In this document: piece after piece, positions 1 to 64,000 of the stretch | Layout of the letters: the number at the start of each line of letters is the position of its first letter | Position numbering within the stretch: the first letter of the stretch is position 1 | IMG/VR virus record: IMGVR_UViG_3300009873_000020 | Coordinates: 1,387-65,386 of that record | Direction: 5' to 3' (one strand) | Length of the DNA stretch: 64,000 nucleotides | DNA from: a virus | Lineage: Duplodnaviria > Caudoviricetes | Made by a program: the position numbers and the translations under genes | Notes under the pieces: generated by a model | What the model saw: only the letters and a program-made list of their open reading frames with translations | Database searches by the model: none | Told to the model about the DNA's origin: nothing

Positions 1-897
1 CCGCTCATCTACACGCTCGACGAGAACGACGAGTGGACCGATGAACGGGTCTGGCCTAAAGCAAATCCCAACCTAAACGTGTCGGTAAAGCTCGACGAGA
101 TGCGCGAGCTGTGCCGTAAGGCGATAGAGGTGCCGTCCGCGCAGCACGAGTTCAAGACGAAGCGCCTGAACTTGTGGCTCAACGCGCACGAGCTATGGCT
201 CCCGGTCGAACGCTGGGACGAGTGCGCCGCCGACTTTACGGAACGAGACTTGCTCGGCCGGGAGTGTTTCGGCGGGCTCGATCTGTCGAGCACCGTGGAC
301 ATCAGCGCTTTCGTGCTGCTGTTCCCGAGGAGGGAGGTGCAAGGCGGGGAGGAGGTGGAGGTTTTTGACGCGTTGCCCTACTTCTGGGTGCCGGAGGAAA
401 ATGCCGAGCTTCGGGCCAGGCGGGATCGGGTCACTTATCCGTTGTGGATCGAGCAGGGCTTTATCGAGGCGACGGAGGGGAACGCGGTCGATTACGACAC
501 CATCCGCCTTCGCATCAACGAGCTTAACACCCGCTTCAACGTCCGAGAGATCGCGGTGGACCGCTGGAATTCGAGCCAGCTCGTGGCGCAGCTCCAAAAC
601 GACGGCCTCACGATGGTGATGTTCGGGCAGGGGATGCAGTCCATGTCGGCGCCCATGAAGCTGTTCGAGGCCCTCGTCATGTCGCGCCGCATCCGGCACA
701 ACCGGAACCCGGTCCTCCGCTGGATGATGACCAACGTCTCGGCCAAGCGTGACGGCGCCGGGAACATCAAGCCCGACAAGGAAAAGAGCACCGAAAAGAT
801 CGACGGGGTGGTGGCCGCCATCATGGCGCTCGCCAGGGCCTCGGTCGCGGCGCCCGAAACCTCGGTCTACGAGACGCGGGGCTTGATGGCCGTTTAG
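1..897 (+). CDS. terL: Terminase large subunit, C-terminal nuclease part (5' end outside window)
   Basis: Frame open from base 1; motifs GGLDLSSTVD, IAVDRWN, FGQGMQSMSAPMK, KIDGVVAAIMA typical of Terminase_1 family. Confidence 0.95.
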   Translation, partial: PLIYTLDENDEWTDERVWPKANPNLNVSVKLDEMRELCRKAIEVPSAQHEFKTKRLNLWLNAHELWLPVERWDECAADFTERDLLGRECFGGLDLSSTVDISAFVLLFPRREVQGGEEVEVFDALPYFWVPEENAELRARRDRVTYPLWIEQGFIEATEGNAVDYDTIRLRINELNTRFNVREIAVDRWNSSQLVAQLQNDGLTMVMFGQGMQSMSAPMKLFEALVMSRRIRHNRNPVLRWMMTNVSAKRDGAGNIKPDKEKSTEKIDGVVAAIMALARASVAAPETSVYETRGLMAV

Positions 898-962
898 GTG
901 CTTGCTCCAACCTCTTGTCAAGGCATAAGATAAGATCCAGCCACGTCTACATTTACGCCCGA

Positions 963-2678
963 ATGAGCCTACTGGATCTGTTCCGACGAAAGCCAGAGCC
1001 CCCACCCCCGCCGCCCCCGCAGCAGCGGATCGTGCCGCCGTCCGGCCAGAAGGCCCAACCGCTGAAGGCCGAAGAGCGTTCCTGGGGACCGACCGACGAT
1101 CGGTGGTACTCGGTCGAAGAGCTGCTGAACGCGACGTCCAGCGCCGGCGCGAGAGTCACGCCCGAGACGGCCCTTAACTTTTCTGCCGTCTACACCGCCG
1201 TCAAGATCATCACGGAAAACGTCGCGATGATCCCGCTCCCGCTTTACAAGCGGAGGCCGGACGGCGGCAAAGATCGCCACACGCTCCACCCGTACCATCG
1301 GTTGTTGCGTTTGAAGCCCAACCGCTTCATGACGGGCTTTCAGTTCAGGGAATACCTGACCGGCCACGTGCTGCTGCGCGGCAACGGCTACGCCCAGAAG
1401 ATTTACAACCGGGGCAACGTCGTAACGGAGCTGCTGGTGCTCCATCCGAGCCGGGTCCGGGTGGAGGTCGAAGACGACCTCAAGGTGGTCTATCTGTACC
1501 GGCGCCCGGACAACAGGGAGGTGAAAATACCCCAGCGGGAGATGTTTCACCTCCAAGGGTACACCGATCACGGCATCGAGGGCTGCTCGCCCATCACGCA
1601 CATGCGTGAGGCGGTCGGCCTCGGCCTGACGGCCCAGGAGTTCGGCTCGAATCTGTTTGCCCGCCAGGCCGCCCCCGGCGGCGTGTTGGAGCACCCTAAA
1701 GCGTTGAGCGACGAGGCCCGCAGGCGCCTTCGGCAGGACTTCGACAACGCCTACGCCGGAGGGCACAATGCTGGCAAGACGATGGTGCTCGAGGAGGGGA
1801 TGAGCTGGAAGGCGGTCGGGATGGCCGCGAGGGACGCCGAGTTCCTGCTCACCCGCCGCTTTCAGATAGAAGAAATTGCCAGGATCTACCGCATCCCACT
1901 CTACATGCTTCAGGACCACACCCACTCGACCTTTTCCAACATCGAGCACCTGTCGCTAGATTTCGTGACCCAGTGCCTCATGCCGTGGCTCAGGAGGTGG
2001 GAGGAGACGATCCAGCGGGACCTGTTCGACTCGACGGACGACGTGTTCGCCGAGTTTTTAGTCGATGGGCTCCTCCGGGGCGACATCGCCAGCCGCTACG
2101 CCGCCTACGCCACGGGCCGGCAGTGGGGTTGGCTCTCGGTGAACGACATACGCGCCAGGGAGAACATGAACCCGGTCGAGGGGGGAGACGTGTATTTGCA
2201 GCCCATGAACATGGTCGATGCCAACGCCCCGGCGCCGGACCCCCAAGGGGGGGAGGGCGACCAGGAGCCCCAGGACGACCCAGGAGACGGGGAGGGGGAG
2301 GGCGAGGGGGAGCGCCAGGCCGGGGTGAGAGAGGGGTTCAGGGGGGCCTTTTTGGACGTCTGGACCCGGGTCGTGAGGAAAGAGCTAAACGCGGTCGGCC
2401 AGGCCCAAAAAGCCAGGAACGGGGATTTCCCTTTGTGGCTCGCCAAGTTCCGTGCCGAGCACGAGCGCTTCGCTTTCGACTGCCTGAAAGAACTGTACCT
2501 CACCTATCAGCGGACCCTTTCGCTGATGGCCGCCCCCGAGTTCGACGAAGGCTTGGCGCTCCGGGAGTTGGCAAGGATCGTGAGCGAGTACGGGGAAGGG
2601 ATCGGCGAGGCCGGAGAGGAAAGAACGAGGGTAGCAATCTGCATTGGGAGTGTTTTAGGAGGACAACAGCATGGATAA
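963..2678 (+). CDS. Portal protein, HK97 family, with long C-terminal extension
   Basis: SAVYTAVKIITENVAMIPL, LLRGNGY, GNNAG-like VLEEGMSW, EIARIYRIP, SNIE, LLRGD motifs; ATG at 963 chosen. Confidence 0.95.
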   Translation: MSLLDLFRRKPEPPPPPPPQQRIVPPSGQKAQPLKAEERSWGPTDDRWYSVEELLNATSSAGARVTPETALNFSAVYTAVKIITENVAMIPLPLYKRRPDGGKDRHTLHPYHRLLRLKPNRFMTGFQFREYLTGHVLLRGNGYAQKIYNRGNVVTELLVLHPSRVRVEVEDDLKVVYLYRRPDNREVKIPQREMFHLQGYTDHGIEGCSPITHMREAVGLGLTAQEFGSNLFARQAAPGGVLEHPKALSDEARRRLRQDFDNAYAGGHNAGKTMVLEEGMSWKAVGMAARDAEFLLTRRFQIEEIARIYRIPLYMLQDHTHSTFSNIEHLSLDFVTQCLMPWLRRWEETIQRDLFDSTDDVFAEFLVDGLLRGDIASRYAAYATGRQWGWLSVNDIRARENMNPVEGGDVYLQPMNMVDANAPAPDPQGGEGDQEPQDDPGDGEGEGEGERQAGVREGFRGAFLDVWTRVVRKELNAVGQAQKARNGDFPLWLAKFRAEHERFAFDCLKELYLTYQRTLSLMAAPEFDEGLALRELARIVSEYGEGIGEAGEERTRVAICIGSVLGGQQHG

Positions 2679-3447
2679 AACATGCGCCTGTTGTAAGCAC
2701 AGCAAATCGATTGACGAATTTGGGGTTGATAAACATCGAAAGGACGGGCGTAACACGCGGTGCATACTGTGCCGTCGAGCGGCAAATGCTCAATGGCGCA
2801 AAGATAATCCAGAGAAAAGCAAAGCAATCTGGGATAGATATTACACAACTCATCGAGACATCAAACTCGAACGAAAACGGCAATATCGAGCTAATCTCGT
2901 TGTAAAGGCTAAAGATCTTCAGTATTCAAAGCAATGGCGTATCAATAATCCTGAACGTGTAAAACGGCGGAGACGGAACACGTATATTAGAAGAAGAGCG
3001 GAGATTCTGGCATGGCATAGTCAGTATCGCAAACGAAATCGTGCAAAGTATAATGCTTACCAAAAGCGATGGGAGCTGAAGAGCCCGGAGAAGGCGCGGG
3101 CTTCACGATTGGCCAGAATGGAGAGACGAAGAGCAAGACTTCGCGAGGCACCGGGGAATTATACTTCATCTCAGATACTAGCTATGTTGATTGAGCAAGC
3201 TTACTGCTGTTTTGCATGTAATGCAGAGATTGCTGGCTGTTACTCGATTGATCATATTATTCCCCTATCAAAAGGAGGGTCGAACGACATCTCTAACATT
3301 CAATTGCTATGCAAAAACTGCAACAGCAGTAAAGGAGATCGAGATCCGATGGTCTGGGCAATCAAAAACAGAAAGCGAATTAAAGAAATGGACTTTATTC
3401 AAGCGCAAGTAAGGAGGAACGATGAAACCGAAAGAGTGTCGAGCTAG
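2671..3447 (+). CDS. HNH homing endonuclease
   Basis: CFAC...IDHIIPLSKGGSNDISNIQLLCKNCNSSKG; N-terminal CxxC pairs; AT-richer than flanks. Confidence 0.9.
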   Translation: MDKTCACCKHSKSIDEFGVDKHRKDGRNTRCILCRRAANAQWRKDNPEKSKAIWDRYYTTHRDIKLERKRQYRANLVVKAKDLQYSKQWRINNPERVKRRRRNTYIRRRAEILAWHSQYRKRNRAKYNAYQKRWELKSPEKARASRLARMERRRARLREAPGNYTSSQILAMLIEQAYCCFACNAEIAGCYSIDHIIPLSKGGSNDISNIQLLCKNCNSSKGDRDPMVWAIKNRKRIKEMDFIQAQVRRNDETERVSS

Positions 3448-4102
3448 TTTCGAGAGCAACGTGGCTCTTGAGGAACGGGAACAGGTGAAGTTGCCTGTGG
3501 TCCAGGGGTATGCTGCGATGTTTAACAAGCGGACAAACATCTTTGGATTATTCACTGAGTCGATTCGTCGCGGAGCTTTTTCGAGAGCGATTGAGGAAAA
3601 ACAAGATGTTCGCAGCTTGTTCAATCATAGCGCTGACATCGTTCTTGGGCGGACGAAAAACGGCACACTTGTTTTGAGGCAAGACGACAAAGGGTTATGG
3701 ACCGAAACAACTCCTCCAGACACGCAACAGGCACGAGACGTAATTGAGAACGTACGAGTCGGAAATGTCACCGGGATGTCCTTCGCCTTTCGGATTAAGA
3801 ATCAAGAGTGGACGATGAGCGAAGACCCAGAAGAGCTTGACCACCGGGAGATCATTGACGTTGATCTTTATGATATTTCAGTTGTGACTTATCCCGCTTA
3901 TGAGGAAACGTTTGTGGGATTGAGGTCTCTTGCCGAAGATGCTTACCGAGAAGCCAAAGAGCTGCACCGCGCCTCGACGGTTCAGCCCGGACCGACTGAG
4001 GAGCCTCATACCGAGCCGCCGCCCGTTAGGTTAAGCTGCCCGCCCGAGACGCTACTAAAACAGATCTCGCTCTTGAGGAAGAAGTACCGGAAGGTTTTAT
4101 AA
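3422..4102 (+). CDS. Prohead protease, HK97 family
   Basis: GYAAMFN, FTESIRRGAF, LFNH, LGRT, GMSFAF, DISVVTYPAY. Confidence 0.93.
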   Translation: MKPKECRASFESNVALEEREQVKLPVVQGYAAMFNKRTNIFGLFTESIRRGAFSRAIEEKQDVRSLFNHSADIVLGRTKNGTLVLRQDDKGLWTETTPPDTQQARDVIENVRVGNVTGMSFAFRIKNQEWTMSEDPEELDHREIIDVDLYDISVVTYPAYEETFVGLRSLAEDAYREAKELHRASTVQPGPTEEPHTEPPPVRLSCPPETLLKQISLLRKKYRKVL

Positions 4103-4128
4103 CCGTACTGTAATCGAGGAGGATTGTT

Positions 4129-4215
4129 ATGGTCGATAAGCCAGTAGAAAAGCCGTTGCCGAACCCGAAGCCTTCTCCTACCCCTAAGCCGGGCCCGAAG
4201 ACTCCCCGCGTTTAA
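4129..4215 (+). CDS. 28-aa Pro/Lys-rich peptide MVDKPVEKPLPNPKPSPTPKPGPKTPRV (not in ORF track)
   Basis: Strong SD GAGGAGG 6 nt before ATG 4129; TAA 4213-4215. Confidence 0.55.
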   Translation: MVDKPVEKPLPNPKPSPTPKPGPKTPRV

Positions 4216-4261
4216 TCCTGACTAGCCTGGTGCGTTAGCGCGGCTAGCGCACCTGAATCTG

Positions 4262-4294
4262 AAGCACGCCAGCACCCGCTAGCGTGCTTTTTTT
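4262..4294 (+). terminator. Rho-independent terminator
   Basis: AAGCACGC/GCGTGCTT stem followed by T run. Confidence 0.7.
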
Positions 4295-4527
4295 GTTGCA
4301 ACGATTGCAGCAAAAACTTCTTGCGCGTTTCTTTGCTTTCGTGCACCATCCGATTATAGGCGTCGCGCCCCATCCGGAAGTTCCGTCGAACATCCAGGGC
4401 GACGATAGTTAAGACCGCCAGCGTTCCGTCGAACGCCTACCGTCATACGTAAATCACGACATTATTCGTTTATCTAAACACCCGCCCAAAAGGAGGGTCT
4501 TAACTAACTTCATTAGCAAGTCTGCAT

Positions 4528-5853
4528 ATGGATTTAATACAACTACGCACAAAATGGGCCGAAACCCTGGAGGAGATGCGAAAGATCGCCGACCGGGCCA
4601 AGGCGGAACAGAGGCTATTAACCGAGGAGGAAGAGAAACGCTACGGAGAATTGGAGCAGCTCGAGAAGGACTACTCGGCGAACATCGAGCGGCTCGAAAG
4701 GCTCGAACAGCTCGAGGCCAAGCGGAACGAGCCCGTCAACAAGCCGGTGGACCTGAAGGTCACCCGCGAGGACAAGCATGATGACCAGGGCGAGCCGAGG
4801 GTCTTCCGTTCGCTCGGCGAGCAGCTTATGGCGGTTCGCGACGCGGCTTTATACCCGAGGGCGAATCACTCCAAGCTGGACGAGTGCCAAAAGATCATGC
4901 GTGCCATTTCGGGTATGAATGAGACCGTAGCAGCCGACGGTGGAATACTGGTCGAAAAGCAGTTCGTCTCGGGCCTGATGGACCGGGCCGAAGAGGAGTC
5001 GAAGCTTCTCCCTCTGGTTCGGCGCATCCCCGTCAGCGCTAACTCAAACGGCATCAAGTTTTACGGGGTCGATGAAACCTCAAGGGTGGACGGATCTCGC
5101 TGGGGCGGCGTTCAGGCCTACTGGGAAGGCGAAGGCGATCAGTACATCGCGTCCAAGCCGAAACTAACCCCACAATCGATGACGCTCAGGAAGCTGACCG
5201 GCCTTTGCTACGTGACAGAGGAGCTGCTGGAGGATTCGACCGCGCTTGAGGCGTTTATCCGCATGGCGTTCGGGGACGAGTTCGGCTTTAAAATCGACTA
5301 CGCCATCCTACACGGCACCGGAGGTGGACAGCCCAAGGGCGTGTTCAAGGCGGAATCGCTGGTCGTGGTTGCCAAGGAGTCCGGGCAGGCGGCTGACACC
5401 ATCGTCCTGAACAACTTGACCAAAATGCGGGCAAGGCTCTGGGCTCGAAGCCGTTCTCGGGCCGTGTGGCTGATGAACGCCGACGTGGAGCCGCAGCTTC
5501 TGGGCCTTAACCTGTCGGTTGGCAATAACGCTTACCCCGTGTTTTTACCGGCCACCGGCATTTCTGGCGCCCAGTACGACACCCTCTTCGGGCGCCCGAT
5601 GCTCCCCATCGAGCAGATGGAAACCTTGGGCGATCAGGGGGACATCCTGCTGTGGGATCCGGAAATGTACATGGTAATCGATAAGGGTGGATTAAAAGCT
5701 GCTACTTCGATTCACGTTCGGTTCTTGTTTGACGAAGTGGCATACAAGTTCACCATGAGGTTGGACGGACAGCCGCTCGTGTCAACTGCGCTTACTCCTT
5801 TCAAGGGAACTGCGACAGTAAGCCCATACGTAACGCTTGCAGCTAGAGCTTAG
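4528..5853 (+). CDS. Major capsid protein, HK97 fold with N-terminal coiled-coil delta domain
   Basis: Charged N-terminal scaffold; DGGILV, VTEELLEDS, GTGGGQPKG, LFGRP, MRLDGQP; position after protease. Confidence 0.95.
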   Translation: MDLIQLRTKWAETLEEMRKIADRAKAEQRLLTEEEEKRYGELEQLEKDYSANIERLERLEQLEAKRNEPVNKPVDLKVTREDKHDDQGEPRVFRSLGEQLMAVRDAALYPRANHSKLDECQKIMRAISGMNETVAADGGILVEKQFVSGLMDRAEEESKLLPLVRRIPVSANSNGIKFYGVDETSRVDGSRWGGVQAYWEGEGDQYIASKPKLTPQSMTLRKLTGLCYVTEELLEDSTALEAFIRMAFGDEFGFKIDYAILHGTGGGQPKGVFKAESLVVVAKESGQAADTIVLNNLTKMRARLWARSRSRAVWLMNADVEPQLLGLNLSVGNNAYPVFLPATGISGAQYDTLFGRPMLPIEQMETLGDQGDILLWDPEMYMVIDKGGLKAATSIHVRFLFDEVAYKFTMRLDGQPLVSTALTPFKGTATVSPYVTLAARA

Positions 5854-5874
5854 TAAACAGAGGAGCATATTGAT

Positions 5875-6327
5875 ATGGATACGCCATTTAAGATGGTTCA
5901 GGTTTTGCCCCCTGCGGCTGACCGATACAACGCAAACCCGAGCACCGACATCGTGAGTCTAGAGAACTTCGAGCGCGTCGTGTTCGTCATCGGCGCCGGC
6001 GCTGGGGACACCGGCACCGCGACGATCACGCTGAACGCCGCCTCGGACAACTCCGGCACGGGCGCCGAGGCGATCCCGTTCTTTTACCGGACGGGGGCTG
6101 CGGACGCCGTCTCGCAGAACTGGACCCAGGCGACGGCGGCGGGCTTCACGACCGCCGCGGCCGCCGACGGTTTGCACCTGGTCATGATCGACGCGGGGCA
6201 CTTGCCGGAAACCAAGCCGTGGGTTTTCTTGACTCTAACCGAAGTCGCTAATGATCCCGTGTTGGCGGGCGCGTGGGCGCTGTTCTTCGAGCCTCGGGCA
6301 AGACTCGACACCGCTGTACTTACTTAA
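5875..6327 (+). CDS. Probable capsid decoration/cement protein
   Basis: Directly after MCP; beta-rich small protein with SD. Confidence 0.55.
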   Translation: MDTPFKMVQVLPPAADRYNANPSTDIVSLENFERVVFVIGAGAGDTGTATITLNAASDNSGTGAEAIPFFYRTGAADAVSQNWTQATAAGFTTAAAADGLHLVMIDAGHLPETKPWVFLTLTEVANDPVLAGAWALFFEPRARLDTAVLT

Positions 6328-6340
6328 TTAGGAGGGTTAG

Positions 6341-6811
6341 ATGCCGAAAGTTAAAGTTATTCGCGACTACGAGGACAAAGACGGAAAGCACCACAAGGCG
6401 GGCGATTACGTCGATGTGAAGGAAGATGCCGAGGTGGAGATGCTGGTAAACAGTGGCGCGGCGGAGAAAGTTCTTTCGTACGAGGAACTCCACACTGCTG
6501 CCTACGGCGGGGCCGACCCTCTGACGCTTGAAAAGGCCAAGGAGGAGTTGCGGCGGGCCCAAGAGGTTGAAGAGCGCCGCGCGAGGATTCGCTACTCTGA
6601 CCCGCAGAACGAGGCGAACGCCAAGATTGCCTACCCCGAGCAGGCCAAGGCTATGGCTCTTCGAGACGAGGCGGTCTTGAAGGAGGCCAAAGAGGGTTTG
6701 CCCGACGACGCCGACAAGCACGCGGACGGCTCGCCGCTTACGAGCGCTGAGCTTGCCGAGCGCGAAGGGTCGGAAGGAGAGGCCGAGGAAGGCAAGCGGA
6801 AGAAGAAGTAG
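6341..6811 (+). CDS. Hypothetical head-region protein (acidic)
   Basis: SD GGAGG; KVKVIRDYED..GDYVDV N-terminus like small head-associated proteins. Confidence 0.6.
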   Translation: MPKVKVIRDYEDKDGKHHKAGDYVDVKEDAEVEMLVNSGAAEKVLSYEELHTAAYGGADPLTLEKAKEELRRAQEVEERRARIRYSDPQNEANAKIAYPEQAKAMALRDEAVLKEAKEGLPDDADKHADGSPLTSAELAEREGSEGEAEEGKRKKK

Positions 6812-6814
6812 CCG

Positions 6815-7396
6815 GTGGCCTGGAGGGAGCTGACCGCACCGCCGGCCAGGCCCGTCAGCTTCGACGTGGCCAAGCAGCACATGAGGCTGAACGGGCACGA
6901 CGAGCAGGCTTACGTCGAGCTTCTGATCGACGCGGCGACGAAGGTGGTGGAGTCTCAGACGCGAAGGGCTCTCATCGCCCGGAGCTTCCGGCTCCACCTG
7001 GATCGGTTCCCCGACGGGCGGGAGATCGAGCTGCCGGTTGCGCCGGTCCAGTCGCTCGCGTCGGTGAAGTACACCGACGGACTGGGCGTCTTGACGACTT
7101 GGGCGGACGCGAACTACGCGCTCGACCAGCGGAGCCTAGTCGGCCGCGTGGTGCTGGCGGACGGCGTCAGTTGGCCCACGGGGCTGCTCGTCGCCCCCAA
7201 CGCCGTCGAGGTGGACTTCACGGCGGGGTACGGCACTACTGAGGCGAGCGTGCCCCAGCCCTTGCGGGCGGCCATCTTGTTTCTCGTGGCCCACTGGTAC
7301 GAGAACCGGGAGGCGGTAAACGCCGGCAGCGTCAACGAGGTTCCAAAGACCTTCGACTACGCGCTCGGCGGCTACAAGATCGTGAGCGTGGTGTAG
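6815..7396 (+). CDS. Head-tail adaptor (gp6/gp15-like)
   Basis: EPVS-like PVSFDVAKQHMR, LIDAAT, AAILFLVAHWYENRE. Confidence 0.92.
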   Translation: MAWRELTAPPARPVSFDVAKQHMRLNGHDEQAYVELLIDAATKVVESQTRRALIARSFRLHLDRFPDGREIELPVAPVQSLASVKYTDGLGVLTTWADANYALDQRSLVGRVVLADGVSWPTGLLVAPNAVEVDFTAGYGTTEASVPQPLRAAILFLVAHWYENREAVNAGSVNEVPKTFDYALGGYKIVSVV

Positions 7397-7711
7397 GTGA
7401 AGGCAGGGAAGCTCGATCGGAGGGTTACGCTCGAGCGTGCGACGACGGAGAACAACTCTTCCGGGGAGCCGGTCGAGACGTGGGCCGAGGTCGTCACCGT
7501 CTGGGCCGAGCTGGTGCCGGTCAGCGCGAGAGAACGCTTCAGCGGCGACGCCGTGAGGGCGAGTAACTTGTACGTGTTCCGCATCCGGCATCTGGACGGC
7601 GTGGACTCGAAGATGAGGCTCAAGTTCGAGGACAGGTACTACAGGATTTTGGGAGTGTTGCCGATCGGCAGAATGGAGACTTTAGAACTAACGACGGAGC
7701 TTTTGGATTAG
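7397..7711 (+). CDS. Head closure protein (SPP1 gp16-like)
   Basis: MKAGKLDRRVTL, W..V.TVWA, FRIRH, MRL. Confidence 0.9.
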   Translation: MKAGKLDRRVTLERATTENNSSGEPVETWAEVVTVWAELVPVSARERFSGDAVRASNLYVFRIRHLDGVDSKMRLKFEDRYYRILGVLPIGRMETLELTTELLD

Positions 7712-8098
7712 GTGGCAAGTGAAATCGAGATAAAAGGATTGCCTGAGCTTTACGCGAAGCTAAGCGACGCCCCCAACAGGATTCACAGGAACGTCCTACG
7801 CACATCCGTCTTTCGGGCGGCCCAACTCTTACGGGACATTCTCAAAGGCCGCGCGCCGCTAAAGACCGGCGCTCTGGTGAAGAGCATCAAGGCCCGGCGT
7901 TCGCGCGGGGACAAGTTTACCGAGGCCGCGAAAGTCGAGGTCGGCGAGTTCTACGCGAAGTTCCTCGAGTACGGGACTTCCAAGATGGCGGCAAAGCCGT
8001 TCGTGCGCCCGGCCTTCGAGGTGACCCAAGAGCAGTTGGTGGAAGAGCTGGTGAGGACCATCGGTCCCGAAATCGAGCGTCAGCTCGCGAAGAAGTGA
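7712..8098 (+). CDS. HK97 gp10-like neck protein
   Basis: APLKTGAL, FLEYGTSKMAAKPFVRPAF. Confidence 0.9.
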   Translation: MASEIEIKGLPELYAKLSDAPNRIHRNVLRTSVFRAAQLLRDILKGRAPLKTGALVKSIKARRSRGDKFTEAAKVEVGEFYAKFLEYGTSKMAAKPFVRPAFEVTQEQLVEELVRTIGPEIERQLAKK

Positions 8099-8493
8099 TC
8101 GACGAGGCGCTCTACGCACGCCTCACGGGGGACGCCCAGGTGGCGGCCATCGTCGGCACGAGGGTGAGGCCGATCAAGCTCAAGCAGGGGGACTCGACCC
8201 CGGCCCTGAGCTACTTCGAGGTTTTCGGCGTCCACGAGACGGGCCTTTCGGGCAGCCACGGGGCCGCGACTTCCATGTTCCAGATCGACTGCTGGGGCAA
8301 GGGGTATGCGGAGGTGAGGAACTTGGGCGAGAAGGTGCGGCTGGCGCTCCACAACTGGCGCGGGACTTTAGGAGGGACTGAAGTGCAGGGCGTATACGCG
8401 GTCGAGACCCAAGAGGATTACGACCAGGACGCTGAGCTTTATCGAAAGATTGTCGAATGCAGGATTGCCTACACGGAGGCGAAACCAAGTTAA
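8095..8493 (+). CDS. Tail terminator/completion protein (DUF3168-like)
   Basis: ALYARL....VAAIVGTRV, FQIDCWG; canonical position. Confidence 0.85.
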   Translation: MIDEALYARLTGDAQVAAIVGTRVRPIKLKQGDSTPALSYFEVFGVHETGLSGSHGAATSMFQIDCWGKGYAEVRNLGEKVRLALHNWRGTLGGTEVQGVYAVETQEDYDQDAELYRKIVECRIAYTEAKPS

Positions 8494-8520
8494 CTTGATG
8501 AAGGAGGATCGGGACATTAG

Positions 8521-9279
8521 ATGACGAATGCGATTTTTGGTATCGGTACTTTACTACAAAGGGGAGATGGAACGGCGGGTGGGGTTCAGGCCAGCAAGAC
8601 CATCGGCACCTCGAACCAGCAGCTAAGGATCTCGGCCAAGCAGGGCGGTGCGGGGGGCAACTCGAAAACCTTCGGCATCGTCGTGAGCGGCAACAACACT
8701 GCGTATTCTCAAGTCATTACGGCGAATTCGGTCTTGATAAACTCCGCGACAGACGGCTCCGGCAACGCCACTACGACCGTGGCGCAGGCGATCGCAAACC
8801 TTTACGCGAGCCCGACTTTCTACAACTACTTCGTGGCCGACACGAGCAGCGGGACCGGCTCGGGCGTGCTGGTGGCCGGCGCTTCGGGCGCCCTGTCCGG
8901 CGGCTCCGGCGCCGAGACCTTCACCACCATCCCGGAGGTGAAGAACATTTCGATGGGCGGCTTGAGCTTGCAGCTCGCAGACGCCACCAACATGGACAGC
9001 CCGAACGCCTACCAGGAGTGGGTGCCGACGTTCAAGAGCGCCGGGACCATCAACTTCGACATCCAGTTCCAGCCCGCCCTGACGGCGCACAAGAACTTTC
9101 TGGCCGATTACGTTAATCGCTCTTTGAGGAACTATCAGCTTGTGTTCCCCGACACAGGCGCAACGCAGTGGGCGTTTGCAGGGTACTTGACTAACCTCGC
9201 GCCCTCGATGCCGCACGACAGCTTACTTAACGCATCGGGGACCATCACGATCACGGGCGAGCCGACCTTCCCGGCATAA
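8521..9279 (+). CDS. Major tail tube protein with inserted domain
   Basis: GIGTLLQRGDG start, then after ~110-aa insert FTTIPEV, DATNMDS, AGTINF, W.F.GY, ITITGEP. Confidence 0.88.
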   Translation: MTNAIFGIGTLLQRGDGTAGGVQASKTIGTSNQQLRISAKQGGAGGNSKTFGIVVSGNNTAYSQVITANSVLINSATDGSGNATTTVAQAIANLYASPTFYNYFVADTSSGTGSGVLVAGASGALSGGSGAETFTTIPEVKNISMGGLSLQLADATNMDSPNAYQEWVPTFKSAGTINFDIQFQPALTAHKNFLADYVNRSLRNYQLVFPDTGATQWAFAGYLTNLAPSMPHDSLLNASGTITITGEPTFPA

Positions 9280-9290
9280 TGTAGGAGCGT

Positions 9291-9623
9291 ATGACGAACG
9301 CCGATAAAGCAATTCCTTACGTCGATTTCGAGATAGGCGGAAAAACAAGGCGGCTGCTGTTTTCGTGGGAAGCGATCTGCCGCTACGAGATCGAAACCGG
9401 TAAGAGTGTGCTCGTGCCAGGCGCGATGGAAAACCTTCGCGGCTATGACTGGACCGTGCTGCTCTGGGCGTCACTCTTGCACGACGACCCGAAGCTCACG
9501 CTGAAGGAGGTCACGGGCTGGGTCACTTTCGAGAACGTCAGCCCGGTGATCAACGCCGTGACGGACGCGATGCTGAAAGCCCGTGCGCCCGACGAAAAAA
9601 AAACGGACGACCCGGGCGAGTAG
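9291..9623 (+). CDS. Tail assembly chaperone (G-like)
   Basis: Between tube and tape measure; ends just after A9 slippery run. Confidence 0.8.
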   Translation: MTNADKAIPYVDFEIGGKTRRLLFSWEAICRYEIETGKSVLVPGAMENLRGYDWTVLLWASLLHDDPKLTLKEVTGWVTFENVSPVINAVTDAMLKARAPDEKKTDDPGE

Positions 9624-9976
9624 ACGGGGATTATCAGTTCGACTGGCTATTTATATGGTCACTTGCCGTGTTCGACTATGGACTTACAAGCGAAGCATTT
9701 TGGCGCCTCACGCCCGCCCAGTTCTGGGCCGTCTCCAAGCGCTATGACCAGGGGGTAGAGCGGCAGGAGTTCGGGCCGGCGCTCGTCACGAGCACCATCG
9801 TAAACGCCTTGCGGGGCAAGAACGACGCGGCAGTCAGTCCGCGGGACTTCATGCCGTCGTTCCAGGAGCACCAGGAAGCCCCGTCGAAATCGTCCGCCAC
9901 GAGCGTCGAGCAGTCGGTGGCGTTGGCCCACTACGGGCAGCTTCTTTTCGGCGGGGTGATAACGAGTGGCAACTAG
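9602..9976 (+). CDS. Tail assembly chaperone frameshift extension (GT-like), reached by -1 frameshift
   Basis: -1 frame open from the A run at 9595-9603: NGRPGRVDGDYQFDWLFIWSLAVFDYGLTSEAFWRLTPAQFW. Confidence 0.75.
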   Translation, partial: NGRPGRVDGDYQFDWLFIWSLAVFDYGLTSEAFWRLTPAQFWAVSKRYDQGVERQEFGPALVTSTIVNALRGKNDAAVSPRDFMPSFQEHQEAPSKSSATSVEQSVALAHYGQLLFGGVITSGN

Positions 9977-12900
9977 GGTCGCGCAACTCTTCATCGAGCT
10001 TACCGCCACCACGGCGAAACTCCAGGCCGACATGGCCCGCGCCGTCTCCATCGCTGACAAGGCCGGGCGGGACATCCAGAAAACCGCCCGCATCGTCCAG
10101 ACCGCGTTCGCCTTCCAGATAGCCAGATCCACCATCAACGGGATTCAGTCGCTCGTCCGCGAGGTCGGAAAGCTTGCCGACATGGGCGACCAGGCCGGCG
10201 ACGTGCTGGCCAATTTCGAGAAGCTAGGCGGCTCGAAGTCCGCCATCGAGGACGCGCGCAAGAGCCTGCTCGGCATGGTGGACTCGTTCGACCTGATGCA
10301 GATCGCCAACAAGGCGATGCTGCGCGACATCCCCGAGGTCAACAAGAACTTCGCCCTGATTGCCGAGACGGGCGGGCGCATCGCCGACGCGTTTGGCAAG
10401 GACACGAAAGAGACCGTTGACGGGCTCTTTGACGCCATCGCCAAGGGGAGCAAGAAGGCGCTTCAGGGCTACGGCATCGTCATCGAGAAGGGCGCGAACT
10501 TCGAGCAGATCTTGGCCAAGGTCAAGGAGCGACACGACCAGCTCCTCCCCGTCACGGACTCGGTGGCAAACGCCCAGAAGGCTTTCGCCGTTCAGGTGGA
10601 GCAGGCCCGAAAAGAGATCGGCATTGCCATCAACGACAGCGACGCACTGCGGGTTGCGTGGCGGGAGCTGTCGGCGGAGGTGGACAAGATCGATTGGGGC
10701 CAAGTAGGCGAGGATCTGGGGAAGATCGCGGCGGTGTTTGTGAACCTTGCGGCGCGAGTGTTGCCGACCGTCGTGCGGTGGATCAACGAGTTCGCCCGGG
10801 GCCTCGATTACCTGGTCGGCAAGAGCACGCAGGCCAAGGCCGACCGCATGGCCGACACCATCGAGGAGATGGGGGAGCGGATCAAAGAGAAGCAAGCCGA
10901 GATTCAGCAGCTTCAGAACAACCGGGGGGCGTCGTTCCTCGGAGCGGGCGCGGGCAATAAACGACGGATCGAGGAGGAGACGGCAAACCTCGGGCAACTC
11001 CAGGCAAATCTCGAAGCAAAGAAAGGCGAGTTCAAAGGGCTTCTTGAGAAGCTAAAAAGCGAGTCGCTTCAGCTCGGTAAAGACATCGGCGACGGGTTAG
11101 GCGACGGCCTTGGCGACGGGTTGGGCAAAGGCGGCGACAAGGCTGGCAAAGAAATTGACAAGCTCCGCGACAAATGGATAGACGCTCAAGCCGACATCAA
11201 GGGCGACAGCTTAAAAGACTCTATCGAAGATGCTATCAAGTCGCTCGACCGGGCTAAGTTCGATTCGCTTATTGAGAAGTTCAAGACCCACACCGGCGAG
11301 GGGGTCATACGCGGCCTTGAGGAAGGCATCAAGGCGGGCGTCATCAAACCCGAAGACGCAGCAGCTTATCGCGACACGATGGTGGAGCACGCGGCAAAGC
11401 CTTTCTTGGAGAAGTTCGCCCAGGAACACCAGAAGTTTTCTGAGGAGGCGGCAAAACAGCTCCAGGAAGCTTACGAGGACTCGGTCCAATTCTGGCGCGA
11501 CATCTTTAGCGACGCCATAAACGGCGCCAGTTTCGACCTCGAAAAGGCCCTCAAGGACGTGGCGATAGGCTTTGCGGCCGAGTTTGCGGCGTCGTTCTTG
11601 CCTAGCCTAAAGGGAGTTGGATCGCCGCTTGACCTCGGCGGCGCACTGGCCCAGAGCGTCCTTGGCAGCGGCGGGCTGTCGGCGGTCTTCGGCACAGGCG
11701 CTGAGACCCTTGCGCCTGCTTTGGGGGAGGCGACTACGGCGGCCAAGGACTTGGCCACGGGCGCCGCCGCTGCCGGGAAGGCCTCAACGCTCGCCAGCAG
11801 CGGGATCTTTTCGCTGGGAGGTGCCGCAGCCGCTGTCGCCGGCGCTCTGGTCGGGTTTCAGCAGCTAACCGGGGTCCAGAGCGCACTAAAGGGCGGGAAG
11901 CTGAGCTTCGGTTCCCAGGCGGCACTGGCCTTGCCGACCGGAGGCGCCTCGTTCCTGTTCAACCCGATTAAAAAACTCTTCGGCGGCCCGACCAACCCCG
12001 ACACCGTCGCGAGAAAGCAGGTCGAGTCCTTCCTGGAGGAAAAGCTCGGGAAAAACGTGGTGTTCGGTTCGAGCGGGCGGTTCAACGGAGGCAAGGGGTT
12101 CGACTTCCTGAAGGGGCTCGACGGGAGGGCTCAGACGATGTTTTCGGGGCTCGGCGAGGGCATCAAGTCGGTGCTGGGGATCGTCGAGGAGATCGGCCCG
12201 CAGATAGGGGCCATCATCGCCGAGCACGTGGGCGGGAGCGCGGACGTGGCGCGGCAACTGGTGAAGAAGCTCGGCTTCAGCTACGAGCAGCTCGAGGAAT
12301 CCATTGTTCAAAGTGCGCTTGCGGCTAACAAGAACTGGCACGAGGTGGAAGTCACCCTTCAGGGCATCGGCGACGCCTTCCAGCCGGGACTTGCCGCCTC
12401 GAAAGACTTTGCGGGGGCGTTCCAGAACATCATCCAGTCCAACGCCGACGGCTTCGACGCCATCCAGGCGGTGCGGGACACGGCCATCGAGGCCCAGGAA
12501 GCGGGTCTCACGGAACTCGCCCAGCTCCAGGCCGAGCTGTCGAAGAAGTACGACCCGGGCCAGGTGGCCACGTTCTTCCAGGCGCTCGCCCAGCGCGGCA
12601 TCACGGAGCTTGACCAGCTCGCCCAGGTCTCGGACCGGGTGGCGGGAGGCGTCATCGCCGACATGGTTTCCTTGGGCTTTCAGTTTACGGAAGTCGCTAA
12701 CCAGATCTCCCAGGCTACCCAGGCGCTGCAAGACTTACAGGCCGCAGCCGCCGGCACCGGCTCGGCCGCCGGCGCGGTGGAGCAGTTCGCCCGGGGCGGG
12801 ATCGTGTCGCGTGCCACGACGTTCGCCACCAGAAGCGGCCTCGGCGTCATGGGGGAGGCGGGGCCTGAAGCCATCTTGCCGCTCGCCCGGGTCAACGGCA

Positions 12901-13088
12901 GGCTAGGGGTCCGCTCCGTCGGGACCGGCGCGGGCGCCAGGGCCGGCACCACCTACATCGTTAACGCCCAAGGGGCCGGCCCCGGCGTCGAGCACCGGAT
13001 CATGCGGGCACTCAGGGAGACGGAGCGGGTGGCCACCAGAAACGCGCTAAACGCCGTCAGGGAAAGAGACGCAAGGGGGATGAGATGA
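9966..13088 (+). CDS. Tape measure protein
   Basis: 1040 aa Ala/Gly-rich helical; C-terminal FARGG...GEAGPEAILPL motif. Confidence 0.95.
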   Translation: MATRVAQLFIELTATTAKLQADMARAVSIADKAGRDIQKTARIVQTAFAFQIARSTINGIQSLVREVGKLADMGDQAGDVLANFEKLGGSKSAIEDARKSLLGMVDSFDLMQIANKAMLRDIPEVNKNFALIAETGGRIADAFGKDTKETVDGLFDAIAKGSKKALQGYGIVIEKGANFEQILAKVKERHDQLLPVTDSVANAQKAFAVQVEQARKEIGIAINDSDALRVAWRELSAEVDKIDWGQVGEDLGKIAAVFVNLAARVLPTVVRWINEFARGLDYLVGKSTQAKADRMADTIEEMGERIKEKQAEIQQLQNNRGASFLGAGAGNKRRIEEETANLGQLQANLEAKKGEFKGLLEKLKSESLQLGKDIGDGLGDGLGDGLGKGGDKAGKEIDKLRDKWIDAQADIKGDSLKDSIEDAIKSLDRAKFDSLIEKFKTHTGEGVIRGLEEGIKAGVIKPEDAAAYRDTMVEHAAKPFLEKFAQEHQKFSEEAAKQLQEAYEDSVQFWRDIFSDAINGASFDLEKALKDVAIGFAAEFAASFLPSLKGVGSPLDLGGALAQSVLGSGGLSAVFGTGAETLAPALGEATTAAKDLATGAAAAGKASTLASSGIFSLGGAAAAVAGALVGFQQLTGVQSALKGGKLSFGSQAALALPTGGASFLFNPIKKLFGGPTNPDTVARKQVESFLEEKLGKNVVFGSSGRFNGGKGFDFLKGLDGRAQTMFSGLGEGIKSVLGIVEEIGPQIGAIIAEHVGGSADVARQLVKKLGFSYEQLEESIVQSALAANKNWHEVEVTLQGIGDAFQPGLAASKDFAGAFQNIIQSNADGFDAIQAVRDTAIEAQEAGLTELAQLQAELSKKYDPGQVATFFQALAQRGITELDQLAQVSDRVAGGVIADMVSLGFQFTEVANQISQATQALQDLQAAAAGTGSAAGAVEQFARGGIVSRATTFATRSGLGVMGEAGPEAILPLARVNGRLGVRSVGTGAGARAGTTYIVNAQGAGPGVEHRIMRALRETERVATRNALNAVRERDARGMR

Positions 13089-13696
13089 CCATCAGCTACC
13101 CGCTCTCCTGGCCCACCACACCCGGCCCGAAGCGCGTCGAGTTCGCCTCGACGCAGCAGGTGGGCTTGGCCCGCTCTCCCTTCACGCTCCAGGCCCAGGT
13201 GCAGGAGTACCAGGGCGATATGTGGACCGCGACCGTAACGCTCCCGGTCATGCAGCGGGAGTCCGCCGAGGAGTGGCACGCCTTTCTGCTCTCCCTCCAC
13301 GGCGTCCGGGGCACGTTTTACCTCTACGATCCGCTCGGCCGGGAACCGAGGGGCATTGCCACCGGCTCGCCGCTTGTAAAGGGCGGCTCTCAATCGGGCT
13401 ACACGCTCGCCACTGAGGGCTGGAGCGTCAGCACCACCAACGTCTTGAAGAAGGGCGACTGGATTCAGATCGGGAGTTATCTCTACAAGGTGGTGAACGA
13501 TCACAGCTCGGACGGTTCGGGAGAGGCAACGCTCGACATCTGGCCCTCCCTTCGAGTCAGCCCCGCCGACAACGACGCCATCATCACCTCGAACGCCAAA
13601 GGCGTTTTTCGCCTGGCGGAAAACGTGAACCCGATCCAGGCGGCGGACGAGCTCCAAGTCTACGAGGTTTCCTTTAGCGCGGTGGAGGCGAGATGA
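13085..13696 (+). CDS. Distal tail / baseplate-region protein
   Basis: After TMP; SPFTLQAQV, W.A.V.LP, L..L.G..G.F family pattern. Confidence 0.75.
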   Translation: MTISYPLSWPTTPGPKRVEFASTQQVGLARSPFTLQAQVQEYQGDMWTATVTLPVMQRESAEEWHAFLLSLHGVRGTFYLYDPLGREPRGIATGSPLVKGGSQSGYTLATEGWSVSTTNVLKKGDWIQIGSYLYKVVNDHSSDGSGEATLDIWPSLRVSPADNDAIITSNAKGVFRLAENVNPIQAADELQVYEVSFSAVEAR

Positions 13697-14298
13697 CCCG
13701 CACGGTAACCAACGACTTTCTGACCGAGGCGGAGGCCGTGTTGTGCAGGCCGCTATTACTTTATGAAGGCACCTTCGACCCGACCGTTGTGCGCCTGGCC
13801 AACACCGCCCGCGACGTGAGTTGGGACAGCAAGACCTGGCTCGCAAACGGCTACCTGCACGTGCCCGAGGGCGGCGGCGAGAGCGCGGAGCTTGAGCCCA
13901 TCGGGTTCGAGGTAGTGTTGAGCGGCGTGCCGTCTGACCTCCTCTCCATCGTGTTGGGGGAGGCAAGACAAGGGCTGCCGGGGAATGTCTGGTTCGGCTT
14001 TTTCGATTCGGACTGGCAGGTGGTGGACGACCCGTACCTGCTTTGGTCCGGCAAGTTCGACACCGCAAACATCAACGAGACTCCCACCGGGTCCGTCATC
14101 ACACTCAGCTACGAGAGCGACCTTGCGGACCTGGACCGCCCGATAGAGCTTCGCTGGACCCACGAGACGCAGCGGCATTTTTACCCGGACGATCTCGGCT
14201 TCGTTTACGTGCCGCAGCTCCAGGACTGGGACGGTTTCTGGGGCAAGAGCAGGGCCAAGGTAAGAAAGAAGAAGCGGAAACGGAGGGAGGGTAAATGA
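13693..14298 (+). CDS. Baseplate hub-like minor tail protein
   Basis: W.GNG-like, G..D...I, RWT.E.Q...YP.D.GF.YV..LQ.W..FWG. Confidence 0.7.
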   Translation: MTRTVTNDFLTEAEAVLCRPLLLYEGTFDPTVVRLANTARDVSWDSKTWLANGYLHVPEGGGESAELEPIGFEVVLSGVPSDLLSIVLGEARQGLPGNVWFGFFDSDWQVVDDPYLLWSGKFDTANINETPTGSVITLSYESDLADLDRPIELRWTHETQRHFYPDDLGFVYVPQLQDWDGFWGKSRAKVRKKKRKRREGK

Positions 14299-17200
14299 TC
14301 GACGATCCGTTCCCGCCGGCATTGCCGATTGGCAACTACGCGCCCGTCGTCAAGGAGCGCGACCCGTGGCACGTAACGAAAGACGAAGTTGAGAAGTATT
14401 TAAAGAACCACAGGCGGGCCAAGGCGAGCCGCAAAGTCATTCGTCAACGCTTGAGGGCCGCAAAGATAAAGAACGCTCCGGGCAAGGAGGTGTCCTTTAG
14501 CCAGTCGGACGCGCCGTGGCAGATAATTTATGGCACCGTGCGGGTGCCGGGCGTGTTGACCTTCGCCCACATCACCAACAACAACTACGACCTCCACCAA
14601 GTCTACACCATCGCCGGGCACGAGGTTCAGGCGATCAATTACGTGTACCTGGACGACGCAAGAATCACCTTCGACGGGAGCGGCGAGGGTGTGGCGACCG
14701 GGGAGGTGAAAAACGGGGCGTCCGGCACCAACTACCTGAACGTGTTCGCCATGCACCGGGCGCTCGGCGGGCCGAACCAGGACGCCATCGGGGAACTCGT
14801 CACCAGGGCTTTGGCCTTTTGGACCCAGAACCACCGGCAGCGAAACCACGCCCACGTCTACCTCCGATTCCACTGGAACGCCGAGAAGTACCCGGAGAAT
14901 TTGCCGGACGTGACGTTCGAGGTGCAGGGGGAGAAGTGCTACGATCCGCGCACCGCCAGCATCTCGTTCACGCAGAACGCAGCGCTCTGCATCGGCGACT
15001 TCCTGATGGACCAGAAGTACGGCTGCAAGATCCCGATCTCCAGGATCTACGTCGGCTCCGGCTCGAGCGACGAGGGCTCTCTCTGGTGGGCCGCCGACAT
15101 CTGCGACGAGGAGGTAAACCTGGTGGGCGGCGGGACCGAGGCGCGCTATACCCTGAACGGCTACTTCGACGCCTCCCGCACCAGGCGCGAAATACTCGAA
15201 GAGATGCTAACCGCGATGGGCGGGAGCATCACCTACTCGGGCGGCCTCTGGAAGTTCTGGCCCGCCGCCTGGCGCGCCCCGGCCCAGGCGTTTGAAGAGG
15301 GTGACATCCTGGGAGACATCAACGTTCAAACTCACGTCCCAAGAAGAGACAGCTTTAACGCGGTTAAAGGCACCTACGCCTCAGCGCTCCACAACTACGA
15401 GGAGACAGACTTTCCCCCGGTTACAAACGCCCTTTACCTGAGCCAAGACAACGATGAGCGTATCTGGGAAGATATCGTGCTCCCCTTTACGACGAGCGGC
15501 TCGGCGGCCCAACGGCTCGCAAAGATCGCCCTGGAGAAACAGCGCCAGCAAATCAGCATCGAGTTTACCGCTAAACTAAAGGCGCTTCAGTGCGAGGTGC
15601 CAGACAACATCACCGTCACCTACTCGCGGTTCGGCTGGACCAGCAAGGCTTTCGAGCTGATCGACTTCAAGCCGCTGGCCGAAAGTGACGAAAACGGCGT
15701 GCCGGTGTTCATGGTTCAGATCTCGGCCAGGGAAACCGCCGAGGGCGTTTACGACTGGAATAACGGCGACGAAACCACCATCGACCTCGCGCCCAACACC
15801 ACCCTGCCGAGCGCTTCGAGCTACACCCTGCCGACTGGCGTGTTACTGGAGAGCGGGACGAGCCACCTCTACATCCGGTCGGACGGCACCGTCTTTAGCC
15901 GCATCAAGGTTAGTTGGGACGAGATGACGGACGCTTTCGTCTCCTCGGGCGGCTTTATCGAAATCCAGTACAAGCAGTCGAGCGCGAGCGACTGGCAGAA
16001 CGCCTCTTCCGTGCCGGGCGACCAAACTTTTACTTACATCCTTGACGTTCAAGACGGCGCTCAGTACGACGTGCGGATCAGGTCGAAAAGCGCCTTGGGG
16101 GTTTTGTCTCCCTTCACCGACATCCACTCCCACATCGTTATCGGCAAGCGCGAGCCGCCGTCCAACGTCACCGGATTCTCGGCCCAAATTCAGCAGTTCG
16201 GCATCCTGCTTTTCTGGAACAAACCTCCCGATCTCGATCTCTCGCAGCACGAGATAAGGATCGGGGGTTCGAGCTGGGAGACCGCCACCTTCCTCCAGGC
16301 GGTAGACGGCACGAGCGTTTTTGTGAAGATGCAGAACGCGGGCGGCTACACCTTCTGGATCAAGGCCATCGACACGAGCGGCAACTACAGCGCCGCTGCC
16401 GCCTCGCTCGACACCACCATCGCGGGGCCGGGGGCGCCCTTCACCACCTTCTCCCTCTCCGGCCCGAACGTCCTTTTCGAGTGGACGGCGCCCGGCTCCC
16501 ACTTCGGCATCGACGAGTACCTCATCAGCTACGGCCCGGCCTACGCAAGCTCGATATTCGTGGCGTCCGTCAAGGGCACGCGCTACGCCCTCAAGGCCGA
16601 GTGGAGCGGCACCCGAAGATTTTGGATTGCGGCCAAGGACGTGGCGGGCAACATCGGCACGCCCTACCAGATCGACATCAACATCGTGACTGCCGGGATC
16701 GTGCAGAACTTGCGCTCCGAGGTGATCGACAACTTCATCCTGCTCCGGTGGGACAAGCCCTCCGCCTCTACCCTGCCGCTCGACCACTACAAAGTCTACA
16801 AGGGCACGCCGTTTTCCAGCGCGATGCTCATCGGGCAGTTAAGCGGCACTTTCTTCACGCACTTCGAGACCCAGGCCGGAACTTACACCTACTGGGTGCG
16901 CTCGTTCGACTCCGCTGGGAACGCCGGGGCCGAGCTTTCCATCACGGCCACGATGGCGCAGCCGCCCGACTACGTGCTGCTCGATAACTTCATCGTGGAC
17001 CCCTCGACCTACACCTCCAAGGCCAACGTCGTCACCGACAACTTCGAACTGGTCGGCCCCATCAAGGAGGAGACGTGGGAGGAACATTTCGTCGATAACG
17101 GATGGGACACGCCCGAGGACCAGATAAGCGCGGGCTATCCGTACTACTGCCAGCCAGGCGCCGAAGAGGGGCACTGGGAGAAGGTGATCGATCTGGGCGG

Positions 17201-17438
17201 CGTGGTCGGCACCGCCATCTTGAAGCTCTCTTACGTTCAAGACGATCTGGTGGGGGAGCCGAACTTCGCGGTGAAGCTTGCGTATAGCTTTGACGGCGCA
17301 AGCTGGACCGAAGAGGTGGGAGTGACGCATTTATTCTCCACGAATTTTCGGTTTGTAAAAATTCGATTTGAATTTGAAAGCGTGAGCACGGGTTCTGGGG
17401 AGCCGGTCGGCGTACTTTTGAGTATCACGAAGCCATGA
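14295..17438 (+). CDS. Tail tip / central fibre protein (J-like) with FN3 repeats; C-terminal domain apparently truncated
   Basis: IIYG..RV.G, V.G..CYDPRT, QNAALC..D, R.TLNG; repeated PPSNVTGF/WNKP/Y.FWIKAID FN3 units. Confidence 0.9.
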   Translation: MIDDPFPPALPIGNYAPVVKERDPWHVTKDEVEKYLKNHRRAKASRKVIRQRLRAAKIKNAPGKEVSFSQSDAPWQIIYGTVRVPGVLTFAHITNNNYDLHQVYTIAGHEVQAINYVYLDDARITFDGSGEGVATGEVKNGASGTNYLNVFAMHRALGGPNQDAIGELVTRALAFWTQNHRQRNHAHVYLRFHWNAEKYPENLPDVTFEVQGEKCYDPRTASISFTQNAALCIGDFLMDQKYGCKIPISRIYVGSGSSDEGSLWWAADICDEEVNLVGGGTEARYTLNGYFDASRTRREILEEMLTAMGGSITYSGGLWKFWPAAWRAPAQAFEEGDILGDINVQTHVPRRDSFNAVKGTYASALHNYEETDFPPVTNALYLSQDNDERIWEDIVLPFTTSGSAAQRLAKIALEKQRQQISIEFTAKLKALQCEVPDNITVTYSRFGWTSKAFELIDFKPLAESDENGVPVFMVQISARETAEGVYDWNNGDETTIDLAPNTTLPSASSYTLPTGVLLESGTSHLYIRSDGTVFSRIKVSWDEMTDAFVSSGGFIEIQYKQSSASDWQNASSVPGDQTFTYILDVQDGAQYDVRIRSKSALGVLSPFTDIHSHIVIGKREPPSNVTGFSAQIQQFGILLFWNKPPDLDLSQHEIRIGGSSWETATFLQAVDGTSVFVKMQNAGGYTFWIKAIDTSGNYSAAAASLDTTIAGPGAPFTTFSLSGPNVLFEWTAPGSHFGIDEYLISYGPAYASSIFVASVKGTRYALKAEWSGTRRFWIAAKDVAGNIGTPYQIDINIVTAGIVQNLRSEVIDNFILLRWDKPSASTLPLDHYKVYKGTPFSSAMLIGQLSGTFFTHFETQAGTYTYWVRSFDSAGNAGAELSITATMAQPPDYVLLDNFIVDPSTYTSKANVVTDNFELVGPIKEETWEEHFVDNGWDTPEDQISAGYPYYCQPGAEEGHWEKVIDLGGVVGTAILKLSYVQDDLVGEPNFAVKLAYSFDGASWTEEVGVTHLFSTNFRFVKIRFEFESVSTGSGEPVGVLLSITKP

Positions 17439-18730
17439 CGATCACTAAGTTAGTTGAATACGAATCTGCCATGACGACCTTCGGCGCCTACCTCTCGGCT
17501 CATCTTGCAGATCCGACCATCTCAGACGAGCAAAAGCTGTCGAATGTTTACTACGACGCGCAATACGTTTTCTACCGCATCGCGACCTACACCAACGATC
17601 ACGCCACCTGGAACCTGGCGGCGGAAAGGGCCGAGGCAATCTACCGCGACTATTACCTCATCCCTTCAAACGCCCAGGTGCCGGGTTTTTGGGCCTTTAC
17701 GGAAGGGTTGAAAGAGTCGTGGCTAAGGACTCAAGACGGCATCAGTAAGACCTGGGCCATCAACATCTCGAACAACGCTGCCTACCACTCGGAAGTGCCG
17801 GACACCTTGACGGATCTGGCGGACGATTTGTTCGCGAGAGAAAACGCCTACGCCCTCTTGAGCCATTTAAATGCCGAGCTTTTAGGGGCTCCGAGGAGGG
17901 AGAGGATCTACACGCTGGTCGATAATGCTCTGGGCCACATCGACGCCTGGGTGAACGAGACGGCCTCCTACTGTAAGCCATTCTTTACAGCCTTAACGTG
18001 CCGCTCGCTCATCAGGTATAACGACATGATCGGCGACAGCCGGATCGTGCCGGCCATCGAGTCCATCTGCGACTACATCTGGGACAACCTCTGGGACGCG
18101 GGGGCCGAGGCGTTTCTCTACATCCACGACGTTTATCCGGGGGAAGATCCGCCAGACCCGGCGCCCGACTTGAACATGCTGATCGTGCCGAGCTATGGGT
18201 ATCTTTATTCCAAAACCTTCGACTCAAACTGGCTTACCATAGGGGACCAGATTTTCGACGGCGGCGTGCCGATCTACGACGAGTGGGGCTTTCACGTTAG
18301 CGGCGCGTACCTTGGCCAGTCGAACTCGGCCGGCGTGAACGGCAAGCACTTCGACCAGCAGTTCCTCTGGAGCATGGATTATCTTACGTGGGCTCAGGCG
18401 GTCGAGCCGATAAGCGGCGGCATGACGGGCTTCGGCGACATCGCCCGAGTCTTTAACATCGGCTTGAGGCTCGATGCCAAGGTAATTAAAGACTCGGGCA
18501 GCCAAACGGTTACTGACGCGGCCAGCGGCGCCGTGGTACAGTTCAACAAAAGCTTTGTGGACATAAAGAGCCTACACGTAACGCCCCAGTTTAGCTCGAG
18601 CTATCCGCTGACTGCCGTGTACGATTTTCAAGACGTGCCGAACCCTACAAGCTTTATCGTGTATCTTTACAGGACCGATACGGGCGCGAAGGTGACGGGA
18701 AACTTTAGCTGGTTTGTAGAAGGATATTAG
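17435..18730 (+). CDS. Helical-barrel (putative six-hairpin glycosidase-like) domain fused to a tail-tip C-terminal beta domain
   Basis: aa ~5-325 align by eye with 53701-54807; last ~95 aa (LRLDAK..DSG...F...F.DI.S..VTP...YDF.DVPNPTSF.V.L...G..V.G.FSW..EG) resemble tail-tip C-termini. Confidence 0.7.
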   Translation: MTITKLVEYESAMTTFGAYLSAHLADPTISDEQKLSNVYYDAQYVFYRIATYTNDHATWNLAAERAEAIYRDYYLIPSNAQVPGFWAFTEGLKESWLRTQDGISKTWAINISNNAAYHSEVPDTLTDLADDLFARENAYALLSHLNAELLGAPRRERIYTLVDNALGHIDAWVNETASYCKPFFTALTCRSLIRYNDMIGDSRIVPAIESICDYIWDNLWDAGAEAFLYIHDVYPGEDPPDPAPDLNMLIVPSYGYLYSKTFDSNWLTIGDQIFDGGVPIYDEWGFHVSGAYLGQSNSAGVNGKHFDQQFLWSMDYLTWAQAVEPISGGMTGFGDIARVFNIGLRLDAKVIKDSGSQTVTDAASGAVVQFNKSFVDIKSLHVTPQFSSSYPLTAVYDFQDVPNPTSFIVYLYRTDTGAKVTGNFSWFVEGY

Positions 18731-18732
18731 TT

Positions 18733-19410
18733 ATGTCTGATAGTTCCATCCCAATTACTCCCGGATCTGGTCTCAACCTCGATACCCGCACCGAGGGCAC
18801 CAACTCGGAGCATAGGCAAGTGATCGTCATCGGCGATCCGAGCACCAACGCGGGCGTGGCGCCGGTCAGTGCCACCGAAGGGCTCTCGGTAAAGATCGCC
18901 AACAGCACCGCCCCGTCCGTCAGCATTGCCGGCTCGTACAATCCTCACGGCGGCGCCGCTTCCGGCTCTCCGCTTTCGATGGGCCTTACTGCCTACACCG
19001 ACTGGCCGACCGTGCAGGACTCGGGCGATAACTTGAGGGTGGGGGGCGATCTGGTCGGAAGGCCCATCATCATGCCCTACACGATCCCGGAGAAGCTGTT
19101 TAACAACCACATCTCAAGCGCCATTACCGACACGACCGCAACCGCGATCAAGAGCGCGGGGGGCGCGGGGATTCGCTTCCTGGTTACGACCTGGACGGTA
19201 CTGAACACCCACGGGACGGTAGGGACGGTGGTGCAGTTGCTCGACGATTCGACGCTCCTTTGGCAGACGTATGTGGCGGCGTTAAGTGACAAGACCTTTT
19301 CGTTCCTGAATCCCTTGCGGGGGACGGCGAACAAAGCTTTAAACGTCAAGCCACTTACAACCGGCTCATCTATCCTGTCGTCCGTCGCCGGCTTTATCAA
19401 TCCATACTAG
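18733..19410 (+). CDS. Hypothetical structural protein (beta-rich)
   Basis: Ser/Thr/Gly-rich, within tail operon. Confidence 0.6.
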   Translation: MSDSSIPITPGSGLNLDTRTEGTNSEHRQVIVIGDPSTNAGVAPVSATEGLSVKIANSTAPSVSIAGSYNPHGGAASGSPLSMGLTAYTDWPTVQDSGDNLRVGGDLVGRPIIMPYTIPEKLFNNHISSAITDTTATAIKSAGGAGIRFLVTTWTVLNTHGTVGTVVQLLDDSTLLWQTYVAALSDKTFSFLNPLRGTANKALNVKPLTTGSSILSSVAGFINPY

Positions 19411-19418
19411 AGTGAGTC

Positions 19419-20519
19419 ATGCCTGACTGGAACGATCCCACCATCACCCGCCGTTACGACACTGAGTTTACGCAAGACTTGAAAGCCTTGCGGGACTCTC
19501 AGGCGAAGCTTTTTGATGACGGCGTGAGCTGGTCGAACCTGCCTTCCGGCACGATCCGCTATTCGACCTCGAACAAGCGTTTCGAGAAGTGGAACGGAAG
19601 CGCATGGGCCGCGATCACCGAGTGGGCCATTCCCACCATCACGTCCTGCGGTCAGATAACGAATACCGGCACCATGAACATCGGGCCGAGCACGAACCAC
19701 GACCTTCGCTTCGACTCAAACGGCGCCACCCGCTTCGTGGTGGACGCCTCCCGCCTCTACCCGAATCAGCATGATACTTACGACATCGGCACCGCGTCAC
19801 TCCGCATCCGGGACGCCCACATCGCAAACGTAAAGAACGTCGGCACCCTCATAAACGGCAACACCATGACGATAGGGCCGACCAACTCGAACGACTTGAA
19901 CTTCCAAACTAACGGATCGTGGAAGCAAAAGATCGCCGCCGCCGGCCACTTACTCCCAAACGGAGATGACACTTACAACTTGGGAGCGGCGTTCGGCTCG
20001 GGGAGGTATTTGAGCGTGTACGCTGCGGCGCTGCGCGACTGCGCCAACCTCATAAACGGCAACGACATGACGATAGGGCCGTCGAGCGCTCATGTGCTGA
20101 ACCTGCGAACCAATGACCTCGTGCGGTTCTACGTGGACGCGACCGGGAATCTTTCGGGCGACGGCACCAACAGCGGCAACATTGTGTTCCTGAAGGCCGG
20201 AACCGGCATCGTGAACGCCGTCGATACGGGCGTGACCGCCACCGGCTCGGACCAGGCGGGCGCTTTAGCGATCACAAAACACGTCACCGTCATCTCGGGC
20301 GGGGCCGCCGACACGGGGGTTCGGTTATTCGCCCCTGCCGCCGGCTCGCAATCCTTCACGATCTATAACGATTCCGGCTCGAATAAAAAAGTTTATCCGC
20401 CCTCGGGCGCTGCGTTTTTCGACAACCCGGCCAACGCCGCCATCACGCTAGGCAACAACACGGCAGCGCTCTTTAGTATCATCAGCGCTACCAAGTGGGC
20501 CTATTTCGCGGGACCGTAA
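19419..20519 (+). CDS. Tail fibre-like protein with three internal repeats
   Basis: GTIRY.....FEKWNGSAW; three MxIGP...L.F.TNG repeats. Confidence 0.75.
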   Translation: MPDWNDPTITRRYDTEFTQDLKALRDSQAKLFDDGVSWSNLPSGTIRYSTSNKRFEKWNGSAWAAITEWAIPTITSCGQITNTGTMNIGPSTNHDLRFDSNGATRFVVDASRLYPNQHDTYDIGTASLRIRDAHIANVKNVGTLINGNTMTIGPTNSNDLNFQTNGSWKQKIAAAGHLLPNGDDTYNLGAAFGSGRYLSVYAAALRDCANLINGNDMTIGPSSAHVLNLRTNDLVRFYVDATGNLSGDGTNSGNIVFLKAGTGIVNAVDTGVTATGSDQAGALAITKHVTVISGGAADTGVRLFAPAAGSQSFTIYNDSGSNKKVYPPSGAAFFDNPANAAITLGNNTAALFSIISATKWAYFAGP

Positions 20520-20520
20520 G

Positions 20521-20721
20521 ATGACCAAGGACGAACAAGCCACCATTTTGTTAAGCTCGGTTGCGCGGCTTCAACGCATCAAGTTTCCTGCCGCAACGGT
20601 GGAGGAGTTACTTCAGATTTCGAGCGAGCTGATGCCGGTGATCGACGGTATCGGCGGCGTGTATAACGAACTAAAGGAGGAGGCGTTAAAAGAGGCAAAG
20701 CGTAAGAAGAAGGAGGCGTAG
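20521..20721 (+). CDS. Small hypothetical protein (possible fibre chaperone)
   Basis: Tightly packed after fibre gene. Confidence 0.55.
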   Translation: MTKDEQATILLSSVARLQRIKFPAATVEELLQISSELMPVIDGIGGVYNELKEEALKEAKRKKKEA

Positions 20722-23555
20722 TGGCCGACTTCAAGACCCAAAATATCGCCATCGTATTCGGGAGTTCCTCGGACCAGACCGACACGGCCTTACCGGACCA
20801 AAGCGGCATCACGGGAGTTGGCGCCGGCGGCAATACTTTTGTTTATATCAACTCAGTCACCTACTCCTCTTGCGGCGAGGATGGTGTCGGCACCGCCGAC
20901 CGGACTAATAGGGACTTGGGCGCAAGGGTTCAGCTCGTAAACGTATCCGGCACCTACTATGTAAGGGCGGATAGACTCAGTACCGGCGTAAATAACGACA
21001 TGCGGGTGTACTGCACGGTCGTTAGTTACATCGGCTCCGGTGGAGGCGCAAACGAGTTCATCGTGCGCGAGCAGGGAACGCTTTCGTTTGCGAGTGCCGA
21101 CAGCTCAAAAACCAGCTCCACCATCTCAGGCATCACCGACTGGAACGACTGCATCGTGTTCCACGGCGGATCTTGTCATGCCGACTCGGGACGTAATTGG
21201 GACAGGCACCAGACACAGCTCCGCATGACCAGCGCCCCGGCTGTCCAGGGCAATAGGGGCGCCACCACCAACGCAAACGACACCAACTATACCGTGGTGG
21301 AGTTCACGGGCTCTGCCTGGGCGGTCAAGCAGACGCTATCGGACGGGCCGATCAGTGCCGCAAACACCGACACGAACGTAACCGTCACGGACGTTACCAA
21401 CTGGGCCAAAGCCTTCATCTACGTTACTTTTGCAATGCCGGATGAGGAGGCGGTGAACCAGTGCTCTATTGCGTTTCGCAAGGGGGCAAACACAACGACC
21501 GTGACGCTACGGGCCGCAAGCGGCACTTTCAGTCACGGCGGCTACAACTTCACCATCAACACGCTGTATAACCCGAACATCTCAGTCGCGCACGAGGACT
21601 CCATTGCGGGCGGCGGCACCGACCACGGAACGAGTGATACGACCGTGAATCAGGCCATCACGGCGGGCTCGGGGGGGCTCGACGAGATGATGGCGATCTG
21701 TTCGAGCTACGTCGATCAGAACAACACCGGCTACCCGCGCCAGTGCTGGGGGTGGTTGTTGACCAGCAGCACGAACCTCCGCTGGTTCAGGGGGAGAAAT
21801 ACCGGCGCTACCGAGTGGACCCGGCAGATAATTGATCTGACGGTGAGTAGCGGCACTTCCCACGCACTGTCCGGCGCCATCGCGGCCACCGGCTCTTGCG
21901 ACGGAGCGGTGGCGGTAGCGCGGCCGCTGGCGGGACAGGTGGACGGAGCGAGCAACGTAACGGGGGCTGCGGCAGTAGCCAGGGCGCTGTCCGGTTCGGT
22001 CGATGGGGCAAGCGATATCACTGGTCTACTTGGCCTGTCGAGAGTCTTGTCCGGCACGGTGGACGGTTCGAGTAGCGTCACCGGGGCCGTTACGGTAGCG
22101 AGAACCCTTGTCGGCCAGGTCGATGGGGCGAGCAACGTTACCGGTAACGCGACTGTCGAATACGCGATCCAGGGCGTCGTAAACGCGGCGAGCACGGTCA
22201 GTGGACTACTCGGCCTCGGCCTGCCTCTCGCCGGCCAGGTCGATGGGGCAAGTTCGGTAAGCGGCAGCATTGACCGCACGAGAGGTCTTGCCGGATCGGC
22301 AGATGGTAGTTCAAGCGTGACAGCCGCTTTGGCAGTAGCGAAAGCACTGTCCGGTTCGGTCGAGGGTAGCTCAAACGTTACGGGCGCTTTGGCGGTAGCG
22401 AAAGCGCTTGTGGGCTCGGTCGAGGGGGCAAGTAGCGTTACAAGCGCTTTGGCAGTAGCGAAAGCGCTTGTCGGTTCGGTCGAGGGGAGTTCAAGCGTAA
22501 CCGGACTGTTAGGCCAGACGCTTCAAATTGCAGGCTCAATCGAGGGTAGCTCAAGCGTTACGGGACTTTTAGGCCAGGCACTTCAAATTGCAGGCTCAAC
22601 AGATGGCAGCTCAAGCGTTACGGGTACTTTGGCAGTAGCGAAAGCGCTTGTCGGCTCAGTCGAGGGCAGCTCAAGCGTTACGGGTACTTTGGCAGCAGCG
22701 AAAGCGCTTGCCGGCTCAGTCGAGGGCAGCTCAAGCGTTACGGGACTTTTAGGCCAGGCACTTCAAATTGCAAGCTCAATCGAGGGGGACTCAAGCGTTA
22801 CGGGCACTTTGGCGGTAGCGAAAGCGCTTGTCGGCTCGGTCGAGGGTAGTTCAAGCGTAACGAGCGCTTTAGCGGTAGCAAGAGTACTTGCCGGCTCAAC
22901 AGATGGCAGCTCAAGCGTTACGGGTACTTTGGCAGTAGCGAAAGCGCTTGTCGGCTCGGTCGAGGCAGTCTCGGCGATTGACGGAAGCTTAACGGTCGAG
23001 GGCGGCGCCATGAAGGCGCTGGCGGGGCTGGTCGCGGGAGCTTTGGACCTTGCGGGCAATTTGAGTGTTGGGCGTCCGCTAGCCGGAGACGTTACAAGCT
23101 CATCCTCAGTCGATGGCGCCGTTAGCGTAGCCAAACCGCTTTCGGCCTCGGTCAGTTCGAGCGCATCGGCAAACGGCTTGCTAGGGCTCCGATTTTCACT
23201 CTCGGAGCAGTTTAGCGGCGCCTCGAATGTGACGGGTGCGGCCACGATACTTCGGGGCTTAAACGGTCAAATCGCGGGGCAGAGTGACCTTCAGGCGGCC
23301 ATCTCGGCGCAGCGGGCCTTGGGTGGCAGCGTCGATTCTCTTTCTACCGCCGATGCTAAATTGATGTTAATGTACGCCTTAGAGGGTCTTATCTCCAGCG
23401 CATCAGGCGTAAGCGGCAATCTGGGGCTACAGATCCTTGACGTAGGCACTCCGACTCTCGTGTTCGAGGCCAAAAGCAGGCAGTTTATTTTCACTCCCGA
23501 GGTCCGCGAGTTTATATTGCAGGCCAGGGACCGTAAGTTTCAATTTGACGTTTAA
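20721..23555 (+). CDS. Large structural protein, beta-rich N-terminus plus about 29 x 18-aa repeats
   Basis: Repeat consensus LAVAKALVGSVEGSSSVTG; SD AGGAGG, GTG start. Confidence 0.8.
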   Translation: MADFKTQNIAIVFGSSSDQTDTALPDQSGITGVGAGGNTFVYINSVTYSSCGEDGVGTADRTNRDLGARVQLVNVSGTYYVRADRLSTGVNNDMRVYCTVVSYIGSGGGANEFIVREQGTLSFASADSSKTSSTISGITDWNDCIVFHGGSCHADSGRNWDRHQTQLRMTSAPAVQGNRGATTNANDTNYTVVEFTGSAWAVKQTLSDGPISAANTDTNVTVTDVTNWAKAFIYVTFAMPDEEAVNQCSIAFRKGANTTTVTLRAASGTFSHGGYNFTINTLYNPNISVAHEDSIAGGGTDHGTSDTTVNQAITAGSGGLDEMMAICSSYVDQNNTGYPRQCWGWLLTSSTNLRWFRGRNTGATEWTRQIIDLTVSSGTSHALSGAIAATGSCDGAVAVARPLAGQVDGASNVTGAAAVARALSGSVDGASDITGLLGLSRVLSGTVDGSSSVTGAVTVARTLVGQVDGASNVTGNATVEYAIQGVVNAASTVSGLLGLGLPLAGQVDGASSVSGSIDRTRGLAGSADGSSSVTAALAVAKALSGSVEGSSNVTGALAVAKALVGSVEGASSVTSALAVAKALVGSVEGSSSVTGLLGQTLQIAGSIEGSSSVTGLLGQALQIAGSTDGSSSVTGTLAVAKALVGSVEGSSSVTGTLAAAKALAGSVEGSSSVTGLLGQALQIASSIEGDSSVTGTLAVAKALVGSVEGSSSVTSALAVARVLAGSTDGSSSVTGTLAVAKALVGSVEAVSAIDGSLTVEGGAMKALAGLVAGALDLAGNLSVGRPLAGDVTSSSSVDGAVSVAKPLSASVSSSASANGLLGLRFSLSEQFSGASNVTGAATILRGLNGQIAGQSDLQAAISAQRALGGSVDSLSTADAKLMLMYALEGLISSASGVSGNLGLQILDVGTPTLVFEAKSRQFIFTPEVREFILQARDRKFQFDV
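21850..23420 (+). repeat. 54-nt tandem coding repeats, near-identical at about 22320-22965
   Basis: Recurrent TTGGCAGTAGCGAAAGCGCTTGTCGGCTCGGTCGAGGG..CTCAAGCGTTA. Confidence 0.9.
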
Positions 23556-23567
23556 CACAGGAGAAAT

Positions 23568-23972
23568 ATGGGAAGCTTTGCCGATTATTTAGAGAATGCC
23601 CTGTTGGATCACGCCTTTGGCGGCGGAGACTTTACCCGACCGGCGACGGTTTACGTTGGGCTATCTACTAGCACCATCACCGATGCCGGCGGAAACATCA
23701 CCGAGCCTTCAGGCAATGCCTACGCACGGGTAGCGGTGACTAATAACTCAACCAACTTTCCGAGTGCGTCGGGGGGCGCCAAGGCTAACGGGGCCGCCAT
23801 CACGTTTCCAGCCGCTACCGGCTCCTGGGGCACCGTGACGGATTTCTTCATTTCAGACGCTTCTTCAGGAGGCAACATCATGGGGTATGGAGCGCTGACG
23901 ACAGCGAAAGCCATCACGACAGGAGATGTGGCCAGTTTTGCAGTCGGAGAACTCGATCTGGCGCTATCATAA
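23568..23972 (+). CDS. Conserved small phage tail-associated protein
   Basis: ADYLENALLDH, VYVGL.T, E.SG..YARVAV, ITFP.AT..WGTVT, DA.SGGN. Confidence 0.75.
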   Translation: MGSFADYLENALLDHAFGGGDFTRPATVYVGLSTSTITDAGGNITEPSGNAYARVAVTNNSTNFPSASGGAKANGAAITFPAATGSWGTVTDFFISDASSGGNIMGYGALTTAKAITTGDVASFAVGELDLALS

Positions 23973-23992
23973 CGATATCATTAGCTTTTTAG

Positions 23993-24298
23993 ATGGAAGA
24001 ATTCACCAAACAGCCCTCAGAGCAGTGGACTATCGCCTGGAACTTCTTCGGGAAGCTGGCGCCTTTCAGCTCGGCGAACCTGGCAAGCGGCACCATCACG
24101 GCTTACAACGTGACCGACAGCGCTGACGCGACGGCCACGGTTTTATTCAGCAGCACCATGCAGATATCGAACTGGCTGGCGAAGTGCCGCGTGAAGGACG
24201 GAACGAGCGGCAAGAACTACCAGCTAACCGCGCTCGTGGTGGATTCGGATGGAGAAGTGTACGAGGAGGAGGTGTTAATGCGCGTTTTGGAGGAATAA
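23993..24298 (+). CDS. Small phage structural/virion-associated protein
   Basis: F.KQP.E, GT.G..Y..T.....S.GE..E.E pattern. Confidence 0.6.
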   Translation: MEEFTKQPSEQWTIAWNFFGKLAPFSSANLASGTITAYNVTDSADATATVLFSSTMQISNWLAKCRVKDGTSGKNYQLTALVVDSDGEVYEEEVLMRVLEE

Positions 24299-24299
24299 C

Positions 24300-24932
24300 G
24301 TGCTACCCGAACTTATCGTTCAGATGAATGACCTTTTCAAGAACGAGGCGCCACGTCATATGGCGCTTCTGCGGGACAAGGCGCAGCAGGGCGACATGAT
24401 CGAGGTGATAAAGGAGGCGCACGGCCTGGCGGGGACCGCCCGCAAGATCGAGGCCGTGGGACTGTACGAGCTTTGCATGTCGATTGAGCGCTTCGCCAAG
24501 GACGGTAACAAGGCGAGCCTGATGGAGTCCCTCTTCCACCTGGAGGCGGCCTATAATGACGCGCTGCACCAGGCGAACAAAACTACCATTGATCGTCGCC
24601 TCGAAGGGGTGGAGGCGAGCATCGTAAAGTTCGAGGCGTCACTTAAGCAGGAAATGAACGAAATGAAGTTGGCGCTACGCGATCATATCAAGAAACAGGA
24701 TGAGATATTACACAGCATTCGGGACAACACGGACGAGGTAAAGCGCTTCACCGAATCGGTCGGCAGGGAGTTCACCTCGATGGTGCAAGCGATCCTCGGG
24801 AAAAAGCAGGTGCCGCTCGAGATTTTCCAACGAATCATGACCATCTTTAGTTTGATTGCGATGGCCCTGGCCACGATCATTATTTTCCTCATCACGGGAA
24901 AACACCTCGGTTGGATACCGCCGATACCATGA
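24300..24932 (+). CDS. Hpt-domain protein with coiled coil and C-terminal TM helix, in holin position
   Basis: EAHGLAGTARKIEAVGLYELCMSIE resembles Hpt AHxLKGxxxxIGAxxLxxxCxxLE; TM at aa ~179-200; SD GGAGGA; ATGA overlap with endolysin. Confidence 0.7.
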   Translation: MLPELIVQMNDLFKNEAPRHMALLRDKAQQGDMIEVIKEAHGLAGTARKIEAVGLYELCMSIERFAKDGNKASLMESLFHLEAAYNDALHQANKTTIDRRLEGVEASIVKFEASLKQEMNEMKLALRDHIKKQDEILHSIRDNTDEVKRFTESVGREFTSMVQAILGKKQVPLEIFQRIMTIFSLIAMALATIIIFLITGKHLGWIPPIP

Positions 24933-25351
24933 CAATTAACCTCGCCACCTGGAAGGAGCGCTGGCCGAACTTTGAACCGTTTGAAGTTCTGTCGGACGAC
25001 GGCATGAGGGCATTTAACGCGGGGCATCTGGTGATTCAGCCGTTCGCCATGGATTTTCTGCAAGAGTTCCGCGAGAAGGTGGGCCGGGGCTTGATCGTAA
25101 ATACGTTGCAGCACTCCCGCCGTGGCTATCGGAGCCCTCGGGAGAACGCGCAAGTTAAGGGCGAGGAGTTCAGCTACCACATGCAGGGGCTCGCGTTCGA
25201 CATCAGCAGTCCGTCGATAAGGCTAGAAGATTTGCGCGCGGAAGCGGTGAAGTTCGGATGGCACGGGATCGGGAGCTATCCGAGCCGCTCCTTTATACAC
25301 CTCGATCTTCGACCGCGCCTCGATGACAAGCAGTGGTTTTGGGAGGGGTGA
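24929..25351 (+). CDS. Endolysin, peptidase M15 family
   Basis: GYRS..EN..V.G...SYHMQGLAFDI, GIGSY....FIHLDLR. Confidence 0.9.
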   Translation: MTINLATWKERWPNFEPFEVLSDDGMRAFNAGHLVIQPFAMDFLQEFREKVGRGLIVNTLQHSRRGYRSPRENAQVKGEEFSYHMQGLAFDISSPSIRLEDLRAEAVKFGWHGIGSYPSRSFIHLDLRPRLDDKQWFWEG

Positions 25352-26595
25352 TGATGAGACTGATTCAAACACTGATGGCTCTGGCCGTAATGCTTGCGCT
25401 TCTTTGCGGGGCGATGGCGGCGACGACTCAGGCGCAAGACGCCAGGGTAGGGCTTGCGCCATATAGCATCATGTCCCCACGCTGGCCTTGCAAGCAATAC
25501 ATGCGGGCCTTTCGCGGAGTGCCGGAGATTCGGTTCAGTTGGTTGTGGCGAACATTCGGTGAAGAGAAAGGTTGCGTCACGCAGCTCTTGCAGAACCAAC
25601 GAACGAAAGCGGCTCAAATTTATCTATTGAATTCCGTGGGGCACCGTAACAGGAGGCTTGGCAATTATGAGTTCCTCAAGGCTTATTCGGTACAGGAGTG
25701 GGAGGCGAAACTTAGGGCAAGAGATCCTAAGCTTCTTTCTCGATATCGTGAGTATGCTCGCGCTGCTAGTGATTTTCTACGGGCTAATCTACGGCCTGGC
25801 GTTGCTTGCTATGTAGCGCCGGAGCTTGAAGGGAACACCTCAGCACAAGCCTTCAAGGTGCTGGCCGAGGTGACGAAAGAGGTTTTTCCGAACTGCCAGA
25901 TCGTTCGCTCCGTCTTTCGGCAGCCCGCCGTAGCGCCGTACCACTACGAGCGCCACGAGACGAATGCGAGACTACAGGCTCCTTGCGTATGGAGTAATGA
26001 CGGAATCGGGATCAAGCATCATGGTCAAGACTCAAACCTTGCTAGCAACGTGTCAAGCGACGACGTTCCGGCACTCGTGAAGCGATTCGCAAAGTGCGAC
26101 AACATTTACCTCTGGAACGATTTTGATAACGCAATCTGTAAGGGCGGCTTTGTCGATCCAAGGAAGAGAACCTGCTGGCCCACTAAAGAGAAGATTGCCG
26201 CCACCAACAAGATGCTGCGCGAGCTGTACGAAAAGCCGGTCGTGGTCCCCCCGCCGAGCGAAGAAGATGAAGCGGCGAAGAAGAAGTGCCGCAAGGTCAA
26301 CCGCTCGAACGACGGGGCGGGCGGTTTTTTGTGGAAGCCGCTTTCTGACGTGAGACCTTCGGCAGTCGCCTTACTCCCAGGTAGATTCAAAGAGAAGTTT
26401 AAGCAGGTTGAGTTGATTAAAGGGAAGAAAGTTCTTGAGCGGTTAATCTGGAGTGGTTTTGGAAACGATGACAAGGATGGTCCCCGGCATCATTGGCGTT
26501 CAACACGAAAAGGGTCTTCTCTCCCAAAGCATACGCTATTAAAAGCTGATGGTCAGTGTTGGCCCTTAGCTGATCCAGGGAGCCGATTAGATTGA
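25351..26595 (+). CDS. Exported hypothetical protein, two domains joined by Pro-rich linker
   Basis: Signal peptide MMRLIQTLMALAVMLALLCGAMA; Cys pairs; C-terminal GFLWKP.SD domain. Confidence 0.7.
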   Translation: MMRLIQTLMALAVMLALLCGAMAATTQAQDARVGLAPYSIMSPRWPCKQYMRAFRGVPEIRFSWLWRTFGEEKGCVTQLLQNQRTKAAQIYLLNSVGHRNRRLGNYEFLKAYSVQEWEAKLRARDPKLLSRYREYARAASDFLRANLRPGVACYVAPELEGNTSAQAFKVLAEVTKEVFPNCQIVRSVFRQPAVAPYHYERHETNARLQAPCVWSNDGIGIKHHGQDSNLASNVSSDDVPALVKRFAKCDNIYLWNDFDNAICKGGFVDPRKRTCWPTKEKIAATNKMLRELYEKPVVVPPPSEEDEAAKKKCRKVNRSNDGAGGFLWKPLSDVRPSAVALLPGRFKEKFKQVELIKGKKVLERLIWSGFGNDDKDGPRHHWRSTRKGSSLPKHTLLKADGQCWPLADPGSRLD

Positions 26596-27284
26596 CGGCG
26601 CTCTTCATAGTGACGTTTCATATGGTCTCGCTTGCTCAGGACTCTTATGTTGTCAAGTGAGTAACCTTGATCATTGGCGATTCGATCAATGGTCGGAGAA
26701 AGCGCTTTTTGATAGTTTGAAGCTTGCCACTCCTGAAAGAGCTGAGGGAAGGAAGAAGAATCAAGCCAATTGGTAAACTCGGAGAAGGAAAATGACAGAG
26801 AACATTTTTCGTAAACGGCACGAGGCAGATATCGAAGTCGATACTTTATCGATTGGTAGAGCTGCTTCCGGTATTGTGCATTTGTTTTTCGATAAGTCGC
26901 GGACAACTTACGACAATGTTCAGCGTTTGCAGCGTAGTATCGTCGTGCCCTTTCTCTATACCGCTCGGGATTCGCTGCCCAAAGTTCCTTACGCCGTTGT
27001 TTCCGCTGTGGGGACTTCGCCTTCTCGTAGGCTAAACATGCTTCTCGATGCTTCTGGTAATACTCGCGATGGTATTCTCGCACCTTTTCAGCGTTGGCGA
27101 GTGTCCAGGCTTTCATTGCCGCGGCTTTTTTGTGCTTGTCAATCCGGGGTAACCGCTCTTTGTACTTGCACTTGTTGCAAGTATGAGCACGATACCGTTG
27201 ACCATTGGGCTTCAGACTCCCCAAGCGAAAAGCTGACATTGGATGAGCTACTTGGCATTTTTTGCAGGTTCTTGTTTCTTCCAT
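26553..27284 (-). CDS. HNH-like endonuclease, antisense insertion in lysis region
   Basis: N-terminal CKKC/CNKC; SPTIDRI.NDQGYSLDNIRVL. Confidence 0.75.
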   Translation of the reverse strand: MEETRTCKKCQVAHPMSAFRLGSLKPNGQRYRAHTCNKCKYKERLPRIDKHKKAAAMKAWTLANAEKVREYHREYYQKHREACLAYEKAKSPQRKQRRKELWAANPERYRERARRYYAANAEHCRKLSATYRKTNAQYRKQLYQSIKYRLRYLPRAVYEKCSLSFSFSEFTNWLDSSSFPQLFQEWQASNYQKALSPTIDRIANDQGYSLDNIRVLSKRDHMKRHYEERRQSNRLPGSAKGQH

Positions 27285-27330
27285 TGTTAGGTTTTAACAG
27301 AACGCTTCCTATTTAGCAAAGGAGACCTGT

Positions 27331-27513
27331 ATGATTCACTTGATTCTAGTGTTAATCCTGATCGGCGCCTTGATGGTGCTGGTCCCGATGGATGATCGGA
27401 TAAGAAAAATCGTTAACATCCTCGTGGTGGTTGTGGTCGTGCTGGCGCTACTGCAACTATTCGGGCTCATCCCGACAACGCTTCCGCTTCACATTCACGC
27501 CACAACAGTTTAG
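27331..27513 (+). CDS. Small two-TM membrane protein (holin-like candidate)
   Basis: Two hydrophobic stretches separated by PMDDRIRK; SD AGGAG. Confidence 0.7.
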   Translation: MIHLILVLILIGALMVLVPMDDRIRKIVNILVVVVVVLALLQLFGLIPTTLPLHIHATTV

Positions 27514-27528
27514 TTAAGGAGATACGAT

Positions 27529-27750
27529 ATGACAGAAGAAACATTGACGCATCCCCACCAGGCCGTGAAGCTCGCCACCACCAAGACGGCGGCGGGCGCT
27601 ACGGTTCAGGCATTAACATCGGCCACGGCGCTTAGTTACGTGCCCGAGCCGACCATCCAGGTGATCGGCTGGCTCGTTACCGTCGCATCGTACCTCTGGA
27701 CGCTCTACGGGCGTTACCGGGCAACTAAGAAAGTGACAAAGGTAATATGA
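27529..27750 (+). CDS. Small membrane protein (holin-like candidate)
   Basis: Hydrophobic segment then W.LYGRYRA.KKV basic C-terminus; SD AGGAG. Confidence 0.65.
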   Translation: MTEETLTHPHQAVKLATTKTAAGATVQALTSATALSYVPEPTIQVIGWLVTVASYLWTLYGRYRATKKVTKVI

Positions 27751-27914
27751 GATATCTTTTTTTGCTCTTATTCGCCCTTGCCGCCTGCACGTATGAGCAG
27801 GTGGACGCTTTCTTGAACGATCCCGCCTGGAACGAGATTGACGACATTGAGCCGGACGAGGAGGAGGTAGAGCCTACCCCCGCCTCGGACGAATACGAAC
27901 TTAACGACGTTTAG
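27747..27914 (+). CDS. 55-aa lipoprotein (possible o-spanin-like; not in ORF track)
   Basis: MRYLFLLLFALAAC lipobox, acidic tail; ATGA overlap. Confidence 0.65.
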   Translation: MRYLFLLLFALAACTYEQVDAFLNDPAWNEIDDIEPDEEEVEPTPASDEYELNDV

Positions 27915-28293
27915 CGAGCTTCGAGCCGGTGCCCTTGTACTGGGCGCGGCAGAGTGTAGCGTTGTAGAGTCTTGTCAGTTCCACCCTGTAGCCCTTACCT
28001 CTCTTTTTGAACACCCAGTTCGACTCGACCTCCCGGTCGTAGATGCTCAGGTAGAGCGACGGGTCAAAGGGCTTTGGCAAGAGGTAGTGGCGCTGGCCCT
28101 GGTGCGTGATGTAGAACTCGGTCCTGCCCCAGACGAGGGCCTTTCTGACCGTAAAGTTGCCCTTTAGCTTTTTCGGCCCGCCGCAGGTAAGCCCGAGCGT
28201 TGCCTTTACGTTGTAGCTGTACTTGCCGTTTAGGGCGTAAGCGGTTGATGGTAATGTTGCCGCGAGCATCGCGGCTAGAAATAGACGTTTCAT
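27901..28293 (-). CDS. Exported hypothetical protein
   Basis: Signal peptide MKRLFLAAMLAATLPSTAYA; SD GGAGG. Confidence 0.7.
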   Translation of the reverse strand: MKRLFLAAMLAATLPSTAYALNGKYSYNVKATLGLTCGGPKKLKGNFTVRKALVWGRTEFYITHQGQRHYLLPKPFDPSLYLSIYDREVESNWVFKKRGKGYRVELTRLYNATLCRAQYKGTGSKLAKRR

Positions 28294-28553
28294 TTTTTCC
28301 TCCGATTTTGGCTTTTCCTTCCTGTACCAATTTTCCCGCCCGGCCACGGCTCGTCCCAGACCATTTTGATGGCCGCTTGAAACGTAACGGGCGAGTGTTT
28401 CAGCAACTCGCAAAAGACTTTTAGCTGGTAAGAGATCGGTTGATGCTCGACGTTGTAGAGGGCTTGGCGATTCCTTAGTCTAAGAAGTCTTGCCATTTCC
28501 GAGCAAGTTAAACCACTTGGCTGCCTTAGCCTTTGAAAAACATCATTTGGCAT
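28290..28553 (-). CDS. XRE-type HTH regulator (candidate repressor)
   Basis: LRQ.SGLT.SEMARLL.L.NRQALYNVE; divergent from early genes. Confidence 0.7.
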   Translation of the reverse strand: MPNDVFQRLRQPSGLTCSEMARLLRLRNRQALYNVEHQPISYQLKVFCELLKHSPVTFQAAIKMVWDEPWPGGKIGTGRKSQNRRKK

Positions 28554-28666
28554 TTTCTTTATCTTTCCAGTGTTATTAGTTATTGACTTTGCGTCTTAAG
28601 CTGTGTCACTATCATCAACATAGTAGTTATTTACCATGAATGTCAAGTTAATCGGAGGAAACAACG
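28554..28666. promoter_or_regulatory. AT-rich divergent promoter region
   Basis: Minus strand TTGACA (28646-28641), 18 nt, TATGTT; plus strand TTGACT at 28583. Confidence 0.55.
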
Positions 28667-28891
28667 ATGAGCTATTTAAATCCATCACAGATCAACGATC
28701 AAAACAAACAATTAGCCGAGGAGTTCGAACGGTATTTAGCGATTCACTGCATATGGTCCGAGGATGATTTCGGCGGGCACTACGCATGGGACGCAGAGGT
28801 TCCGGCGCGGGAGGATTGGGAGCGCGAAGTCGCGGAGCTGAACAATCATCTTACTGACAGGGGTGAAGCTAAAGGAGCAGAGAGGTATTAA
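28667..28891 (+). CDS. Hypothetical early protein
   Basis: SD GGAGG. Confidence 0.65.
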   Translation: MSYLNPSQINDQNKQLAEEFERYLAIHCIWSEDDFGGHYAWDAEVPAREDWEREVAELNNHLTDRGEAKGAERY

Positions 28892-28892
28892 T

Positions 28893-29189
28893 ATGAGCAA
28901 GAGACATTCGTGGCAATTAATTGAGGGTAGCAAAACGAAAAAATGTTGTCAGTGCGGGGCTATTAAATTCGCGAGGCCCGCAAGTTTTGAAAGAGGCGAC
29001 GGTGGGACACATCGGTTTTTTGAGTCCATCATCCGACTGCCTAATGGCAAGGAAGTGAGAGGTTATACCCCCGCATGTTCTGGGGTGTACCAACCGCAAC
29101 ATATAAAGCAAGGTCAATCAGCAGCTCCAACGAGCTGGCTGGAGGCTTACGATGAAGGCTATGCAGTGGAAGGCCCAAAGGGAATCTGA
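28893..29189 (+). CDS. Hypothetical protein with Cys motif
   Basis: SD GAGG; MSKRHSW..CCQC; ATG 28893. Confidence 0.55.
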   Translation: MSKRHSWQLIEGSKTKKCCQCGAIKFARPASFERGDGGTHRFFESIIRLPNGKEVRGYTPACSGVYQPQHIKQGQSAAPTSWLEAYDEGYAVEGPKGI

Positions 29190-29233
29190 CATTTTAACCA
29201 CACGCCGGGCGCGGCCCGGCTTTAGGAGGAACA

Positions 29234-29437
29234 ATGACACAGTGGACTGTAGTTGGAGAATGTCAGAATTGCGGCAGTCAGCATTATTGGCATCAAGAAA
29301 AAGAGCCAATGAGCGGCGGGACTTGGATTGGTTTGTGCGACAAGTGCAAAAGTAACACTTCACATTTTGTGCGCAACAAATACCCACGGGAGAAAGAGTA
29401 TCAACAGCCATTTTGCAATCGCTTTGGGCAATCTTAG
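29234..29437 (+). CDS. Small Zn-finger protein
   Basis: CQNC...CDKC; SD AGGAGG. Confidence 0.6.
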   Translation: MTQWTVVGECQNCGSQHYWHQEKEPMSGGTWIGLCDKCKSNTSHFVRNKYPREKEYQQPFCNRFGQS

Positions 29438-29444
29438 GAGACAC

Positions 29445-30068
29445 ATGAAAACAACTAAACCCCTACTGATCATCCTGTTCGCCGTTGTCTCAGCCCACGC
29501 CATCGCGGTCAGCACCGAGATCCTTGGCCACTGGCTCATCGCGCAGTACGCGGCGGCCTCGGCCTGGGCGAGCGAGAGCATCACGCGGCGTGAGGTGATC
29601 GAGGTGCCGGTGGAGCGTCAGAGCGAGACGACCGACGCCATGATCAAGCGGCTTGCGTTTCACCACAAGGTTCCGCCCTTGATGGTCAAGGCAATCGTGC
29701 TCCACGAGTCAGGGCCACAGATGCGGCCAGATCGAGTGAGGCATGAACCGCATCTGCTCAAGCGCTTCAGGAAGGAGGCGGGCATGAACGACATCGAGCA
29801 TCAGATGCTCGCAAGCTCATTCGGCCTCATGCAGGTTCTTTTTGGATTGCACCGAGAGGCGTGCGGATTGAAGAGTTTCGCCGACCTCTTGGACCGTGAG
29901 AAGAACCTCCACTGCGGCCTGGAGGTGCTGAGCAGGTGCCTCAAGCGGCAGACCGGCACGCAGTCCGAGAAGTGGAAAGGTGCGCTCGGTTGCTTCAACG
30001 GCGACCAGACGGGGCGGTATGCAGAGCAAATCATGAGCACGTTTGGGGAGTTGAGTTTAAATGGGTAA
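29445..30068 (+). CDS. Lytic transglycosylase (SLT/lysozyme-like) with N-terminal anchor
   Basis: AIVLHES, SSFGLMQV, NLHCGLEVL, ALGCFNG. Confidence 0.8.
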   Translation: MKTTKPLLIILFAVVSAHAIAVSTEILGHWLIAQYAAASAWASESITRREVIEVPVERQSETTDAMIKRLAFHHKVPPLMVKAIVLHESGPQMRPDRVRHEPHLLKRFRKEAGMNDIEHQMLASSFGLMQVLFGLHREACGLKSFADLLDREKNLHCGLEVLSRCLKRQTGTQSEKWKGALGCFNGDQTGRYAEQIMSTFGELSLNG

Positions 30069-30516
30069 GCAGTTGAGTTTAGAGGAGGGGGATGTGAACA
30101 AACGAGGCAGAAAGCAATTGGTTCGCTACCTGAACTGTGCTTATTGCGATAAGCGCTTCCTTGATAAAGGAGGCGCGAAGACATCGGACTTACGAACGGG
30201 AAAGATTAAACATGTCTTCTGCTGCTTTGAACATGCGATGTGGTTCAGAGCGGATCAGCGGGCAGATCAGAAATGCAAGCGGTGCAACAAAACGCGGGGA
30301 GAAATCAAATCTCCGTACATGGCTACAAACGTAACTGGGGTAACTTTCTGCAATGGCTACTGCCCGAAATGTTACGCCTTGTTGCATCAATACAAAGGTG
30401 ATGAGGATCTGTGCAGATTACACGAGGAAACTCAACGACTAAAAAAGGAGATATATGACAAGCAACAACGTGAAAAACACCTCAGACTTACGAAAGCTGC
30501 TACTAGAGACGATTGA
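30061..30516 (+). CDS. Cys-rich hypothetical protein
   Basis: Several CxxC motifs. Confidence 0.6.
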   Translation: MGKQLSLEEGDVNKRGRKQLVRYLNCAYCDKRFLDKGGAKTSDLRTGKIKHVFCCFEHAMWFRADQRADQKCKRCNKTRGEIKSPYMATNVTGVTFCNGYCPKCYALLHQYKGDEDLCRLHEETQRLKKEIYDKQQREKHLRLTKAATRDD

Positions 30517-30715
30517 AGGAGTTCGGAAAGGGAAGATCAGCCATCAGCAGGCGCAGGCTATTAGCGGGCTTAGTGCCCGTATATTGCAGTCTGCTCGGCT
30601 AGACCTAGACGTGATCCGTTACACGGCATCTGAAGCTGCGACCCACGGGGGTTCATCTACGTCTTTGCTCTCTGAACCCAGCGGACAAAGAAAGAAACGA
30701 CGTTTAGCTAATTAG
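30455..30715 (+). CDS. Hypothetical phage protein
   Basis: LR..L.E.I..V..G.....A.AI......I..SA.L helical pattern. Confidence 0.6.
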   Translation: MTSNNVKNTSDLRKLLLETIEGVRKGKISHQQAQAISGLSARILQSARLDLDVIRYTASEAATHGGSSTSLLSEPSGQRKKRRLAN

Positions 30716-30764
30716 AAATGCAATTCGATTGCCTAGAAGCATAGAACTGTACTAGTATTGTAGA

Positions 30765-31292
30765 ATGGCCTACGTAACGTTAATTGAAGCAGCTAAGATC
30801 GTGGATTGTTCAGTGAGCGGCTTACGCCATTTCATAAGAACCGGCCAACTCAAAGCTGTAATGATCCCATCTCCGAAACGGCTGGTTACTCACGTCTGCC
30901 CTTGGAGAGTCTATGAGCTAATAATGACCTTGCCCCCTTCAAGTCATATTGGACGAAAGAAACGGGCTCCCTCGCAGCGGAGGAATATCGAAAGCAAAGG
31001 ATACGTTCTGGTTCACAAGCCTGGCCACCCTCGCGCAATGCATGACGGGTATGTGTATGAGCACTGGCTCGTAATGGAAGAACATCTAGGACGATTTTTA
31101 AAGCCTCGGGAGGCGGTTCATCATAAGAACCGAGTTCGTAACGACAATCGAATTGAAAACCTCGTGTTGTTTGAAAGTCATCGTGTGCATATGAAGCAAG
31201 AGCATGCGACCGAGTACAGTCAGACCTGGCATAATTATTGGGATCGAATCGGCAAAGGACGGACAAGAGCGATAGCGAAAAAGAAGAAGTAA
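30765..31292 (+). CDS. HTH + HNH endonuclease
   Basis: YVTLIEAA N-terminal HTH; GYV.EH.LVME..LGR.L...E.VHH.N..R.DNR.ENL. Confidence 0.85.
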
Positions 31293-31323
31293 CAACCCAC
31301 AAGCGTTTTAGAGGCATAAACTA

Positions 31324-31527
31324 ATGGACAATATCAAGAGAGGCTATCGGATTGTCAGTGTCCCTTCATGGCAGGTTCAGAAGCTCTATGACGGTCAGTG
31401 GCGAACTGTCTATTACTGCAAGAACGAGGAGGCGGCGAACCGCCGATTAAGGTTGTGCTTAGAACGGCAACGAGCATGGAATAAACGAAAGGACAAGATT
31501 GCAGCTATTTTACGGAACCAACTGTAA
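31324..31527 (+). CDS. Hypothetical protein
   Basis: ORF in small-gene array. Confidence 0.5.
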   Translation: MDNIKRGYRIVSVPSWQVQKLYDGQWRTVYYCKNEEAANRRLRLCLERQRAWNKRKDKIAAILRNQL

Positions 31528-31584
31528 GGCGTTTTAGAGGCATAAGCTCCGGGCGTTCAAGCGCGGGGCGAAGAGGGAGGAGAT

Positions 31585-31821
31585 ATGAAAAGACCATTTT
31601 ACTGCGGCAGCCAATTTGGTGACTGGAAAGCTCGCAACTGCGACAGATGCGTAAAAGGCTATGACATTAACTGGCATTGCGAGCTGGAACAAGCTCTTGA
31701 TGACGCCTACATGGATGTTGGTCAGGTCAACGAAGGTGTATATCACCGTATCGGAGCAGATGAGAACAAGCTAGCAAACACATGGGATTGTCCAGAACGA
31801 GAACTAAAGGAGCAACCATGA
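31585..31821 (+). CDS. Cys-rich hypothetical protein
   Basis: SD GGAGGAG; CDRC. Confidence 0.6.
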   Translation: MKRPFYCGSQFGDWKARNCDRCVKGYDINWHCELEQALDDAYMDVGQVNEGVYHRIGADENKLANTWDCPERELKEQP

Positions 31822-32081
31822 GCGACTTAGGCGACCTATTCAGAGAGTGGAAAAAGGAGAGCCAGGCAAAGAAGGCCAGCAACGCAGAGCAGTCTTTAGC
31901 ATGGCTAGAGCGAATGCAGATACCGTTTAAGGTGCTTAGCTACAACAATCACCACACGCTCGTTGCTGACCGCATCGACTTCTGGCCTTCAACCGGCAAG
32001 TGGCGAGAGCGTGGGACGGGACGGCAAGGAAGAGGGGTAAGGCGGTTGATGGATTATTTGAAACGACAGGACCAACCATGA
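31818..32081 (+). CDS. Hypothetical phage protein
   Basis: DFWPSTGKW motif; SD AAGGAG. Confidence 0.7.
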   Translation: MSDLGDLFREWKKESQAKKASNAEQSLAWLERMQIPFKVLSYNNHHTLVADRIDFWPSTGKWRERGTGRQGRGVRRLMDYLKRQDQP

Positions 32082-32410
32082 AACTGAAAGAGATCACAAA
32101 CACTGACGGCCCGGACCACTGGCGCACTGGTGAGTGTGCAATCTGCGAAGCGAAGAACGTAAAGATCGCTCGCTTTACCTGGCTTACTGGCCTTGATGCC
32201 GATGCCTGCTATCCGTGTCTCTGTGAGTGGTACGACGGATGTAACGATACTAAAGAAATCCGGCGTCGATCTCTCAAAGCTCAAGGGCGCGTTTTGGAAG
32301 TCAGCATAGAGCAGCTTGAAGAAATCTGTTTCGCTGGCTGGCAAGGTTATAAAGAGGGTCTTACCTTTGCAGAAGTTTGGGATCGATTAAAACTAAAGGA
32401 GCAACCATGA
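32078..32410 (+). CDS. Hypothetical protein (Cys pairs)
   Basis: ATGA coupling; CAIC, CYPC. Confidence 0.6.
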   Translation: MKLKEITNTDGPDHWRTGECAICEAKNVKIARFTWLTGLDADACYPCLCEWYDGCNDTKEIRRRSLKAQGRVLEVSIEQLEEICFAGWQGYKEGLTFAEVWDRLKLKEQP

Positions 32411-32613
32411 CACTAGACGAAATGGCCGAAGAGGTGTTTCGAGCGTACAAGAAAATCGAGCAAGCAATGCCAGCCGAGTACGATGTGCTCTGGCGTTGGA
32501 GCCGCTCGCTCATGAACGTGATTGATAACTACGCCCGCCAAATCGACAGCCTGCGCGCTAGGGTCGCAAGGCTTGAGGAGGAGGTGGCGAGAGGGAAGGG
32601 GTGGGATGCGTGA
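32407..32613 (+). CDS. Hypothetical protein (coiled-coil tail)
   Basis: ATGA coupling, SD AAGGAG. Confidence 0.6.
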   Translation: MTLDEMAEEVFRAYKKIEQAMPAEYDVLWRWSRSLMNVIDNYARQIDSLRARVARLEEEVARGKGWDA

Positions 32614-32652
32614 TCGACAAAGCAGTGAACCAACAATCGGAGGAAAACAACA

Positions 32653-32835
32653 ATGGAGATGGAGCTAGCAGTGTCAGACAACCAGATGTGGCGCTTGATC
32701 ACAGCAGTAATTCACACTCTGGACACAAAGCAGTTGACCCCAAGGGAACGGACGGAGCTTAAGGAAGTTTATGAACTGGTGCGTCGGTGCTGGCTGACGC
32801 CAACGAAGGAGGAATATGAGAGCAATACATTGTGA
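32653..32835 (+). CDS. Hypothetical protein
   Basis: SD GGAGG. Confidence 0.5.
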   Translation: MEMELAVSDNQMWRLITAVIHTLDTKQLTPRERTELKEVYELVRRCWLTPTKEEYESNTL

Positions 32836-33061
32836 AGCATGTGCCATAAGACACGAAACTATTTTTAAGAACTGTCCCGCAACACCTGAAGATCCCGCTA
32901 AATTCGTTCGACGGACTGACGGCGATTCTACGGTCTTCACTCTTTGTGATAGTTGTAACGACCAGATCAAGCCAGGAGATAAGATTACTGCCTGGAGCAT
33001 GTGGCTCGAAGGACGCGACATCGCTATTTGGGAGCATGAGTACTTGAGGATGGCCATATGA
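32816..33061 (+). CDS. Zn-finger hypothetical protein
   Basis: CEAC...CDSC; SD GGAGG. Confidence 0.6.
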   Translation: MRAIHCEACAIRHETIFKNCPATPEDPAKFVRRTDGDSTVFTLCDSCNDQIKPGDKITAWSMWLEGRDIAIWEHEYLRMAI

Positions 33062-33321
33062 ACGACACCATCACCCGAGCCGAGGCCGACCTTGCCATCA
33101 AGAAGGTGCTGGCGGTTGCCCGCGAGCTAAAGCAGTACGACGCAGAGCAGCCCCGCACCAGGCTGTACTTCAACCAGCTTGCACAGAAGATGAGCTGGCC
33201 TGAGTACAACGCGGCAGTGAACCATTTGATCAAACGCGGCCTTGTAACCGAGCGCTCGTATCGGCTCAAATGGGTTGGGACACACGCGCAGTATGGAGCG
33301 CTGTTGGAGGAGAAGCTATGA
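33058..33321 (+). CDS. Hypothetical protein (possible winged helix)
   Basis: ATGA coupling; LIKRGLV. Confidence 0.55.
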   Translation: MNDTITRAEADLAIKKVLAVARELKQYDAEQPRTRLYFNQLAQKMSWPEYNAAVNHLIKRGLVTERSYRLKWVGTHAQYGALLEEKL

Positions 33322-33554
33322 GCAACATGCATCAGGACCGGCGTGACGATCTAAACGACCTGGCCACTTTCACCGACAACCTGCTGGTCAGCCTCTTGTC
33401 GCAGAGCTTGAAGGACGCGATTGATGACTGCCTGAACAAGGGCGGCGATCCCGCCGAGATATGGAAGCGCATCGACCACGCTTCGCCCGAGGCTCCTTTG
33501 ACGCGCCGGGCGTGTGAGGTGTTTTTAGAGCGGCGGTTGAAGGGGAAAGGGTGA
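33318..33554 (+). CDS. Hypothetical protein
   Basis: SD GGAGGAG; ATG 33318. Confidence 0.55.
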   Translation: MSNMHQDRRDDLNDLATFTDNLLVSLLSQSLKDAIDDCLNKGGDPAEIWKRIDHASPEAPLTRRACEVFLERRLKGKG

Positions 33555-33615
33555 ATAAAGACTACATTTGTTTATGGCTGAGGTGACTGACAAACCTTCG
33601 GCGCGAAAGCGCAAC

Positions 33616-33852
33616 ATGAAAAATAAGCTAATCGATTTGAACAACCACCTCTTTGCGCAACTAGAGCGGTTATCGGATGAGGACATGACAGGCGAGAAGC
33701 TCGCCGAAGAAATGGAGCGGTCCAAGGCCATAGCCATCGTCGCTCGCAACATCATCGACAACGCCCGCCTGGCTCTCGATGCGCAAGAAGCGCTCGGCTA
33801 CACCGCAGGCAAACTCCCCGCCATGATCGGGATTGAGACCGAAGATGAGTAA
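33616..33852 (+). CDS. Conserved phage protein usually paired with a downstream HNH
   Basis: MKNKLIDLNNHLFAQLERL.DED...E.L.EE..R.KAI. Confidence 0.8.
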   Translation: MKNKLIDLNNHLFAQLERLSDEDMTGEKLAEEMERSKAIAIVARNIIDNARLALDAQEALGYTAGKLPAMIGIETEDE

Positions 33853-34510
33853 GCGGAGGGGAAGGCCCCCTGGAATACACACGCCCCGCCGGATCTACAC
33901 GCCGGAACAAGTTCGGTTTCTTAAAGCCAACTACAAGGGCCGCAGTCGTGCGGAACTTGCCAGGATCTTTGTCGAGCATTTTCGCCTACCTATGACAGAA
34001 AAGCAGGTGAAAACGTTTCTGAAAAACCGCGGACTAAAGGCCGGGCTCACCGGGCGCTTCAGTGACGGGCATACACCGTGGAACAAAGGAAAGACCGGCT
34101 ATATGGGGCCGAACGCCACGAGCTTCAAAAAAGGCAACTTGCCCCACAACCACCGACCGCTCTGGTTTGAGAGGGTGGACAAGGACGGTTACATCACCAT
34201 GTCCGTTCCCGAGCCGAATCCTTATACGGGCTTCCCGACCCGGTTCAAATTAAAGCACGTCTGGCTCTGGGAAGAGGCGCACGGCCCGAAGCCCAAGGGG
34301 ACCACAGTGATTTTCCGGGACGGCAACAACCGCAACTTCGATCTAGACAATCTGCTGTTGGTCACCAGGGCCGAGCTTCTGGCGATGAACTTGCACGACT
34401 ACAAGAATCAACCCGAGGAACTGAAAGCATCGGTCCTGGCTCTAGCAAGGGTCGAGGTGAAGGCGGGCATTAGAACCCGCCCCGCCCGTGGCAGGCAAAG
34501 ACGCCCGTAA
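33845..34510 (+). CDS. HNH endonuclease
   Basis: F.KG..PWNKG, KHVWLWEE.HGP.PKG..VIF.DGN..N..LDNL.LV.R.ELL.MN. Confidence 0.88.
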   Translation: MSKRRGRPPGIHTPRRIYTPEQVRFLKANYKGRSRAELARIFVEHFRLPMTEKQVKTFLKNRGLKAGLTGRFSDGHTPWNKGKTGYMGPNATSFKKGNLPHNHRPLWFERVDKDGYITMSVPEPNPYTGFPTRFKLKHVWLWEEAHGPKPKGTTVIFRDGNNRNFDLDNLLLVTRAELLAMNLHDYKNQPEELKASVLALARVEVKAGIRTRPARGRQRRP

Positions 34511-34687
34511 CAGTCTCGCCTTCGGCGAGTGCGTATTGCCGAGCGGTCACGCTGCGCGTGTCGTATCATCGTTTGCCTTTCGTCAAAAGTGGGTTTCAAG
34601 GGGGGCTAGCGCCTATGAACCCCCTTGAAACCCACTTCCGCCGAAACAGCGGTGGTGGGGTAAAGGGACTAAACTTCGGAGGCATAT

Positions 34688-35470
34688 ATGACAATCGACC
34701 TAAACAACTTCAACGCAGTAACGAACGAACACGGACGGCACCCGGAAAAGACTAGCGAAAAATACCGCTTCATCCCGACCACCAGAGCATTAACGGTGCT
34801 GGCTGATTACGGCTGGTTTCCCTCCATCGTAAGACAAGCAAACGTATTGGACCCGGCAAATCGGGGCTATCAGCGCCACTTGATCCGCTTGAGAAACCGC
34901 GAGTTTGAACGGAGCTTTGCGGCCAAAGGAGCACAGCCAGAGATTACGCTGGTTAATTCTCACCGGGGCGATAGCTCGCACTGGTTTTATTCCGGCATGA
35001 CGGAGCTTGTCTGCATGAACGCTCTTTTAGCCGATGGCACGTCCGCCATGGTGCAGCGTGTGCCGCATATCGGCTACACGGATCAGAAAGTGGAGGCGGC
35101 TATCAAGAGCGTTATCAACTATTTCGAGCCCGCCTTTGCTGCCCGTGAACGGTGGATGAGTCTGACGATTCAGGAAGCGGATCGGATCGCCTACGCTGAG
35201 GCGGCGGCCTTACTCCGGTGGGGAAAGGAGGACGGGCCGAAAGTGGAGCCACGGGACTTATTGACGCTTCGGCACCCGGAGCAGGCGGCCCCGACACTCT
35301 GGAACACCTACAACACGGTGCAGGAGGCGATCATCAAGGGCGGCACGCCGCTGGTGCTGTCAAACGGAACGCGCAGCACGTCGCGCCGGATGAATAATCT
35401 ACGCGACGAGGTGCGGTTCAATCAAAAGCTCTGGCAGTTGGCCGAAAGCCTGGAAGCCCGAGTGCAGTAA
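34688..35470 (+). CDS. DUF932/DUF945-family protein
   Basis: SEKY.FIPT, H.IRLR, L.NSH.G.SS, C.N.L, LW.T.N.VQE.II.GG, N..LW.LA. Confidence 0.88.
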   Translation: MTIDLNNFNAVTNEHGRHPEKTSEKYRFIPTTRALTVLADYGWFPSIVRQANVLDPANRGYQRHLIRLRNREFERSFAAKGAQPEITLVNSHRGDSSHWFYSGMTELVCMNALLADGTSAMVQRVPHIGYTDQKVEAAIKSVINYFEPAFAARERWMSLTIQEADRIAYAEAAALLRWGKEDGPKVEPRDLLTLRHPEQAAPTLWNTYNTVQEAIIKGGTPLVLSNGTRSTSRRMNNLRDEVRFNQKLWQLAESLEARVQ

Positions 35471-35566
35471 GAAGAGATTTTCAGAACGAAACCACCTGCC
35501 GGGGAGTTGGCCCGGCAGTTGGTCAGCGGTAGTTGGTCCGGCAGTTAGTCGAGTTGCTCGAAAAAA

Positions 35567-35608
35567 CAAGGGCCAGGAGGGGCTTTATGGCGGCCTTCCT
35601 GGCCCTTG
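35567..35608. terminator. Hairpin between convergent genes
   Basis: CAAGGGCCAGGA / TCCTGGCCCTTG stem, A run on left side. Confidence 0.6.
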
Positions 35609-35622
35609 ACGAGGGCAAGGCG

Positions 35623-36153
35623 CTACTTCCTGCCGGTGAACTCATCCAGCGCCTCTAGGTAGTCCTTCAAACGCTCCACTCCGCCAGCGGCCTTGGCGAG
35701 CCTGTCGAGACGTTCCACCAGATCTTTCGCGTCGTCCAGCGTCAGATCCTCCCTGTTCAGGACTCCCTGGACCTCCCGCATACCGTTGATGGTCAGAGGG
35801 GCATCTTCGCTGTTGTTCACGGACGCGGCCCCGCTGCTGGTGGATCTGGGCTTTCGGGGGGTGCCGCTCTCGCCCTTGAACTTCGTGTTGTAGCTGCTGA
35901 CAGTCGGGACGCTCGTTGGGATGCCGGTTCGTCGCTCGTACTCCTTGGCCACTTCAGTAAAGTTCAGCTCAGGCATCTCGGTAAAGATGGCGTTCATCAC
36001 ATCGACGTTGACCTTGTTGCGTATCCTCTTACCATCGGGCTCGTTCACTGAGGTTGCCTCCACGACAGCGGGCGGCGGTGATTCTTGATCGAGCTGCCGC
36101 ACGGGCTCCTCGAACGGCTCAGGCTCCGGTTCCGCTTTTTTCTTCCTCGCCAC
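35623..36153 (-). CDS. Hypothetical protein
   Basis: SD GGAGG, GTG 36153. Confidence 0.65.
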   Translation of the reverse strand: MARKKKAEPEPEPFEEPVRQLDQESPPPAVVEATSVNEPDGKRIRNKVNVDVMNAIFTEMPELNFTEVAKEYERRTGIPTSVPTVSSYNTKFKGESGTPRKPRSTSSGAASVNNSEDAPLTINGMREVQGVLNREDLTLDDAKDLVERLDRLAKAAGGVERLKDYLEALDEFTGRK

Positions 36154-36229
36154 GGCGCACCTCCAGGCGGTAGGGTGTGGGAACGTACCTTTATGTACTT
36201 TAGCCTGTGTCGCCAAGAAGAGAAGATCA

Positions 36230-36817
36230 ATGACGCCAAAATCTTTACTTTACCTCTTGGCCTGGCAGGTAAAGCTTGCGACTTACGAGCAAGCAGCAAG
36301 CATCCTGAAGCGCTCGGTCGATGCGACACGAAAGCTTGCCTACCGGCTCGAGCGCGAGGGAAAGGTGCAGCTTAACACCGTCATGGCCTACCCGCTCCCA
36401 AAACTTTCCGGCCCGCTATTCACCTGGCGGCCAGGGCGACGGGTGACGGACCAGGAGATCGAGGCCGTGGTGTCGCTCCTCAAAAACCGCTTCGCGGGCA
36501 AGCGCCTCATCCCGACCCGCGTGATCCAGGCGACGGAACGGGGCGCGGCGACAGTCGGCGGCTGCACAAAAACGGTACGGCTTGCCGAAGTGCCGCACGA
36601 TCTCCTCCTGCCGCAAGCCATGACGGTGATGGCTCGGGCCGAAGAGTTGATCGGCGAGGCCGTCTTGAAGCGGGACATGGGGTTTGCGGGCGAGCTGGTC
36701 GATGCCCTGCGCGGCAACGTGGCGGTGGAGATCGGCGGCACGAGTTACCGGGCCGACGACATCCGGGCGCTCATGGATTGGTGTACAGCAGCGCGTTACG
36801 GCCTGGAAATCTGGTAG
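36230..36817 (+). CDS. Winged-helix protein, possibly replication-relaxation family
   Basis: N-terminal wHTH pattern (LAT.EQ...ATRKLA.RL...G); central HD; C-terminal DAL...VAVEIGG nuclease-like. Confidence 0.45.
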   Translation: MTPKSLLYLLAWQVKLATYEQAASILKRSVDATRKLAYRLEREGKVQLNTVMAYPLPKLSGPLFTWRPGRRVTDQEIEAVVSLLKNRFAGKRLIPTRVIQATERGAATVGGCTKTVRLAEVPHDLLLPQAMTVMARAEELIGEAVLKRDMGFAGELVDALRGNVAVEIGGTSYRADDIRALMDWCTAARYGLEIW

Positions 36818-36851
36818 CCGGGCCGATAAGATAGGGGGCGGGAGGCCGTGT

Positions 36852-37307
36852 ATGGCAAAGAAACCAGATCGTGACCAGCAGGCGCCCGAGCGGTTTGAGT
36901 CGTCCTTGGACGATCTCGACCTTGGGGATCTAAGCCTGGCGGACGACACCCCGCCGCCCGATCCTAAGACGGACTTTTCGGCCTTCAAGGCGGAAATCAA
37001 CTGGGTCAGAGAGGATTTGCTTCAGGCCCACCAACCCGTTCGAACCTACTTCCAAGACTACCTGAACATGCTGGAGGGCACGAAATACCCCACCCCCGAG
37101 GAAAACGTCGAGTTCGTTCACATCGTCCAGGAGCTTGCCGAAACATTCGGCGTGGCGCTTTATTATCCACTGGAGGACGGCTCACGAGTTGAGGTCAAAG
37201 TTCGCTTCACCCCCGACAACCGCTTTCAGTTCCGCACAGCCGGCCCCAATCGTCAGTTCGTCGCTGTCTGCCCCACCTGGCCACTTCTGTACGCCAGTTC
37301 ACATTAG
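36852..37307 (+). CDS. Hypothetical protein
   Basis: SD GGAGG, ATG 36852. Confidence 0.6.
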   Translation: MAKKPDRDQQAPERFESSLDDLDLGDLSLADDTPPPDPKTDFSAFKAEINWVREDLLQAHQPVRTYFQDYLNMLEGTKYPTPEENVEFVHIVQELAETFGVALYYPLEDGSRVEVKVRFTPDNRFQFRTAGPNRQFVAVCPTWPLLYASSH

Positions 37308-37494
37308 TTTAATTTTCCGTTTTTCCCGATTTTCCTCTTGAAGCCCCCCTCCCGCCAAGGGTAGTCTTTACTGGTCCCACCGTGGGACCAGTAACCGCCC
37401 GCCCCACGTAACTCCTGTTCCGCAGTCCGTTTCCGCATTCCGTACCTCACACCCGCTCACGGTGCGCGCCCGCGAGAAAGGAGAAGGTCCGCTC

Positions 37495-38241
37495 ATGGTC
37501 AAACGCATCCCGCTGGCAGAGGCGCTCGGCTACCTGGCGCTCGATACGGACGCCCGCCAGTACCGCAACGAGGCCGCCATCGTGCGGCTCATGAACCTGC
37601 TGGAGCGCCACGGACAGCTCGAAACCGTCAAGCTCTGCGATGCACTGAAGGAGGTGGTGGACGGCACCTCGCGGCTGCTCGCCATGCAGCGGCTCGGCTG
37701 GACGAGTGTGCTGGTCGAGTTCGTCGAGGTGAAGGACCAGGCCGACAAGCTCACCAAGGGAGTTGTGGTCAACACCTCCCAGACCAAACTCTCGCCGCTC
37801 GACGTGGGCCGGGCCGCGCATCTGAAACACCAGCAGGGGATGCCGCTCGACAAGATCGCCGCCGAGTTCGGCCTGAACGCGAGCGACGTGTCGAAGCTCG
37901 TCACGATCTGGAACGGATTCCCCGAGGAGCACCGGGGGCTCCTGCACGACGGCACTCTCGGGATCGGCGTGGCTTACGAGATCAGCCGCCTGTCGCTCCG
38001 GCCCGAACAGCAAAACGAGCTGATCGAGGCCGCCAAGGCGGGCATGAAGGGGGCCGAGATCACCCAGGAGGTCAAGCGGCGTCTGGCCAAGGTCAAGCCC
38101 GCCAAAAAGCCGGCGGAACAGGAACGCTTCGTCATCAAGGACAAGGGGATCGTGATCACCTTCTCCGTCGCCCACAACATCACGCTCGAACACCTCCTCC
38201 TGGTCGTCACGAGCGAACTAAAGGAGCGCTACAAAAAATGA
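37495..38241 (+). CDS. ParB-like protein
   Basis: HGQLE.V, VVDG.SRL.A...LG, N.....LSPLD..RA, HTH-like IA.EFG...S.VS. Confidence 0.8.
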   Translation: MVKRIPLAEALGYLALDTDARQYRNEAAIVRLMNLLERHGQLETVKLCDALKEVVDGTSRLLAMQRLGWTSVLVEFVEVKDQADKLTKGVVVNTSQTKLSPLDVGRAAHLKHQQGMPLDKIAAEFGLNASDVSKLVTIWNGFPEEHRGLLHDGTLGIGVAYEISRLSLRPEQQNELIEAAKAGMKGAEITQEVKRRLAKVKPAKKPAEQERFVIKDKGIVITFSVAHNITLEHLLLVVTSELKERYKK

Positions 38242-38873
38242 CGCTCAAGGAGCAGCTCATCGACGCCCTGGTGAGAAACACCGTCATGACCAACGCCCAG
38301 TGTGACAAGGTGCTGGAGCGCTCCAGCCACAACACGCGGCAAGCGCTCCTGAAGGACGGCGCGATCAGCTACATGCCCTACGGCCCAAAGAGGCGCTCGG
38401 TGGTGTTTTTGACCAACGCCGCCCTCACCGCCCGAGGACTCCCGCCCCGAGAGCGCCCGTTCGGGCCGCAGAGCTTGCACGCGCTGTTGGGCCGCTCGGC
38501 CTTTGCCCTGAACCGCCACCCGGAACGCCAGCAGGTGACAAACGCCGTCCTTGAGCAAGCGATCAAGACTGGGCTCGGCGGCGGCGCTCACGTCCTGGAT
38601 CGCCAGGAGAAGCGTCAAGTGGTGTGGCGCGTCATCGTCCCGGCCAGCACCACGACCGTCAAGGCCATCCTGAAGAAACTCCACCGCGTCGTCGGGGCGG
38701 CAAAAAAAACGCCGCTCAAAGCGTGGCTGGAGGCGCGCACCTACGGCCTGGCCGTCATGCTGTCCAACGAGCACAAGGCCGCCGCGCTCGGGCGGGCCGT
38801 GAGCCGAAAGAGCCGCAAATACCCGCCCCTGAACTCTCAAGTCTCCATCCTCATCGAGTACGCCGACTTCTAA
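38238..38873 (+). CDS. Hypothetical winged-helix-like protein
   Basis: ATGA coupling; basic. Confidence 0.55.
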   Translation: MTLKEQLIDALVRNTVMTNAQCDKVLERSSHNTRQALLKDGAISYMPYGPKRRSVVFLTNAALTARGLPPRERPFGPQSLHALLGRSAFALNRHPERQQVTNAVLEQAIKTGLGGGAHVLDRQEKRQVVWRVIVPASTTTVKAILKKLHRVVGAAKKTPLKAWLEARTYGLAVMLSNEHKAAALGRAVSRKSRKYPPLNSQVSILIEYADF

Positions 38874-38890
38874 CCAAAGGAGCGACTACC

Positions 38891-40603
38891 ATGTACCGCG
38901 ACAAGCCCCCGGAAAGGCCGATCAACTGGGCCAAGGTCGGCCAGGACATCGCCACGATCATCGGCTTCACCCTCTGGCTCACCTGGCAGATCATCGTCTT
39001 TTTCTGGGCTCAGAGCATTCTCAACAACTCCGACCCTCCCCCGATTGAAAAGGAGGTGCAGATGCGATTCGACTTCGACCGGGCCGAAGCCCTGGTCCGA
39101 AACTCCGACCGGCTGCTCATCGGACAGTCCTGGGAGGACGGCTCCCCCGCCGTGCTGCCCACGGAACTGCTGGAGAACGGGCACGGCCTGGTGAGCGGCA
39201 TGACCGGCACCGGCAAGACGGCGAAAGTGCTGATGCCGCTTGCCTGCCAGTTCATCCGGGCCGACACGATCGGGCAATGTGAAGTCGGGCCGGTGGTGTT
39301 TTTCGACTTCAAGGCCAAGGACAACGAGACGCGGGCAACGCTTCTGCTGGAGGCCAAGCGCGCCGGCAAGGGTTTTGACGAAATCAACACCGACAGCCGC
39401 TACGAGTCGGCCTGCTGGAACCCCATTGAAGAGATGGGGGAGATGACCGTCTCGGAGCACAGCGCTTGCTTCCGTGAGAGTGCGGGGCTCGTCTACCCTT
39501 TCGGGTACGGATCGACCTACTTCACGCAGCGCCTGGCCGAGCTGTTCGAGACGCACCTGGAGCGCTGCGAACAAAAGGGGATCTACCCGAGGGATCTCAA
39601 GGAGCAGGCGGACCTTATCGAGAGTATGACGCCCCTGGAGGAGCGCCGCGATGCCCAGAGCATCATCGACACGCTGCGGATTCTTGGCCGCTATCCCCAA
39701 TTCTCCGCCGCACCGGAGGGGGCCAACAAAGTCTCGATCAAGCAAGTCATCGAAGAAAAGCGCGTGGTACTGTTTCGTACCCCAAACGGCACCACGTCCC
39801 TTTCCGGCCAGATTTTCATGCGCTGGTTCCTCAACATCCTCTCCCGCCACATGGAGTGGTACAACGCGACCAGGCCGGTCAAGACGGTGGCGCTGGCCGT
39901 GATCGACGAGGCCAACATCCTGATCAACGCGGGCCACGGCGATCTGGCTGCAGCGCTTCAAACCATGCGCTCAAGCGGCGTGAGTCTGCTGTTTTCGACC
40001 CAGGCGTTTGCAAGCGAGGCGTTTCACGACCCGCGCCTCTGGGCCGAGGTGCTCTACGACGTGGGGCTAAAGGTGCACCTTCGCCCCTCCCCGGACCTGG
40101 CCGAGCTTCTGAGCAAGGAGGGCGGCACGCACCGCGAGTGGCGGCAAACCTCCACGACGCTCCGAGACGGCCCCGGTTTTTGGAAGGGCTTTCTCGACAA
40201 CCTCTTTTGGTGGGTTGACCAGGAAGCCCATGTGCCGGACTACTCCATCGACACCCGGTGGACCGAAACGCACTCCGAGGAGGAGCTGCCAAACCTCGAC
40301 CCAAACGACATCCGAAAGGCCGCCAGCCGTGGCGCGGGTGTCGTTAGCAGCTACGCCCTCCCCAATGGCATCCCCCGCATCCTGTACCCAACGTTCGTGT
40401 GCGATAGAGCGGAGTTTCAGCGCCGCCGCCTGATGACGCCGCCTCTGGCCCCGCCCCGCCCGAAAAACGTCCCGCCCGCCCCGAGCGTGAAGGAGATCGA
40501 TACGGCGCTGGAGAAACTCGCCGAAAAACAAAGCGCCATGCTGGAGCAACTGGCTGAAGCTCCCGCCCCGAAGCAAAAGAAGAAGGGAGGAAAGAAGCAA
40601 TGA
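38891..40603 (+). CDS. Type IV coupling protein-like ATPase (TraD/VirD4-like)
   Basis: N-terminal TM; Walker A GMTGTGKT; FFDFK; WNP; Walker B VIDEA; RS.GV.L...TQ. Confidence 0.8.
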   Translation: MYRDKPPERPINWAKVGQDIATIIGFTLWLTWQIIVFFWAQSILNNSDPPPIEKEVQMRFDFDRAEALVRNSDRLLIGQSWEDGSPAVLPTELLENGHGLVSGMTGTGKTAKVLMPLACQFIRADTIGQCEVGPVVFFDFKAKDNETRATLLLEAKRAGKGFDEINTDSRYESACWNPIEEMGEMTVSEHSACFRESAGLVYPFGYGSTYFTQRLAELFETHLERCEQKGIYPRDLKEQADLIESMTPLEERRDAQSIIDTLRILGRYPQFSAAPEGANKVSIKQVIEEKRVVLFRTPNGTTSLSGQIFMRWFLNILSRHMEWYNATRPVKTVALAVIDEANILINAGHGDLAAALQTMRSSGVSLLFSTQAFASEAFHDPRLWAEVLYDVGLKVHLRPSPDLAELLSKEGGTHREWRQTSTTLRDGPGFWKGFLDNLFWWVDQEAHVPDYSIDTRWTETHSEEELPNLDPNDIRKAASRGAGVVSSYALPNGIPRILYPTFVCDRAEFQRRRLMTPPLAPPRPKNVPPAPSVKEIDTALEKLAEKQSAMLEQLAEAPAPKQKKKGGKKQ

Positions 40604-41124
40604 ATTGCCGCCACTGTGCTGAGCCGGTGTTTCTCAAGCCCGACCACCGGGAGGGCTTTACCTGCCCGCGCTGCGGGAAAACGCAAGAACCCCCGCCGCC
40701 CGAGGGGTCCAGGGACGACGGCGCGGGGTTGTTCGAGATTCTCATCACGCCGCGCCTCATCCTCGCGGCCGCACTGTCGCTCGTCCTCATGGCCGTCGGC
40801 ATCGTCACCGGGAACGACGGCTGGATCTGCGCCGGGGCGATGGTGCCGTTTTTCCTGATGGGACTTCCGCTTTCGTTTTCCATCGACAACGCCACCGCTT
40901 GCGCCTGGCTGCGCTACGCCGTCCTCCAGCCGCTTGTGTTTGAGGCGGGGCGCTACTGCCAGATTGCCGCCGTGGGCCGCACCTACAGCAATTTCGGCGA
41001 CGGGCTTTTGCTTGGCCTCTATGCGGCAAGCCTCATGGCGGTCGGAGTGGTCTCGGGGCATCTTGGACTCTTTCTCGCAAACTGGCAGGAGAGACGCCGT
41101 GAACGAACACAAGACCACGACTGA
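40600..41124 (+). CDS. Membrane protein with N-terminal Zn ribbon
   Basis: CRHC/CPRC then 3-4 hydrophobic segments. Confidence 0.7.
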   Translation: MNCRHCAEPVFLKPDHREGFTCPRCGKTQEPPPPEGSRDDGAGLFEILITPRLILAAALSLVLMAVGIVTGNDGWICAGAMVPFFLMGLPLSFSIDNATACAWLRYAVLQPLVFEAGRYCQIAAVGRTYSNFGDGLLLGLYAASLMAVGVVSGHLGLFLANWQERRRERTQDHD

Positions 41125-41281
41125 GGAAGTGGTGGAGATGGCGCTGCTCCACGCCCAAGACCACTTCAAGCGGCGGCTCAAGAAGGAGGACAAGAACTTT
41201 CTTCGCCGCCTGATCGGGGCCAGCATCGAGGCCGCAACGGTATTCACGACTAACGAGGCCGTCAAGCCGAGCGACAACTAG
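41099..41281 (+). CDS. Hypothetical protein
   Basis: SD GGAGAG, GTG 41099. Confidence 0.5.
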   Translation: MNEHKTTTEEVVEMALLHAQDHFKRRLKKEDKNFLRRLIGASIEAATVFTTNEAVKPSDN

Positions 41282-41295
41282 GAGGACTCAGAGCC

Positions 41296-41493
41296 ATGCC
41301 AAACTTCGCCTATGTCACAAACGATCTGCGCGGCAAGCTCGCCCACCTCATTCGGCCCTACGTGGCTGATGTCGATGTGGTACTGAGCCAGGTCTGCCCG
41401 CTGTTGGACAACGAGATCCACAAGCTCGTTAACCGCGAGGTGGCGAAAGTCACCGACATTCCACGCGGGTGGAACGACAACGCGGAGAGTTAG
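41296..41493 (+). CDS. Hypothetical protein
   Basis: SD GGAGG. Confidence 0.55.
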   Translation: MPNFAYVTNDLRGKLAHLIRPYVADVDVVLSQVCPLLDNEIHKLVNREVAKVTDIPRGWNDNAES

Positions 41494-41605
41494 GAGCCTT
41501 GCGGCACGGATGCCCTTTAAGCCCCGGCTGAACGGCAGCTTAACTGGTTCGACTCCAGCGGGGCTTTATCTGGTTTTTCACCACCATCACCTCGGAGACG
41601 CGAAC

Positions 41606-41731
41606 ATGAAGACGTGGCTCAAGATCATTTTCTTCCCCATCTGGATAGCCGAGCGCTACTGGCACGCCAAGGGGAAGGTGAAAAACGACGGGCCGAAGCG
41701 CAAGCCCTTTGGCTTCAGCGAACGCAAGTAG
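41606..41731 (+). CDS. Small hypothetical membrane-anchored peptide
   Basis: SD GGAG; MKTWLKIIFFPIW. Confidence 0.45.
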   Translation: MKTWLKIIFFPIWIAERYWHAKGKVKNDGPKRKPFGFSERK

Positions 41732-41846
41732 GCCCGCTGGAGGCCGGGGCTCTTCATTCTGGACCTCAGTGAGTGCGGCCCGGCCAGCAGAAACGATGAG
41801 ATCGGCGTTTTGGGCGACTGATGAGGCCACGTTCAAGGAGACCACG

Positions 41847-42074
41847 ATGCAAGAGTTCAAGATCCGAGTCTACCGAGACCGCGCGCGAAAGACAAACGTC
41901 CAGGAAACCACCGTCATCACCCTCTGGGCCAAGAACCAAAAGGAGGCAAACCGCACGGCGATCAAGATCGCCGACGCCGAGGGGCACACCTGTGACTGGC
42001 AGCGCGTGGAGGAGGGGTGCTGGGAGTCAGAGGAGACCTTCGACTTCAATGTAGACATTGAGCACCTGCCCTGA
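41847..42074 (+). CDS. Hypothetical protein
   Basis: SD AAGGAG, ATG 41847. Confidence 0.55.
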   Translation: MQEFKIRVYRDRARKTNVQETTVITLWAKNQKEANRTAIKIADAEGHTCDWQRVEEGCWESEETFDFNVDIEHLP

Positions 42075-42083
42075 ACGTTCCTA

Positions 42084-42135
42084 AAGCCCCGGCGTGAAGG
42101 TCACGCGCTTTACCCGTTCGATTCGGGCGGGGCTT
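42084..42135 (+). ncRNA. tRNA-like three-way junction lacking an anticodon arm
   Basis: AAGCCCCG/CGGGGCTT outer stem; GCGTGA/TCACGC hairpin; CCCG-TTCGATT-CGGG T-arm. Confidence 0.4.
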
Positions 42136-42215
42136 ACTCAAAAGTCAAGGAGAATAAATGCCTCAACCAAGGGGTATTTATTCTCCTTGACAACTCGCAA
42201 GAAACAGGCAGTGCC

Positions 42216-42461
42216 ATGCAAAAGCTCCTGACGGTCAAGGAGGCGGCTACCGAGATGCGCCTTTCGGCCGGCACGGTCTACAAGCTGTGCGAGTCGAAGA
42301 AACTTCGCCACCAGCGCTGCGGCGAGAACCAGGGCAAGATCCTCATCCCGCTCGATGCGATTGAGGAGTACTTGGGCAAAACGACGGTGGGGGTAGAGGA
42401 GGCTACCCCCACGAGGAAAAAGCAGCCCCAGGTCAAGCTTGAGAACCTGAAGCTTTCTTGA
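42216..42461 (+). CDS. xis: Excisionase-like HTH protein
   Basis: LLTVKEAA..M.LS..TVY.L.....L...R.G; converges on and overlaps integrase 3' end. Confidence 0.85.
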   Translation: MQKLLTVKEAATEMRLSAGTVYKLCESKKLRHQRCGENQGKILIPLDAIEEYLGKTTVGVEEATPTRKKQPQVKLENLKLS

Positions 42462-43506
42462 GGGCAGCTTCGAGGTGAGCATCGGCCTTGTTCAAATGCT
42501 GGTACACCGTCGCTATCATCTGGCCGTTACTGTGTCCCATCAGCTCCGCGACCGAGAGGTGATCCGCCCCGCTTTCCAGCATCTTCTCCGCGAAGCCGTG
42601 GCGGAAATCATACGCCGCCCACGCCTTGCCGAGCTTCTTCTTGAGGCGCTGGAAGCGGCACACGATGGCCTGGGCCTTCCAGGGGGTGCCGTCCGTGTTG
42701 ACAAACAGCTTCCCCTCCCGCGTGGCCAGACGCTTGACGATCTCTATCGCCCGGTCGTTGAGCCGGATGATGCGCCACCGCTTTCTCCCCTTGGCCTCGG
42801 CGGGCGGTATCTCGATCCTTCGAGCGTCGAGCTTGACGTGCCTCGCCTCGATGTGGCGAGCCTCCTGCGGCCTGCACCCCGTCTCCCAGGAGAAGGTGAG
42901 CAGATCGCGGAAAGGCTGGTCCTTGACCTTGGAGAGGATGGCGGCGAAGTCCTCCGGCGTGACCGGGTTTTCCCGCCGCGAGGCCCGAGGCTTTTCGATA
43001 TGCCGGATCGGGTTCGTCTCGATGTAGCCGAGCTTGAAGGCCCAGTTGTAAGGACGCTGAACGTGGATGATGGCGTTCCTGCGGCGCGTCGGTCCCCACT
43101 GGGGGTGAGCCTCCAGCCATTCGAGGATGTGGTGCGGTCGAAGCTCGGCGGCGGGCAGGAGGGCTTTTTCCCCGAGGTGCGTGATGAAGCCCTGGATGAA
43201 GTCGTGGTAGCCCCGGTGCGTCAGGGGCTCCCGGTTATTCCGGCACCAGGAGAGGAATTTGTCGTACAGCACCACCACCGTCAGGCCGGTCGTCGCGGCG
43301 ACTTTTTTCTTGGGCTCAAGCCGCGCCGCCGCCATCGTTGCGTGAAACGCCTGCACGATGGAAGCGGGAGCGTTCCACTTCCCTTTTATTTTTTTCGGGG
43401 CCGGGGCGTCGGCGGGATGCTCGCCCAGGAAATGCCGCCGCCCGTCCTTGTTGACGTACCACCCCTGCCGTTCTTCCCAGAACCAGGGAGACGCGATGCG
43501 GGCCAT
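42433..43506 (-). CDS. int: Tyrosine integrase
   Basis: ETGCRPQE (R), K, YDFRHGFA (HxxR), LMGH, VYQH catalytic residues. Confidence 0.95.
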   Translation of the reverse strand: MARIASPWFWEERQGWYVNKDGRRHFLGEHPADAPAPKKIKGKWNAPASIVQAFHATMAAARLEPKKKVAATTGLTVVVLYDKFLSWCRNNREPLTHRGYHDFIQGFITHLGEKALLPAAELRPHHILEWLEAHPQWGPTRRRNAIIHVQRPYNWAFKLGYIETNPIRHIEKPRASRRENPVTPEDFAAILSKVKDQPFRDLLTFSWETGCRPQEARHIEARHVKLDARRIEIPPAEAKGRKRWRIIRLNDRAIEIVKRLATREGKLFVNTDGTPWKAQAIVCRFQRLKKKLGKAWAAYDFRHGFAEKMLESGADHLSVAELMGHSNGQMIATVYQHLNKADAHLEAALKKASGSQA

Positions 43507-43648
43507 GTGAAAAACCCTCCAGCCTGAGCCATGTTGATGCACCACGGCGGCCTTCGGGTTGCCCGCCCCTGATCGGTTGCAGCCGGTCAGGGGCTTTTCA
43601 TTCTGTCCCGGAATTCCGTACCCAAAACTATCGAATCGTCATAAGTCA

Positions 43649-43695
43649 GTGGACAGAGCCGGGATCGAACCGGCGACCTAAGGATTTTCAGTCCT
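43649..43695 (-). other. attP core: 3' half of tRNA-Phe(GAA)
   Basis: Reverse complement AGGACTGAAAATCCTTAGGTCGCCGGTTCGATCCCGGCTCTGTCCAC; no 5' half; next to int. Confidence 0.85.
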
Positions 43696-43792
43696 GACCG
43701 CTCCTTCAGCCATCCACGGTCTTAAAGTCTTATGGGAACAGAACTTCAGGTGACAAACGAGCACCCTGTTTCTTGCCGCCACTTTGCATATT

Positions 43793-44335
43793 TTAGGGCA
43801 TTTTCTGGCGTTTTCCAGCGGATTCTGTACCGGGTACAGAATGGTTGTTCAGCACCGCCCATTCCCCGCGCAGCTCCAGACATTTGGCGTCATACGCGGC
43901 AGCGGCGGCCTCTTCGCCCGCGAAGTAGCCGAGGTAGTGACGCCTGCCTTCATGGAGGATGCTCGCCCGGAACTTGCCATGCCGCTTGTCAAAAAAGACG
44001 CCTCGATGTCGAGAGGTTTTGTTCTGGGCTTGATGCCGTCTCTTGTTCCATGAGTTCTGGCCCGAGGTCGCAACTCTCAGATTGATTCGCCGACAATCGA
44101 GCGAATCACCATTAATGTGATCACCTTTGTGCTCTTTGCCGATGCCGAGTAAGAGCTTGTGCAAAAAGATCCGCTGAGCCCCTGAAGTCATGGGGACGGT
44201 GGTAATGGCGTAGAACTTTTTCTTCGACTTGAGCGCACACCAGCGAAATGCTTTTACGAGAGCGTAATCGTCGTCGTCAATCTGCGCGTACTGTCCTTGG
44301 GTCAAGCTAATTTCCACGAACCGACAGTAGCACAA
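43793..44335 (-). CDS. HNH-AP2 homing endonuclease
   Basis: I.LTQG..A.IDD.D, DHINGD.LD.RR.NLR.AT..QN, S..RGV, YLG.F..EE.AA.AYD. Confidence 0.92.
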   Translation of the reverse strand: MCYCRFVEISLTQGQYAQIDDDDYALVKAFRWCALKSKKKFYAITTVPMTSGAQRIFLHKLLLGIGKEHKGDHINGDSLDCRRINLRVATSGQNSWNKRRHQAQNKTSRHRGVFFDKRHGKFRASILHEGRRHYLGYFAGEEAAAAAYDAKCLELRGEWAVLNNHSVPGTESAGKRQKMP

Positions 44336-44368
44336 GCTCCTCCCCCCGCGCTACACTCCCCTCGTGCA

Positions 44369-44791
44369 GGTAGTGTCCTAATTTGAACTCAACCGGGGAC
44401 GAGCCTTGATGGCTGCTGCCAAAGGTGATATTGTGTAATACAACAAATAGATGGACGCAACGAGATTCGAACCCGCATCTCATGAATGTGAAGGCCATGC
44501 GGTTTACCGAGTTAACCTATGCGCCCATGTTATTTGCTTCTCGTAAAACGGGACTTGGACTGGCATGCAGGTTATTTTTCGAGGGTTACGCTGCATGCCA
44601 GTCCTTCTTTAGTCCCGCTACAGCAATGTACTAGCGGTGCTGAATCAATCACACATAATCTTGGCTTGATTAGGCATGGCTTAGTAAGGCACGGTTCGGA
44701 CTGGCTAGGCATGGGTGGGGCTTTCAACTCACAAGTTGAAAGCCCTCGTTTTTTATCTAAACGAAAGTTGATTTGAAATTAGGACACTCCC
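44369..44791. mobile_element. 423-bp MITE-like element, 25-bp TIRs, 8-bp target duplication CTCGTGCA, carries a tRNA gene
   Basis: Left GGTAGTGTCCTAATTTGAACTCAAC (44369-44393); right-end reverse complement GGGAGTGTCCTAATTTCAAATCAAC (44791-44767); 22/25 identical; CTCGTGCA at 44361-44368 and 44792-44799. Confidence 0.8.
44452..44526 (-). tRNA. tRNA, most likely Val(CAC), with 9-nt anticodon loop; no encoded CCA
   Basis: GGGCGCA/TGCGTCC acceptor, GGTT/AACC D stem, CATGG/TCATG anticodon stem, loop CCTTCACAT, GCGGG-TTCGAAT-CTCGT T arm, A discriminator. Confidence 0.75.
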
Positions 44792-44794
44792 CTC

Positions 44795-45364
44795 GTGCAG
44801 CCCACCGCCCAAGACATCAAGAACGCTCAAGTCCGGCAGGCCATCGCCGACCGCCAGGCCGAAGAGTACGGCCAGTGCCTGAGATGGGCCTTGGGCGCCT
44901 TCGGGCCCGGCTGGCTCCCGAGCGGCAGACACTTTCTCTTGGACAAGGCGGTTGAAGACGAGTGCCGTAGGACCGGCGACAAGCCTACCCCAGCCGCCAC
45001 GGTCTACACGGTCAAGAACGCCGGAGGGCGCAAGCGGCACTTCACGGTGACGGACGGACGGGTCAGGGAGGTGGCGAGCTACCAGGAAGGTTTCGGCCCC
45101 ATGCTGAACGAGCCCCACCCCACCATGAGGATCGAGATCAGGGGCCAAGAGGTCGCGCCGCACAGGTATAGCCTCTGCTGGGCTCCCATCGAGCTGTACC
45201 ACCCCAAGAGCGCAGATGAGCTAGCGGCCTTACGGGAGAGCCGGGAGGAGAAGAAGGCCGAGAAGGAGCAGGCTAAGTTCAAGGAGGAGAATCCGCTTCT
45301 TGCGTGGGCTGAGCTAGAGGGGCCTGCGTACAATACAGACGAGCCGCCGTCTGACCAGAGCTAG
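44795..45364 (+). CDS. Hypothetical protein
   Basis: 189-aa ORF, GC-rich coding style; GTG start lies inside the right TSD. Confidence 0.7.
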   Translation: MQPTAQDIKNAQVRQAIADRQAEEYGQCLRWALGAFGPGWLPSGRHFLLDKAVEDECRRTGDKPTPAATVYTVKNAGGRKRHFTVTDGRVREVASYQEGFGPMLNEPHPTMRIEIRGQEVAPHRYSLCWAPIELYHPKSADELAALRESREEKKAEKEQAKFKEENPLLAWAELEGPAYNTDEPPSDQS

Positions 45365-45538
45365 CAGCGCTGCGGCGTAACGCCGTGGAAGTCTCATGGT
45401 GCCCGACAAAAAGTCGTCCGCTTCGGTCTTGTGCAGACACAAGACCCGTGGCGTGCGATGCCCTACGGGGTCAGTTGCTCCGGCAGACGGCGGCTATCCA
45501 GAGCTAGCGAGAATCTGCGGCGGGCCGCCGTGGGACGG

Positions 45539-47305
45539 CTACTGCCCCACATATTCTTCGAACTCTCTCAGCGCTTCTTCTTGCGCGGCCTCATCGAACG
45601 TCCGCTCCCAACAAGCCTTGTAGCCAGCGCTAAAATCATCAAAGCGCGTATCGGGCGGGCACGTCGGCGCCGGCATTGGCGTTTCTGTCGGCGTTGGCTC
45701 AGGCGTAGCGGTTTTCGTCGGCCCAGCAGTCCTGGTAGGCGTTGGCGTCACGCGGGGGGTACTCGTCGGGCGCCTCGTTGGAGTTGCCCTCGGCGTCCTG
45801 GTCGGCATGACGGAAGGCCGAGGCGTTCTTGTCGCTGTCGGGGTTCTTGTCGCTGTCGGCTCCCGCGTCGGCGTAACAGTCGGCGTTTCTGTTGCCGTTG
45901 GCGTTGCGGTCGGTGTCCATGTAGGCACCCCCGGAGGCCAAGTTGCGGTCGGTGTGGGCGTAGGCCAAGGCTCGGCATCACCGACGAAGGTGGCGAGCCA
46001 GTGCTCAAGAGTAGTCCTTCCGTCTGGTTGCAGCTCCATCGCATCACTCGGCACATCAAGCGTTCGCGTCGTCTCGGGTATCTCGGGCCAGGGGCCGGCG
46101 GGTACGTCGCCTGGATCGCAATTCTCGAAGCAGTCAACAAGCTTTCCAACTCCAGATGAGGTTTGCGCCAAGATTTCTTGATCGAGCGGATATCGGTTCC
46201 AGGGGCGCGATCCGACGATTGGAAGGAGTTGCGATAAAAGATCTTCAGGCGAGATTACGCCTACAGTGGACCCCGGAAAAGCAGGCTCACTAACGAGCAT
46301 CGGTGTCGGACCATCAAAGACGCGGCCAGCAGGACACTCATTCATGGCGGCATAAATCGTGCTGCCTTGCGGAATCCCTTTATCATAGTAAATGCAAGGA
46401 AAGTCACCTTGCGAAGCTCCACCACGTCTGTAAACGTTGCCAAGGAAGTTAATTCGGTTCGCCGGGTAAGTGGCACCAAGCGTCATGTTAAAATAATTCC
46501 AGCCGGTGAACGCCCCGAAATTAAAGAAAACTGAATTGATTACCTCCATCGTGATCCCTGCCTTGGCTCGCAGATTGCGATCATGACAGTTACTTACGAT
46601 GTTACGGATAAAGCTGATGTTAGTGTTATTTGAATCAATCATCCCCGCTTTAGAGTGCCCGTCTCCTGTCTGGGCAGTCTTAGGATGGATGCTAAACATC
46701 AAGGCATTAGCGATAAGCGAGCGCGATACCGTAACGTCTGACACCTTCTGATAGGTGCTGAAGTTCTCGTCAACCGCATGGGTCATACTCAGTCTGTCGA
46801 GCACCACGTTTTTTACCGGGACCGAGGAGCCGCCCCAGATAGTGACACCATCCCTTGAGCCGGGATCTTCCCCAGTGATCCTGTCGCCAGGACGCACCGC
46901 CAGATCTTGAATAAAGACATCGCTCGCCTGAATGATGATGCGAGAGTTTCTGACGTGCAGGCCCGGACTCGGACAGGTGGAGCCGAAGAACGACATCTGG
47001 CCGCTCGTGACAATCAGCTTACTTTGAAGATCGACGTATCCGGCGACCTCACATAAAATTGTCCTGCTTCCGGTGGCAGTAAACGCAGCGCGAAGAGAGC
47101 CAGGCCCGGAATCATTGAGGTTCGTCACACGGAGGATTTGCGTGTTGGCGGGTAATGTTGATCGTCCACTTCCAGCAACAGTCTCGCAGCCAAAAGTGTC
47201 GCAGCCGGGGTAGATGGGGATCGCTAAAGCGGTTGAGGCAAAAACGAGTATGGAGAGTAGAAAGCAGAGTAGACGTGTCATGCCCCGAACTATACCACAC
47301 CACAC
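45539..47305 (-). CDS. Exported pectate lyase-like protein (PL1-type beta helix) with Pro/Thr linker
   Basis: Signal peptide; [29 protein letters not shown]......DEN, N.ISF..N, DR.L. Confidence 0.88.
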
Positions 47306-47475
47306 TTCTTTTCGATACCGGCTTGTTCGCGCTTAAACTCTAAGTAAAGCTCAAGCCGTACCCGGTCCAGCTCGCACCGCCACAAGGCAAGCCAGGCGAG
47401 TAAAGACGCCCGCTCGTAGCTCGGCACCTCTTGAGTGTTGATATAGAAGCCCTGGCAGTCGGAACGGATCAGCAT
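47290..47475 (-). CDS. Hypothetical protein
   Basis: SD AGGAG. Confidence 0.45.
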   Translation of the reverse strand: MLIRSDCQGFYINTQEVPSYERASLLAWLALWRCELDRVRLELYLEFKREQAGIEKKCGVV

Positions 47476-47569
47476 GGCGCTCTCCTTTGAACGGTTGTCC
47501 GTAACTGAAGCGTAGCGCCTGATAAGGGCAGGTCAAGGGCAGAGTTTAGAATTTGGTTTAGCGGGAGGG

Positions 47570-47968
47570 TTAGCGTGTCTTCTCATTCTCCCACGCGCTT
47601 CCACCGAATCTTCTGGCGAGCCAGCGGAAGGGGCTTCTAAAGATTTGTAGCCAGCTATCTTTCATCCCCATCTTGATGAGATGCTTTAGCATGTCGTCAG
47701 CTTCTTTGCGCGTATGAAAGAGCTGGTATGCCGGGTTTTGGTATAAGTTGTCATGAATTGCACAAATCTCATCGAGCGGCGTGTTGATCGGCAGCACGAA
47801 CGGACTGATGCCGCACCTGTCCACGATGTCTAGCGTCTGCTCGTCATCTCGTAAGGCGAACACGCAACCAGCCAGCGGCCCTTCGACCGCAACCCACAAG
47901 TTGCGCTCATCTTTGGCGAGTATCGTTACGCCGAAGCGCTTTGTTACGAGGTAGCGGAGGGTGGTCAT
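47570..47968 (-). CDS. Hypothetical protein
   Basis: MTTLRYLV start coupled to upstream HNH stop. Confidence 0.55.
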   Translation of the reverse strand: MTTLRYLVTKRFGVTILAKDERNLWVAVEGPLAGCVFALRDDEQTLDIVDRCGISPFVLPINTPLDEICAIHDNLYQNPAYQLFHTRKEADDMLKHLIKMGMKDSWLQIFRSPFRWLARRFGGSAWENEKTR

Positions 47969-48624
47969 TGACGCCTCGCGCAACTTCGACAGCTTCCGTC
48001 TTTTGAAAGGAAGCAAGCACACACAGAGCACTTTCTAGTCCACGGGCGAATGCGACTACGAGCAAGGACAGCGTTAACAGTCTCTTGATCCCTTACACAA
48101 TGACTATAAGTGACTCCTTGAAGAAGATATCCAATTGCTCTCCGAGATACACCAAACCGAGCAGCGATCTCTTCCTGCGTCATGGTGTTAATAAGCTCGT
48201 ATCGGATCAGCAGCACATCGGCATCTTTTAGTTTAGTGTCTCTTCGCTTCTCTCCTCGTGCAAGTAAACCGTGTACCTGGGCATGGCGACGGTTCTCTTG
48301 CAAAGTGATAACTTCCAAGTTTGAAATATGATTGTTCGTCTTGTTGCCGTCTTTATGGTTTACTTCATGTCCGTTAGGAATAGGAGCAATAAAAGCTTCA
48401 GCCACCAGCCGATGAATTGACTCAACTCTCCTACAAGTGGACATGCATAAGTTAACGCATCGATAGCCAGCGCCCCAGAACGAGCCATTGAGAATCCGTC
48501 CAGCCTTAGCCCGATAGCTCTTAACACGCTTAACACGTCCAAAACTTGAAACCTCATACCAGCCTTCAGCTCCAGCCACCGGCCTCCATTCTTCTTGTTC
48601 CTGATTCGCTGCTTTACTTTCCAT
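47965..48624 (-). CDS. NUMOD4-HNH endonuclease
   Basis: EEWRPV.G.EG.YEVSS.GRV, HRLVAEAFI, EVNHKDGNK.NN..SNLE. Confidence 0.93.
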   Translation of the reverse strand: MESKAANQEQEEWRPVAGAEGWYEVSSFGRVKRVKSYRAKAGRILNGSFWGAGYRCVNLCMSTCRRVESIHRLVAEAFIAPIPNGHEVNHKDGNKTNNHISNLEVITLQENRRHAQVHGLLARGEKRRDTKLKDADVLLIRYELINTMTQEEIAARFGVSRRAIGYLLQGVTYSHCVRDQETVNAVLARSRIRPWTRKCSVCACFLSKDGSCRSCARRQ

Positions 48625-48651
48625 GCACCTCCATGCTAAGAATGTTACTCT

Positions 48652-48882
48652 ATGTCACATCGAGCAAATCTGTCAACAGTCAAGAAGCAAGTATCGAAGA
48701 GAGTCATCTCTCTTAGGGAACAGCATGGTTTGTCGCAAAGTGCCCTTGCTCGCAAGGCAAGAATTGGGCGAACTGGTTTATGTCACGTAGAGTCCGGCAG
48801 GCGCTTTCCCTCTATCTCCATGCTATTGCTGCTGGCTGACGCTCTTAACGTGACAACTGATCATTTACTTTGTCGCGAGTAG
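48652..48882 (+). CDS. XRE-family HTH regulator
   Basis: LREQHGLSQSALA...I....L..VESGRR.PS..ML..LADALNVT.D.LL. Confidence 0.88.
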   Translation: MSHRANLSTVKKQVSKRVISLREQHGLSQSALARKARIGRTGLCHVESGRRFPSISMLLLLADALNVTTDHLLCRE

Positions 48883-48987
48883 AAGGGAACGCGTTAGTCT
48901 TGAACGGTTCTTAACCGTCGAAGGCTAGCGGCGCATTGAAAGAGGTTTTCAATCGGTTAGCTTTCGTGCTCAGAGAAAGGAGACGAG

Positions 48988-49740
48988 ATGGCAACAAGCA
49001 AGCTTGTGCTCCATCGAGGAGCCGTGACTGTGAGTGAGGAGGAGCTACGGACCTACAAGGCCCCGCAGCCGGTTGGCCGTTGGGTCCCGCTGGATCACAG
49101 CCGGGTTCTGGACATGGTGCGCGGGACGTTGGTGGACTGCGGCTACAACATTCGCGCTCTCAAGCTCGGAGTCAGTCGCGAAGGACACCGGCTGTTCGGC
49201 ACGATGGACCTGGACACCAGCATCGCGGTCGGAGTGACGCTCGCAGTGGGGTTCAGGTCATCAACAGACCGCAGCTTTCCACTTGCTATGTGCTGCGGCT
49301 CGCATGTTTTCTGCTGCGACAATATGGCATTCAGGAGCGAAATCGCCATCAAGGCCAAGCATACTCTCCACGGAGAGTCTCGCTTTCAGGCTGGGATCGC
49401 GAACGCCGTCGCTCAACTGGGTCAGTTCAAGATCGAGGAAGAGCAGAACGTCCGAGGAATGCAGGAACTTCAGCTCAAGGACGAGCAGGCAGAGTCACTC
49501 ATTCTACGTGCGTTTGAACGTGGAATTCTGAACACGCACCAGCTCCCCGGAGTGATCCGCGAGTGGCGCACTCCCAGCTACCCCGAGTTCGAGCCGAGAA
49601 ATATGTGGTCTCTTTTTAACGCTTGCACCACGATCCTCGGCAGCGTCCAGCGCTCAAATCCGCAGAAATTTTCTGTGGTCACGATGCGCTTGAATTCGCT
49701 CCTGTCGCCGAAGGATCCCCAACTCCAACAGGCGGTGTAG
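48988..49740 (+). CDS. Second DUF932-family protein
   Basis: W.P..H, LFG...L, GFR.S.D.SF, G..VF.CDNMAF, W.LFNA.T. Confidence 0.8.
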   Translation: MATSKLVLHRGAVTVSEEELRTYKAPQPVGRWVPLDHSRVLDMVRGTLVDCGYNIRALKLGVSREGHRLFGTMDLDTSIAVGVTLAVGFRSSTDRSFPLAMCCGSHVFCCDNMAFRSEIAIKAKHTLHGESRFQAGIANAVAQLGQFKIEEEQNVRGMQELQLKDEQAESLILRAFERGILNTHQLPGVIREWRTPSYPEFEPRNMWSLFNACTTILGSVQRSNPQKFSVVTMRLNSLLSPKDPQLQQAV

Positions 49741-49784
49741 TCCACCATGTCCCGCTCTCTCAAGAAAGGATCGGTGTTCGCGTC

Positions 49785-50168
49785 ATGGGCAAAGCAAACG
49801 GCAGGAAGAAGGCACAGGCCCCTGCCCCTGCGCCACAACAGCAACAACAGCGTGACAGGCCGGTGCACGAGGTTCGGCGTGGGAACATCCGGGCCTCGAT
49901 CTGGCTCAACCACCACGCCGAGAAAGGCGAGTGGTTCAACGTGACCACCAGCCGGGCCTACAAGGACGCTCAGGGCAACTGGAAGAACGCCACGAGCTAC
50001 GGCAAGGACGACCTCCTGGCCCTCGGTGAAGTGTCGCGCCTGGCCTACCACTGGATCGAGCTGGAGCAGCAGCGGCGATTTCTCGAATCGCGTCAGCAGC
50101 AGCAGCACGAGCGGCAGCCGGGAGAGGATGATCTGGAGCCGCACGCAGAGGAGCCCATCCCGTTCTAG
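49785..50168 (+). CDS. Small PC4/SSB-like DNA-binding protein
   Basis: PVHEVR.G.IRASIW.N....G.WFNVT.SR.YKD..G.WK....Y..DDLL.L. Confidence 0.6.
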   Translation: MGKANGRKKAQAPAPAPQQQQQRDRPVHEVRRGNIRASIWLNHHAEKGEWFNVTTSRAYKDAQGNWKNATSYGKDDLLALGEVSRLAYHWIELEQQRRFLESRQQQQHERQPGEDDLEPHAEEPIPF

Positions 50169-50423
50169 CAATTTTCAGGGCACGGATGCCCCTTTCTTCT
50201 TACAGGTTCTTTACTTGCGCCGCTTCCTTCAAATCGAAAAATTCTGCTCTTGCGGCGCCGCCCCCCGGCGCGCCCATAATCCACGAACCGAAATCGTCTC
50301 GCCCCACCACCACGACCGCCGCCCGATACATCTCCAACAACGGGGATGTACAGGATGGCGGGAAAATATGCTGTGCCCGTCCTCCTGTTGTGTTTGCAAA
50401 CCAAACTAACGGAGGGAGACAAC

Positions 50424-50816
50424 ATGGATGAGTACGTGTATCAGCAGGGGCTTTGGGTTCGGGACTACGAGAGCCTGGAAACTTTGGCCCCGACAGTGAG
50501 GTGGTTTGGGGATAGGGATGAGGACGCAAGGGCGCTTGTGGCGATGAAAATCGCTCATCGCGGCACTCAGCCCGTCACCTGGCAGTTTCTCCAAGAGGGT
50601 GACAGCGTTGTGCTTCACGGGCCCGGAGAGCCTGACGAGGAGGAGTACGGGATCGTTTTCTGGGACGGCATAGAATCGATCTGGGGGGGCGTTAGCATCG
50701 TCAAGGTCCACTTCGGCCCCGACCCGGAAGTGCCGTTTGACCCCGACCCGAAAGTGTTTTTCATTTCGGCGGGGGATCAGATCCACCTGTACTCGTTAGC
50801 GTCGGAGGTTCGATGA
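50424..50816 (+). CDS. Hypothetical protein
   Basis: SD GGAGGGAG before MDEYVY. Confidence 0.55.
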   Translation: MDEYVYQQGLWVRDYESLETLAPTVRWFGDRDEDARALVAMKIAHRGTQPVTWQFLQEGDSVVLHGPGEPDEEEYGIVFWDGIESIWGGVSIVKVHFGPDPEVPFDPDPKVFFISAGDQIHLYSLASEVR

Positions 50817-51025
50817 AGAGGAGCGCAAAAGCGGACAGACTTTTGCGTTACCAACGGTGGGCGAGGTGGTGGCTAGTCTACTTTATCCTCGTTACCATCG
50901 CTTACGTCGGTGTGGCTGTAATCTGGTGGATCTTGCAGCACCACTACGAAGGCTCAACCAGGCGGCTACGGCATGATGTACGCCTAAAAACCGTCCGGCT
51001 ACTCGATCAAATGGGTATCGATTAA
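50813..51025 (+). CDS. Small single-TM protein
   Basis: Basic N-terminus then hydrophobic helix; SD GGAGG. Confidence 0.6.
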   Translation: MKRSAKADRLLRYQRWARWWLVYFILVTIAYVGVAVIWWILQHHYEGSTRRLRHDVRLKTVRLLDQMGID

Positions 51026-51050
51026 GCCGATAATTCTGTCAACACCCTGT

Positions 51051-51089
51051 AAGGCCCAGATCATAATGATCTGGGCCTTGCCCTTTTTT
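51051..51089 (+). terminator. Rho-independent terminator
   Basis: AAGGCCCAGATCA/TGATCTGGGCCTT 13-bp stem, T run. Confidence 0.8.
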
Positions 51090-51475
51090 GCGTTTTTTTA
51101 GGCATCTGCTCTGGGCGTTCAAGCGGTGCGGGAAGATGGTGATTAATGGCTCGCCATCAAAAGCCGAAACCTAGAGAAAAACTTATATGAATGGCCCCGG
51201 TGAAATGCTTACTTGCGAATGCCTCTCCCACATTGCAAATAAAGCACTTCAACCGGGAACCATTCAGGTAGGAGCGCCAGTGTACTACGTTTGCCGGCGC
51301 GACGAAACAAAAGTAAACCTCGTTGACGGGTCGCGTATAATCGAATTGGGGGTGGGTGATGCCTGTACACCCTCCACCCCCGCGCTTGACGCGCCCGTCG
51401 CTAGCACCCTATCCCTTGGCAAGATCCACGCCTGGAGAGCTTGCCTCTGTTTCGGGGCTAGTGGCGGGTAGCGTC

Positions 51476-52108
51476 TCACTTCTTCTCTTGCTCTGCAAAC
51501 ACCTTGACGCTTCTTCGCTTAAAGACGCGGCATGTCTTGTCGATAGGTTCTAGTCCCCTTCGTTTCCGCTCGTCGTTCACGAGGTTGATCAGCCGCCTGA
51601 TCTGTATCACGACCGGGCCGTAGTTCTGCCACTTGAGCGAGCGGAACTTCGCTTCGAGCCACTCCTTCTTGGCCGGGGCGCATTTCAGCAGGTACTCTCG
51701 CTCGTGGGCGAAGTCGTAATCCCTGATCCGAACGTGCGGGTGTCCGGCCTTGTAGCTGATGCTGTAGCCGAACACGTAGATGGGATACTTGTCGCACTTC
51801 TTGAAGCTTTTGGCCTCGGCCAGGTGGACCGGGTGCCGCCCTTCGGTGGCCATCAGAATCCAGAGACGCTTGTAGCGGAGGTACTGAACGCGGGCCTCGC
51901 CCCGGAGCTTCTGGCGATAGCGGGTGTCTTTCGAGCAGTAGATGCCGTATTGGTCGAGCATCTTCTTGTCAAACGCTTCCGGGGTTTTTGGGTGCTGTAC
52001 AACGCCCGTTGTATAGTAGTAATAGCCCCAGCGGATATAGTGGACCGCTACTTGCTGGACAAATCCGGGGAGTGTCGTTGCGACATATTGATATTTCGCT
52101 TGCTTCAT
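51476..52108 (-). CDS. Conserved hypothetical basic protein (possible replication/DNA-binding)
   Basis: GFVQQ.AV.YI..GY..Y..G, D.K....YG, VQYLRY; Tyr/Arg/Lys-rich. Confidence 0.7.
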   Translation of the reverse strand: MKQAKYQYVATTLPGFVQQVAVHYIRWGYYYYTTGVVQHPKTPEAFDKKMLDQYGIYCSKDTRYRQKLRGEARVQYLRYKRLWILMATEGRHPVHLAEAKSFKKCDKYPIYVFGYSISYKAGHPHVRIRDYDFAHEREYLLKCAPAKKEWLEAKFRSLKWQNYGPVVIQIRRLINLVNDERKRRGLEPIDKTCRVFKRRSVKVFAEQEKK

Positions 52109-52903
52109 GTCTTGATAACAAGGGTGAATTTGTTAGGCACAAATTCTAAAGCCGAACCTGTTTGCAAGTATCCTTTGATACGACTCGACGCATGTAAAGG
52201 ACTCGCGTAACCTTCTAGATTTGGCCCCGAGCATCCCTGCTTGGCGCGTCAGCACATGCCGTTTTTGATACACGGATCCTTTCATGTGAAATCGTCTTTA
52301 GCGATTTCCCGCTTCCCCCACTGCCTTGCAGAGGCCGCTCTTACTTGGACCCTCACCCTTACTCAAAGTATTTGAGTAGATCCCAACTTATCTCTTGGCT
52401 TTCGCTTGCCGCCTCACGTCGCTCAGCAATTGTTGCGGACCGTGGGGGCGCTAGGGCATCTCCCGATGCGTGCGGTCGAGACTGCTAGAGCAGTTTCTTT
52501 CGGCCCCAAGGACACAGAAAAACAGGCTTACCTTCCCCCACAGCTTTTCACGGTTCGGCACCGTCTTGCGGCAAACTCACTCTCTGCGGTTAAGCTATCT
52601 GGCCCCTGTCGTCACCGAGCAGAGGCTTCCCCGCTTGAGCTGAGTTAAGTTTTCACTTCCCTCCAGGCCGGATTCGCACCAGCTTTAGCCAAGCCTTCAT
52701 TGTCGCAGCATCTATCAACGATAGAACTATTATAAGAACAGAGCAGACGAGTCGCCTCGTACCCCGCTCAGTATATCAGGCGTACATGTGCCATGCGTTT
52801 TTTGGCTTGACGCGAGTTTAGGGCAGGGTGCCTGGAAGTACAAGCGCCCCTTTTTACAGAAGGGGCTGAAACTGTGCCATGTCACTCTTCGGAGGAAGAT
52901 CGA

Positions 52904-53059
52904 TTAATGGACAAAAAACAGGGTGATACAAACCATGGCCGCCGTCAACAATACACACAGGGCGGCAAGCGACACCGGCCTTACAATACTCAGGAGCCAG
53001 TAAGCGTACATGCGGCGGCGATAGTGCCGCATCCTTGAACGTTCGTAAGCAATATCCAT
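52904..53059 (-). CDS. Small single-TM protein
   Basis: SD AAGGGG before MDIAYER; hydrophobic C-terminus. Confidence 0.5.
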   Translation of the reverse strand: MDIAYERSRMRHYRRRMYAYWLLSIVRPVSLAALCVLLTAAMVCITLFFVH

Positions 53060-53133
53060 TGGATAATCCCCCTTGATGACAACACTTAGGGCATGGTAGC
53101 ATGTGCACCGGTGTAGTAGCAACTTTGTATTAA

Positions 53134-53286
53134 ATGAGCATGAAGAAAGAAGAAAAACGACAACGAACGACCCTGTATTTTAAGACGAGCTTTAAAAAGA
53201 AAGCCAAAACTCATTGCAAGAAAACAAAGGTCAGCATGAGCCGCTGGCTGGAGGAATTGGCCGAGGCCGCGCTTAAGGGGTGCTGA
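53134..53286 (+). CDS. 50-aa ribbon-helix-helix-like regulator (not in ORF track)
   Basis: RTTLYFK beta strand, then SMSRWLEEL helix. Confidence 0.55.
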   Translation: MSMKKEEKRQRTTLYFKTSFKKKAKTHCKKTKVSMSRWLEELAEAALKGC

Positions 53287-53484
53287 ATGAATGGAGAAGA
53301 ACTCACGCCAGAGGAGCGGCGAGCGTTCTTTGAGGGGGAGCGCTCAAGTTTGCGGAAATACGCCTACCGCCTTGACGGGATCTTGATGGTCAGCCCGACC
53401 TGTACGCTGAAGTCGGCACTAGAGAAGATCGACCAGGCCGAGAGGGGAACCAAGATGGTGCGAGATGCTGGTAAAAAAAGGTGA
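53287..53484 (+). CDS. Hypothetical protein
   Basis: Abuts previous stop. Confidence 0.5.
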   Translation: MNGEELTPEERRAFFEGERSSLRKYAYRLDGILMVSPTCTLKSALEKIDQAERGTKMVRDAGKKR

Positions 53485-53704
53485 GTATTGCGACGTGTGC
53501 GGAGAGCGTATCCTGTTAATAGCGCACGAGTCGCGGGAGTTTCGCGTGGACCAGATCAAGGAAACGCTCTACTGCCACAAGCGCTGCATCCCGGCCCTTC
53601 AGGCCGCTCAGGGCGACTGGAGCAAGCTGCCGCATGGGCCGCTTCGGACAGCGTTCGAGCGGGACGATGCGGCAAGACAACTGTTGATTAAGGAGGTTGA
53701 GTGA
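53465..53704 (+). CDS. Zn-finger hypothetical protein
   Basis: CDVC...CH..C. Confidence 0.55.
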   Translation: MLVKKGEYCDVCGERILLIAHESREFRVDQIKETLYCHKRCIPALQAAQGDWSKLPHGPLRTAFERDDAARQLLIKEVE

Positions 53705-54807
53705 AACGATTTCTAATACTACTGGCTTTTCCCTCCATCGCGTTAGCGCAGCACTCAAACTATAACCAGTGCGTTTCGTACTGGAAAAAGCAATGTAAGG
53801 CCATCTACGCTACCCCCACTCCGACGCCAAAACCGACCCGAACGCCGAAGCCAACGCCGACCAGGACGCCCGAGCCGGAACCGACCTCGGGGGGCGGTGG
53901 CTTGATGATCGACGAATGGGAAACGGCAATGGTGACGCACGGCACCAAGCACTGTGACAGGATGAAAAGCGGCTCAGTCAGTAACGCGCAAAAGCTCCCC
54001 GACACTTACTACGACCTGGAGCGGATCGCCTTTCAGATAGCTGACTACACCCAAGACGAGAGCTGGACGCTATGCGCCCAGGCCGCCGAGAAGGTGTACC
54101 GAGACCATTTCTTGCGAGCGGACAACGCGCAAGCGCCGGGGTACTGGGTGTTCTCACATGGTTTGCACATGGACTATGACCGGACGGGAGACGCCGAGAG
54201 CAAGCGTTTCGTGGGGTTGTTAGCCATCAACGCTGCGTTTGCCCAGGCAAGCCCCTGGAACGATAAAGAGATGCCGAAAGCGGCGTACAGCAGGGAAACG
54301 GCCTATGCCCTCATGACGCACCTTGCCAACGCCAAGCTCGGCACCATCAACACGGCCCGGATCGCACAGCTCGCAGGTTTCGCGCTCGGACACATAGACC
54401 AATGGGCGAACAACCAGACATTCGTCAAGCCCTTCATGGCGGCCCTGACCGCCGAGGCCCTGATCGAGTACCACGCTCGCTACGACGATAGCCGCGTGCT
54501 GCCTGCCCTTGAGAAGCTGGCCGATTACGTCTGGGACAAGACCTGGCGGCAGAGCGCTGAGGCGTTCTTGTATATCGACAGGTCTATTTCTGGAGAAGAC
54601 CCATCAATCCCAGCTCCAGATTTGAACCTCCTTATCTCACCAATGTTTTCTTGGCTATGGTATCAAACAGGACAAGTACGGTTCAAAGATCGACATGACG
54701 CAATTTGGAACGGTGGCGTGAAGCGAGCATGGCTTGCTGGAGCGAAGGTATTTAACCAGTCTATGAGATGGTCAATTCAAGGGCTTAAGTGGAGGCAAAG
54801 TAAATGA
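53701..54807 (+). CDS. Exported helical-barrel protein, paralogue of 17435-18730, with Pro/Thr linker
   Basis: Signal peptide MKRFLILLAFPSIALA; (PT)n linker; YYD, PGYW.F, RE.AYAL, GHID.W, KPF, EAFLYI, GEDP..PAPDLN.LI shared. Confidence 0.8.
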   Translation: MKRFLILLAFPSIALAQHSNYNQCVSYWKKQCKAIYATPTPTPKPTRTPKPTPTRTPEPEPTSGGGGLMIDEWETAMVTHGTKHCDRMKSGSVSNAQKLPDTYYDLERIAFQIADYTQDESWTLCAQAAEKVYRDHFLRADNAQAPGYWVFSHGLHMDYDRTGDAESKRFVGLLAINAAFAQASPWNDKEMPKAAYSRETAYALMTHLANAKLGTINTARIAQLAGFALGHIDQWANNQTFVKPFMAALTAEALIEYHARYDDSRVLPALEKLADYVWDKTWRQSAEAFLYIDRSISGEDPSIPAPDLNLLISPMFSWLWYQTGQVRFKDRHDAIWNGGVKRAWLAGAKVFNQSMRWSIQGLKWRQSK

Positions 54808-55004
54808 AAATTATCAATGAAGAACAATTAGACTCAAAACTCGATCATCTGATTGATGAATCAACGGAGAGAGCGAAGCTTGCAACGGCAAATGGCTTAA
54901 AAGAGATTGCCGCCTATGAGCTAGGATATCAGAGAGCATTGTATGAGATCATGGACGTTGGCGGGACGCTTGCTTATCTGCCGGAGCAAAACAGTGAGGC
55001 ATGA
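54804..55004 (+). CDS. Hypothetical protein
   Basis: Coupled to upstream stop; SD GGAGG. Confidence 0.55.
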   Translation: MKIINEEQLDSKLDHLIDESTERAKLATANGLKEIAAYELGYQRALYEIMDVGGTLAYLPEQNSEA

Positions 55005-55168
55005 ATAATGTCCTTGAGGTGCGGATAGTGCCGAAGTCGTTAACACTCCTGCTCATTGCGAGCTTGGCTTACATTGTAGTTGCATTTCTGGTTTGGTTTG
55101 TAACGAGAGGATTCTACGATGATGAAAACGAGCAAGACGAGCCCAATCCCTATTCCCCCCGCTCTTGA
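55001..55168 (+). CDS. 55-aa single-TM protein (not in ORF track)
   Basis: ATGA coupling, SD GAGG, hydrophobic core, acidic tail. Confidence 0.55.
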   Translation: MNNVLEVRIVPKSLTLLLIASLAYIVVAFLVWFVTRGFYDDENEQDEPNPYSPRS

Positions 55169-55337
55169 TCTTACGCACCCGGTAAACTTACGGGCCGATC
55201 TGTTCGAGAGCTTCATCAGGCACAAGCTCGACGAGGTGGCCGAGCACAACTTTCTCTTGGGCTACACGATGGCGGGCGGGACGATAGAAGAGGCGGACAA
55301 GGCTTGGGAGAGGGTAAAGAAAGATAGGGAATTATGA
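55119..55337 (+). CDS. Hypothetical protein
   Basis: SD GAGGA. Confidence 0.55.
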   Translation: MMKTSKTSPIPIPPALDLTHPVNLRADLFESFIRHKLDEVAEHNFLLGYTMAGGTIEEADKAWERVKKDREL

Positions 55338-55936
55338 AACTACTATTCGCAACACTACTTTTTGCAATGCCTGCCTACGCCCAAACCATCCCGCTTTACG
55401 TCGTATCAGTGGATGGCCCAAACGCCCTATCGTACCAGCAGGTAAACAGCCTGCTCGCCAACATGCGGCAATACTTTTTGCAAGAAACCGGCATTAACTT
55501 TGTGGTGAAGCGCCACGTCCGGGACCGGCAGCGCTTCCCCTTGTGCAACCAACTCGCAAACCGGCTTTTGTGCTATAGCCGCTGGAGCGGACGGCTGGCA
55601 AGGAGGAGCCGGAACAAGCGCACTTTGAGGCTTGCGATCCTGCCGCCCGCCCAGGACCAGGGCATCTGGTGGATGTGGGGCTATGCTCAAACAGGCTGCA
55701 GCTACGGGCGAAGGCTCGCCAGTGCCGTCATTGGTGCTATGCCCAGAAACCACCTCGGCCAGCCCCGCGAGGCTCACTCGATGGTGTATGCTGCACACGA
55801 ATTAATGCACCTCGCCTCAGGCACCCACCAGGACGCAAGGCCGAACCTGATGCACTCCGACGCCCTCAAATACTTCGCCGGCTACTTGCCCGTTGAGGAC
55901 CAGACCCGGCGCGAGGTGTCAGCTTGCATCCGGTGA
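55334..55936 (+). CDS. Exported zincin-like metalloprotease
   Basis: Signal peptide MKLLFATLLFAMPAYA; AHELMHLASGTH (HExxHxxGxxH-like), NLMH Met-turn. Confidence 0.75.
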   Translation: MKLLFATLLFAMPAYAQTIPLYVVSVDGPNALSYQQVNSLLANMRQYFLQETGINFVVKRHVRDRQRFPLCNQLANRLLCYSRWSGRLARRSRNKRTLRLAILPPAQDQGIWWMWGYAQTGCSYGRRLASAVIGAMPRNHLGQPREAHSMVYAAHELMHLASGTHQDARPNLMHSDALKYFAGYLPVEDQTRREVSACIR

Positions 55937-56319
55937 CGCCGATTTTACTAATCGAGGACAACCCAGGCGATCAGGTCTTGATGCAGGAGGCGTTTCGGCC
56001 CTACCCGGTGAATCTCCACGTCGCCTGGTCGGTTGACTCGGCAAGGAACATGCTGGCCGAGAACATCTATAGCCTCGTGCTGCTCGATTATAATCTCCCC
56101 AGGGTGGCCGGGGCGGACGCGGTACGGCTCGTCAAGTCGCTTGTCCCGCCTACGACTCCGGTGATCGCCCTTAGTGGCTCAGACCATACCCTCACCATCA
56201 AGGCCGCGTATGACGCCGGAGCCAACTGCTACCTGGTCAAGCCCGTGGGTTATCAGGATTTGGAGGACTTGATCAAAGCGCTCTATGAGTTTTGGATCGT
56301 CAGGGTGCAGAGGGGTTAA
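55933..56319 (+). CDS. Single-domain response regulator receiver (Rcp1-like)
   Basis: ILLIEDN, LVLLDYNLP (phospho-Asp), ALSGS, AYDAGAN.YLVKP; GTGA coupling. Confidence 0.93.
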   Translation: MTPILLIEDNPGDQVLMQEAFRPYPVNLHVAWSVDSARNMLAENIYSLVLLDYNLPRVAGADAVRLVKSLVPPTTPVIALSGSDHTLTIKAAYDAGANCYLVKPVGYQDLEDLIKALYEFWIVRVQRG

Positions 56320-56666
56320 AGGTATATCTCCCTCATCCTCTGCCATCTGTTATCCGCCACCACCACCTGCTGCATGTGATGCTCGTGCCAGTAGAAACTT
56401 CTGCCGTCCGGGTCCATGTTGACTTCAGAGCCGTACTTGGCGCGGCACAGGGCTTTGTGGAAGCGGGGGTTGAACAGAAGGGTGTCTATATGGCCGTATA
56501 AATACGAATGACAAGCAGGAGGAACAAGATTATCTTCGCACACACAGACTTCACCGCTGATAACCTCAATGCAGTATCGCCAAGAGGGTCTTCCGCCCCA
56601 AGGCTCTGTATAGCCTCCATCCCACGCCCGCTCGATGAGCGCCTTTATGATTTCGTCGCGGGTTAT
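56316..56666 (-). CDS. Hypothetical protein, probably starting at ATA 56666
   Basis: Frame open from ATA directly after in-frame TAA; SD GAGGAG 5 nt upstream. Confidence 0.5.
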   Translation of the reverse strand: MTRDEIIKALIERAWDGGYTEPWGGRPSWRYCIEVISGEVCVCEDNLVPPACHSYLYGHIDTLLFNPRFHKALCRAKYGSEVNMDPDGRSFYWHEHHMQQVVVADNRWQRMREIYL

Positions 56667-57862
56667 TTAAACTCCTCTCCGACAAGCTCAAGCACTGGCC
56701 GCCTTGCGTCTGACTCGGGCACAAGCGTTGGCGAACCTTCGGGCTTGATGGTCAGGTGCTCAATTTTACCCTTGCCGATCTCTTTCTCGACCGCCATCAA
56801 TCCCTTTAGTTTCTTCTCATACGGCTCCTTCACGCCGAGCTGCACCAGGCCGTCAGCAACTTTGTCCTTGTCCGCAATCCATTCGCGGCGGCTCCGGCCC
56901 GGCACGAGCTTCCAGCCTGGAATGGTCTGGCCGTCACGAAGTAAGTGCATGGCGTACTTTTCCGCCGCCTCAAGGAACGCTCTCACGTCCTGGCGGACGG
57001 AAAGGAGTTTTGAGAGTTTCTCGGGCGTAAAGACGAATTGACTGAGCGCGTTGTCGTCCGGCTCCACGAAGTCAAGCCCCGCCTGTCGGTTTAGGTAATC
57101 GGCGTGCGTGTTACAAACACCCTTGGCGGGACAAAAGCGGCAGTGCTCGCCCGCCTCGAAGGTCGGGTTTTTCTGGGCTATCTGCCAGTAGGCGCGCTCC
57201 GCACCCTCCCGGAAGGTCTTGGCCCAGGCGTCCAGGTCGGTGGCTTCCAACACCGTCTCGCTGTACCACTCCTCCAGGCGCGGCTGCACGATCACGACCC
57301 GAACGCGCTCTAAAGCTTTCCGGGACATGCTCTTTAGGGCCGTTGCGTAGTAGGCGAGCTGCGGGTTCCCTTCGGCCTTGACCGGCACACCGCGCCCGTA
57401 CTTCAGATCCACGATCAGCCCTTCGGCCTTCCCGCCTCTCGTGCCGGAGGCGACGAAATCAACGGTGCCGTAGAGCGCCAACTCCTCATCGAGCGTGAGT
57501 TTTACTTCGGGCTTGGCGTGCGGCCTTTCCAGCTCGGCCAGGTAGTCGTGGCAGACCGCCACGTAGCTCATGACGTAATCCACCATCGAGCGGCCCGTGT
57601 CGTCGGTCGTGTCCGCATACTCAGGCCGCAACGTCTCAACCCAGGCGTGATCGATGGCGTTCTTCGACAACCAGTCCCGAACGATCTTTTCCGCTAGCTC
57701 GTGGGCCTTGGTGCCCTCTTCGGCGTAGCGGGAAGGGGGAAGCGGCGGCAAGGTGGCAGCTAACCCCACACTGCCGGGACAAGCAAGCCACCTTGAGCTT
57801 GACGAGGCCGAGCAAAGGCTATGCCCCCGCCCGGCGTGATTAATCAGCGCAAGCTCTTTCAT
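56663..57862 (-). CDS. DUF2800 PD-(D/E)XK exonuclease (Cas4-like fold)
   Basis: LCSASSSSRW.ACPGS, AEEGTKAH, GTVD, IVDLKYG.G, NPQL..Y, IVQPR, HCRFCPAK..C. Confidence 0.92.
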   Translation of the reverse strand: MKELALINHAGRGHSLCSASSSSRWLACPGSVGLAATLPPLPPSRYAEEGTKAHELAEKIVRDWLSKNAIDHAWVETLRPEYADTTDDTGRSMVDYVMSYVAVCHDYLAELERPHAKPEVKLTLDEELALYGTVDFVASGTRGGKAEGLIVDLKYGRGVPVKAEGNPQLAYYATALKSMSRKALERVRVVIVQPRLEEWYSETVLEATDLDAWAKTFREGAERAYWQIAQKNPTFEAGEHCRFCPAKGVCNTHADYLNRQAGLDFVEPDDNALSQFVFTPEKLSKLLSVRQDVRAFLEAAEKYAMHLLRDGQTIPGWKLVPGRSRREWIADKDKVADGLVQLGVKEPYEKKLKGLMAVEKEIGKGKIEHLTIKPEGSPTLVPESDARRPVLELVGEEFK

Positions 57863-57868
57863 TTGTCG

Positions 57869-58447
57869 TTAAAGATAGTCGCCGGAATCTTGACCCAACT
57901 CCTCTACTTCATCAAAATCATTCTGTGGATTTCCCCCACCACCGCCAAAGCGCTCACCGTGGCCGAGCCACTGAATGTTTTGAAGATAGAAAGTTACACC
58001 CGGTTTCCCTCCTTGCTCGTATGAGCCAGGAACTAAACTCATCCTGGCCCAGCAGCCGGGATAAAACTGCTCCGGATCGTGAAGCGGCTGTTTGTCTGGT
58101 CCAATAATGCCGGGTTTTAAGCTCGACTTTGCTTTTATGTACCAATGGCCAGCATAGCCACCAAGATTGTCTTTTTCGTCGCCGTCACGAATCGGGTTAT
58201 GCACCAAGTCCGCCAATGACTTTATTTTTGACCCGTGAGCCTCCTTTGCAACCTTCATCAATGCTTGTTCCAGTAACGACATGTCTGTATTTTTCGGAAA
58301 CAACAAGGTTAGTTCGTACTTATCGCTTGGATATTTGCCGCTCGTGTTTTTCTCATATACATGCGGAAACGAGACCCGCCCTTTGGGGCTTGTCACCTTT
58401 TCTCCATACACGTCTTTCTTAGCTTGCTTTGCCATACGTTTCTCCAT
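57869..58447 (-). CDS. DUF2815 ssDNA-binding protein
   Basis: RVSFP.V, KY..TLL.PK, P.RDGD, FYPGCWAR, GV.FYL.NIQ...GE.FGGG. Confidence 0.92.
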   Translation of the reverse strand: MEKRMAKQAKKDVYGEKVTSPKGRVSFPHVYEKNTSGKYPSDKYELTLLFPKNTDMSLLEQALMKVAKEAHGSKIKSLADLVHNPIRDGDEKDNLGGYAGHWYIKAKSSLKPGIIGPDKQPLHDPEQFYPGCWARMSLVPGSYEQGGKPGVTFYLQNIQWLGHGERFGGGGGNPQNDFDEVEELGQDSGDYL

Positions 58448-59777
58448 TCGTTATAAACGGGATCGTTTGCCTGCCGGGAGAATCCCGAACGGCATCTGTT
58501 CCCAAAGTTGTCTCGATGTTCCGTTGTTTTCGGATGACGGCAGAAGTCACCGCTTCATCCAAAGAGTCCGGCACGACGAGGTAAAAAATCCGCGTGATGT
58601 CTGTTTGCCCGATGCGAAAACAGCGTCCTTCCGCTTGTTCATTATCGCTCGGCACCCAGCTCGATTCGACCAACACGACTGCTCTGGCAGCGGTCAGAGT
58701 GATGCCTACGCTTGCAGCAAGGAGCGAGCCTAAGAAAACACGAGACTTGCCTGCTTGAAAATCATTCACCGCGTTTTGACGCTCGACTGGGGGAGTGTCG
58801 CCCAACAACGTAACGAACGTGACGCCAGCCGCGTCGAATTCCCGCCCCAAAGCCGAGATTACTTCCTTGTGGTGCGCCATCACCACCACCTGACGTTCCT
58901 CTTCGAGCAGGTCCAAGATGAACTTGGCAGCAGGAAGGCTCTTGGCAACCCCCAGCTCACGCCGCAAGGTTGATAGATGTGGCACAGCGACAGATTGCCC
59001 CGCCTCGACCGCCTCAAGCACTTCTTTCAAGCATGTAAGGGATTCGGTAATCAGCCGCTTTGTATCGGAACCTTTGAGCGACAACGGCACTTGTTGGCGT
59101 ACAAGCGGCGGCAAGGAAGCGAGCACTTCCTCTTTTGAACGTCTGATCATGAACCGCTCGCGGGCAAGCTTCCCCAGCTCTTTTAGGTTTCGGCTCCCGT
59201 TATACTGAACACCCCAAGGGGTAATTTCCTTAATGCAGTATCGCTCGACGAACTTATGCCAGTTGCCAAAAAGCTCGGGACAGAAGGCGGTAAAGATCGG
59301 CTGAAGCTCGAGGGCCCTTCCGTTTGGTAGAGGTGTGCCAGTAATGGCGATTACTTTCATTGCTTTTGGAGCCAATATTTTAAGGCAAGCTTTAGTCCGC
59401 TTCGAGCGGGAGGACTTCAAAAAGTGCACTTCGTCAAGTATCAACACGTCCCAGGGTTGGGCGCTGAGTTTATCAAGGACTGAAGGGCGCGCCGCAAGGT
59501 CATACGAAACCACTACAACAGAGCTTTCTGGCGTTTCAGCCCCTCGCATCATGGGCCAGGCGGCAATGTCGGCCCACATCTTAAATTCCCTTACCCAATT
59601 TAGGCGAAGTGAAGCCGGACAAACGACCAGGATGGTTTTAGCCCCGATTGCTTTGCAAGCTAAAATGGCCTGTGCCGTCTTGCCCGCACCGGGCGGGTCG
59701 GCTAATAGTACGTGGTGAAAGCGATTCGTCATTACCTCCACCCCTTCTACTTGATATGGAAACGGCTCTTTTTTCAT
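58419..59777 (-). CDS. SNF2-family helicase
   Basis: PFPYQ, LADPPGAGKT, LILDEVH, TGTPLPN, GITLT.A, W.P....QAEGR..RIGQ. Confidence 0.95.
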   Translation of the reverse strand: MKKEPFPYQVEGVEVMTNRFHHVLLADPPGAGKTAQAILACKAIGAKTILVVCPASLRLNWVREFKMWADIAAWPMMRGAETPESSVVVVSYDLAARPSVLDKLSAQPWDVLILDEVHFLKSSRSKRTKACLKILAPKAMKVIAITGTPLPNGRALELQPIFTAFCPELFGNWHKFVERYCIKEITPWGVQYNGSRNLKELGKLARERFMIRRSKEEVLASLPPLVRQQVPLSLKGSDTKRLITESLTCLKEVLEAVEAGQSVAVPHLSTLRRELGVAKSLPAAKFILDLLEEERQVVVMAHHKEVISALGREFDAAGVTFVTLLGDTPPVERQNAVNDFQAGKSRVFLGSLLAASVGITLTAARAVVLVESSWVPSDNEQAEGRCFRIGQTDITRIFYLVVPDSLDEAVTSAVIRKQRNIETTLGTDAVRDSPGRQTIPFITNGETYGKAS

Positions 59778-59841
59778 GTTGTCTACGTATAGTAAACATG
59801 TTAAAGGTTTTTTGTAAACTATTTTTCTCGAGAAAAGCAAT

Positions 59842-60018
59842 ATGCAGGAACCTAAAGCAAAACCGGCGCGTTACGCCATCTTTTCAATCAGGGTGTTAGA
59901 GTCTGATTTGCGAGAATTACGCCGCATGGCGCGACAACGAAAGCGCTCTCGGAACTCTCTCATCATGGAGGCCGTTAAGCAGTATTTAGAGAGAGAACTA
60001 TACCAAGACGCGGCATAA
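59842..60018 (+). CDS. 58-aa Arc/ribbon-helix-helix regulator (not in ORF track)
   Basis: FSIRV strand, L..LRRMA....RSRNSLI.EAV..YL. Confidence 0.7.
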   Translation: MQEPKAKPARYAIFSIRVLESDLRELRRMARQRKRSRNSLIMEAVKQYLERELYQDAA

Positions 60019-60035
60019 AGGAGCCTTGCGCCATT

Positions 60036-62366
60036 ATGCTCGCTGATGAAAAACTCGTACTGGACACGGCGCGCCAGTACATCGAGGCCGGTATTGCCTG
60101 CACCCCCCTTGCGGCCCCAAGGCTAAACGTGGAAGGAACGGGCAAAAGCCCGGTACTAAACGAATGGCAGCATCAAAGACTCACCTTCGAGGCGTTCAAA
60201 AGGACTTTTAGTCCCGGCATGAACCTCGGCGTCGTGTGCGGGGAGATGTCGGGCATCGTGGTCGTCGACATCGACCCCAAGCGCGGCGGGATGCGGTGGT
60301 TTGTCGAAAACGAGCTTGAGTTCGGGGCTTGCGTCAAAGAACACACCGGCTCAGGAGGCATCCACCTCTACTACCGCCTGCCCCGGCTCCTGGTGGCGAA
60401 CTCAAAAGACGGCATCGCTCCCGGCGTCGAGGTGCTCGTCACCGGGCGGCAATGCGTCACCTGGCCCTCAGTCCATGCCTGCGGGAAACCGTACTTCATC
60501 GAAAACGGCCTCACGCTTCTTGACGTGGAGCACGAGGCGGACGAGCTGCCGGGCTGGATAGTCGACCTGGTCGGGAAGGCGAGGGTACCGGACGCTTTGG
60601 GGCTTGAAGGCTTCACGGATGCCCCGCACAACGTCGAGCGGGTGCGGGAAATTCTTTTGGCCTTCCCGCCAGCCGTACAGGGGCAGGGAGGCGATAACCA
60701 AACCTATCGGGCCTCGTGCCTCGGACGCGACTACGGCCTCTCTCCCGACGCTTTCTGGCCGCTCCTTGAGGAGTACAACGAGCGCTGCATCCCAGCGTGG
60801 AACGAGCGTGATTTGAAGAAAAAGCTTCAAAACGCCTACAAGTACAACCGAAACGGCATCGGGGCAAAAACCCCGGAGGCGGAATTCAGTGACGATCCGC
60901 CGCTCGACCAGCCGCTCAAAGAGTCCGAAGAGGCCGAACAAGAAGAGCGCATGACAGGAAAGGTCACTTATCCCCTAAAACACCCCACTCGTTCAGCCCT
61001 TCTTTTCATTTCACGCCGGGAAGGGCAAATACGCTATAAGGACGATCAAGGCTACTGGTACGATCAGGACGCAAAAAAATGGCAGCTCCTTGAGGAATCA
61101 ACTTTAAAGAGTCTAATCGACCATGACATCTTAACCGTGAGTCCAAAGCGCTACTCTGGCGTAAAGCCCGCACAGGTCCGAAACATTGCCGAGCGCGTAA
61201 AGGTCATGCTAAACGATCCGCGTTTTAATGCCGAACCCGACCAGTGGCTAAACGGCACAACAGGCGATTTCGTATCGGTCGAAAATGGCATCCTCGATCT
61301 TCATACCCTAGAGCTTGTGCCTCATACGCATGAATGGTTTAGCTTTACACGCTTGCCGTTTGCATACGATCCAAACGCCACAGCCCCACAGTTCGAAAAG
61401 TTCCTTCACTCGATCTGGGACGACGATGAAGACCTAAAGGACTGCCTAAAACTTTGGATGGGGTATTTACTCCTCTCTGACTCCCTGGCTCAAAAGTTCG
61501 CCCTCTTTATCGGCGCTAGCCGAGCGGGGAAGGGAGTCCTGACCCGGGTAATCGAGCGTATCCTTGGCGCAAACAACTGCTCTTCCTGCACCATGACGGG
61601 GCTTGCGGGAGAATTCGGCCTGACGGGGCTGTTGGGCAAAAAAGCAGCGTTCTTCCACGACGCCTACAAAGCCCAAGGGTCACTCGGGGACGTAGCGACG
61701 GAGCGTCTCATCTCAATCGTGGGCGGCGACCCGCAGTACATCAACGTGAAGTTCAAAAATCCCTACACCACGTCCCTTCGGGCCAAAATTATGCTGGTCT
61801 GTAACGACCTGCCCGCGTTCGTAAACAATCGGGGCGCTCTGTCGAACCGGATGCTGGTATTCCCGTTTTCAAAGACCTTTGCCGGTAACGAGGACGAGGG
61901 GCTATCGGACCGGCTGGCCACGGAAGCGGCGGGCATCTTCAACTGGGCGCTCGAAGGGGCAGTTCGGCTTCGGGCCGGTGAGAGGCTCAGGCAGCCAAAG
62001 AGCGCCAACGCCATGTTCGAGGAGATAAAACGTGCCCTGGATTCAACTCTGGCGTTCGTGCATGACGAAATCGAATTTTCGGAACCGCCAGAACCGTGGG
62101 CCAAATCAGAGGACGCTCAGGAAGACCCGTACGTAGCGACAGACGACCTTTACCGCGCCTACTGCCAGTGGTGCCGAGAATCGAACCACATGCCGAAATC
62201 TCGCCGGAAGTTCATCATGGCGTTCAAGTCCGCCTGTCCCGAGCAGGTTGAACACAAAAAGGTCCGGATCGGAGAAAAAACCGCCTGGGCCTTAACCAAT
62301 GTGCAGCTCGTCAACTCCGACTTTGACGACGCTAAGCCGCAAAACACCAGTTCAAAATACCACTAA
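60036..62366 (+). CDS. Bifunctional primase-polymerase fused to P4/D5-type SF3 helicase
   Basis: NLGVVCG..SGIVVVDID, TGSGGIHLYY; PriCT-2-like middle; D5_N NGILDL; Walker A G.SRAGKG. Confidence 0.93.
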   Translation: MLADEKLVLDTARQYIEAGIACTPLAAPRLNVEGTGKSPVLNEWQHQRLTFEAFKRTFSPGMNLGVVCGEMSGIVVVDIDPKRGGMRWFVENELEFGACVKEHTGSGGIHLYYRLPRLLVANSKDGIAPGVEVLVTGRQCVTWPSVHACGKPYFIENGLTLLDVEHEADELPGWIVDLVGKARVPDALGLEGFTDAPHNVERVREILLAFPPAVQGQGGDNQTYRASCLGRDYGLSPDAFWPLLEEYNERCIPAWNERDLKKKLQNAYKYNRNGIGAKTPEAEFSDDPPLDQPLKESEEAEQEERMTGKVTYPLKHPTRSALLFISRREGQIRYKDDQGYWYDQDAKKWQLLEESTLKSLIDHDILTVSPKRYSGVKPAQVRNIAERVKVMLNDPRFNAEPDQWLNGTTGDFVSVENGILDLHTLELVPHTHEWFSFTRLPFAYDPNATAPQFEKFLHSIWDDDEDLKDCLKLWMGYLLLSDSLAQKFALFIGASRAGKGVLTRVIERILGANNCSSCTMTGLAGEFGLTGLLGKKAAFFHDAYKAQGSLGDVATERLISIVGGDPQYINVKFKNPYTTSLRAKIMLVCNDLPAFVNNRGALSNRMLVFPFSKTFAGNEDEGLSDRLATEAAGIFNWALEGAVRLRAGERLRQPKSANAMFEEIKRALDSTLAFVHDEIEFSEPPEPWAKSEDAQEDPYVATDDLYRAYCQWCRESNHMPKSRRKFIMAFKSACPEQVEHKKVRIGEKTAWALTNVQLVNSDFDDAKPQNTSSKYH

Positions 62367-62367
62367 A

Positions 62368-62690
62368 TCCTGTTCCGGTTCTCTTTTAGAAGCGGTACAG
62401 AGTTCCGGAACAGAATGGTCCGAAAGGGACTTTTAGGCCCGACGGCTCATGATCTGTTCCGGTAGTTCCGGAACACAGTATCAGTACCGGAACAGAAGCG
62501 GAACAAAGGCATTATGAATCAGTTCAATGATTTACGGTGTGTTTTTGGGGATCTGTTCCGTTGTTCCGGAATTTTTCTAATTAATAAGATCCTCAAAAAA
62601 AAGCAAAAAACGATAAAAAATAGGATACAGAAAAAGTATATAAAAGGTTAGGCGAAACTTGCGGAACAACGGAACACGAGAAAACGGCGG
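62368..62690. promoter_or_regulatory. Candidate replication origin: clustered GTTCCG/CGGAAC iterons and A-rich tract
   Basis: Palindrome GTTCCGGAAC at 62402-62411 and 62465-62474 plus many half sites; A tract about 62575-62650. Confidence 0.65.
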
Positions 62691-62695
62691 TTGAT

Positions 62696-63103
62696 TTGAG
62701 AAGGTGGACCAAAAGGAACAAGTACGGCTCGATCCCCACCAAGGTGGGGTATGAACTACTCGACTCAAAGCGCGAGGCGGGGGATTACGTGAAGTTGCAG
62801 ATTTTGGCCAAGGCGGGAAAGATCGCCGAGCTGAAGCGACAGGCCCGAGTGCCCCTGATCGTGAGTGGCTCCAAGGTGGCCGACTACATCTGCGACTTTA
62901 CCTACTTCGAGCCGGGCCGGATGGAGCTAGGGGCATACGAGCCCCAGGTCCGGTGGCTCGTGAGGAGGATTTATGACGCGGAGTTCGATTCCGAGAAATG
63001 GCGGTTTGTGCTGCATGATTCTAAAGGCTGGCGGACTCAAGTGTATTCGCTCAAGGCAAAACTCGTTAAAGCCCTGTACGGCATCACGATACGGGAGACG
63101 TGA
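62696..63103 (+). CDS. DUF1064-like PD-(D/E)XK nuclease
   Basis: RNKYG, DSK.EA..Y..L, L.RQ.R..L, YI.DF.Y, D.KG..T..Y.LK.KL. Confidence 0.85.
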   Translation: MRRWTKRNKYGSIPTKVGYELLDSKREAGDYVKLQILAKAGKIAELKRQARVPLIVSGSKVADYICDFTYFEPGRMELGAYEPQVRWLVRRIYDAEFDSEKWRFVLHDSKGWRTQVYSLKAKLVKALYGITIRET

Positions 63104-63382
63104 CTAAACCTCCTCCCCCTCCGCCGCCTGCTCCACCATGCGGTCAAACTCCTCTTCGCTCGACGCCCTCTCAAGGCACGCGAACGCGAAGCTTATCTCC
63201 TTGAGCGCGTCGGACACCTTGAGGCCGAGTTCGGGAAGGAAGGTTTCCTGCATCATGCCGAGATCGTCCAGGCATTCGCGGTCGAAGCGCACCGTAAAGC
63301 TCAAGCAGAACTGACACGTATGCTTGTCGCGCATGTCGATGACGAGCATTTCCTTTAGCCGCCGCGTTTTCCAGGATTCCAT
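63104..63382 (-). CDS. Hypothetical protein
   Basis: 92-aa ORF antisense to flanks. Confidence 0.45.
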   Translation of the reverse strand: MESWKTRRLKEMLVIDMRDKHTCQFCLSFTVRFDRECLDDLGMMQETFLPELGLKVSDALKEISFAFACLERASSEEEFDRMVEQAAEGEEV

Positions 63383-63440
63383 ACGCCCACCCTACCACAC
63401 GCCCGCTTGCGCATCAGCATCAATTGTGTACCATCGCCTT

Positions 63441-63827
63441 ATGCCACGAAGACCGCCACGCCCCTGCTCCAAGCCCGGATGCCCGTCCCTCGTGTTCGCC
63501 GAGCGTAGCTACTGCCCCGAACACCAGCGCGAGGTGTGGCGCCACGAGGACGAGCTAAAGCTCGAGCGTTACCCCGAAGAGGTCAAGTTCTACAAGTCAG
63601 CAGCGTGGCGCAAAACTAGCGACCAGCACCTCCAAGACGAGCCGCTCTGTCGTGAGTGCAGGCGTCAGGGCAGGATGGTGTTGGCTACGCTTACGGATCA
63701 CATCACGCCCGTGCGTCAAGGCGGGAATCGTTGGTGCGAGTCGAACCTAGCGTCCTTGTGCGACTATTGCCACAACGCCAAGAGGGCCAGAGAGGCGCAT
63801 CACTATCCTGTTGTTAAAGCATCCTGA
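63441..63827 (+). CDS. Terminase-associated HNH endonuclease (HK97 gp74-like)
   Basis: MPRRPPRPC.KPGC, FY.S..WR, PLCREC, TDHI.P...GG......NL.SLC..CH. Confidence 0.9.
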   Translation: MPRRPPRPCSKPGCPSLVFAERSYCPEHQREVWRHEDELKLERYPEEVKFYKSAAWRKTSDQHLQDEPLCRECRRQGRMVLATLTDHITPVRQGGNRWCESNLASLCDYCHNAKRAREAHHYPVVKAS

Positions 63828-63870
63828 GTTGTGCGATAGTAGTGTTGCGGGGAACGCAAACGTACACAAC

Positions 63871-63923
63871 TGTCGTTTCTTTAGACAGATTGGTGTCGTT
63901 TCTTTAGACAGATTGGTGTCGTT
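63871..63923. repeat. 23-bp tandem repeat, 2.3 copies
   Basis: TGTCGTTTCTTTAGACAGATTGG at 63871-63893 and 63894-63916, partial third. Confidence 0.9.
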
Positions 63924-64000
63924 CTTTTGTACACTGTACAAACTTTGGACAGGGGGGGTGTCTCATCTCTAGACACTTTTGCCCCAGGACCGGCCCCGCA

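Follow-up and report, generated by a model that had tools for sequence, protein, structure and literature searches.

In one-piece J-like proteins such as gpJ of phage lambda, the receptor-binding domain is part of the same chain as the rest of the tail tip. Completion of a fold by a second polypeptide is known from chaperone-usher pili (Fim, Pap, Caf1), in which a sandwich that lacks its last strand receives this strand from another polypeptide. In the gp38 adhesins of T2/S16-type phages and in the fibre branching and anchoring systems of Klebsiella phages and jumbo phages, a downstream-encoded protein that attaches to the fibre end provides specificity or enzymatic activity. In phage T5 the central fibre and the receptor binder (pb4 and pb5) are the products of separate genes, an arrangement also proposed for the F-type pyocin PyoF10 (PMC13455828). 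The locus described here belongs to a siphophage with a J-like tail tip from sewage sludge and was analysed within a stretch of 64,000 nucleotides, hereafter the window. As read from its homologues and from a predicted model, the tip domain of this phage is encoded in two genes, with the cut placed inside one small beta-sandwich (Table 1).

The first of these genes follows a 1040-aa (tape-measure-sized) ORF and two ORFs of 203 and 201 aa, and the same gene order precedes J in four related loci (L001, L003, L005 and L027). Its 1047-aa product (P0001) matches PF13550 (Phage-tail_3) at residues 295-442 (E 1.3e-8, 35.4 bits versus a cut-off of 23) as well as phrog_5616, phrog_31 (central tail fiber J, E 2e-74) and phrog_1727, shares 46% identity with the relative P0027 along its whole length, and ends in FRFVKIRFEFESVSTGSGEPVGVLLSITKP. 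The second gene, ORF2, starts within an ATGA overlap, which probably couples its translation to that of J, and its product ends in FSWFVEGY. ORF2 lies in the -1 frame relative to J, and this frame is open from position 17378, 57 nt ahead of the J stop codon. The two protein ends, the ATGA overlap and the open -1 frame had been reported in a first-pass annotation of the window and hold on re-examination, as does the near-duplication encoding I-T-K on either side of the stop and start codons: the pattern ATCACKAAG occurs just twice in the window, as ATCACGAAG at 17424-17432 and as ATCACTAAG at 17441-17449. By itself this pair is statistically unremarkable, since at least two such matches arise in 20 of 100 shuffles. 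The first copy codes for the conserved C-terminus of the J tail (SITKP, AITKAS, TITKA and TITKP in relatives) and the second for the conserved N-terminus of the barrel (MTITA, MAITK and VAITK in relatives); the repeated ITK reflects conserved protein termini and not an insertion scar.

Table 1. Features of the split tail-tip locus and of the barrel paralogue, in window coordinates.
Feature	Position	Strand	Evidence or remark
J-like tail-tip (central fibre) gene, P0001	14295..17438	+	PF13550, PHROG matches, gene order
Jelly-roll domain A minus last strand, J residues 927-1029	17073..17381	+	Profile E 7e-40
J C-terminal extension, 18 residues, with tail motif GEPVGVLLSITKP at 17397-17435	17382..17435	+	
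9-nt near-repeat ATCACGAAG / ATCACTAAG around stop/start	17424..17449	+	Both encode I-T-K
ORF2, P0002: barrel, linker, domain-A last strand and knob B	17435..18730	+	431 aa
(alpha/alpha)6 barrel module, ORF2 residues 1-325	17435..18409	+	Predicted model and fold matches
Short Gly-rich linker, ORF2 residues 326-335	18410..18439	+	Low model confidence, no unsplit counterpart
Orphan last beta-strand of domain A, ORF2 residues 336-350, IARVFNIGLRLDAK	18440..18484	+	Alignment to unsplit model
Knob B, six-stranded terminal beta domain, ORF2 residues 351-431	18485..18727	+	Predicted model
Secreted barrel paralogue P0042 (signal peptide, Pro/Thr linker, barrel)	53701..54807	+	

The evidence for a single domain divided between two chains comes from unsplit homologues. 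In 11 unsplit J-like proteins, the region matching J residues 860 to about 1030 is followed, only 1-10 residues further on, by the region matching ORF2 residues 331-431, as exemplified by P0035, in which the J-like piece spans residues 548-716 and the ORF2-like piece residues 718-814. The proposal of the first-pass annotation that the C-terminal ~95 residues of ORF2 belong with the J C-terminus is thus borne out. In the predicted model of an unsplit relative (pLDDT 83.8), two beta domains, A and B, could be told apart with VIA-align: domain A has over 30 structural matches, which cover model residues 40-132 and always include the strand 121-132, and the matches to knob B begin at residues 133-136. 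With Foldseek, the same model yielded nothing beyond weak matches to discoidins over two domains (E 2e-3, rmsd 14 Å). The J part of domain A corresponds to the strands at 43-115 of this model and closes with the strand FRFVKIRFEFE, which places the cut between the strands 104-115 and 121-132, the last two of domain A. The two strands flanking the break are consecutive, as the first-pass annotation had stated for this tail-tip family; the single C-terminal domain assumed at that stage has given way to two. A profile of the N-terminal part of domain A finds J residues 927-1027 (E 7e-40) as its single copy in the window, and a profile of the C-half likewise finds one copy, so each piece has one partner.

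On the ORF2 side, residues 336-350 align to the model strand 121-132 of the unsplit relative. This orphan strand is predicted to be disordered (pLDDT 39-48) in a model of ORF2 by itself, in which no segment other than the one around it (residues 327-347) has low confidence. The Gly-rich linker that precedes it has no equivalent in the unsplit homologues. The strand itself is kept in every split form as a run of alternating hydrophobic residues followed by K/R-L/I-D. Domains A and B are therefore not continuous with the J chain, which stops after the second-to-last strand of domain A and leaves the remainder to ORF2: by homology and by the unsplit model, one chain contains a beta-sandwich without its last strand and the other contains this strand at a defined place.

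Knob B folds confidently in the ORF2 model. Its equivalent in the unsplit model matches the tip of the AP22 gp53 fibre (4mtm; Z 9.1, rmsd 2.2 Å, 79 residues) and the foot of the R2 pyocin fibre (6cl6; Z 8.6, rmsd 2.2 Å), both matches covering model residues 133-217. A stand-alone homologue of the C-half, P0040, gives a weak match to PF21882 (Gp53-like_C) at 14.8 bits (E 0.042; cut-off 24.9), and the stand-alone C-half has no PHROG match. Knob B is the probable receptor-binding end.

The same cut is found in other phages. In L001, a J of 1018 aa is followed after a 1-nt gap by a 103-aa gene in the +1 frame; in L027, a J of 1019 aa is followed by a 12-nt spacer containing a Shine-Dalgarno site (AGGAG) and by a 100-aa gene with a GTG start; in L028, two genes separate the halves and the second piece carries a different cargo, a domain of 390 residues of unknown function; and in a further junction type, a 24-nt gap lies between the genes and a stop codon in the ORF2 frame follows the J stop. 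L001, L027 and L028 are all barrel-free. In total, four junction types besides that of the window occur at the same or a nearby loop and in differing frames, and the cargo of the second piece may be absent, the barrel or the 390-residue domain. Among the best 150 of 1173 relatives, knob B is always at the extreme C-terminus; stand-alone C-halves of 93-108 aa account for 12 of these 150 best cluster representatives, and in this set the stand-alone genes of about 100 aa always start exactly at the orphan strand. The architecture of the window (barrel and C-half only) is unique among the same 150. These comparisons show the cut to be a recurring way of hanging cargo on the tail tip. In the closest relatives the cut is present without any insert, so the barrel was either acquired by a gene that had been split before or lost from such a gene. 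A 98-column tree of the C-half from 160 proteins, with 13 of its 157 inner branches well supported, does not allow fission events to be counted; its well-supported branches force only at least two origins of the stand-alone C-half, and neither the number nor the direction of fissions is claimed here. Searches of the phage GenBank collection gave no matches to ORF2 (tblastn) or to positions 16800-18730 (blastn). Elsewhere in this region, relatives also contain in-frame insertions, e.g., a Laminin_G_3 domain in P0034.

Taken together, these data make it probable that the receptor-binding end of the J-like tail tip consists of two polypeptides, J and ORF2, that complete each other in trans. In this model, J would contribute the hub, an FN3-like fibre and all of domain A except the final beta-strand, followed by the hydrophobic tail GEPVGVLLSITKP. 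ORF2 would supply the missing strand, so that the sandwich would be closed in trans by strand complementation, and then knob B. Because the barrel precedes this strand in ORF2, it would sit on the loop that connects the two final strands of domain A, and the J tail would most likely act as a second clamp by docking onto the barrel. A split tip that displays an enzyme-like domain had been one of the readings offered by the first-pass annotation and fits all the evidence. The gene structure, the collinearity with unsplit homologues, the recurrence of the cut, the folds and the joint occurrence of tail motif and barrel are shown by the comparisons, whereas reassembly in trans, docking of the tail and catalysis by the barrel are inferred.

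Alternatively, the halves might not reassemble at all: the truncated domain A would persist as a stump that is tolerated and perhaps closed by the tail of J, and ORF2 an independent accessory protein that retains a relic strand and is attached elsewhere or free. Since knob B is confidently predicted to fold alone, ORF2 could in principle be stable without attachment, and the halves in L028 are not adjacent. Self-closure of the stump is also conceivable, given a loose resemblance between the J tail (VGVLLSITKP) and the strand end YVRLTITKP of L027. We nevertheless regard this reading as unlikely. Both the orphan strand, present in all split forms, and the J-side partial domain (recovered at E 7e-40) are conserved, which is not what would be expected of relics, the stand-alone C-half genes begin exactly at the orphan strand, and this strand is disordered when modelled without its partner.

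An additional element of this locus is the helical insert of ORF2 noted in the first-pass annotation, which is predicted by model (mean pLDDT 87.9) and fold matches to be an (alpha/alpha)6 barrel. Its structural matches by VIA-align include cellobiose 2-epimerase (Z 21.6, rmsd 3.5 Å over 307 aligned residues), N-acylglucosamine 2-epimerase (Z 21.2) and GH88 glucuronyl hydrolases (Z 20.8), with Foldseek matches at E 1e-4 to 1e-3. At the sequence level, P0002 belongs to no Pfam or PHROG family, and neither this protein nor its 16 aligned relatives matches PF07470, PF07221 or similar Pfam families at E <= 0.05; a relative with tandem barrels, P0003, alone reaches PF07470 (28.3 bits versus a cut-off of 26.6). 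Sequence searches of the PDB gave no matches for P0002 or for the barrel profile. The invariant polar and aromatic residues of the family include D41, R135, E136, H168, W172, Y179, D245, K304 and Q308. The only second copy in the window, P0042, is 39% identical to the ORF2 barrel over 315 residues (E 4e-73) and has a signal-peptide-like N-terminus. Most of 80 metagenomic relatives, judged by eye, have a signal peptide or a Pro/Thr linker. By these sequence and fold criteria, the barrel family is a large, mostly secreted and uncharacterised one with the fold of carbohydrate enzymes. The most likely role of the barrel, going by its predicted fold, is to bind or cut host surface polysaccharide; since its sequence finds no counterpart in Pfam, PHROG or the PDB, it may alternatively be a binding module or scaffold. 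A pathway combining a lyase with a hydrolase is not relied on, as the pectate-lyase reading of 45539-47305 received no support from Pfam at E <= 0.05.

The barrel is associated with a second feature, the C-terminal extension of J, which is missing from the closest barrel-free relatives (ending in TLEKP and TITKP). Among the loci compared, every J-like or beta-helix fibre protein whose gene directly precedes a barrel gene terminates in one to three copies of a hydrophobic, GxPxGLLLxIT-like tail. This motif occurs upstream of the barrel in J-like proteins of the window, L003, L005, L029, L030 and L031, and also in L006/L007 and L008, where the preceding protein is a 604-aa fibre, and in L018. 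The J copy is the only one in the window, and the barrel-free splits L001, L027 and L028 have no tail motif. In P0190, a fibre of the 604-aa type is fused in frame to the barrel, and a Pro/Thr linker occupies the position of the hydrophobic tail and stop codon of the split forms. The pairing of motif and barrel is found in about four independent lineages and fails in four to five phage contexts, in which an ORF starting with the barrel has no upstream tail (L009/L037, L019, L089 and L102). A metagenome census returned mostly secreted, non-tail forms and did not enlarge the sample. From this co-occurrence, we infer that the J tail is a docking peptide for the barrel. A broader proposal, to be taken as tentative, is that the tail peptide and the downstream barrel constitute a portable plug-and-socket pair not described before, which together with the recurrent cut would form a two-point dock. 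Phages would in this way equip J-like fibres and beta-helix spikes with enzymes or complete receptor-binding heads, and where the tail is repeated, with flexible linkers between its copies, one chain could hold several heads. Completion of the fold combined with a peptide held in the barrel would make receptor-binding ends exchangeable as separate genes.

The same association could have another meaning, namely that the barrel serves chiefly as a chaperone of assembly, or as a cap, for the C-terminus of the upstream fibre, of the Tfa or gp38 type, and not a displayed glycan-active module. The barrel is encoded directly downstream of fibre genes, the upstream C-terminal motif is conserved, and downstream-encoded fibre chaperones and caps are well known (an example, according to its title, is PMC10579305). 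However, receptor-binding domains are covalently linked to the barrel both in the window and in seven further clusters, so that the barrel must travel with them; moreover, most members of its family are secreted proteins that have signal peptides and lie outside any fibre context, and the fold and conserved polar pocket residues of the barrel match those of carbohydrate-active enzymes. A chaperone or cap function is consequently an improbable main role.

The reading in which J and ORF2 are in reality one protein, either through a one-base assembly error or through -1 frameshifting or bypass, so that the barrel would be a plain in-frame domain insertion, is very improbable. The open -1 frame ahead of the J stop and the in-frame insertions known from this region in relatives would fit it. 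An assembly error or a programmed frameshift is nevertheless disfavoured, because relatives with the same cut have varied frames, spacers and cargo, because positions 17378-17435 contain neither an X XXY YYZ heptamer nor a homopolymer run of at least six, and because a separately assembled Logan contig of 44,262 nt, at depth 27, matches the window at every position from 17000 to 18000, an agreement that is not read-independent as the contig probably derives from the same reads of the source sample. No fusion of J, barrel and C-half was found among longer proteins, which argues weakly in the same direction. Both the frameshift fusion and the assembly error raised in the first-pass annotation are accordingly abandoned. 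An intein or trans-splicing is dismissed since neither protein has such a Pfam match and the termini have no Cys/Ser or His-Asn hallmarks, and UGA read-through would add only four residues before a TAG.

Separately encoded receptor binders were known already; a limited literature search retrieved no description of a cut within a small beta-sandwich that recurs in many uncultured phages with differing cargo at the break. Provided that the two halves do reassemble, the loop ahead of the final strand of domain A represents a natural and tolerated point of insertion and fission, and tips could be engineered to display an enzyme or to swap the receptor-binding knob while leaving the large J gene untouched. 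If the tail motif and the barrel are a true docking pair, they would represent a compact new attachment tag for phage fibres. The presence of virion-bound and secreted forms of the barrel in one phage suggests a role in passing the host polysaccharide in sludge flocs.

Compared with the described systems, this tail tip shares with lambda gpJ and other one-piece J-like proteins (PF13550, phrog_31; PDB 8iyk and 9e7m) the hub, the FN3-like repeats and the position after the tape measure; the relative P0035 matches gpJ residues 412-596 with an E of 1.8e-24. In contrast to lambda J, the chain is broken here inside the terminal jelly-roll, and the knob is of the gp53/pyocin kind. Knob B has the same fold as the AP22 gp53 tip (4mtm, PF21882) and the R1/R2 pyocin foot (6cl6, 6cu2, 6cxb), with 77-79 residues aligned at 13-18% identity, but those belong to side fibres of a myophage and of pyocins and this one to the central fibre of a siphophage. 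The barrel shares its fold over about 300 residues with GH88/GH105 hydrolases and AGE-family epimerases (Z 20-21.6), at an identity of only 8-13%. In T5 pb4/pb5 and PyoF10 whole domains dock, whereas here the break lies within one beta-sandwich, which means that one strand must be donated in trans, and the second chain carries an (alpha/alpha)6 barrel. The gp38 adhesins and the branching and anchoring systems rely on a docking domain at the N-terminus for their attachment to a trimeric tip, and the attachment proposed here consists of fold completion and of a C-terminal peptide bound in the barrel. Chaperone-usher pili offer the same strand complementation that is postulated for domain A, with no chaperone or exchange step in evidence here, and serve as a working analogy and not as a class to which this tip would belong. 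As the donated strand is the native last strand of a domain that most relatives encode without a break, the arrangement looks like the outcome of gene fission rather than a dedicated polymerisation mechanism.

The upstream gene is, judged by its sequence, that of a J-like tail-tip protein (J): the product carries PF13550 and has hits to phrog_31 ('central tail fiber J') and to phrog_1727, and its gene lies where a siphophage tail block ends, on a contig of about 65 kb from an activated-sludge metagenome. As the first-pass annotation had read, the ATG of the next gene (ORF2) overlaps the TGA of J. J ends in a strand-like FRFVKIRFEFE followed by SVSTGSGEPVGVLLSITKP, and ORF2 encodes about 325 mostly helical residues and then a beta-rich C-terminal stretch. 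The 9-nt near-duplication reported at this junction is indeed present, and its two copies are the only matches to the pattern in the window, but two matches arise somewhere in 20 of 100 shuffles and the repeat alone is thus not significant. An exact 10-nt repeat also lies here, the second copy of which spans an internal in-frame ATG (Met13 of ORF2) in the E-x-x-M motif that is conserved at the N-terminus of the barrel; Met13 is a possible alternative start.

Positions in the window of the genes, repeats and domain matches discussed
Feature	Position	Strand	Remarks
J	14295-17438	+	1047 aa ORF
9-nt near-repeat	17424-17432 and 17441-17449		ATCACGAAG / ATCACTAAG
Exact 10-nt repeat	17432-17441 and 17468-17477		GCCATGACGA; spacing 36 nt
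ORF2	17435-18730	+	431 aa ORF
225-aa ORF	18733-19410		no family match
366-aa protein	19419-20519
PF23140 match	23568-23972		E 2.9e-42
210-aa protein	24300-24932		Hpt domain (PF01627, E 1.4e-9)
588-aa ORF	45539-47305	-	no Pfam match at E <= 0.05
Barrel paralogue	53701-54807		signal-peptide-like N-terminus and Pro/Thr linker; 39% identity over 315 residues, E 4e-73

This junction divides a single structural domain. A homologue search with J residues 860-1047 matched 13 J-like proteins, and in 11 of them the J match (to about residue 1030) directly precedes a match to ORF2 residues 331-431, as in the unsplit protein P0035 (J-like part 548-716, ORF2-like part 718-814). The alignment of unsplit proteins is collinear, with FRYVKV, a loop of 5-7 residues and then LLLLTALNVKLD, and the order in the window is the J strand, an 18-residue tail, the stop and start codons, the barrel and then IARVFNIGLRLDAK. 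The last 217 residues of the unsplit P0019 were modelled (pLDDT 83.8) and compared with solved structures. This model has two domains: domain A (model residues 40-132), a jelly-roll assigned to its fold class only, because Z scores of this size (here at most 7.6, against GOLD, CBM and phage needle domains) are commonplace, and knob B (133-217), a terminal beta domain and candidate receptor-binding end that matches the AP22 gp53 fibre tip (Z 9.1) and the R2 pyocin fibre foot (Z 8.6) and also resembles LKA1 and Pam1 tailspike ends and H-type lectin. Strand mapping places the cut between the second-to-last (104-115) and last (121-132) strands of domain A, and ORF2 thus holds this last, orphan strand and the whole of knob B (together, the C-half). 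In the model of ORF2 alone, it is precisely the orphan strand that is disordered. The two motifs described at the outset as consecutive strands of one domain are therefore both collinear in homologues and successive in the model; the cut does lie inside one domain, but the region initially taken for a single tip domain comprises two.

That the tip is encoded in two genes is borne out by three further contigs in which the same loop is cut with differing junctions, while unsplit relatives are contiguous. In L001, a J of 1018 aa (46% identical over its full length to that of the window) ends in ...TLEKP and a 1-nt gap precedes a 103-aa gene that begins at the orphan strand and lacks the barrel. 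In L027, a J of 1019 aa ends in ...TITKP, followed by a 12-nt spacer with AGGAG and a 100-aa gene with a GTG start. In L028, the upstream protein (378 aa) terminates after the same strand, and the downstream one (480 aa) consists of a 390-residue domain without a family match, the orphan strand and knob B; these halves (L028:2649-5943) are parted by two unrelated genes of 148 and 85 aa, the latter with a Cys-rich product. The suggestion of a one-base assembly error is rejected; the Logan contig, assembled from what is probably the source run, shows no difference from the window over 17000-18000. A frameshift fusion had also been considered, and the ORF2 frame is open from 17378, as originally noted. 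However, frames and spacers vary among loci and in L005 the J stop is followed by a stop in the ORF2 frame, which excludes a conserved frameshift, and the window overlap has no slippery heptamer and no long homopolymer; this reading too is rejected.

A profile of the C-half, searched against 1.84 billion representatives, retrieved 1173 relatives at E <= 1e-3, and in the best 150 of these it always occupies the extreme C-terminus. The architectures of 160 proteins (the best 150 of the 1173 and proteins found earlier) comprise 101 unsplit J-like proteins, 12 stand-alone C-halves (93-108 aa), five other cargoes with a C-half, 15 stand-alone A+B, seven barrel + A + B, 19 with another N-terminal domain before A + B, and one barrel + C-half, that of the window. 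Because the window has one N-terminal part of domain A and one C-half only, ORF2 is the only partner to hand. Two unsplit J-like proteins carry in-frame inserts elsewhere: in P0034 (1719 aa) a Laminin_G_3 domain sits in the following loop, behind KLKTDSGSG, and in P0039 (1592 aa) a Gly-rich, lectin-like segment interrupts the neck that precedes domain A. The tail-tip region tolerates insertions at several loops. Past ORF2 and the 225-aa ORF, the N-terminus of the 366-aa protein resembles a Collar-domain protein directly 3' of the L001 C-half gene (40% identity, 52 residues). The PF23140 match ('Podophage GP4 fiber I protein gp80'), a strong one, falls within a siphophage-type tail module, and the Hpt phosphotransfer domain just past the tail genes.

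ORF2 matches neither Pfam nor PHROG, nor any family at the sequence level. Its AlphaFold model (pLDDT 87.9) shows a confident helical domain (1-320), a low-confidence stretch (327-347) and a confident six-stranded unit (351-430). The helical insert proposed earlier is, by this model and its structure matches, an (alpha/alpha)6 barrel, closest to cellobiose 2-epimerase (Z 21.6), N-acylglucosamine 2-epimerase (21.2) and GH88 hydrolases (20.8), and next to GH105 enzymes and polysaccharide lyases; Foldseek gave E values of 1e-4 to 1e-3. This module (residues 1 to ~325) makes up a whole protein of 342 aa, is repeated in tandem, stands at the N- or C-terminal end of longer proteins and precedes beta domains. 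P0003 (631 aa) and P0004 (590 aa) are tandem forms, and P0003 is the only barrel relative to reach a Pfam glycoside-hydrolase model (PF07470, GH88; 28.3 bits vs a cut-off of 26.6). In a metagenome census most barrel relatives carry a signal peptide or Pro/Thr linker, with no tail context. Since the paralogue in the window is of exported type and ORF2 is tail-borne, this phage has the barrel in virion-linked and exported forms. Together with the fold and the many invariant polar and aromatic residues of the family alignment, the paralogue and secreted-type relatives point to an autonomous extracellular module, putatively for glycan binding or cleavage, that some phages mount on the tail tip.

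The J proteins preceding barrel genes share a C-terminal feature. J has no domain A in any of the seven 'barrel + A + B' clusters; past a neck (PPDF.L..., ~30 residues) it terminates in a motif present once to three times (e.g., GSPLGLLATITYA, GQPVGLLLAITNS, GSPVGILLSITHN), with Gly/Pro-rich linkers between the copies, and the barrel starts 1-24 nt after J in the five loci examined (L003, L005, L029, L030, L031). The J of the window ends in one such copy, GEPVGVLLSITKP, its sole occurrence there. Related hydrophobic Gly-rich tails precede the barrel gene in two unrelated kinds of protein, a 604-aa fibre (L006/L007, L008; ...GQAGGMILLGVGF, ...GQAGGITMLGVGY) and a 661-aa protein of L018 (...RGSLLSLGVGG), and the barrel-free splits L001, L027 and L028 have no such tail. 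In P0190 (1079 aa), an in-frame fusion of a 604-aa-type beta-helix-like fibre and the barrel, a Pro/Thr linker takes the position of the tail and stop codon of split forms; P0189 (897 aa) has these parts in the opposite order, and neither protein has a Pfam match. Motif codons vary among loci, which indicates selection on the peptide. We infer from these sequences that the J tail is a candidate docking peptide for the barrel, required only where the chain is broken. The loci behind this proposal come from perhaps four independent lineages, and the tail is absent in four to five other phage contexts. Between motif copies, the J tail of L029:290-3499 reads ...TMTITKN..., like the barrel N-terminus MTITK (window, L006), a resemblance possibly left by the shuffling of cassettes.

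The split-tip reading is thus supported. In the proposed assembly, J trimers would end as three open jelly-rolls, each closed by the first beta-strand of the C-terminal piece of ORF2; this donation would put knob B where one-piece relatives have it, at the tip, and the barrel on a hairpin loop, where it would be bound by the J tail leaving the same end of the sandwich. The ATGA overlap would provide coupled, roughly equimolar synthesis of J and ORF2. The relatives nearest to the window are split and barrel-free, so either a cassette of tail, stop/start and barrel was inserted into an existing break or it was lost from one, a choice for which the C-half tree is too weak.

Completion of a fold by a donated strand is a feature of chaperone-usher pili. 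A separately encoded receptor binder is established for T5, and the same has been proposed for F-type pyocin (PMC13455828). In open-access text, neither a J-like tip severed inside a domain nor the tail/barrel pair was found described. The recurrent fission of a jelly-roll just ahead of its last strand is a well-supported structural oddity, and the candidate peptide/barrel docking pair, as suggested by sequence, is plausibly a new feature.

Follow-up and report, generated by a model that had tools for sequence, protein, structure and literature searches.

A phage-encoded Hpt domain fused to a tail-anchored membrane protein in a lysis cassette, with a possible role in lysis timing

The decision of when to lyse is understood in only a few model systems, for example lambda with S105/S107 and T4 with RI/RIII. 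In Staphylococcus, the two-component system LytSR controls the holin/antiholin-like genes cidAB and lrgAB. Proteins of the XhlA family consist of an N-terminal helical part and a C-terminal transmembrane helix. XhlA of the Bacillus subtilis prophage PBSX is a non-holin membrane protein whose gene precedes those of the holin XhlB and the endolysin XlyA, and the proteins are required together (PMC5589764). In T4 lysis inhibition, with holin T and the antiholins RI and RIII, and in the TeaA/ArrA system of ICP1, an accessory protein in or at the membrane restrains or tunes the holin on a signal (PMC11413866, PMC7182436).

The window, a stretch of 64,000 nucleotides, corresponds to bases 1387-65386 of a virus record of 65,386 bp, which was rated complete by CheckV and stems from an uncultured temperate phage. 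It contains a gene for a membrane protein with an N-terminal Hpt domain, referred to here as the Hpt protein, at the head of a lysis cassette. The features of this gene and of the two genes that follow it are listed below with the evidence for each.

24289-24294, plus strand: Shine-Dalgarno sequence GGAGGA, 5 nt 5' of the GTG start codon (sequence)
24300 (GTG)-24932, plus strand: gene for the 210-aa protein with Hpt domain, long helix and C-terminal transmembrane helix (ORF list, Pfam, HMMER relatives, AF2)
24330-24560, plus strand: Hpt four-helix bundle, aa 11-87 (Pfam, Foldseek, profile alignment)
24540-24797, plus strand: single long helix, aa 81-166, 86 residues (AF2 secondary structure)
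24816-24908, plus strand: transmembrane helix, aa 173-203 (AF2, hydropathy)
24929-25351, plus strand: M15 peptidase endolysin, 140 aa, without signal sequence (Pfam M15_3, PHROG endolysin)
25333-26595, plus strand: 420-aa secreted protein, third gene of the cassette (homologues at the same position)

With HptB (7c1i), Escherichia coli RcsD/YojN and the Hpt domain of ArcB (PF01627) the window protein shares the four-helix fold, the position of the phospho-His, the Gly at H+4 and the Glu in the next helix. It differs from them in being phage-encoded, tail-anchored via a long helix and located in a lysis cassette, and in having Ala at H+3 and Glu at H+10. The logic proposed below would be that of the T4 and ICP1 systems as those sources present it, but neither sequence nor fold relates them to the window protein. 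RI of T4 senses in the periplasm, whereas the sensing domain of the window protein is cytoplasmic and, by its predicted function, of the His-Asp phosphorelay type. XhlA, from a Gram-positive system, is far smaller and lacks a signalling domain; its family PF10779 gave no match to the window protein at E <= 1 and matched one of 11 relatives at E 0.015. LytSR likewise places holin-like membrane proteins under two-component control, but this control is bacterial and transcriptional, whereas here the membrane protein itself carries the phosphotransfer domain as a physical fusion. An earlier reading of this DNA, made from the sequence only, had known of no described example, and full-text searches of the literature turned up no publication in which an Hpt or receiver domain is part of a phage lysis cassette. 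As far as these searches go, the fusion of an Hpt domain to a lysis-cassette membrane protein is new.

The entry for this protein in the protein database starts at the ATG of codon 9 (Met9) and comprises 202 aa. The GTG start was preferred because the residues ahead of Met9 are conserved: residues 1-8 are kept in the homologues, and P3 is invariant. The stop codon of the upstream gp77-like gene (24296-24298) falls between GGAGGA and the GTG. At the other end, the overlap with the endolysin gene described in the sequence-only reading was seen at 24929-24932, where the TGA stop of the Hpt gene and the ATG of the M15 gene share the sequence ATGA. Read-through of this TGA, considered on account of a phage tRNA with the anticodon TCA, would give no meaningful extension. 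The genes upstream encode fibre and adaptor proteins of the GP4 gp80 and gp77 families, and no promoter-like or terminator-like site was found between the tail genes and the Hpt gene with its cassette.

The Hpt domain is genuine. Pfam PF01627 matched aa 11-87 with 38.5 bits (E 1.4e-9; 40.2 bits in the genome scan), compared with a gathering cut-off of 24.6 bits. An AF2 model computed from an alignment of 12 sequences had a mean pLDDT of 87, with 94-97 over aa 11-90. When this model was compared with the PDB by Foldseek, all 12 of the best-ranked matches were Hpt proteins, among them the rice and maize HPs, AHP1, ArcB and Pseudomonas aeruginosa HptB 7c1i (TM 0.72, rmsd 1.7 Å). The family profile placed His41 (codon 24420-24422) on the phospho-His of HptB and RcsD/YojN. 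The sequence-only reading had described an Hpt-like bundle with His41 within aa 1-90 and had named a Pfam Hpt HMM search and a structure prediction as checks; both gave Hpt, and the Foldseek matches and the alignment of the phospho-His agree with them.

His41 is invariant in all Hpt-bearing relatives (25-38% identity). A40 and E63 are invariant in the four relatives with 33-38% identity, while the most distant member, P0006 (25% identical), keeps the His but has Leu at residue 40 and Arg at residue 63. Of the HxxKG...G motif the protein retains Gly at H+4 and has Ala44 in place of the Lys at H+3 and Glu51 in place of the Gly at H+10, so that the two departures from the consensus noted earlier (K to A and G to E) were correctly read. 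The H+10 position varies within the family (G/N/E/Q). Judged from its residues, the domain looks functional, and the loss of the H+3 Lys and the H+10 Gly could alter or abolish normal receiver docking. We know of no Hpt domain that acts as an output domain.

The bundle is followed by the helix of aa 81-166, which is charged and contains two Gly (G103, G155) and no Pro. A coiled coil had been proposed for aa ~95-165. The continuous helix of the AF2 model supports the helical part of this proposal, but a crude heptad test did not exceed shuffled sequences (90 of 500 scored as high). As this test was not significant, the segment is described here as a long helical linker, and a coiled coil is plausible only. 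After a short break behind aa 166 the AF2 model continues with the helix of aa 173-203. Hydropathy gave aa 173-206 as the sole membrane segment, and the transmembrane helix formerly placed at aa ~179-200 was thus located by both methods. Conserved motifs lie ahead of this helix (GKxQxP) and at its end (LTG..GW), and only about 7 residues follow it, with GKHLGWIPPIP at and beyond the helix end. Because basic residues are more numerous on the N-terminal side of the helix and a signalling domain of the cytoplasmic type makes up the N-terminal part, the protein is predicted to be N-in and tail-anchored in the inner membrane. An i-spanin was also considered. Rz-like i-spanins have an N-terminal transmembrane helix, a periplasmic coiled coil and an o-spanin partner, and this assignment was rejected since the transmembrane helix is C-terminal and the N-terminal part is a signalling domain.

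Relatives were collected with HMMER, by which 1.84 billion representative proteins were searched exhaustively; a word-based search gave the query alone. HMMER yielded five full-length relatives (P0002-P0006, 209-244 aa) and one fragment, and a further set matched the C-terminal half only (P0013, P0015, P0022, P0044 and P0047). A profile search added nine short relatives (P0056-P0064), and names or Pfam families were found for none. The proteins matching only the C-terminal half and the short relatives are homologues without an Hpt domain, and as such relatives exist, the Hpt domain is regarded as an add-on. In a tree of the shared C-terminal module, six Hpt-bearing and three Hpt-less proteins formed one well-supported group, a result compatible with a single origin of the Hpt fusion. 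The module of helix and anchor has motifs of its own (GKxQxP, LTG) and makes up a so far unannotated family that is specific to lysis cassettes.

Other searches gave little. The Hpt protein, its region and the 420-aa protein had no match in 50,697 phage genomes by tblastn and megablast. No match to the Hpt protein was found in BFVD at E <= 0.001, the best being a protein of the algal virus EsV-1, and PADLOC and NCBIfam gave no informative family for it. Pattern scans of GTDB genomes and IMG/VR detected no Hpt-TM relatives, and the Hpt family was missing from five other phage records with the cassette.

The cassette has the order anchor protein, endolysin, secreted glycosidase-like protein of about 400 aa and small hairpin membrane protein. 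The second gene matched Pfam Peptidase_M15_3 with 46 bits and the PHROG endolysin family with an E value of 2e-19. The nearest cultured relatives of its product are peptidases or endolysins of Rhodobacter, Sinorhizobium, Marinomonas and Salinivibrio phages. Nearest relatives from phages of Alpha- and Gammaproteobacteria are the only hint at the host. The 420-aa protein was 29-34% identical to its counterparts in the corresponding place of L008, L013, L014 and L015 and had 150 relatives in IMG/VR. It is probably a glycosidase-like protein with a TIM barrel, for which the fold matches hint at clan GH-A; as its AF2 model was poor (pLDDT 64), these matches are weak leads only. The loci of the relatives of the Hpt protein were arranged as follows.

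L008: Hpt form, then a GH24 lysozyme (4-bp overlap), then the ~400-aa protein
L013 and L015: Hpt-less form, then an M15 peptidase, then the ~400-aa protein
L014: Hpt-less form, then a 59-aa transmembrane protein, an SLT transglycosylase and the ~400-aa protein
L016: short form, then a Phage_holin_10 protein
L007: Hpt form, then a 56-aa hairpin membrane protein
L003 and L010: Hpt form, no recognisable endolysin nearby

The search for Hpt-TM proteins beside endolysins that had been suggested earlier thus found the Hpt form directly 5' of the GH24 lysozyme in L008. In this phage the fibre genes lie downstream instead, and the adjacency to the endolysin is kept. The IMG/VR loci of the relatives of the 420-aa protein repeated the layout, with a single-pass membrane protein whose helical part is cytoplasmic, an endolysin (GH24, SLT or DUF5675), a glycosidase-like protein and a hairpin of 57-80 aa. 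Because three unrelated peptidoglycan hydrolases take one position beside a conserved gene, the genes are considered a lysis cassette and not a virion module. On comparison of the loci, the swapping of endolysins beside the anchor gene is a case of non-orthologous displacement. The placement of a membrane-anchored protein in the slot upstream of the endolysin, on which the sequence-only reading had relied, was therefore found again in other phages, beside endolysins of three unrelated families or beside a Pfam holin.

In the window, the protein of the hairpin type is encoded apart from the other three genes.

27529-27750, plus strand: 73-aa hairpin membrane protein (similarity to the L019 and L023 hairpins)

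It was 32-35% identical to the hairpins that close the cassettes of L019 and L023 and gave a weak PHROG holin match (E 0.056). A reverse-strand gene and a 60-aa membrane protein separate it from the cassette. The protein in the hairpin slot is Pfam Phage_holin_10 in L016, L043 and L046. Candidates for the holin at 27331-27750 had been mentioned before as a caveat, and this 73-aa ORF now appears to be the better holin candidate.

A scan of the whole 65,386-bp record for two-component parts found one Hpt domain and one receiver, whereas HATPase_c and HisKA were absent.

55933-56319, plus strand: stand-alone receiver (REC) protein, 128 aa (Pfam 62 bits)

The earlier statement that the phage encodes a receiver but no histidine kinase therefore applies to the complete record. 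A complete phage-encoded phosphorelay (kinase, REC, Hpt, REC) was ruled out in view of the missing HisKA and HATPase_c, and a host kinase would be required. As the phage has a receiver and no kinase, any phosphate must be host-derived, either directly or through the phage receiver. The genome encodes no two-component part besides this REC protein and the Hpt domain, of which it is a possible partner. Its gene is located 31 kb from the Hpt gene, without an anchor protein beside it, and its best NCBIfam similarities include receivers of hybrid kinases, such as LuxQ and TorS.

Other phages also carry a receiver gene in the slot of the Hpt gene. L021/L022 and L099 encode an intact receiver (Pfam 46 bits) directly 5' of an 83-85-aa protein with a helix and a C-terminal transmembrane segment, and the genes for a lysozyme, a glycosidase-like protein and a hairpin follow. 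L102 and L107 have a receiver, then an 83-aa anchor protein, then a hairpin. In the more distant phages L108-L110, one with a genome of 273 kb, a receiver-containing protein precedes a helix-plus-TM protein. The receiver family P0066-P0074 retains the phospho-acceptor Asp, the Ser and the Lys. Comparison by hhalign detected no homology between the receiver-linked anchor proteins and the window family (probability 0.3%), and no significant homology between that family and the 96-aa anchor proteins of L054/L071. The parallel between the receiver-linked anchors and the Hpt anchor, as far as these alignments go, is one of architecture and position only. The idea that a phosphorelay is wired into lysis nevertheless gains independent support from intact receivers directly 5' of analogous anchors in the same slot, and together with the Hpt fusion these receivers suggest that such phages may tie the moment of lysis to two-component signalling.

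We tentatively favour the reading, which may well prove wrong, that the anchor protein is an accessory or regulator of the holin that has acquired an Hpt domain, and that phosphorylation of His41 couples lysis timing to a two-component signal. The Hpt bundle and the helix of about 86 residues would lie in the cytoplasm, and the single C-terminal helix would hold the protein in the inner membrane. The conserved job of the anchor protein would be in the late lysis cassette, where it may act as an antiholin- or XhlA-like partner of the holin and set whether and when the holin triggers. In the present phage lineage the anchor protein would have acquired the Hpt domain, and the phosphorylation state of His41 would modulate its activity. 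Phosphoryl groups would be exchanged with the receivers of host hybrid kinases, with the phage receiver at 55933-56319, or with both. As an outcome, a two-component signal would set the timing of lysis with a logic comparable to T4 lysis inhibition. Computation shows the fold, the conserved His, the single C-terminal membrane helix, the place in the cassette, the Hpt-less relatives and the receivers in the slot of other phages; that the protein contacts the holin, which way phosphate flows and any effect on lysis timing are inferred.

The sequence-only reading had gone further and taken the Hpt protein for the holin itself, so that oligomerisation of its transmembrane helix would release the cytoplasmic M15 endolysin and phosphorylation of the Hpt domain would gate the hole. 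The position is the classical one, directly 5' of and translationally coupled to a signal-less endolysin, and the family is conserved beside swapped endolysins. The protein has one transmembrane helix, and single-TM holins are known, T4 T being one (PMC11413866). A length of 210 aa is large for a holin, however, and the charged hydrophilic C-terminal tail typical of holins is absent, as the tail past the membrane comprises only some 7 residues. Neither Pfam nor PHROGs gave a holin family for the Hpt protein or its relatives, and every well-resolved cassette has its own small hairpin, identified as Phage_holin_10 in the three loci named above. A separate conserved hairpin as holin candidate makes the Hpt protein unlikely to be the sole holin, and its identification as the holin is quite unlikely overall. 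Across the loci compared, it is the conserved second membrane component of the cassette, and rather than being the holin it probably regulates lysis or partners the holin under His-Asp control.

It is also conceivable, but unlikely, that the protein interferes with host signalling and has no direct role at the hole. Late in infection, a membrane-tethered Hpt domain would then act as a phosphate sink or shunt that draws phosphoryl groups away from hybrid kinases of the host, perhaps in concert with the phage receiver, and the anchor would merely place it near membrane kinases. The intact active site in a phage without a kinase fits such a role, as do the similarity of the phage receiver to those of hybrid kinases and the Hpt genes of L003 and L010, which are not beside an endolysin. 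The anchor module is not generic, however, but belongs to a lysis-cassette family with its own motifs that also exists without Hpt, and in other phages receivers are coupled to analogous anchors in the same slot. That the Hpt fold is a structural relic, a bundle reused for oligomerisation or binding without phosphotransfer, would agree with the replaced H+3 Lys and H+10 Gly and with relatives that work without the domain. We consider it very unlikely in view of the invariant His41 in all Hpt-bearing members, the conservation of A40 and E63 in those with 33-38% identity and a Pfam score well above the cut-off. The chance that the gene product belongs to the tail module, as a virion or ejection protein, appears slight indeed. 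The gene comes after gp80- and gp77-like tail-fibre genes in one late operon, but a cytoplasmic signalling domain with a C-terminal anchor is no virion architecture; in L008 the gene stays with the endolysin while the fibre genes are downstream, and in L016 its neighbour is a holin. The comparative data weigh against both the relic and the virion protein.

If the anchor protein is indeed a holin regulator that responds through its Hpt domain, the lysis clock would be linked directly to bacterial two-component signalling, in a way that is open to genetic tests. Such control would parallel T4 lysis inhibition, but in the cytoplasm and by phosphorylation, with Hpt as the element that governs the output. 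The protein would also be a rare case of a phage Hpt domain, and one in which Hpt is an effector part rather than a shuttle. The receiver genes that other phages have in this slot strengthen the case for a connection of phosphorelay and lysis, and the comparison delimits a lysis cassette, so far without annotation, that more than 150 contigs of uncultured phages share. It is possible, although more doubtful than not, that several phage lineages gate lysis by His-Asp phosphotransfer, so that the two-component state of the host sets the time of lysis. The gate would be an Hpt domain on a tail-anchored holin partner in the present phage and five further sequence clusters, or a translationally coupled receiver in the other phages, and the signals may include envelope stress from superinfection or quorum signals received via hybrid kinases.

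The start of the stand-alone receiver lies inside another gene of the window:

55334-56319, + strand: 200-aa signal-peptide protein with a HELMH motif, then the overlapping receiver

The overlap falls within the 3' end of the gene for the 200-aa protein, for which no Pfam family was found at E <= 0.01. Among the best NCBIfam similarities of the receiver were two hybrid kinases, LuxQ and TorS, matched in their receiver domains. In two of the phage contigs compared, L021 and L022, the ORF of a receiver encoded in front of a lysis-cassette anchor protein is extended:

L021 4813-5527 (also in L022): receiver ORF, extended

Its end lies about 30 codons past that of its relatives, and it overlaps the ORF of the anchor protein, a membrane protein analogous to the Hpt-TM protein, by 92 nt in a different frame. 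A frameshift or an assembly error may account for this, or the two genes may truly overlap.

One tRNA with an anticodon reading UGA was found with ARAGORN, and it may be of the suppressor type:

44450-44527, - strand: tRNA, anticodon TCA, labelled tRNA-SeC

The ORFs of the phage appeared intact under table 11, and reading through the TGA of the Hpt gene gave no meaningful extension. The sequence-only reading had assigned this tRNA to a small transposon-like element.

A further protein is encoded 3' of the tail-tip gene:

17435-18730, + strand: 431-aa protein
L010 9071-10399, - strand: its homologue

No family was found for this protein. Its homologues in contigs L010 and L011 (33-34% identity) are convergent to P0006, the most distant Hpt-bearing homologue of the Hpt-TM protein.

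The 73-aa hairpin gene, the best holin candidate, is flanked by two small genes:

27331-27513, + strand: 60-aa two-TM protein, NCBIfam NF041949 match
27747-27914, + strand: 55-aa, strongly acidic protein carrying a signal of lipoprotein type (LFALAAC)

The former, immediately 5' of the hairpin gene, matched the 'Thivi_2564 family membrane protein' model with 36.9 bits (cut-off 33), and no counterpart was present in the related cassettes examined. The start of the latter overlaps the stop of the hairpin gene. Its product could be a lipoprotein resembling o-spanins; nowhere in the cassette was a partner i-spanin recognised.

The endolysin slot is occupied differently in a variant cassette:

L042, L043, L046, L051 and L074, about 5250-6000: DUF5675 protein in the endolysin slot

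The DUF5675 match reached 118 bits, and a weak Tlde1-like match was also present. The single-pass membrane protein of these five contigs has its TM helix at the N-terminus, not at the C-terminus.

A family of secreted proteins of 270-440 aa is represented in the window and in the compared loci:

25333-26595, + strand: secreted protein, window member of the family (also L019-L098)

The family had no annotation in Pfam or PHROG and is probably a TIM-barrel glycosidase. It is carried by at least 150 IMG/VR contigs, in many of which the gene lies between those for endolysin and holin. The family may constitute a third lytic enzyme, directed against an outer envelope layer.

Follow-up and report, generated by a model that had tools for sequence, protein, structure and literature searches.

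A MOBC-like and T4CP-like gene cassette with a putative transfer role in the lysogeny region of a temperate planctomycete phage

Relaxases of the MOBC family (PF13814) are PD-(D/E)xK enzymes with a wHTH at the N-terminus (PMC12857230), and compact IMEs that combine VirD4, a MOBC relaxase and an integrase are known, with the streptococcal class-8 IMEs carrying the order VirD4, MOBC/PF13814 relaxase, integrase (PMC5357655); CloDF13 pairs the MOBC relaxase MobC with MobB, a T4CP of its own. In phages, a "DNA translocation operon" of Bacillus phage 0305phi8-36 encodes a MobC-like relaxase (orf200), a VirD4-like ATPase (orf201) and membrane proteins; SPO1-type homologues are known, these Bacillus phage operons were described in 2012, and deletion of the 0305phi8-36 operon was without a laboratory phenotype (PMC3357382). 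In our searches, 0305phi8-36 gp200 matched PF13814 at 6e-5. A plasmid-type transfer module in a phage therefore has a precedent (PMC3357382), which reduces the novelty implied by an earlier note on the DNA described here.

The window, which is the whole 64,000-nucleotide stretch analysed, represents a siphovirus-like phage record of 65 kb. TerL, portal, major head, major tail, tape measure and J-like fibre genes surround the block of interest, and a replication module lies at 56–63 kb (PrimPol-D5 helicase, SNF2, SSB and a DUF2800 nuclease). With these virion genes, the replication module and a CheckV completeness of 100%, the phage is complete in outline. Between 36.2 and 43.7 kb the window encodes two winged-helix proteins, a ParB-like protein, an ATPase, an excisionase candidate (Xis), an integrase and attP, so that all parts of the block described in the earlier note are present, with coordinates and strands corrected as follows:

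35505..35560, no strand: five direct repeats of ~9 bp, (G/C/T)AGTTGGTC-like, at ~12 bp spacing, on the left edge of the block (sequence reading)
35623..36216, minus: divergent ORF of at most 197 aa, true start uncertain, no match in family searches
36230..36817, plus: wH1, MarR-like winged helix and C-terminal domain (AF2 pLDDT 91.7)
36852..37307, plus: 151-aa protein, no match in family searches
37369..37395, no strand: perfect 12-bp inverted repeat TTACTGGTCCCA/TGGGACCAGTAA, followed by TTCCG repeats (z -3.1)
37495..38241, plus: ParB/Noc-like protein, N-terminal ParB domain and HTH (profile matches)
38238..38873, plus: wH2, winged helix and PD-(D/E)xK-fold domain (AF2 pLDDT 78)
38891..40603, plus: T4CP-like ATPase, 570 aa, one predicted TM helix, Walker A and Walker B
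40600..41124, plus: Zn-ribbon (CxxC...CxxC) protein with 3–4 TM helices, its start overlapping the ATPase stop codon
41519..41566, plus: tRNA-like three-way hairpin with a T-loop-like hairpin, copy 1 (repeat and folding)
42084..42135, plus: tRNA-like three-way hairpin, copy 2, its stems covarying with copy 1
42216..42461, plus: HTH_17 (AlpA/Xis-type) excisionase candidate (PF12728, 3e-11)
42433..43506, minus: tyrosine integrase (PF00589, 1e-22)
43650..43695, minus: attP core, 46 nt (tRNA model, 28.3 bits)

None of the window proteins reached a curated threshold for T4CP or relaxase families, and the two winged-helix proteins were assigned by remote comparison. In hhalign against canonical Gemmataceae Replic_Relax proteins, wH1 scored 87.5% (E 3.6e-6) and wH2 95.5% (E 1.5e-8), and the two aligned to each other as distant relatives (77%, E 2e-5). 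The predicted structure of wH1 matched wHTH proteins at a Z of about 10, and Atlas matches reached TM 0.84–0.87 to "Replication-relaxation" clusters; for wH2 the Atlas match (TM 0.74) was a cluster that is 99% PF13814. The C-terminal domain of wH2 resembled CdiA-CT (4g6v, Z 9.2), PaqCI (Z 8.3) and XisH (Z 7.5). Profile comparison and modelled structures thus place both proteins within the Replic_Relax (MOBC relaxase) fold, in keeping with the two relaxase candidates named earlier. Across 21 wH1 sequences the C-terminal domain retains H-D-L, E, P-D-A, G and Y, and the invariant H, D, E and D are kept only by wH1 of the pair, while the wH2 family alignment contained no conserved catalytic or polar residues. 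We regard wH1 as a candidate divergent Replic_Relax/MOBC-like relaxase and the likely catalytic subunit, and wH2 as probably its non-catalytic paralogue or accessory partner.

The ATPase has a TM helix at residues 20–40, Walker A GMTGTGKT (103–110) and Walker B LAVIDE (335–340), and all invariant residues of its family are intact, including both Walker motifs. It passes no curated family threshold itself. Coupling-protein (T4CP) domains are present in 36 of the best 41 among its 287 remote homologues (TrwB_AAD_bind in 36, TraG-D_C in 31, T4SS-DNA_transf in 19), and the protein appears to group with coupling proteins through these relatives only, as anticipated in the earlier note. The family profile scored DotL (6.9e-16) and TrwB (2e-6) ahead of FtsK (1e-5) and HerA (4e-5), and an FtsK/HerA identity was therefore rejected; with two Replic_Relax-like neighbours, the gene is also not a motor lacking a candidate relaxase partner. 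The coupled Zn-ribbon protein is a possible membrane partner of the ATPase. The ParB-like protein gave weak but consistent profile matches (PHROG ParB, 2e-8; NCBIfam noc/parB, 1e-4 to 6e-4; PDB Noc, 6e-3) that point to the ParB identity already proposed for it.

The integrase is the sole tyrosine recombinase of the record, and no serine recombinase was found there, which agrees with the earlier statement that Xis and Int have no second integrase beside them. The att core occurs once in the window and was matched by 0 of 100 shuffles. It matches the terminal 46 nt of Gemmataceae tRNA-Phe(GAA) exactly, from the anticodon stem to the discriminator base, as the proposed tRNA-Phe target required, and its single copy beside the phage's only integrase fits the attP geometry described before. 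Planctomycetota, mostly Gemmataceae, account for 27 of the 29 genome stretches in which the exact core lies at the 3' end of tRNA-Phe. Together with the planctomycete relatives of the genes, this supports the suspected host lineage: the phage is temperate and siphovirus-like, and its host belongs to Gemmataceae-type Planctomycetota. In one metagenome-assembled genome (MAG G001), an integrase 68–70% identical and an Xis 41% identical to the phage proteins sit beside tRNA-Phe, and a second copy of the core 70.6 kb away indicates that an integrase of the phage type integrates there.

We compared the block with nine Gemmataceae loci (L077–L085). Genes resembling wH1, wH2 and the T4CP-like ATPase were adjacent in all nine, in this order, with island HMM E-values of 1e-25 to 1e-47, 1e-8 to 1e-23 and 1e-65 to 1e-122, respectively. 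The window shares the gene order and families of this planctomycete island module, for which (two Replic_Relax-like wHTH genes and a T4CP-like ATPase) we found no paper; it differs in lying within a phage that has full virion and replication modules, and in the insertion of the ParB-like gene and the 151-aa gene between wH1 and wH2. The 151-aa protein was not found in the related island loci. At only 24–30% identity between the phage transfer genes and the island versions, recent capture is left without support. Two of the nine loci, L081 (tRNA-Val) and L082 (tRNA-Pro), also carry an integrase in the window's layout beside a tRNA gene, with an Xis detectable in L081, and no phage structural genes in common with the phage were found in either. 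The trio was found as well on plasmid-like contigs with ParA/ParB, ArdC-N and RPA. Its position beside Int in two loci and on plasmid-like contigs with ArdC-N and ParA/ParB gives it the look of a backbone function, not of variable cargo.

Like the 0305phi8-36 operon, the window presents a phage-borne MOBC-like wHTH protein beside a coupling-type ATPase and membrane proteins, and in the lysogenic relatives recombination genes adjoin the operon, as they do here. However, 0305phi8-36 is a lytic jumbo myovirus of a different host phylum, whereas the ATPase of our temperate, siphovirus-like phage has its own TM anchor and its cassette is joined to the sole Int and attP. The wH1 profile did not detect gp200 or the CloDF13 ORFs, the match of the ATPase profile to gp201 was insignificant, and BFVD returned only weak full-length structural matches, to Bacillus phage proteins of 274–283 aa. 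With CloDF13 and the class-8 IMEs the window shares a compact relaxase candidate of wHTH and PD-(D/E)xK type, a membrane T4CP-like ATPase, an integrase and excisionase within the unit, and the absence of mating-pore genes from the element. In contrast to them, duplication of the relaxase-like gene has given a conserved pair, one member of which is without catalytic residues, neither the two winged-helix proteins nor the ATPase reach Pfam thresholds, and the attP-bounded unit is a whole 65-kb tailed phage; the integrase is a tyrosine and not a serine enzyme.

The lysogeny region can be read as a single uninterrupted cassette of the type found at the core of planctomycete integrative islands, comprising the Replic_Relax-like pair, the T4CP-like ATPase with its coupled Zn-ribbon membrane protein, Xis, Int and attP(tRNA-Phe). 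We are confident of this composition and geometry taken alone, which are supported by gene content, folds, homology, synteny with the islands, the identity of attP and the host lineage. Int, Xis and attP form the phage's own integration system at the host tRNA-Phe. The most likely role of the transfer genes would be to recognise a nearby cis site on the element, once it is excised or replicating, nick it there and pass the DNA on to the membrane ATPase, and the phage genome would thereby gain a second exit from the cell, independent of the virion, either through the type IV channel of a helper (mobilisation) or through a channel of another kind. To the full reading, a MOBC-type/T4CP-like transfer cassette together with this transfer role, we give about even credence. 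We infer a possible transfer of the phage by conjugation; the earlier note proposed a phage–IME hybrid that could spread both in virions and by borrowing a host T4SS. The combination of phage genes with a relaxase-like and T4CP-like set stands, as does the lack of mating-pair-formation genes (VirB4 was not found in the phage), while the T4SS route is not borne out: VirB4 (PF03135) was found in only 2 of 101 Gemmataceae genomes and in 0 of 10 with the wH1 family, which leaves no helper channel apparent, and no oriT or nic site was identified in the phage.

This near-absence of VirB4 from the sampled host family, and the retention of the trio by islands in genomes where VirB4 was not found, would also suit a cassette that acts inside the cell for the phage, as a rolling-circle initiator pair, in episomal maintenance with the ParB-like protein, or as a membrane DNA pump in exclusion or uptake. 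The ParB-like gene embedded in the cassette, the Pfam name Replic_Relax, which covers replication besides relaxation, and the dispensability of the Bacillus phage operon in the laboratory (PMC3357382) fit such a role. However, a full replication module is already present in the phage, the membrane-anchored, T4CP-like ATPase is suggestive of export, and the ParB-like gene is missing from the island versions and hence lies outside the module core; we consider an intracellular role somewhat unlikely. Defence or exclusion on mobile elements by a winged-helix nuclease-fold pair with a motor, comparable to DptFGH or MADS, is suggested by matches of the ATPase to PADLOC mad8 (5.8e-8) and DndH (2.6e-3), by the match of its family profile to DptH (7.4e-9) and by the resemblance of the wH2 PD-(D/E)xK fold to restriction enzymes and Hachiman HamA. 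Since T4CP families outscore DptH, both wHTH proteins align to Replic_Relax, and the trio keeps its place beside Int in both integrase-bearing loci and with ArdC-N and ParA/ParB on plasmid-like contigs, this seems highly improbable.

The block could instead be foreign to the phage, as an inserted and decayed planctomycete integrative island or a phage–island assembly chimera. Islands with no phage structural genes in common with this phage have almost the same layout, Int shares 70% identity with the integrase of the 70-kb element of MAG G001, which has only three genes in common with the phage, the GC content of the block (0.60–0.63) exceeds that of its immediate flanks, and no close relatives of the phage were found for synteny comparison. 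Yet the structural module has the same GC content as the block, the window holds one att core with neither a flanking direct repeat nor a second integrase, and planctomycete relatives were also found for genes beyond the block (44795–45364, 57% identity with a gene in MAG G001; 49620–50165, 46–49% with genes in L080 and L081). A chimera would require two false junctions, each >20 kb from either contig end. We judge a foreign origin improbable and retain the reading of a cassette belonging to the phage.

Several smaller features accompany the cassette. The divergent ORF at its left end is possibly a regulator. The inverted repeat sits in the gap upstream of the ParB-like gene and is a candidate hairpin, nic site or operator. 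The "arm-like repeats" of the earlier note are short, putative repeats, and the five-unit array at 35505..35560 is a candidate protein-binding array that could serve as a relaxase binding site, parS or an arm site.

The IMG/VR virus record is linear, 65,386 bp long and 100% complete by CheckV, and bases 1387-65386 of it make up the window. Since virion genes and a replication module surround the block of transfer genes, Xis, Int and attP at 36.2-43.7 kb, with both ends of the record more than 20 kb away, the block is located inside a tailed-phage genome. The record's two ends have no repeat in common. An earlier note had described the block as a conjugative-mobilisation module embedded in a tailed phage; the parts it listed for these 8 kb are present, and its reading of their composition and geometry is supported. 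Gene starts in the block were picked by ribosome-binding sites.

Genes of the phage around the block (virion genes by PHROG scan) and features of the block
1-897: large terminase, C-terminal part
915-2678: portal
4528-5853: major head protein
same scan: major tail protein, tape measure and J-like central fibre
36230-36817 (+): winged-helix protein wH1
36852-37307 (+): 151-aa ORF
37495-38241 (+): ParB-like gene
38238-38873 (+): winged-helix protein wH2
38891-40603 (+): ATPase
40600-41124 (+): Zn-ribbon membrane protein, its start overlapping the stop codon of the ATPase gene
between the Zn-ribbon gene and Xis: three small ORFs
42216-42461 (+): HTH_17 Xis
42433-43506 (-): tyrosine integrase (Int)
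43650-43695: att core, reverse complement of a tRNA 3' part, just upstream of int
56-63 kb: replication module (DUF2800/PD-(D/E)xK nuclease, Enc34-type SSB, SNF2 helicase, PrimPol-D5 primase-helicase)

Int is the sole tyrosine recombinase in the record, and no serine recombinase was found there, in line with the earlier note's statement that the phage has no other integrase. The att core occurs once in the 64-kb window (0/100 shuffles had a match), as that note had also observed, and it scores 28.3 bits with the Rfam tRNA model, slightly below the cut-off of 29. Among species-representative genomes, there are 29 exact matches to the 45-nt core, 27 of them in Planctomycetota and mostly in Gemmataceae. 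Alignment of these matches revealed identity at 46/46 positions with the 3'-terminal 46 nt of tRNA-Phe(GAA), a segment spanning anticodon stem through discriminator base; the 5' half of this tRNA is missing from the phage. Both the tRNA-Phe target and the Planctomycetota affinity, which the earlier note had put forward, are thereby borne out. The layout of core and Int is classical attP geometry, and the core names the host lineage, assigning the phage to Gemmataceae through tRNA-Phe. To our knowledge, few phages of this family are known.

This attP-int-xis arrangement at a tRNA, with a core drawn from a host tRNA 3' end and a homologous Int found there next to a flanking repeat, is that of a temperate-phage integration module. 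The homologue resides in a Planctomycetaceae MAG (G001), where an Int 68-70% identical and an Xis 41% identical to those of the phage have the same convergent layout beside tRNA-Phe, and the same strand carries a second core copy at a distance of 70.6 kb. The resulting 70.6-kb element has just three genes in common with the phage, namely Int, Xis and one other, and contains no ATPase homologue. The integration module of the phage is thus of the kind seen in islands, and modules of this type are exchanged between unrelated elements. The core was observed six times in G001, including the pairs C2:7069/C2:77675 (70.6 kb) and C7:79461/C7:83714 (4.2 kb), and the 45.9-kb contig C12 carries it at both ends (C12:1-44 and C12:45853-45893); the tRNA-Phe of this genome has the appearance of a hot spot at which several elements integrate.

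The block has its own integrase, excisionase and att site, as an IME does. With a single core in the 64-kb window, there is no discrete att-bounded element apart from the carrier, and the unit that attP defines is the whole phage. That the block is instead a decayed insertion, or the product of a chimeric assembly, we consider improbable: core and integrase are each single, the GC content of the block equals that of the structural module, and the genes on its right flank likewise have planctomycete relatives. IMG/VR yielded no close relatives of the phage for comparison; searches there returned distant relatives of the portal (at most 38% identical) and none for either the ATPase or the DUF932 neighbour. 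Megablast with the whole block gave no match.

Scans of Pfam, NCBIfam, PHROGs and PADLOC returned no match for wH1, wH2, the 151-aa ORF, the Zn-ribbon membrane protein or the minus-strand ORF at the left edge of the block (35623-36216). The model of wH1 (pLDDT 91.7) has an N-terminal MarR-like winged helix, superposing on chains of the MarR family with Z 9.6-10.2 and rmsd 1.3-2.2 Å over 63-72 residues, followed by elements in the order helix-strand-helix-strand-strand-helix-strand. Residues invariant or nearly so in 21 family sequences are H-D-L, E, P-D-A, G and Y, among them an active-site-type set: H (21/21), D (20/21), E (21/21) and the D of PDA (21/21). Searches with the wH1 model retrieved only wHTH proteins from Foldseek and VIA and only weak rows from BFVD; the C-terminal part of wH1 is a putative PD-(D/E)xK domain as judged purely by secondary-structure order and motifs. 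The wH2 model (pLDDT 78) combines an N-terminal wHTH (Z 5.1-5.6) with a region, residues 76-211, whose matches are nearly all PD-(D/E)xK nucleases: CdiA-CT (Z 9.2), PaqCI (Z 8.3) and XisH (Z 7.5), and also FokI, SdaI, NucS and HamA. Since no polar residue is conserved across the wH2 family, only wH1 qualifies on conserved active-site residues. BLAST found no similarity between the two proteins; their family profiles align over the N-terminal 100 columns (77% probability, E 2e-5).

PF13814 (Replic_Relax), the MOBC relaxase family (PMC5357655), had no match in the phage at E ≤ 10, and HMM scans of the phage for MOBP, MOBQ, MOBF, MOBV and MOBT returned nothing. One family member matched PF13814 (E 0.018), and in Gemmataceae genomes the PF13814 matches lie at other places than those of the wH1 family. 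We aligned 12 canonical Replic_Relax proteins from Gemmataceae genomes for use with hhalign. The wH1 family matched this alignment with 87.5% probability (E 3.6e-6, 124 columns, H and E motifs covered) and the wH2 family with 95.5% (E 1.5e-8, 74 columns); both profile matches are moderate in strength and extend over part of the length. The ESM Atlas offers a lead that agrees with them: clusters labelled 'replication-relaxation', mostly from Planctomycetota, adjoin wH1 (TM 0.84-0.87) and wH2 (TM 0.74). MOBC relaxases are PD-(D/E)xK enzymes with a wHTH at the N-terminus (PMC12857230). We read wH1 as a divergent MOBC-like candidate relaxase and wH2 as its non-catalytic paralogue, perhaps its partner. 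The earlier note had proposed both as relaxase candidates; Replic_Relax profile homology bears this out for the pair, and the active-site-type residues single out wH1, the wH2 family being devoid of conserved polar residues.

The ATPase retains intact Walker A (GMTGTGKT, residues 103-110) and Walker B (LAVIDE, 335-340) motifs and all eight invariant columns of its family. A Kyte-Doolittle scan placed one hydrophobic segment, a likely N-terminal anchor, at residues 20-40; canonical T4CPs have, as a rule, two N-terminal membrane segments. The protein falls below every curated T4CP cut-off tested (PF02534, PF10412, PF12696, TIGR03743), reaching 16.8 bits against 22 with TraG-D_C and 22.8 against 366 with SXT_TraD. 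An exhaustive HMMER search recovered 287 remote homologues at 24-33% identity, and among the best 41 of these TrwB_AAD_bind (PF10412) was detected in 36, TraG-D_C (PF12696) in 31 and T4SS-DNA_transf (PF02534) in 19. Against the PDB, the family profile ranked DotL/IcmO first (6.9e-16), ahead of DptH (7.4e-9), TrwB (2e-6), FtsK (1e-5) and HerA (4e-5). Given these homologue domains and PDB ranking, together with the anchor and the Walker motifs, the designation 'coupling-protein-like' in the earlier note is justified at the family level, and the ATPase does not present as an FtsK/HerA-like protein with no relaxase partner. T4CP and MOB/Replic_Relax HMMs, which that note had suggested as a check, detected nothing above cut-off in the phage itself; the homology emerged from family profiles. 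The family also resembles the defence ATPases DptH and mad8.

Relatives of these proteins are sparse in sequence collections. Tblastn found no ATPase homologue in 50,697 GenBank phages or 72,556 PLSDB plasmids and nothing for wH1 in GenBank phages or PLSDB plasmids, and a word-indexed homologue search with either protein returned only the query itself. As a single query, the ATPase matched in 3/301 Planctomycetota genomes and in none of the five that have Int homologues.

On metagenomic contigs with ATPase homologues, wH1-like and wH2-like genes lie directly upstream, in the company of ParA/ParB, ArdC-N, RPA, toxin-antitoxin, restriction-modification and integrase genes, and none of these contigs had a visible mating-pore gene. 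The wH1 profile matched in 10 of 101 sampled Gemmataceae genomes. In all nine loci fetched from this family, wH1-like, wH2-like and T4CP-like genes adjoin (HMM E-values down to 1e-47, 1e-23 and 1e-122, respectively), and in the two inspected in detail, L077 and L081, the trio has the order of the window. Two of the nine, L081 at tRNA-Val and L082 at tRNA-Pro, also encode an Int 30-32% identical to that of the window next to the tRNA, with Xis detectable in L081 as well. A trio with Int at a tRNA is the architecture of the window; no att repeat was found in the 18-20 kb fetched for these two loci. The loci have no virion genes in common with the phage, and a Pfam scan of ten further ORFs recognised no phage structural family. 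At just 24-30% identity to their island counterparts, the phage transfer genes lend no support to a recent capture from islands; the phage version has two extra genes of its own, the ParB-like gene and the 151-aa gene.

Several lines of evidence favour a role of the cassette in DNA transfer: the gene families and the membrane anchor of the ATPase, the trio adjoining Int in both integrase-bearing loci, and plasmid-like contigs on which ArdC and ParA/ParB accompany it. Compact VirD4-MOBC-integrase IMEs (PMC5357655) provide a precedent. Other observations speak against transfer or leave it unsupported. VirB4, a component of the T4SS channel with which a T4CP works, was not found in the phage, in agreement with the earlier note's statement that mating-pair-formation genes are absent. 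In the 101 Gemmataceae genomes, which are MAGs, PF03135 as the sole VirB4 model detected VirB4 in only two, and neither of these has the wH1 family or the module. No oriT was identified, only candidate repeats and hairpins, and the resemblance to DptH and mad8 points elsewhere. On the boldest reading, one tailed-phage genome would have two exits, as virions or as naked DNA exported by a MOBC-type relaxase pair and a coupling-type ATPase that it encodes itself, and, in a phylum almost without the classical VirB4 channel, the module common to the island family would be a DNA-transfer system with a new or no dedicated channel; we consider this combined proposal unlikely. Across the 101 Gemmataceae genomes, canonical PF13814 was above cut-off in 13, the wH1 family was found in 10 and VirB4 (PF03135) in 2; in this family, detectable mating-pore genes are far rarer than relaxase-like ones.

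It is common to view phages as vehicles separate from conjugative or mobilisable elements. A 'DNA translocation operon' was described in Bacillus phage 0305phi8-36 by Pathria et al. (2012), comprising a CloDF13 MobC-like relaxase (gp200), a VirD4-like ATPase and membrane proteins; homologues were reported in SPO1 and in lysogenic phages, in the latter with adjoining recombination genes, and deletion of the operon produced no laboratory phenotype (PMC3357382). Given this phage precedent for a relaxase with a VirD4-like protein, the cassette of the window is not new in kind; it shows a planctomycete island module inside a phage. In our scan, gp200 matched PF13814 (6e-5). No relation between the sequences of gp200 and wH1 was detectable: the wH1 HMM matched neither gp200 nor any CloDF13 ORF. 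Tblastn with gp200 against plasmids returned nothing. A complete temperate phage whose sole lysogeny module is joined to a cassette of a candidate relaxase pair and a coupling-type ATPase offers a concrete test case for plasmid-like prophage movement, or for other roles of such cassettes in phages, a question that dates from the 2012 Bacillus report. It also ties a phage to planctomycete islands of a widespread, undescribed family, which carry transfer genes where the usual mating channel is undetected.

At least five HNH-type endonuclease genes are scattered between the modules of the window (2671-3447, 33833-34510, 43793-44335, 47965-48624 and 63324-63827), including one HNH-AP2 and one NUMOD4-HNH; the borders between modules, that on the right of the block among them, may owe their shape to homing endonucleases. 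The phage encodes two DUF932 paralogues (34688-35470 and 48988-49740), one directly left of the block, and island L081 has a weak DUF932 gene (13951-15147; E 5e-4, under the Pfam cut-off). At 44452-44526 (-), within 44369-44791, lies a tRNA of 75 nt (Rfam tRNA, 49.5 bits) whose shape is ordinary and whose anticodon is UCA; it is flanked by 25-bp inverted repeats that are 88% complementary, and is a gene distinct from the tRNA part in attP. ARAGORN labels it 'SeC'; since UCA would read UGA, it more closely resembles an opal suppressor than a true selenocysteine tRNA.

Candidate cis sites of the block
35505-35560: five direct repeats with a spacing of about 12 bp, at the left edge
37369-37395: perfect 12-bp inverted repeat ahead of the ParB-like gene
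41519-41566 (+) and 42084-42135 (+): two covarying tRNA-like hairpins of ~50 nt each

The 10-mer ATTCCGTACC is common to the spacer ahead of the ParB-like gene (37437-37446) and the attP region (43613-43622). Both tRNA-like elements, each just 3' of a small gene, form the same three-way junction, in which an 8-bp stem encloses one hairpin plus another of 4 bp whose loop, GUUCGAyU, resembles a T-loop, and compensating changes between the copies occur in both inner stems. Their stem pattern has two matches in the window against 0.03 expected.

Follow-up and report, generated by a model that had tools for sequence, protein, structure and literature searches.

In the 64,000-nucleotide window analysed here (bases 1387–65386 of a 65,386-bp IMG/VR virus record that CheckV classes as complete), the sole tRNA gene lies within a 423-bp insert between two divergent phage genes. 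What brought this insert into the phage, and what might its tRNA do there? The reading that we consider probable is that of an IS1-family cassette, moved in trans and carrying a putative alanine opal-suppressor tRNA.

The insert has inverted-repeat arms of 25 nucleotides, 22 of them identical (88%), and is flanked by an 8-bp duplication, CTCGTGCA; both had been described in an earlier note on this DNA and both are found in the sequence (Table 1). Its G+C content is about 47%, compared with about 63% for the phage. Only the insert's own two ends match the 17-mer end within the window (three or fewer mismatches allowed; 0.04 matches expected). The same note had described a lone tRNA as cargo and no transposase, and we agree: Aragorn and Rfam report one tRNA, the interior has no open reading frame (ORF) with a transposase domain, and no transposase was found in the insert or elsewhere in the virus record, with no match to PF03400 across its whole 65 kb.

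Table 1 Features of the insert and its surroundings (positions in the window)
Feature	Position	Strand	Remarks
tRNA-fragment attachment site of the integrase	43650–43715
HNH/AP2-domain endonuclease-like ORF, left flanking gene	43793–44335	−	Same direction as the tRNA
Purine-rich ribosome-binding site of this ORF	~44339–44349
Direct repeat, left copy	44353–44369		17 bp, exact
Tip-like octamer ACACTCCC	44353–44360		Identical to the right tip; just outside the left duplication; from flank–tip comparison
Target-site duplication CTCGTGCA, left copy	44361–44368		8 bp
Left terminal inverted repeat	44369–44393	+	Outer 17 nt (44369–44385) are the exact lineage consensus
tRNA trailer segment	44442–44449	−	'Seals' the acceptor end by pairing with the leader
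Non-canonical tRNA gene, 75 nt	44452–44526	−	Aragorn, Rfam and model alignment (called at 44450–44527; Rfam tRNA 49.5 bits, E = 1.6e-9)
tRNA leader segment	44531–44538	−	Pairs with the trailer
Long hairpin upstream of the tRNA	44548–44622		Perfect 14-bp core (44557–44570/44591–44604), 20-nt loop; outer pairs extend the core; T-rich run follows on the plus strand
Three imperfect direct repeats, TAGGCATGG type	44662–44714
Intrinsic-terminator-like hairpin	44717–44756	+	13 pairs and a T-run, directed at the gene at 44795
Right terminal inverted repeat	44767–44791	−	Outer 17 nt (44775–44791) with two consensus mismatches, one of them the rare G at position 3
Direct repeat, right copy	44784–44800		17 bp, exact
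Target-site duplication CTCGTGCA, right copy	44792–44799		Includes the GTG start codon at 44795–44797
Conserved 189-aa protein of unknown function, right flanking gene	44795–45364	+	204 homologues

Terminal inverted repeats of the GGnnnTG type are a hallmark of the IS1 family in ISfinder. The left end of the insert begins with GGTAGTG (at 44369) and the right end, on its own strand, with GGGAGTG; the duplication of 8 bp, here and in 36 other complete copies, falls within the 8–9 bp of that family. Autonomous relatives with the same ends encode IS1-type DDE transposases: the proteins of the larger copies match Pfam DDE_Tnp_IS1, and among NCBIfam models the IS1 model scores best (E = 1e-15 to 1e-20). 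As these scores fall under the curated NCBI cut-off for IS1, we regard the transposases of this lineage as distant members of the family. Aligned over about 95% of their length, they share 41–47% identity with plasmid genes of Mesorhizobium, Hoeflea and Acidiphilium that carry the PGAP annotation 'IS1 family transposase', and two of these annotated plasmid elements that we inspected have visibly related 17-bp ends starting with GGTAGTG or GGTAATG. Around 20 intact IS1-type transposase genes adjoin the ends, with no internal stops by tblastn across all loci, which rules out that a suppressor serves to rescue transposase genes with in-frame stops.

Five planctomycete genomes each carry several of the ends, four of the five also carry the transposase, and one Planctomycetaceae genome holds a complete autonomous copy of 3,053 bp with exact ends and the duplication TCATCGCG. 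Mobilization in trans by a transposase of the host phylum is therefore plausible, to judge from these genomic copies. A single isolated TAG was seen in the planctomycete transposase comparison.

The outer 17 bp, GGTAGTGTCCTAATTTG, are the only part that members of the lineage have in common; their interiors are unrelated. A 15-base end pattern matches 89 viral loci and more than 120 genome loci, the latter in hosts that include Acidobacteriota, Verrucomicrobiota, Planctomycetota, Bacteroidota, Proteobacteria and one archaeal metagenome-assembled genome. Single matches are no proof of an element, because chance predicts about as many in collections of this size; inverted pairs are informative. 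There are 22 exact inverted pairs with flanking duplications and, with up to three mismatches allowed in the ends, 36 complete elements other than the one in the window, ranging from 42 bp to 4 kb and all with 8-bp duplications. Complete copies occur in viral contigs and in the genomes of many phyla. They include true MITEs (42–160 bp), cargo-only copies that carry an N6/N4 methylase, TnpB or a Rap1a immunity protein, and copies that combine a transposase with an MmeI-type enzyme or an IGPS gene. Overall, the cargo of the lineage spans methylase, restriction–modification, TnpB, immunity and antitoxin genes.

Within this lineage, the 423-bp insert is a real, non-autonomous mobile insertion cassette of the IS1 family, with IS ends around a passenger gene and no transposase. 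This term fits better than 'MITE' because the element holds a passenger gene; terminal inverted repeats and a duplication are present as in a MITE, but a gene is carried and the exact interior was found only once. The earlier view of a MITE that delivers tRNA genes survives in part: odd alanine-type tRNAs do recur as cargo (at five loci), but what the lineage carries is very varied. Searches of phage records, IMG/VR and Planctomycetota genomes found neither an empty-site allele nor a second copy of the exact cassette. Among 50,697 phage records there was no DNA match to the region or the element, the two flanking proteins (singly and by alignment) led to no related phage in IMG/VR, and the right-flank protein was absent from 400 Planctomycetota genomes. 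The earlier note would have abandoned the transposon had there been no empty-site allele and no other element with these ends; the 36 further complete copies keep it standing, because so many other elements share the ends.

The insertion site is tight. With the insert removed, only about 28 bp separate the two divergent start codons, and the cassette is the entire present upstream region of both flanking genes. To the left, the HNH/AP2 ORF starts at 44335 and its ribosome-binding site lies about 10–20 bp from the element. To the right, the 204 homologues of the 189-amino-acid protein, at about 60–70% identity, start 2–6 residues before a conserved N-terminal motif, which makes the GTG at 44795 a credible start codon. 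The element abuts this codon and supplies the upstream region of the gene, as had been proposed. The terminator-like hairpin ends 38 bp before the GTG, the tRNA is directed towards the HNH gene, and no sigma-70-like promoter was predicted.

The duplications form part of an exact 17-bp direct repeat, which consists of 8 bp like the right tip of the element, the 8-bp duplication and one more base. Among the 37 complete insertions, the full match (8 of 8 positions) between the left flank and the tip is unique to the window; in the other 36, at most 5–6 of the 8 positions of the equivalent flank match. A wider comparison of 260 other ends gave matches of at least 7 of 8 only at an 8-bp offset, at locus L008, where two elements stand head to tail 8 bp apart, and at L032, where a diverged right end is followed by 8 bp and then a left end. 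At a third locus, L168 (6 of 8), the target is triplicated and holds a tandem pair of different MITEs. In the window, the base that matches is itself a rare variant of the tip, a G at position 3 (5 of 260 ends). These three junctions and the rare G indicate that re-insertion into the duplication beside a resident right end recurs. Most likely, judging from these junctions, the window retains an 8-bp remnant of an earlier or adjacent right end, and the very little intergenic spacer that remains is consistent with a concomitant deletion. The suggestion that the repeat is a relic of an earlier insertion gains support from the three loci with the same geometry of right end, 8 bp and left end. As an alternative, the insertion may have been targeted to a site beside an end-like sequence; insertion targeted to end-like sequences has been described for IS30 and IS911. 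As a general target rule, the flank–tip match is ruled out by the 36 other insertions, and such junctions are a rare type.

Two other accounts of the element deserve weighing at this point, and we regard both as very improbable. The earlier note had assigned the insert to the IS256 family as a MITE. Ends that start with GG and an 8-bp duplication agree with that family, though many families share both features; the autonomous copies decide against it, as every one of them encodes an IS1-type transposase and none has a Mutator-type (IS256) transposase domain. The 17-bp repeat could also be the core of a site-specific recombination reaction, in which case the insert would be an integrase-mobilized islet and not a transposon at all: exact repeats flank it, and an integrase gene is 0.8 kb away. 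This integrase has its own tRNA-fragment attachment site, however, and the repeat resolves into the standard 8-bp duplication of the lineage plus 8 bp of right-tip sequence. Moreover, 36 further transposon copies have these ends, and the 8-bp duplications that flank them are unrelated.

The tRNA gene itself is structurally intact but non-canonical. Model alignments give a 7-bp acceptor stem, a normal D arm with G18G19, a normal T arm and the alanine-identity marks G3:U70 and A73; the variable loop has 4 nucleotides and CCA is not encoded. A canonical elongator tRNA has a 5-bp anticodon stem, a 7-nt loop and a purine at position 37, whereas here the anticodon stem is one pair too long, closed by C·U, and the loop (CU-UCA-CA) places the anticodon UCA next to C37. 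The 'SeC' label that Aragorn gives the gene reflects its UCA anticodon and a U:A pair that may extend the acceptor stem. These two traits, the latter as a possible eighth acceptor pair, do resemble tRNA-Sec; that identity is ruled out by the 4-nt variable loop, 4-bp D stem and A73, as opposed to a long variable arm, 6-bp D stem and G73. The G3:U70 alanine identity also recalls the tRNA-like domain of tmRNA, which is ruled out by the complete anticodon and D arms. The closest planctomycete tRNAs are those for Val(CAC), about 74% identical, which share the 5′ strands of the acceptor and anticodon stems.

Viral contig L022 holds a tRNA of the same architecture and loop context, with the anticodon UUA (one base different). 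It differs from the window tRNA by six compensatory pair changes, yet G3:U70, A73, the D arm and the extended anticodon stem are kept, and its extra anticodon-stem pair is a Watson–Crick C–G. It lies inside a complete 6.2-kb IS1-family element with sister-type ends and a perfect duplication (GGGTCGTG), which also encodes a transposase of its own and has a second element nested within it. From the two tRNAs we built a covariance model; run on loci selected for the transposon end, it added three members. L077, a full cloverleaf with the anticodon UUA, lies 97 bp inward of a lone right end. L029 has a reduced D arm and the anticodon CUA, 1.1 kb inside a left end (a probable right end at 3247 has no duplication); its element additionally carries a SocA/Panacea antitoxin-domain gene. 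L003 lacks a D arm, reads UAU and lies inside a complete 2,140-bp cassette together with a methylase.

G3:U70 and A73 are kept in all five members. Three of the five tRNAs (window, L003 and L022) are within complete IS1-family elements, whereas the partner ends of L077 and L029 are missing or without a duplication, which counts against the favoured reading. Leader–trailer pairing extends the acceptor helix in the window, L022, L029 and L003, each time with different sequences; L077 has no such sealing helix. A long hairpin of the same build stands just upstream of the tRNA in the window, L022 and L077. We see odd alanine-type tRNAs as one recurrent cargo class of the lineage, a sequence-level association that comprises five loci in soil viral contigs, all pre-selected for the transposon end; the cargo of the cassette is a non-canonical tRNA gene of this conserved class. 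Other searches gave little more: an exact anticodon-arm scan of the viral contigs had no match, two looser tRNA patterns returned only L022, a metagenome scan gave 12 chance matches and no tRNA, and the tRNA alone as a DNA query gave only chance or T-arm matches. On 50 whole viral records, the covariance model found only L077 again, with a prefilter that misses weaker known matches.

The UCA anticodon raises the possibility of opal suppression. Alanine charging is predicted from G3:U70 and A73; that the cassette tRNA also decodes UGA is a tentative prediction, to which we give somewhat less than an even chance. The phage has little evident use for it. TGA is its commonest stop, ending 18 of 46 long ORFs, and this standard code rules out recoding of the phage across the window. 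Beyond its TGA stop, no phage gene continues into a convincing coding-like extension, and the apparent gain from read-through is not specific to real genes. Efficient suppression would therefore harm rather than help. For programmed read-through of UGA within a phage gene, no convincing candidate emerged either. Recoding is likewise ruled out for L022, L077 and L029, in which the relevant stop codons show none.

On the favoured reading, a host-supplied IS1-type DDE transposase would have moved the cassette in trans into the very narrow gap between two divergent genes of a temperate phage, with a planctomycete as the putative host. The target octamer includes the GTG at which one of these genes, a conserved one, starts, and it probably lay next to what was left of an earlier right end. 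The tRNA transcript would then be processed by RNase P and receive CCA, the host alanyl-tRNA synthetase would charge it through G3:U70 and A73, and the charged tRNA would read UGA stops, causing low-level alanine read-through in host and phage. Three features are unusual for a translating tRNA and count against decoding, as they could block maturation or decoding: C37, a pyrimidine on the 3′ side of the anticodon, the additional pair in the anticodon stem and the pairing of leader with trailer. The negative outcomes of the promoter prediction and of the searches for an empty site or a second copy also weigh against the favoured reading.

A possible but less favoured view takes the cargo as a tRNA-shaped RNA that does not decode, its ends sealed in the leader–trailer helix, and that has a regulatory, decoy or addiction role towards, for example, tRNA-targeting toxins, antitoxin modules or host nucleases. 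The recurrence of that helix in four of the five members despite their different sequences points this way, as do C37 with the extended anticodon stem and the antitoxin-domain gene in the L029 element. There is also a precedent, as several of the irregular tRNAs described by Mukai et al. are charged yet unused in translation, and irregular tRNAs are associated with toxin–antitoxin systems and transposon-related ORFs (PMC5389517). Against it, the anticodons of four of the five members match stop codons and together cover all three, a pattern hard to account for unless the tRNAs decode in the A site; the tertiary nucleotides of working tRNAs are all kept (U8, G18G19, U33 and the TΨC loop), and L077 does without a sealing helix.

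We think it unlikely that the tRNA is a decaying, functionless passenger of a neutral or mildly harmful cassette that does no more than interrupt a promoter region serving two phage genes. The cassette is a single copy with no close relatives found, and it brings no apparent benefit to a standard-code phage; yet distant members retain the cloverleaf through compensatory changes, all five have G3:U70 although their acceptor sequences differ, the two copies of the target duplication are identical and the left end equals the consensus. We give even less weight to an origin from tRNA-Val(CAC), with an anticodon loop of 9 nt for four-base decoding or frameshifting. The similarity to planctomycete Val(CAC) tRNAs suits this idea, and the loop can be read as CCU-U-CAC-A-U, but the Watson–Crick pair of L022 fixes a 7-nt loop in the same context, and the bases that vary across members are those of the UCA/UUA/CUA triplet, not CAC.

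Under the standard genetic code, natural nonsense suppressors are generally considered rare and costly. Here, a transposon lineage found in many phyla and in phages repeatedly carries tRNAs that are marked for alanine regardless of anticodon, and their anticodons include ones for all three stops. We put forward, as a speculative extension that is more doubtful than otherwise, that IS1-family transposons spread dedicated alanine-charged suppressors of UGA, UAA and UAG among soil bacteria and phages, as portable stop-loosening devices of conflict or addiction beside toxin–antitoxin, restriction–modification and immunity cargo. If these tRNAs decode, they would constitute a horizontally mobile way of changing how stop codons are read, with a bearing on the origin of genetic-code variants, on phage–host conflict and on tools for genetic-code expansion. 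If they do not, they would form an undescribed class of tRNA-shaped regulatory RNAs. In either case, the invariant 17-bp ends make the lineage easy to survey.

Several known systems share parts of this arrangement. ISfinder distinguishes mobile insertion cassettes (such as MIC231 of Bacillus cereus), MITEs and passenger-carrying insertion sequences ('tIS'). In these, IS ends enclose passenger DNA but no transposase and are moved in trans, and the lineage shows all three forms; unlike in known mobile insertion cassettes, the passenger in the window is an RNA gene. Our literature search found no paper on tRNA cargo in such cassettes and nothing specific on the end sequence of the lineage or on end-homology targeting by IS1. 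Members of the IS1 family, including IS1 of Escherichia coli and elements on plasmids of Mesorhizobium loti (CP050295.1) and Acidiphilium multivorum (NZ_CP041717.1), share with the lineage ends that begin with GGTAGTG/GGTAATG and 8-bp duplications, and the DDE transposase of the autonomous copies matches IS1 models best. In contrast to autonomous IS1 elements, the window copy has no transposase, and the ends of its lineage are almost invariant over many phyla around unrelated interiors.

Suppressor tRNAs are known in phages with recoded stop codons, such as crAss-like and Lak phages. The window resembles these in having a phage-borne tRNA with a stop-codon anticodon; it differs in that the phage keeps the standard code, the tRNA came on a transposon, and the identity marks specify alanine rather than Gln or Trp. 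A literature search on alanine suppressors in phages returned nothing specific, and no paper was found on a 7/5 tRNA class with an extended anticodon stem and C37 or on carriage by IS1-family elements.

The nearest parallel is the set of allo-tRNAs and other irregular tRNAs from soil Acidobacteria and soil metagenomes (Mukai et al. 2017, NAR 45:2776, PMC5389517). Some of the irregular tRNAs have G3:U70 with wild-type anticodons such as UUA, and natural G3:U70 examples that were given an amber anticodon inserted alanine at stop codons in E. coli (PMC5389517). The tRNAs described here are similarly non-canonical soil tRNAs with G3:U70, UUA or other mis-decoding anticodons and an association with transposons. 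Allo-tRNAs are defined by an 8/4 or 9/3 arrangement of acceptor and T stems, as in Sec-like tRNAs, whereas the window tRNA is 7/5, with a 7-bp acceptor stem (8 bp if U-1:A73 is counted), a 5-bp T stem and a 4-nt variable loop, and it has in addition the extra anticodon-stem pair and C37. Compared with the tRNAs of Mukai et al., the carriers are here identified as IS1-family elements, and the genome that hosts the tRNA is that of a phage.

The tRNA gene of the 423-bp transposase-less cassette has counterparts in other IS1-family elements. In the phage that encodes one UUA-anticodon relative (L022), transposons of this family are nested: an outer 6.2-kb element carries its own transposase, the tRNA-UUA and an ORF with a HARE-HTH domain, and encloses a second, 3-kb IS1-family element with an IGPS gene. 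In a Verrucomicrobiota MAG, a 1,253-bp cassette of the lineage (the elements that share outer 17-bp ends and 8-bp target duplications) carries a tRNA-like gene whose anticodon arm holds a 32-nt insertion and whose G3-C70 pair is normal.

Ordinary tRNA genes were also found 11–65 bp from the ends of three elements, which suggests that the lineage also has a tendency either to insert close to tRNA genes or to pick them up as cargo. At the sequence level, GTCAAGA occurs exactly 12 nt upstream of the target duplication in the left flanks of 4 of the 36 insertions (L009, L026, L119 and L136), with near variants at L108 and L121. This recurrence may reflect a weak target preference or a common target sequence.

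Coordinates of the features discussed (L-numbers, loci matched by the lineage end pattern; G406, the phage that carries the L022 tRNA)
Feature	Location	Strand	Remarks
Nested IS1-family transposons	L247:2105 to L022:4874 (G406:37104-43264)		Complete 73-kb phage
tRNA-like gene, 101 nt	L119:6823-6923	+	Inside complete element 6227-7479
tRNA-Met	L052:4284-4358		Near element end
tRNA-Arg	L007:2114-2187		Near element end
tRNA-Lys	L154:7920-7993		Near element end
Three imperfect direct repeats, TAGGCATGG type	window 44662-44714		Inside cassette
tRNA-like fragment	window 43650-43715	-	Rfam tRNA 28.3 bits, slightly below threshold
Three successive ORFs, one frame	window 6341-6811, 6815-7396, 7397-7711	+
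Minimal element	L205:1792-1833		42 bp
TnpB cassette	L053:7367-8602		1,236 bp, lineage ends

Within the cassette, the direct repeats have the upstream hairpin on one side and the plus-strand terminator on the other; no role for them was found. The tRNA-like fragment, which has the integrase (42433-43545) on one side and the HNH gene on the other, probably represents the attachment site of the phage. Its anticodon arm (Phe-type, loop CUGAAAA), T arm and acceptor 3′ strand are intact, and its 5′ half is degenerate. Elsewhere in the phage, each of three same-frame ORFs ends in TAG, and third-position G+C stays high past these stops; the arrangement may be due to chance in densely packed genes.

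The smallest copy comprises the two 17-bp ends and the 8 bp that separate them, flanked by a perfect 8-bp duplication. Another has a TnpB (OrfB_IS605/Cas12f-like) gene as its sole cargo: the nuclease of one transposon carried within the ends of another.
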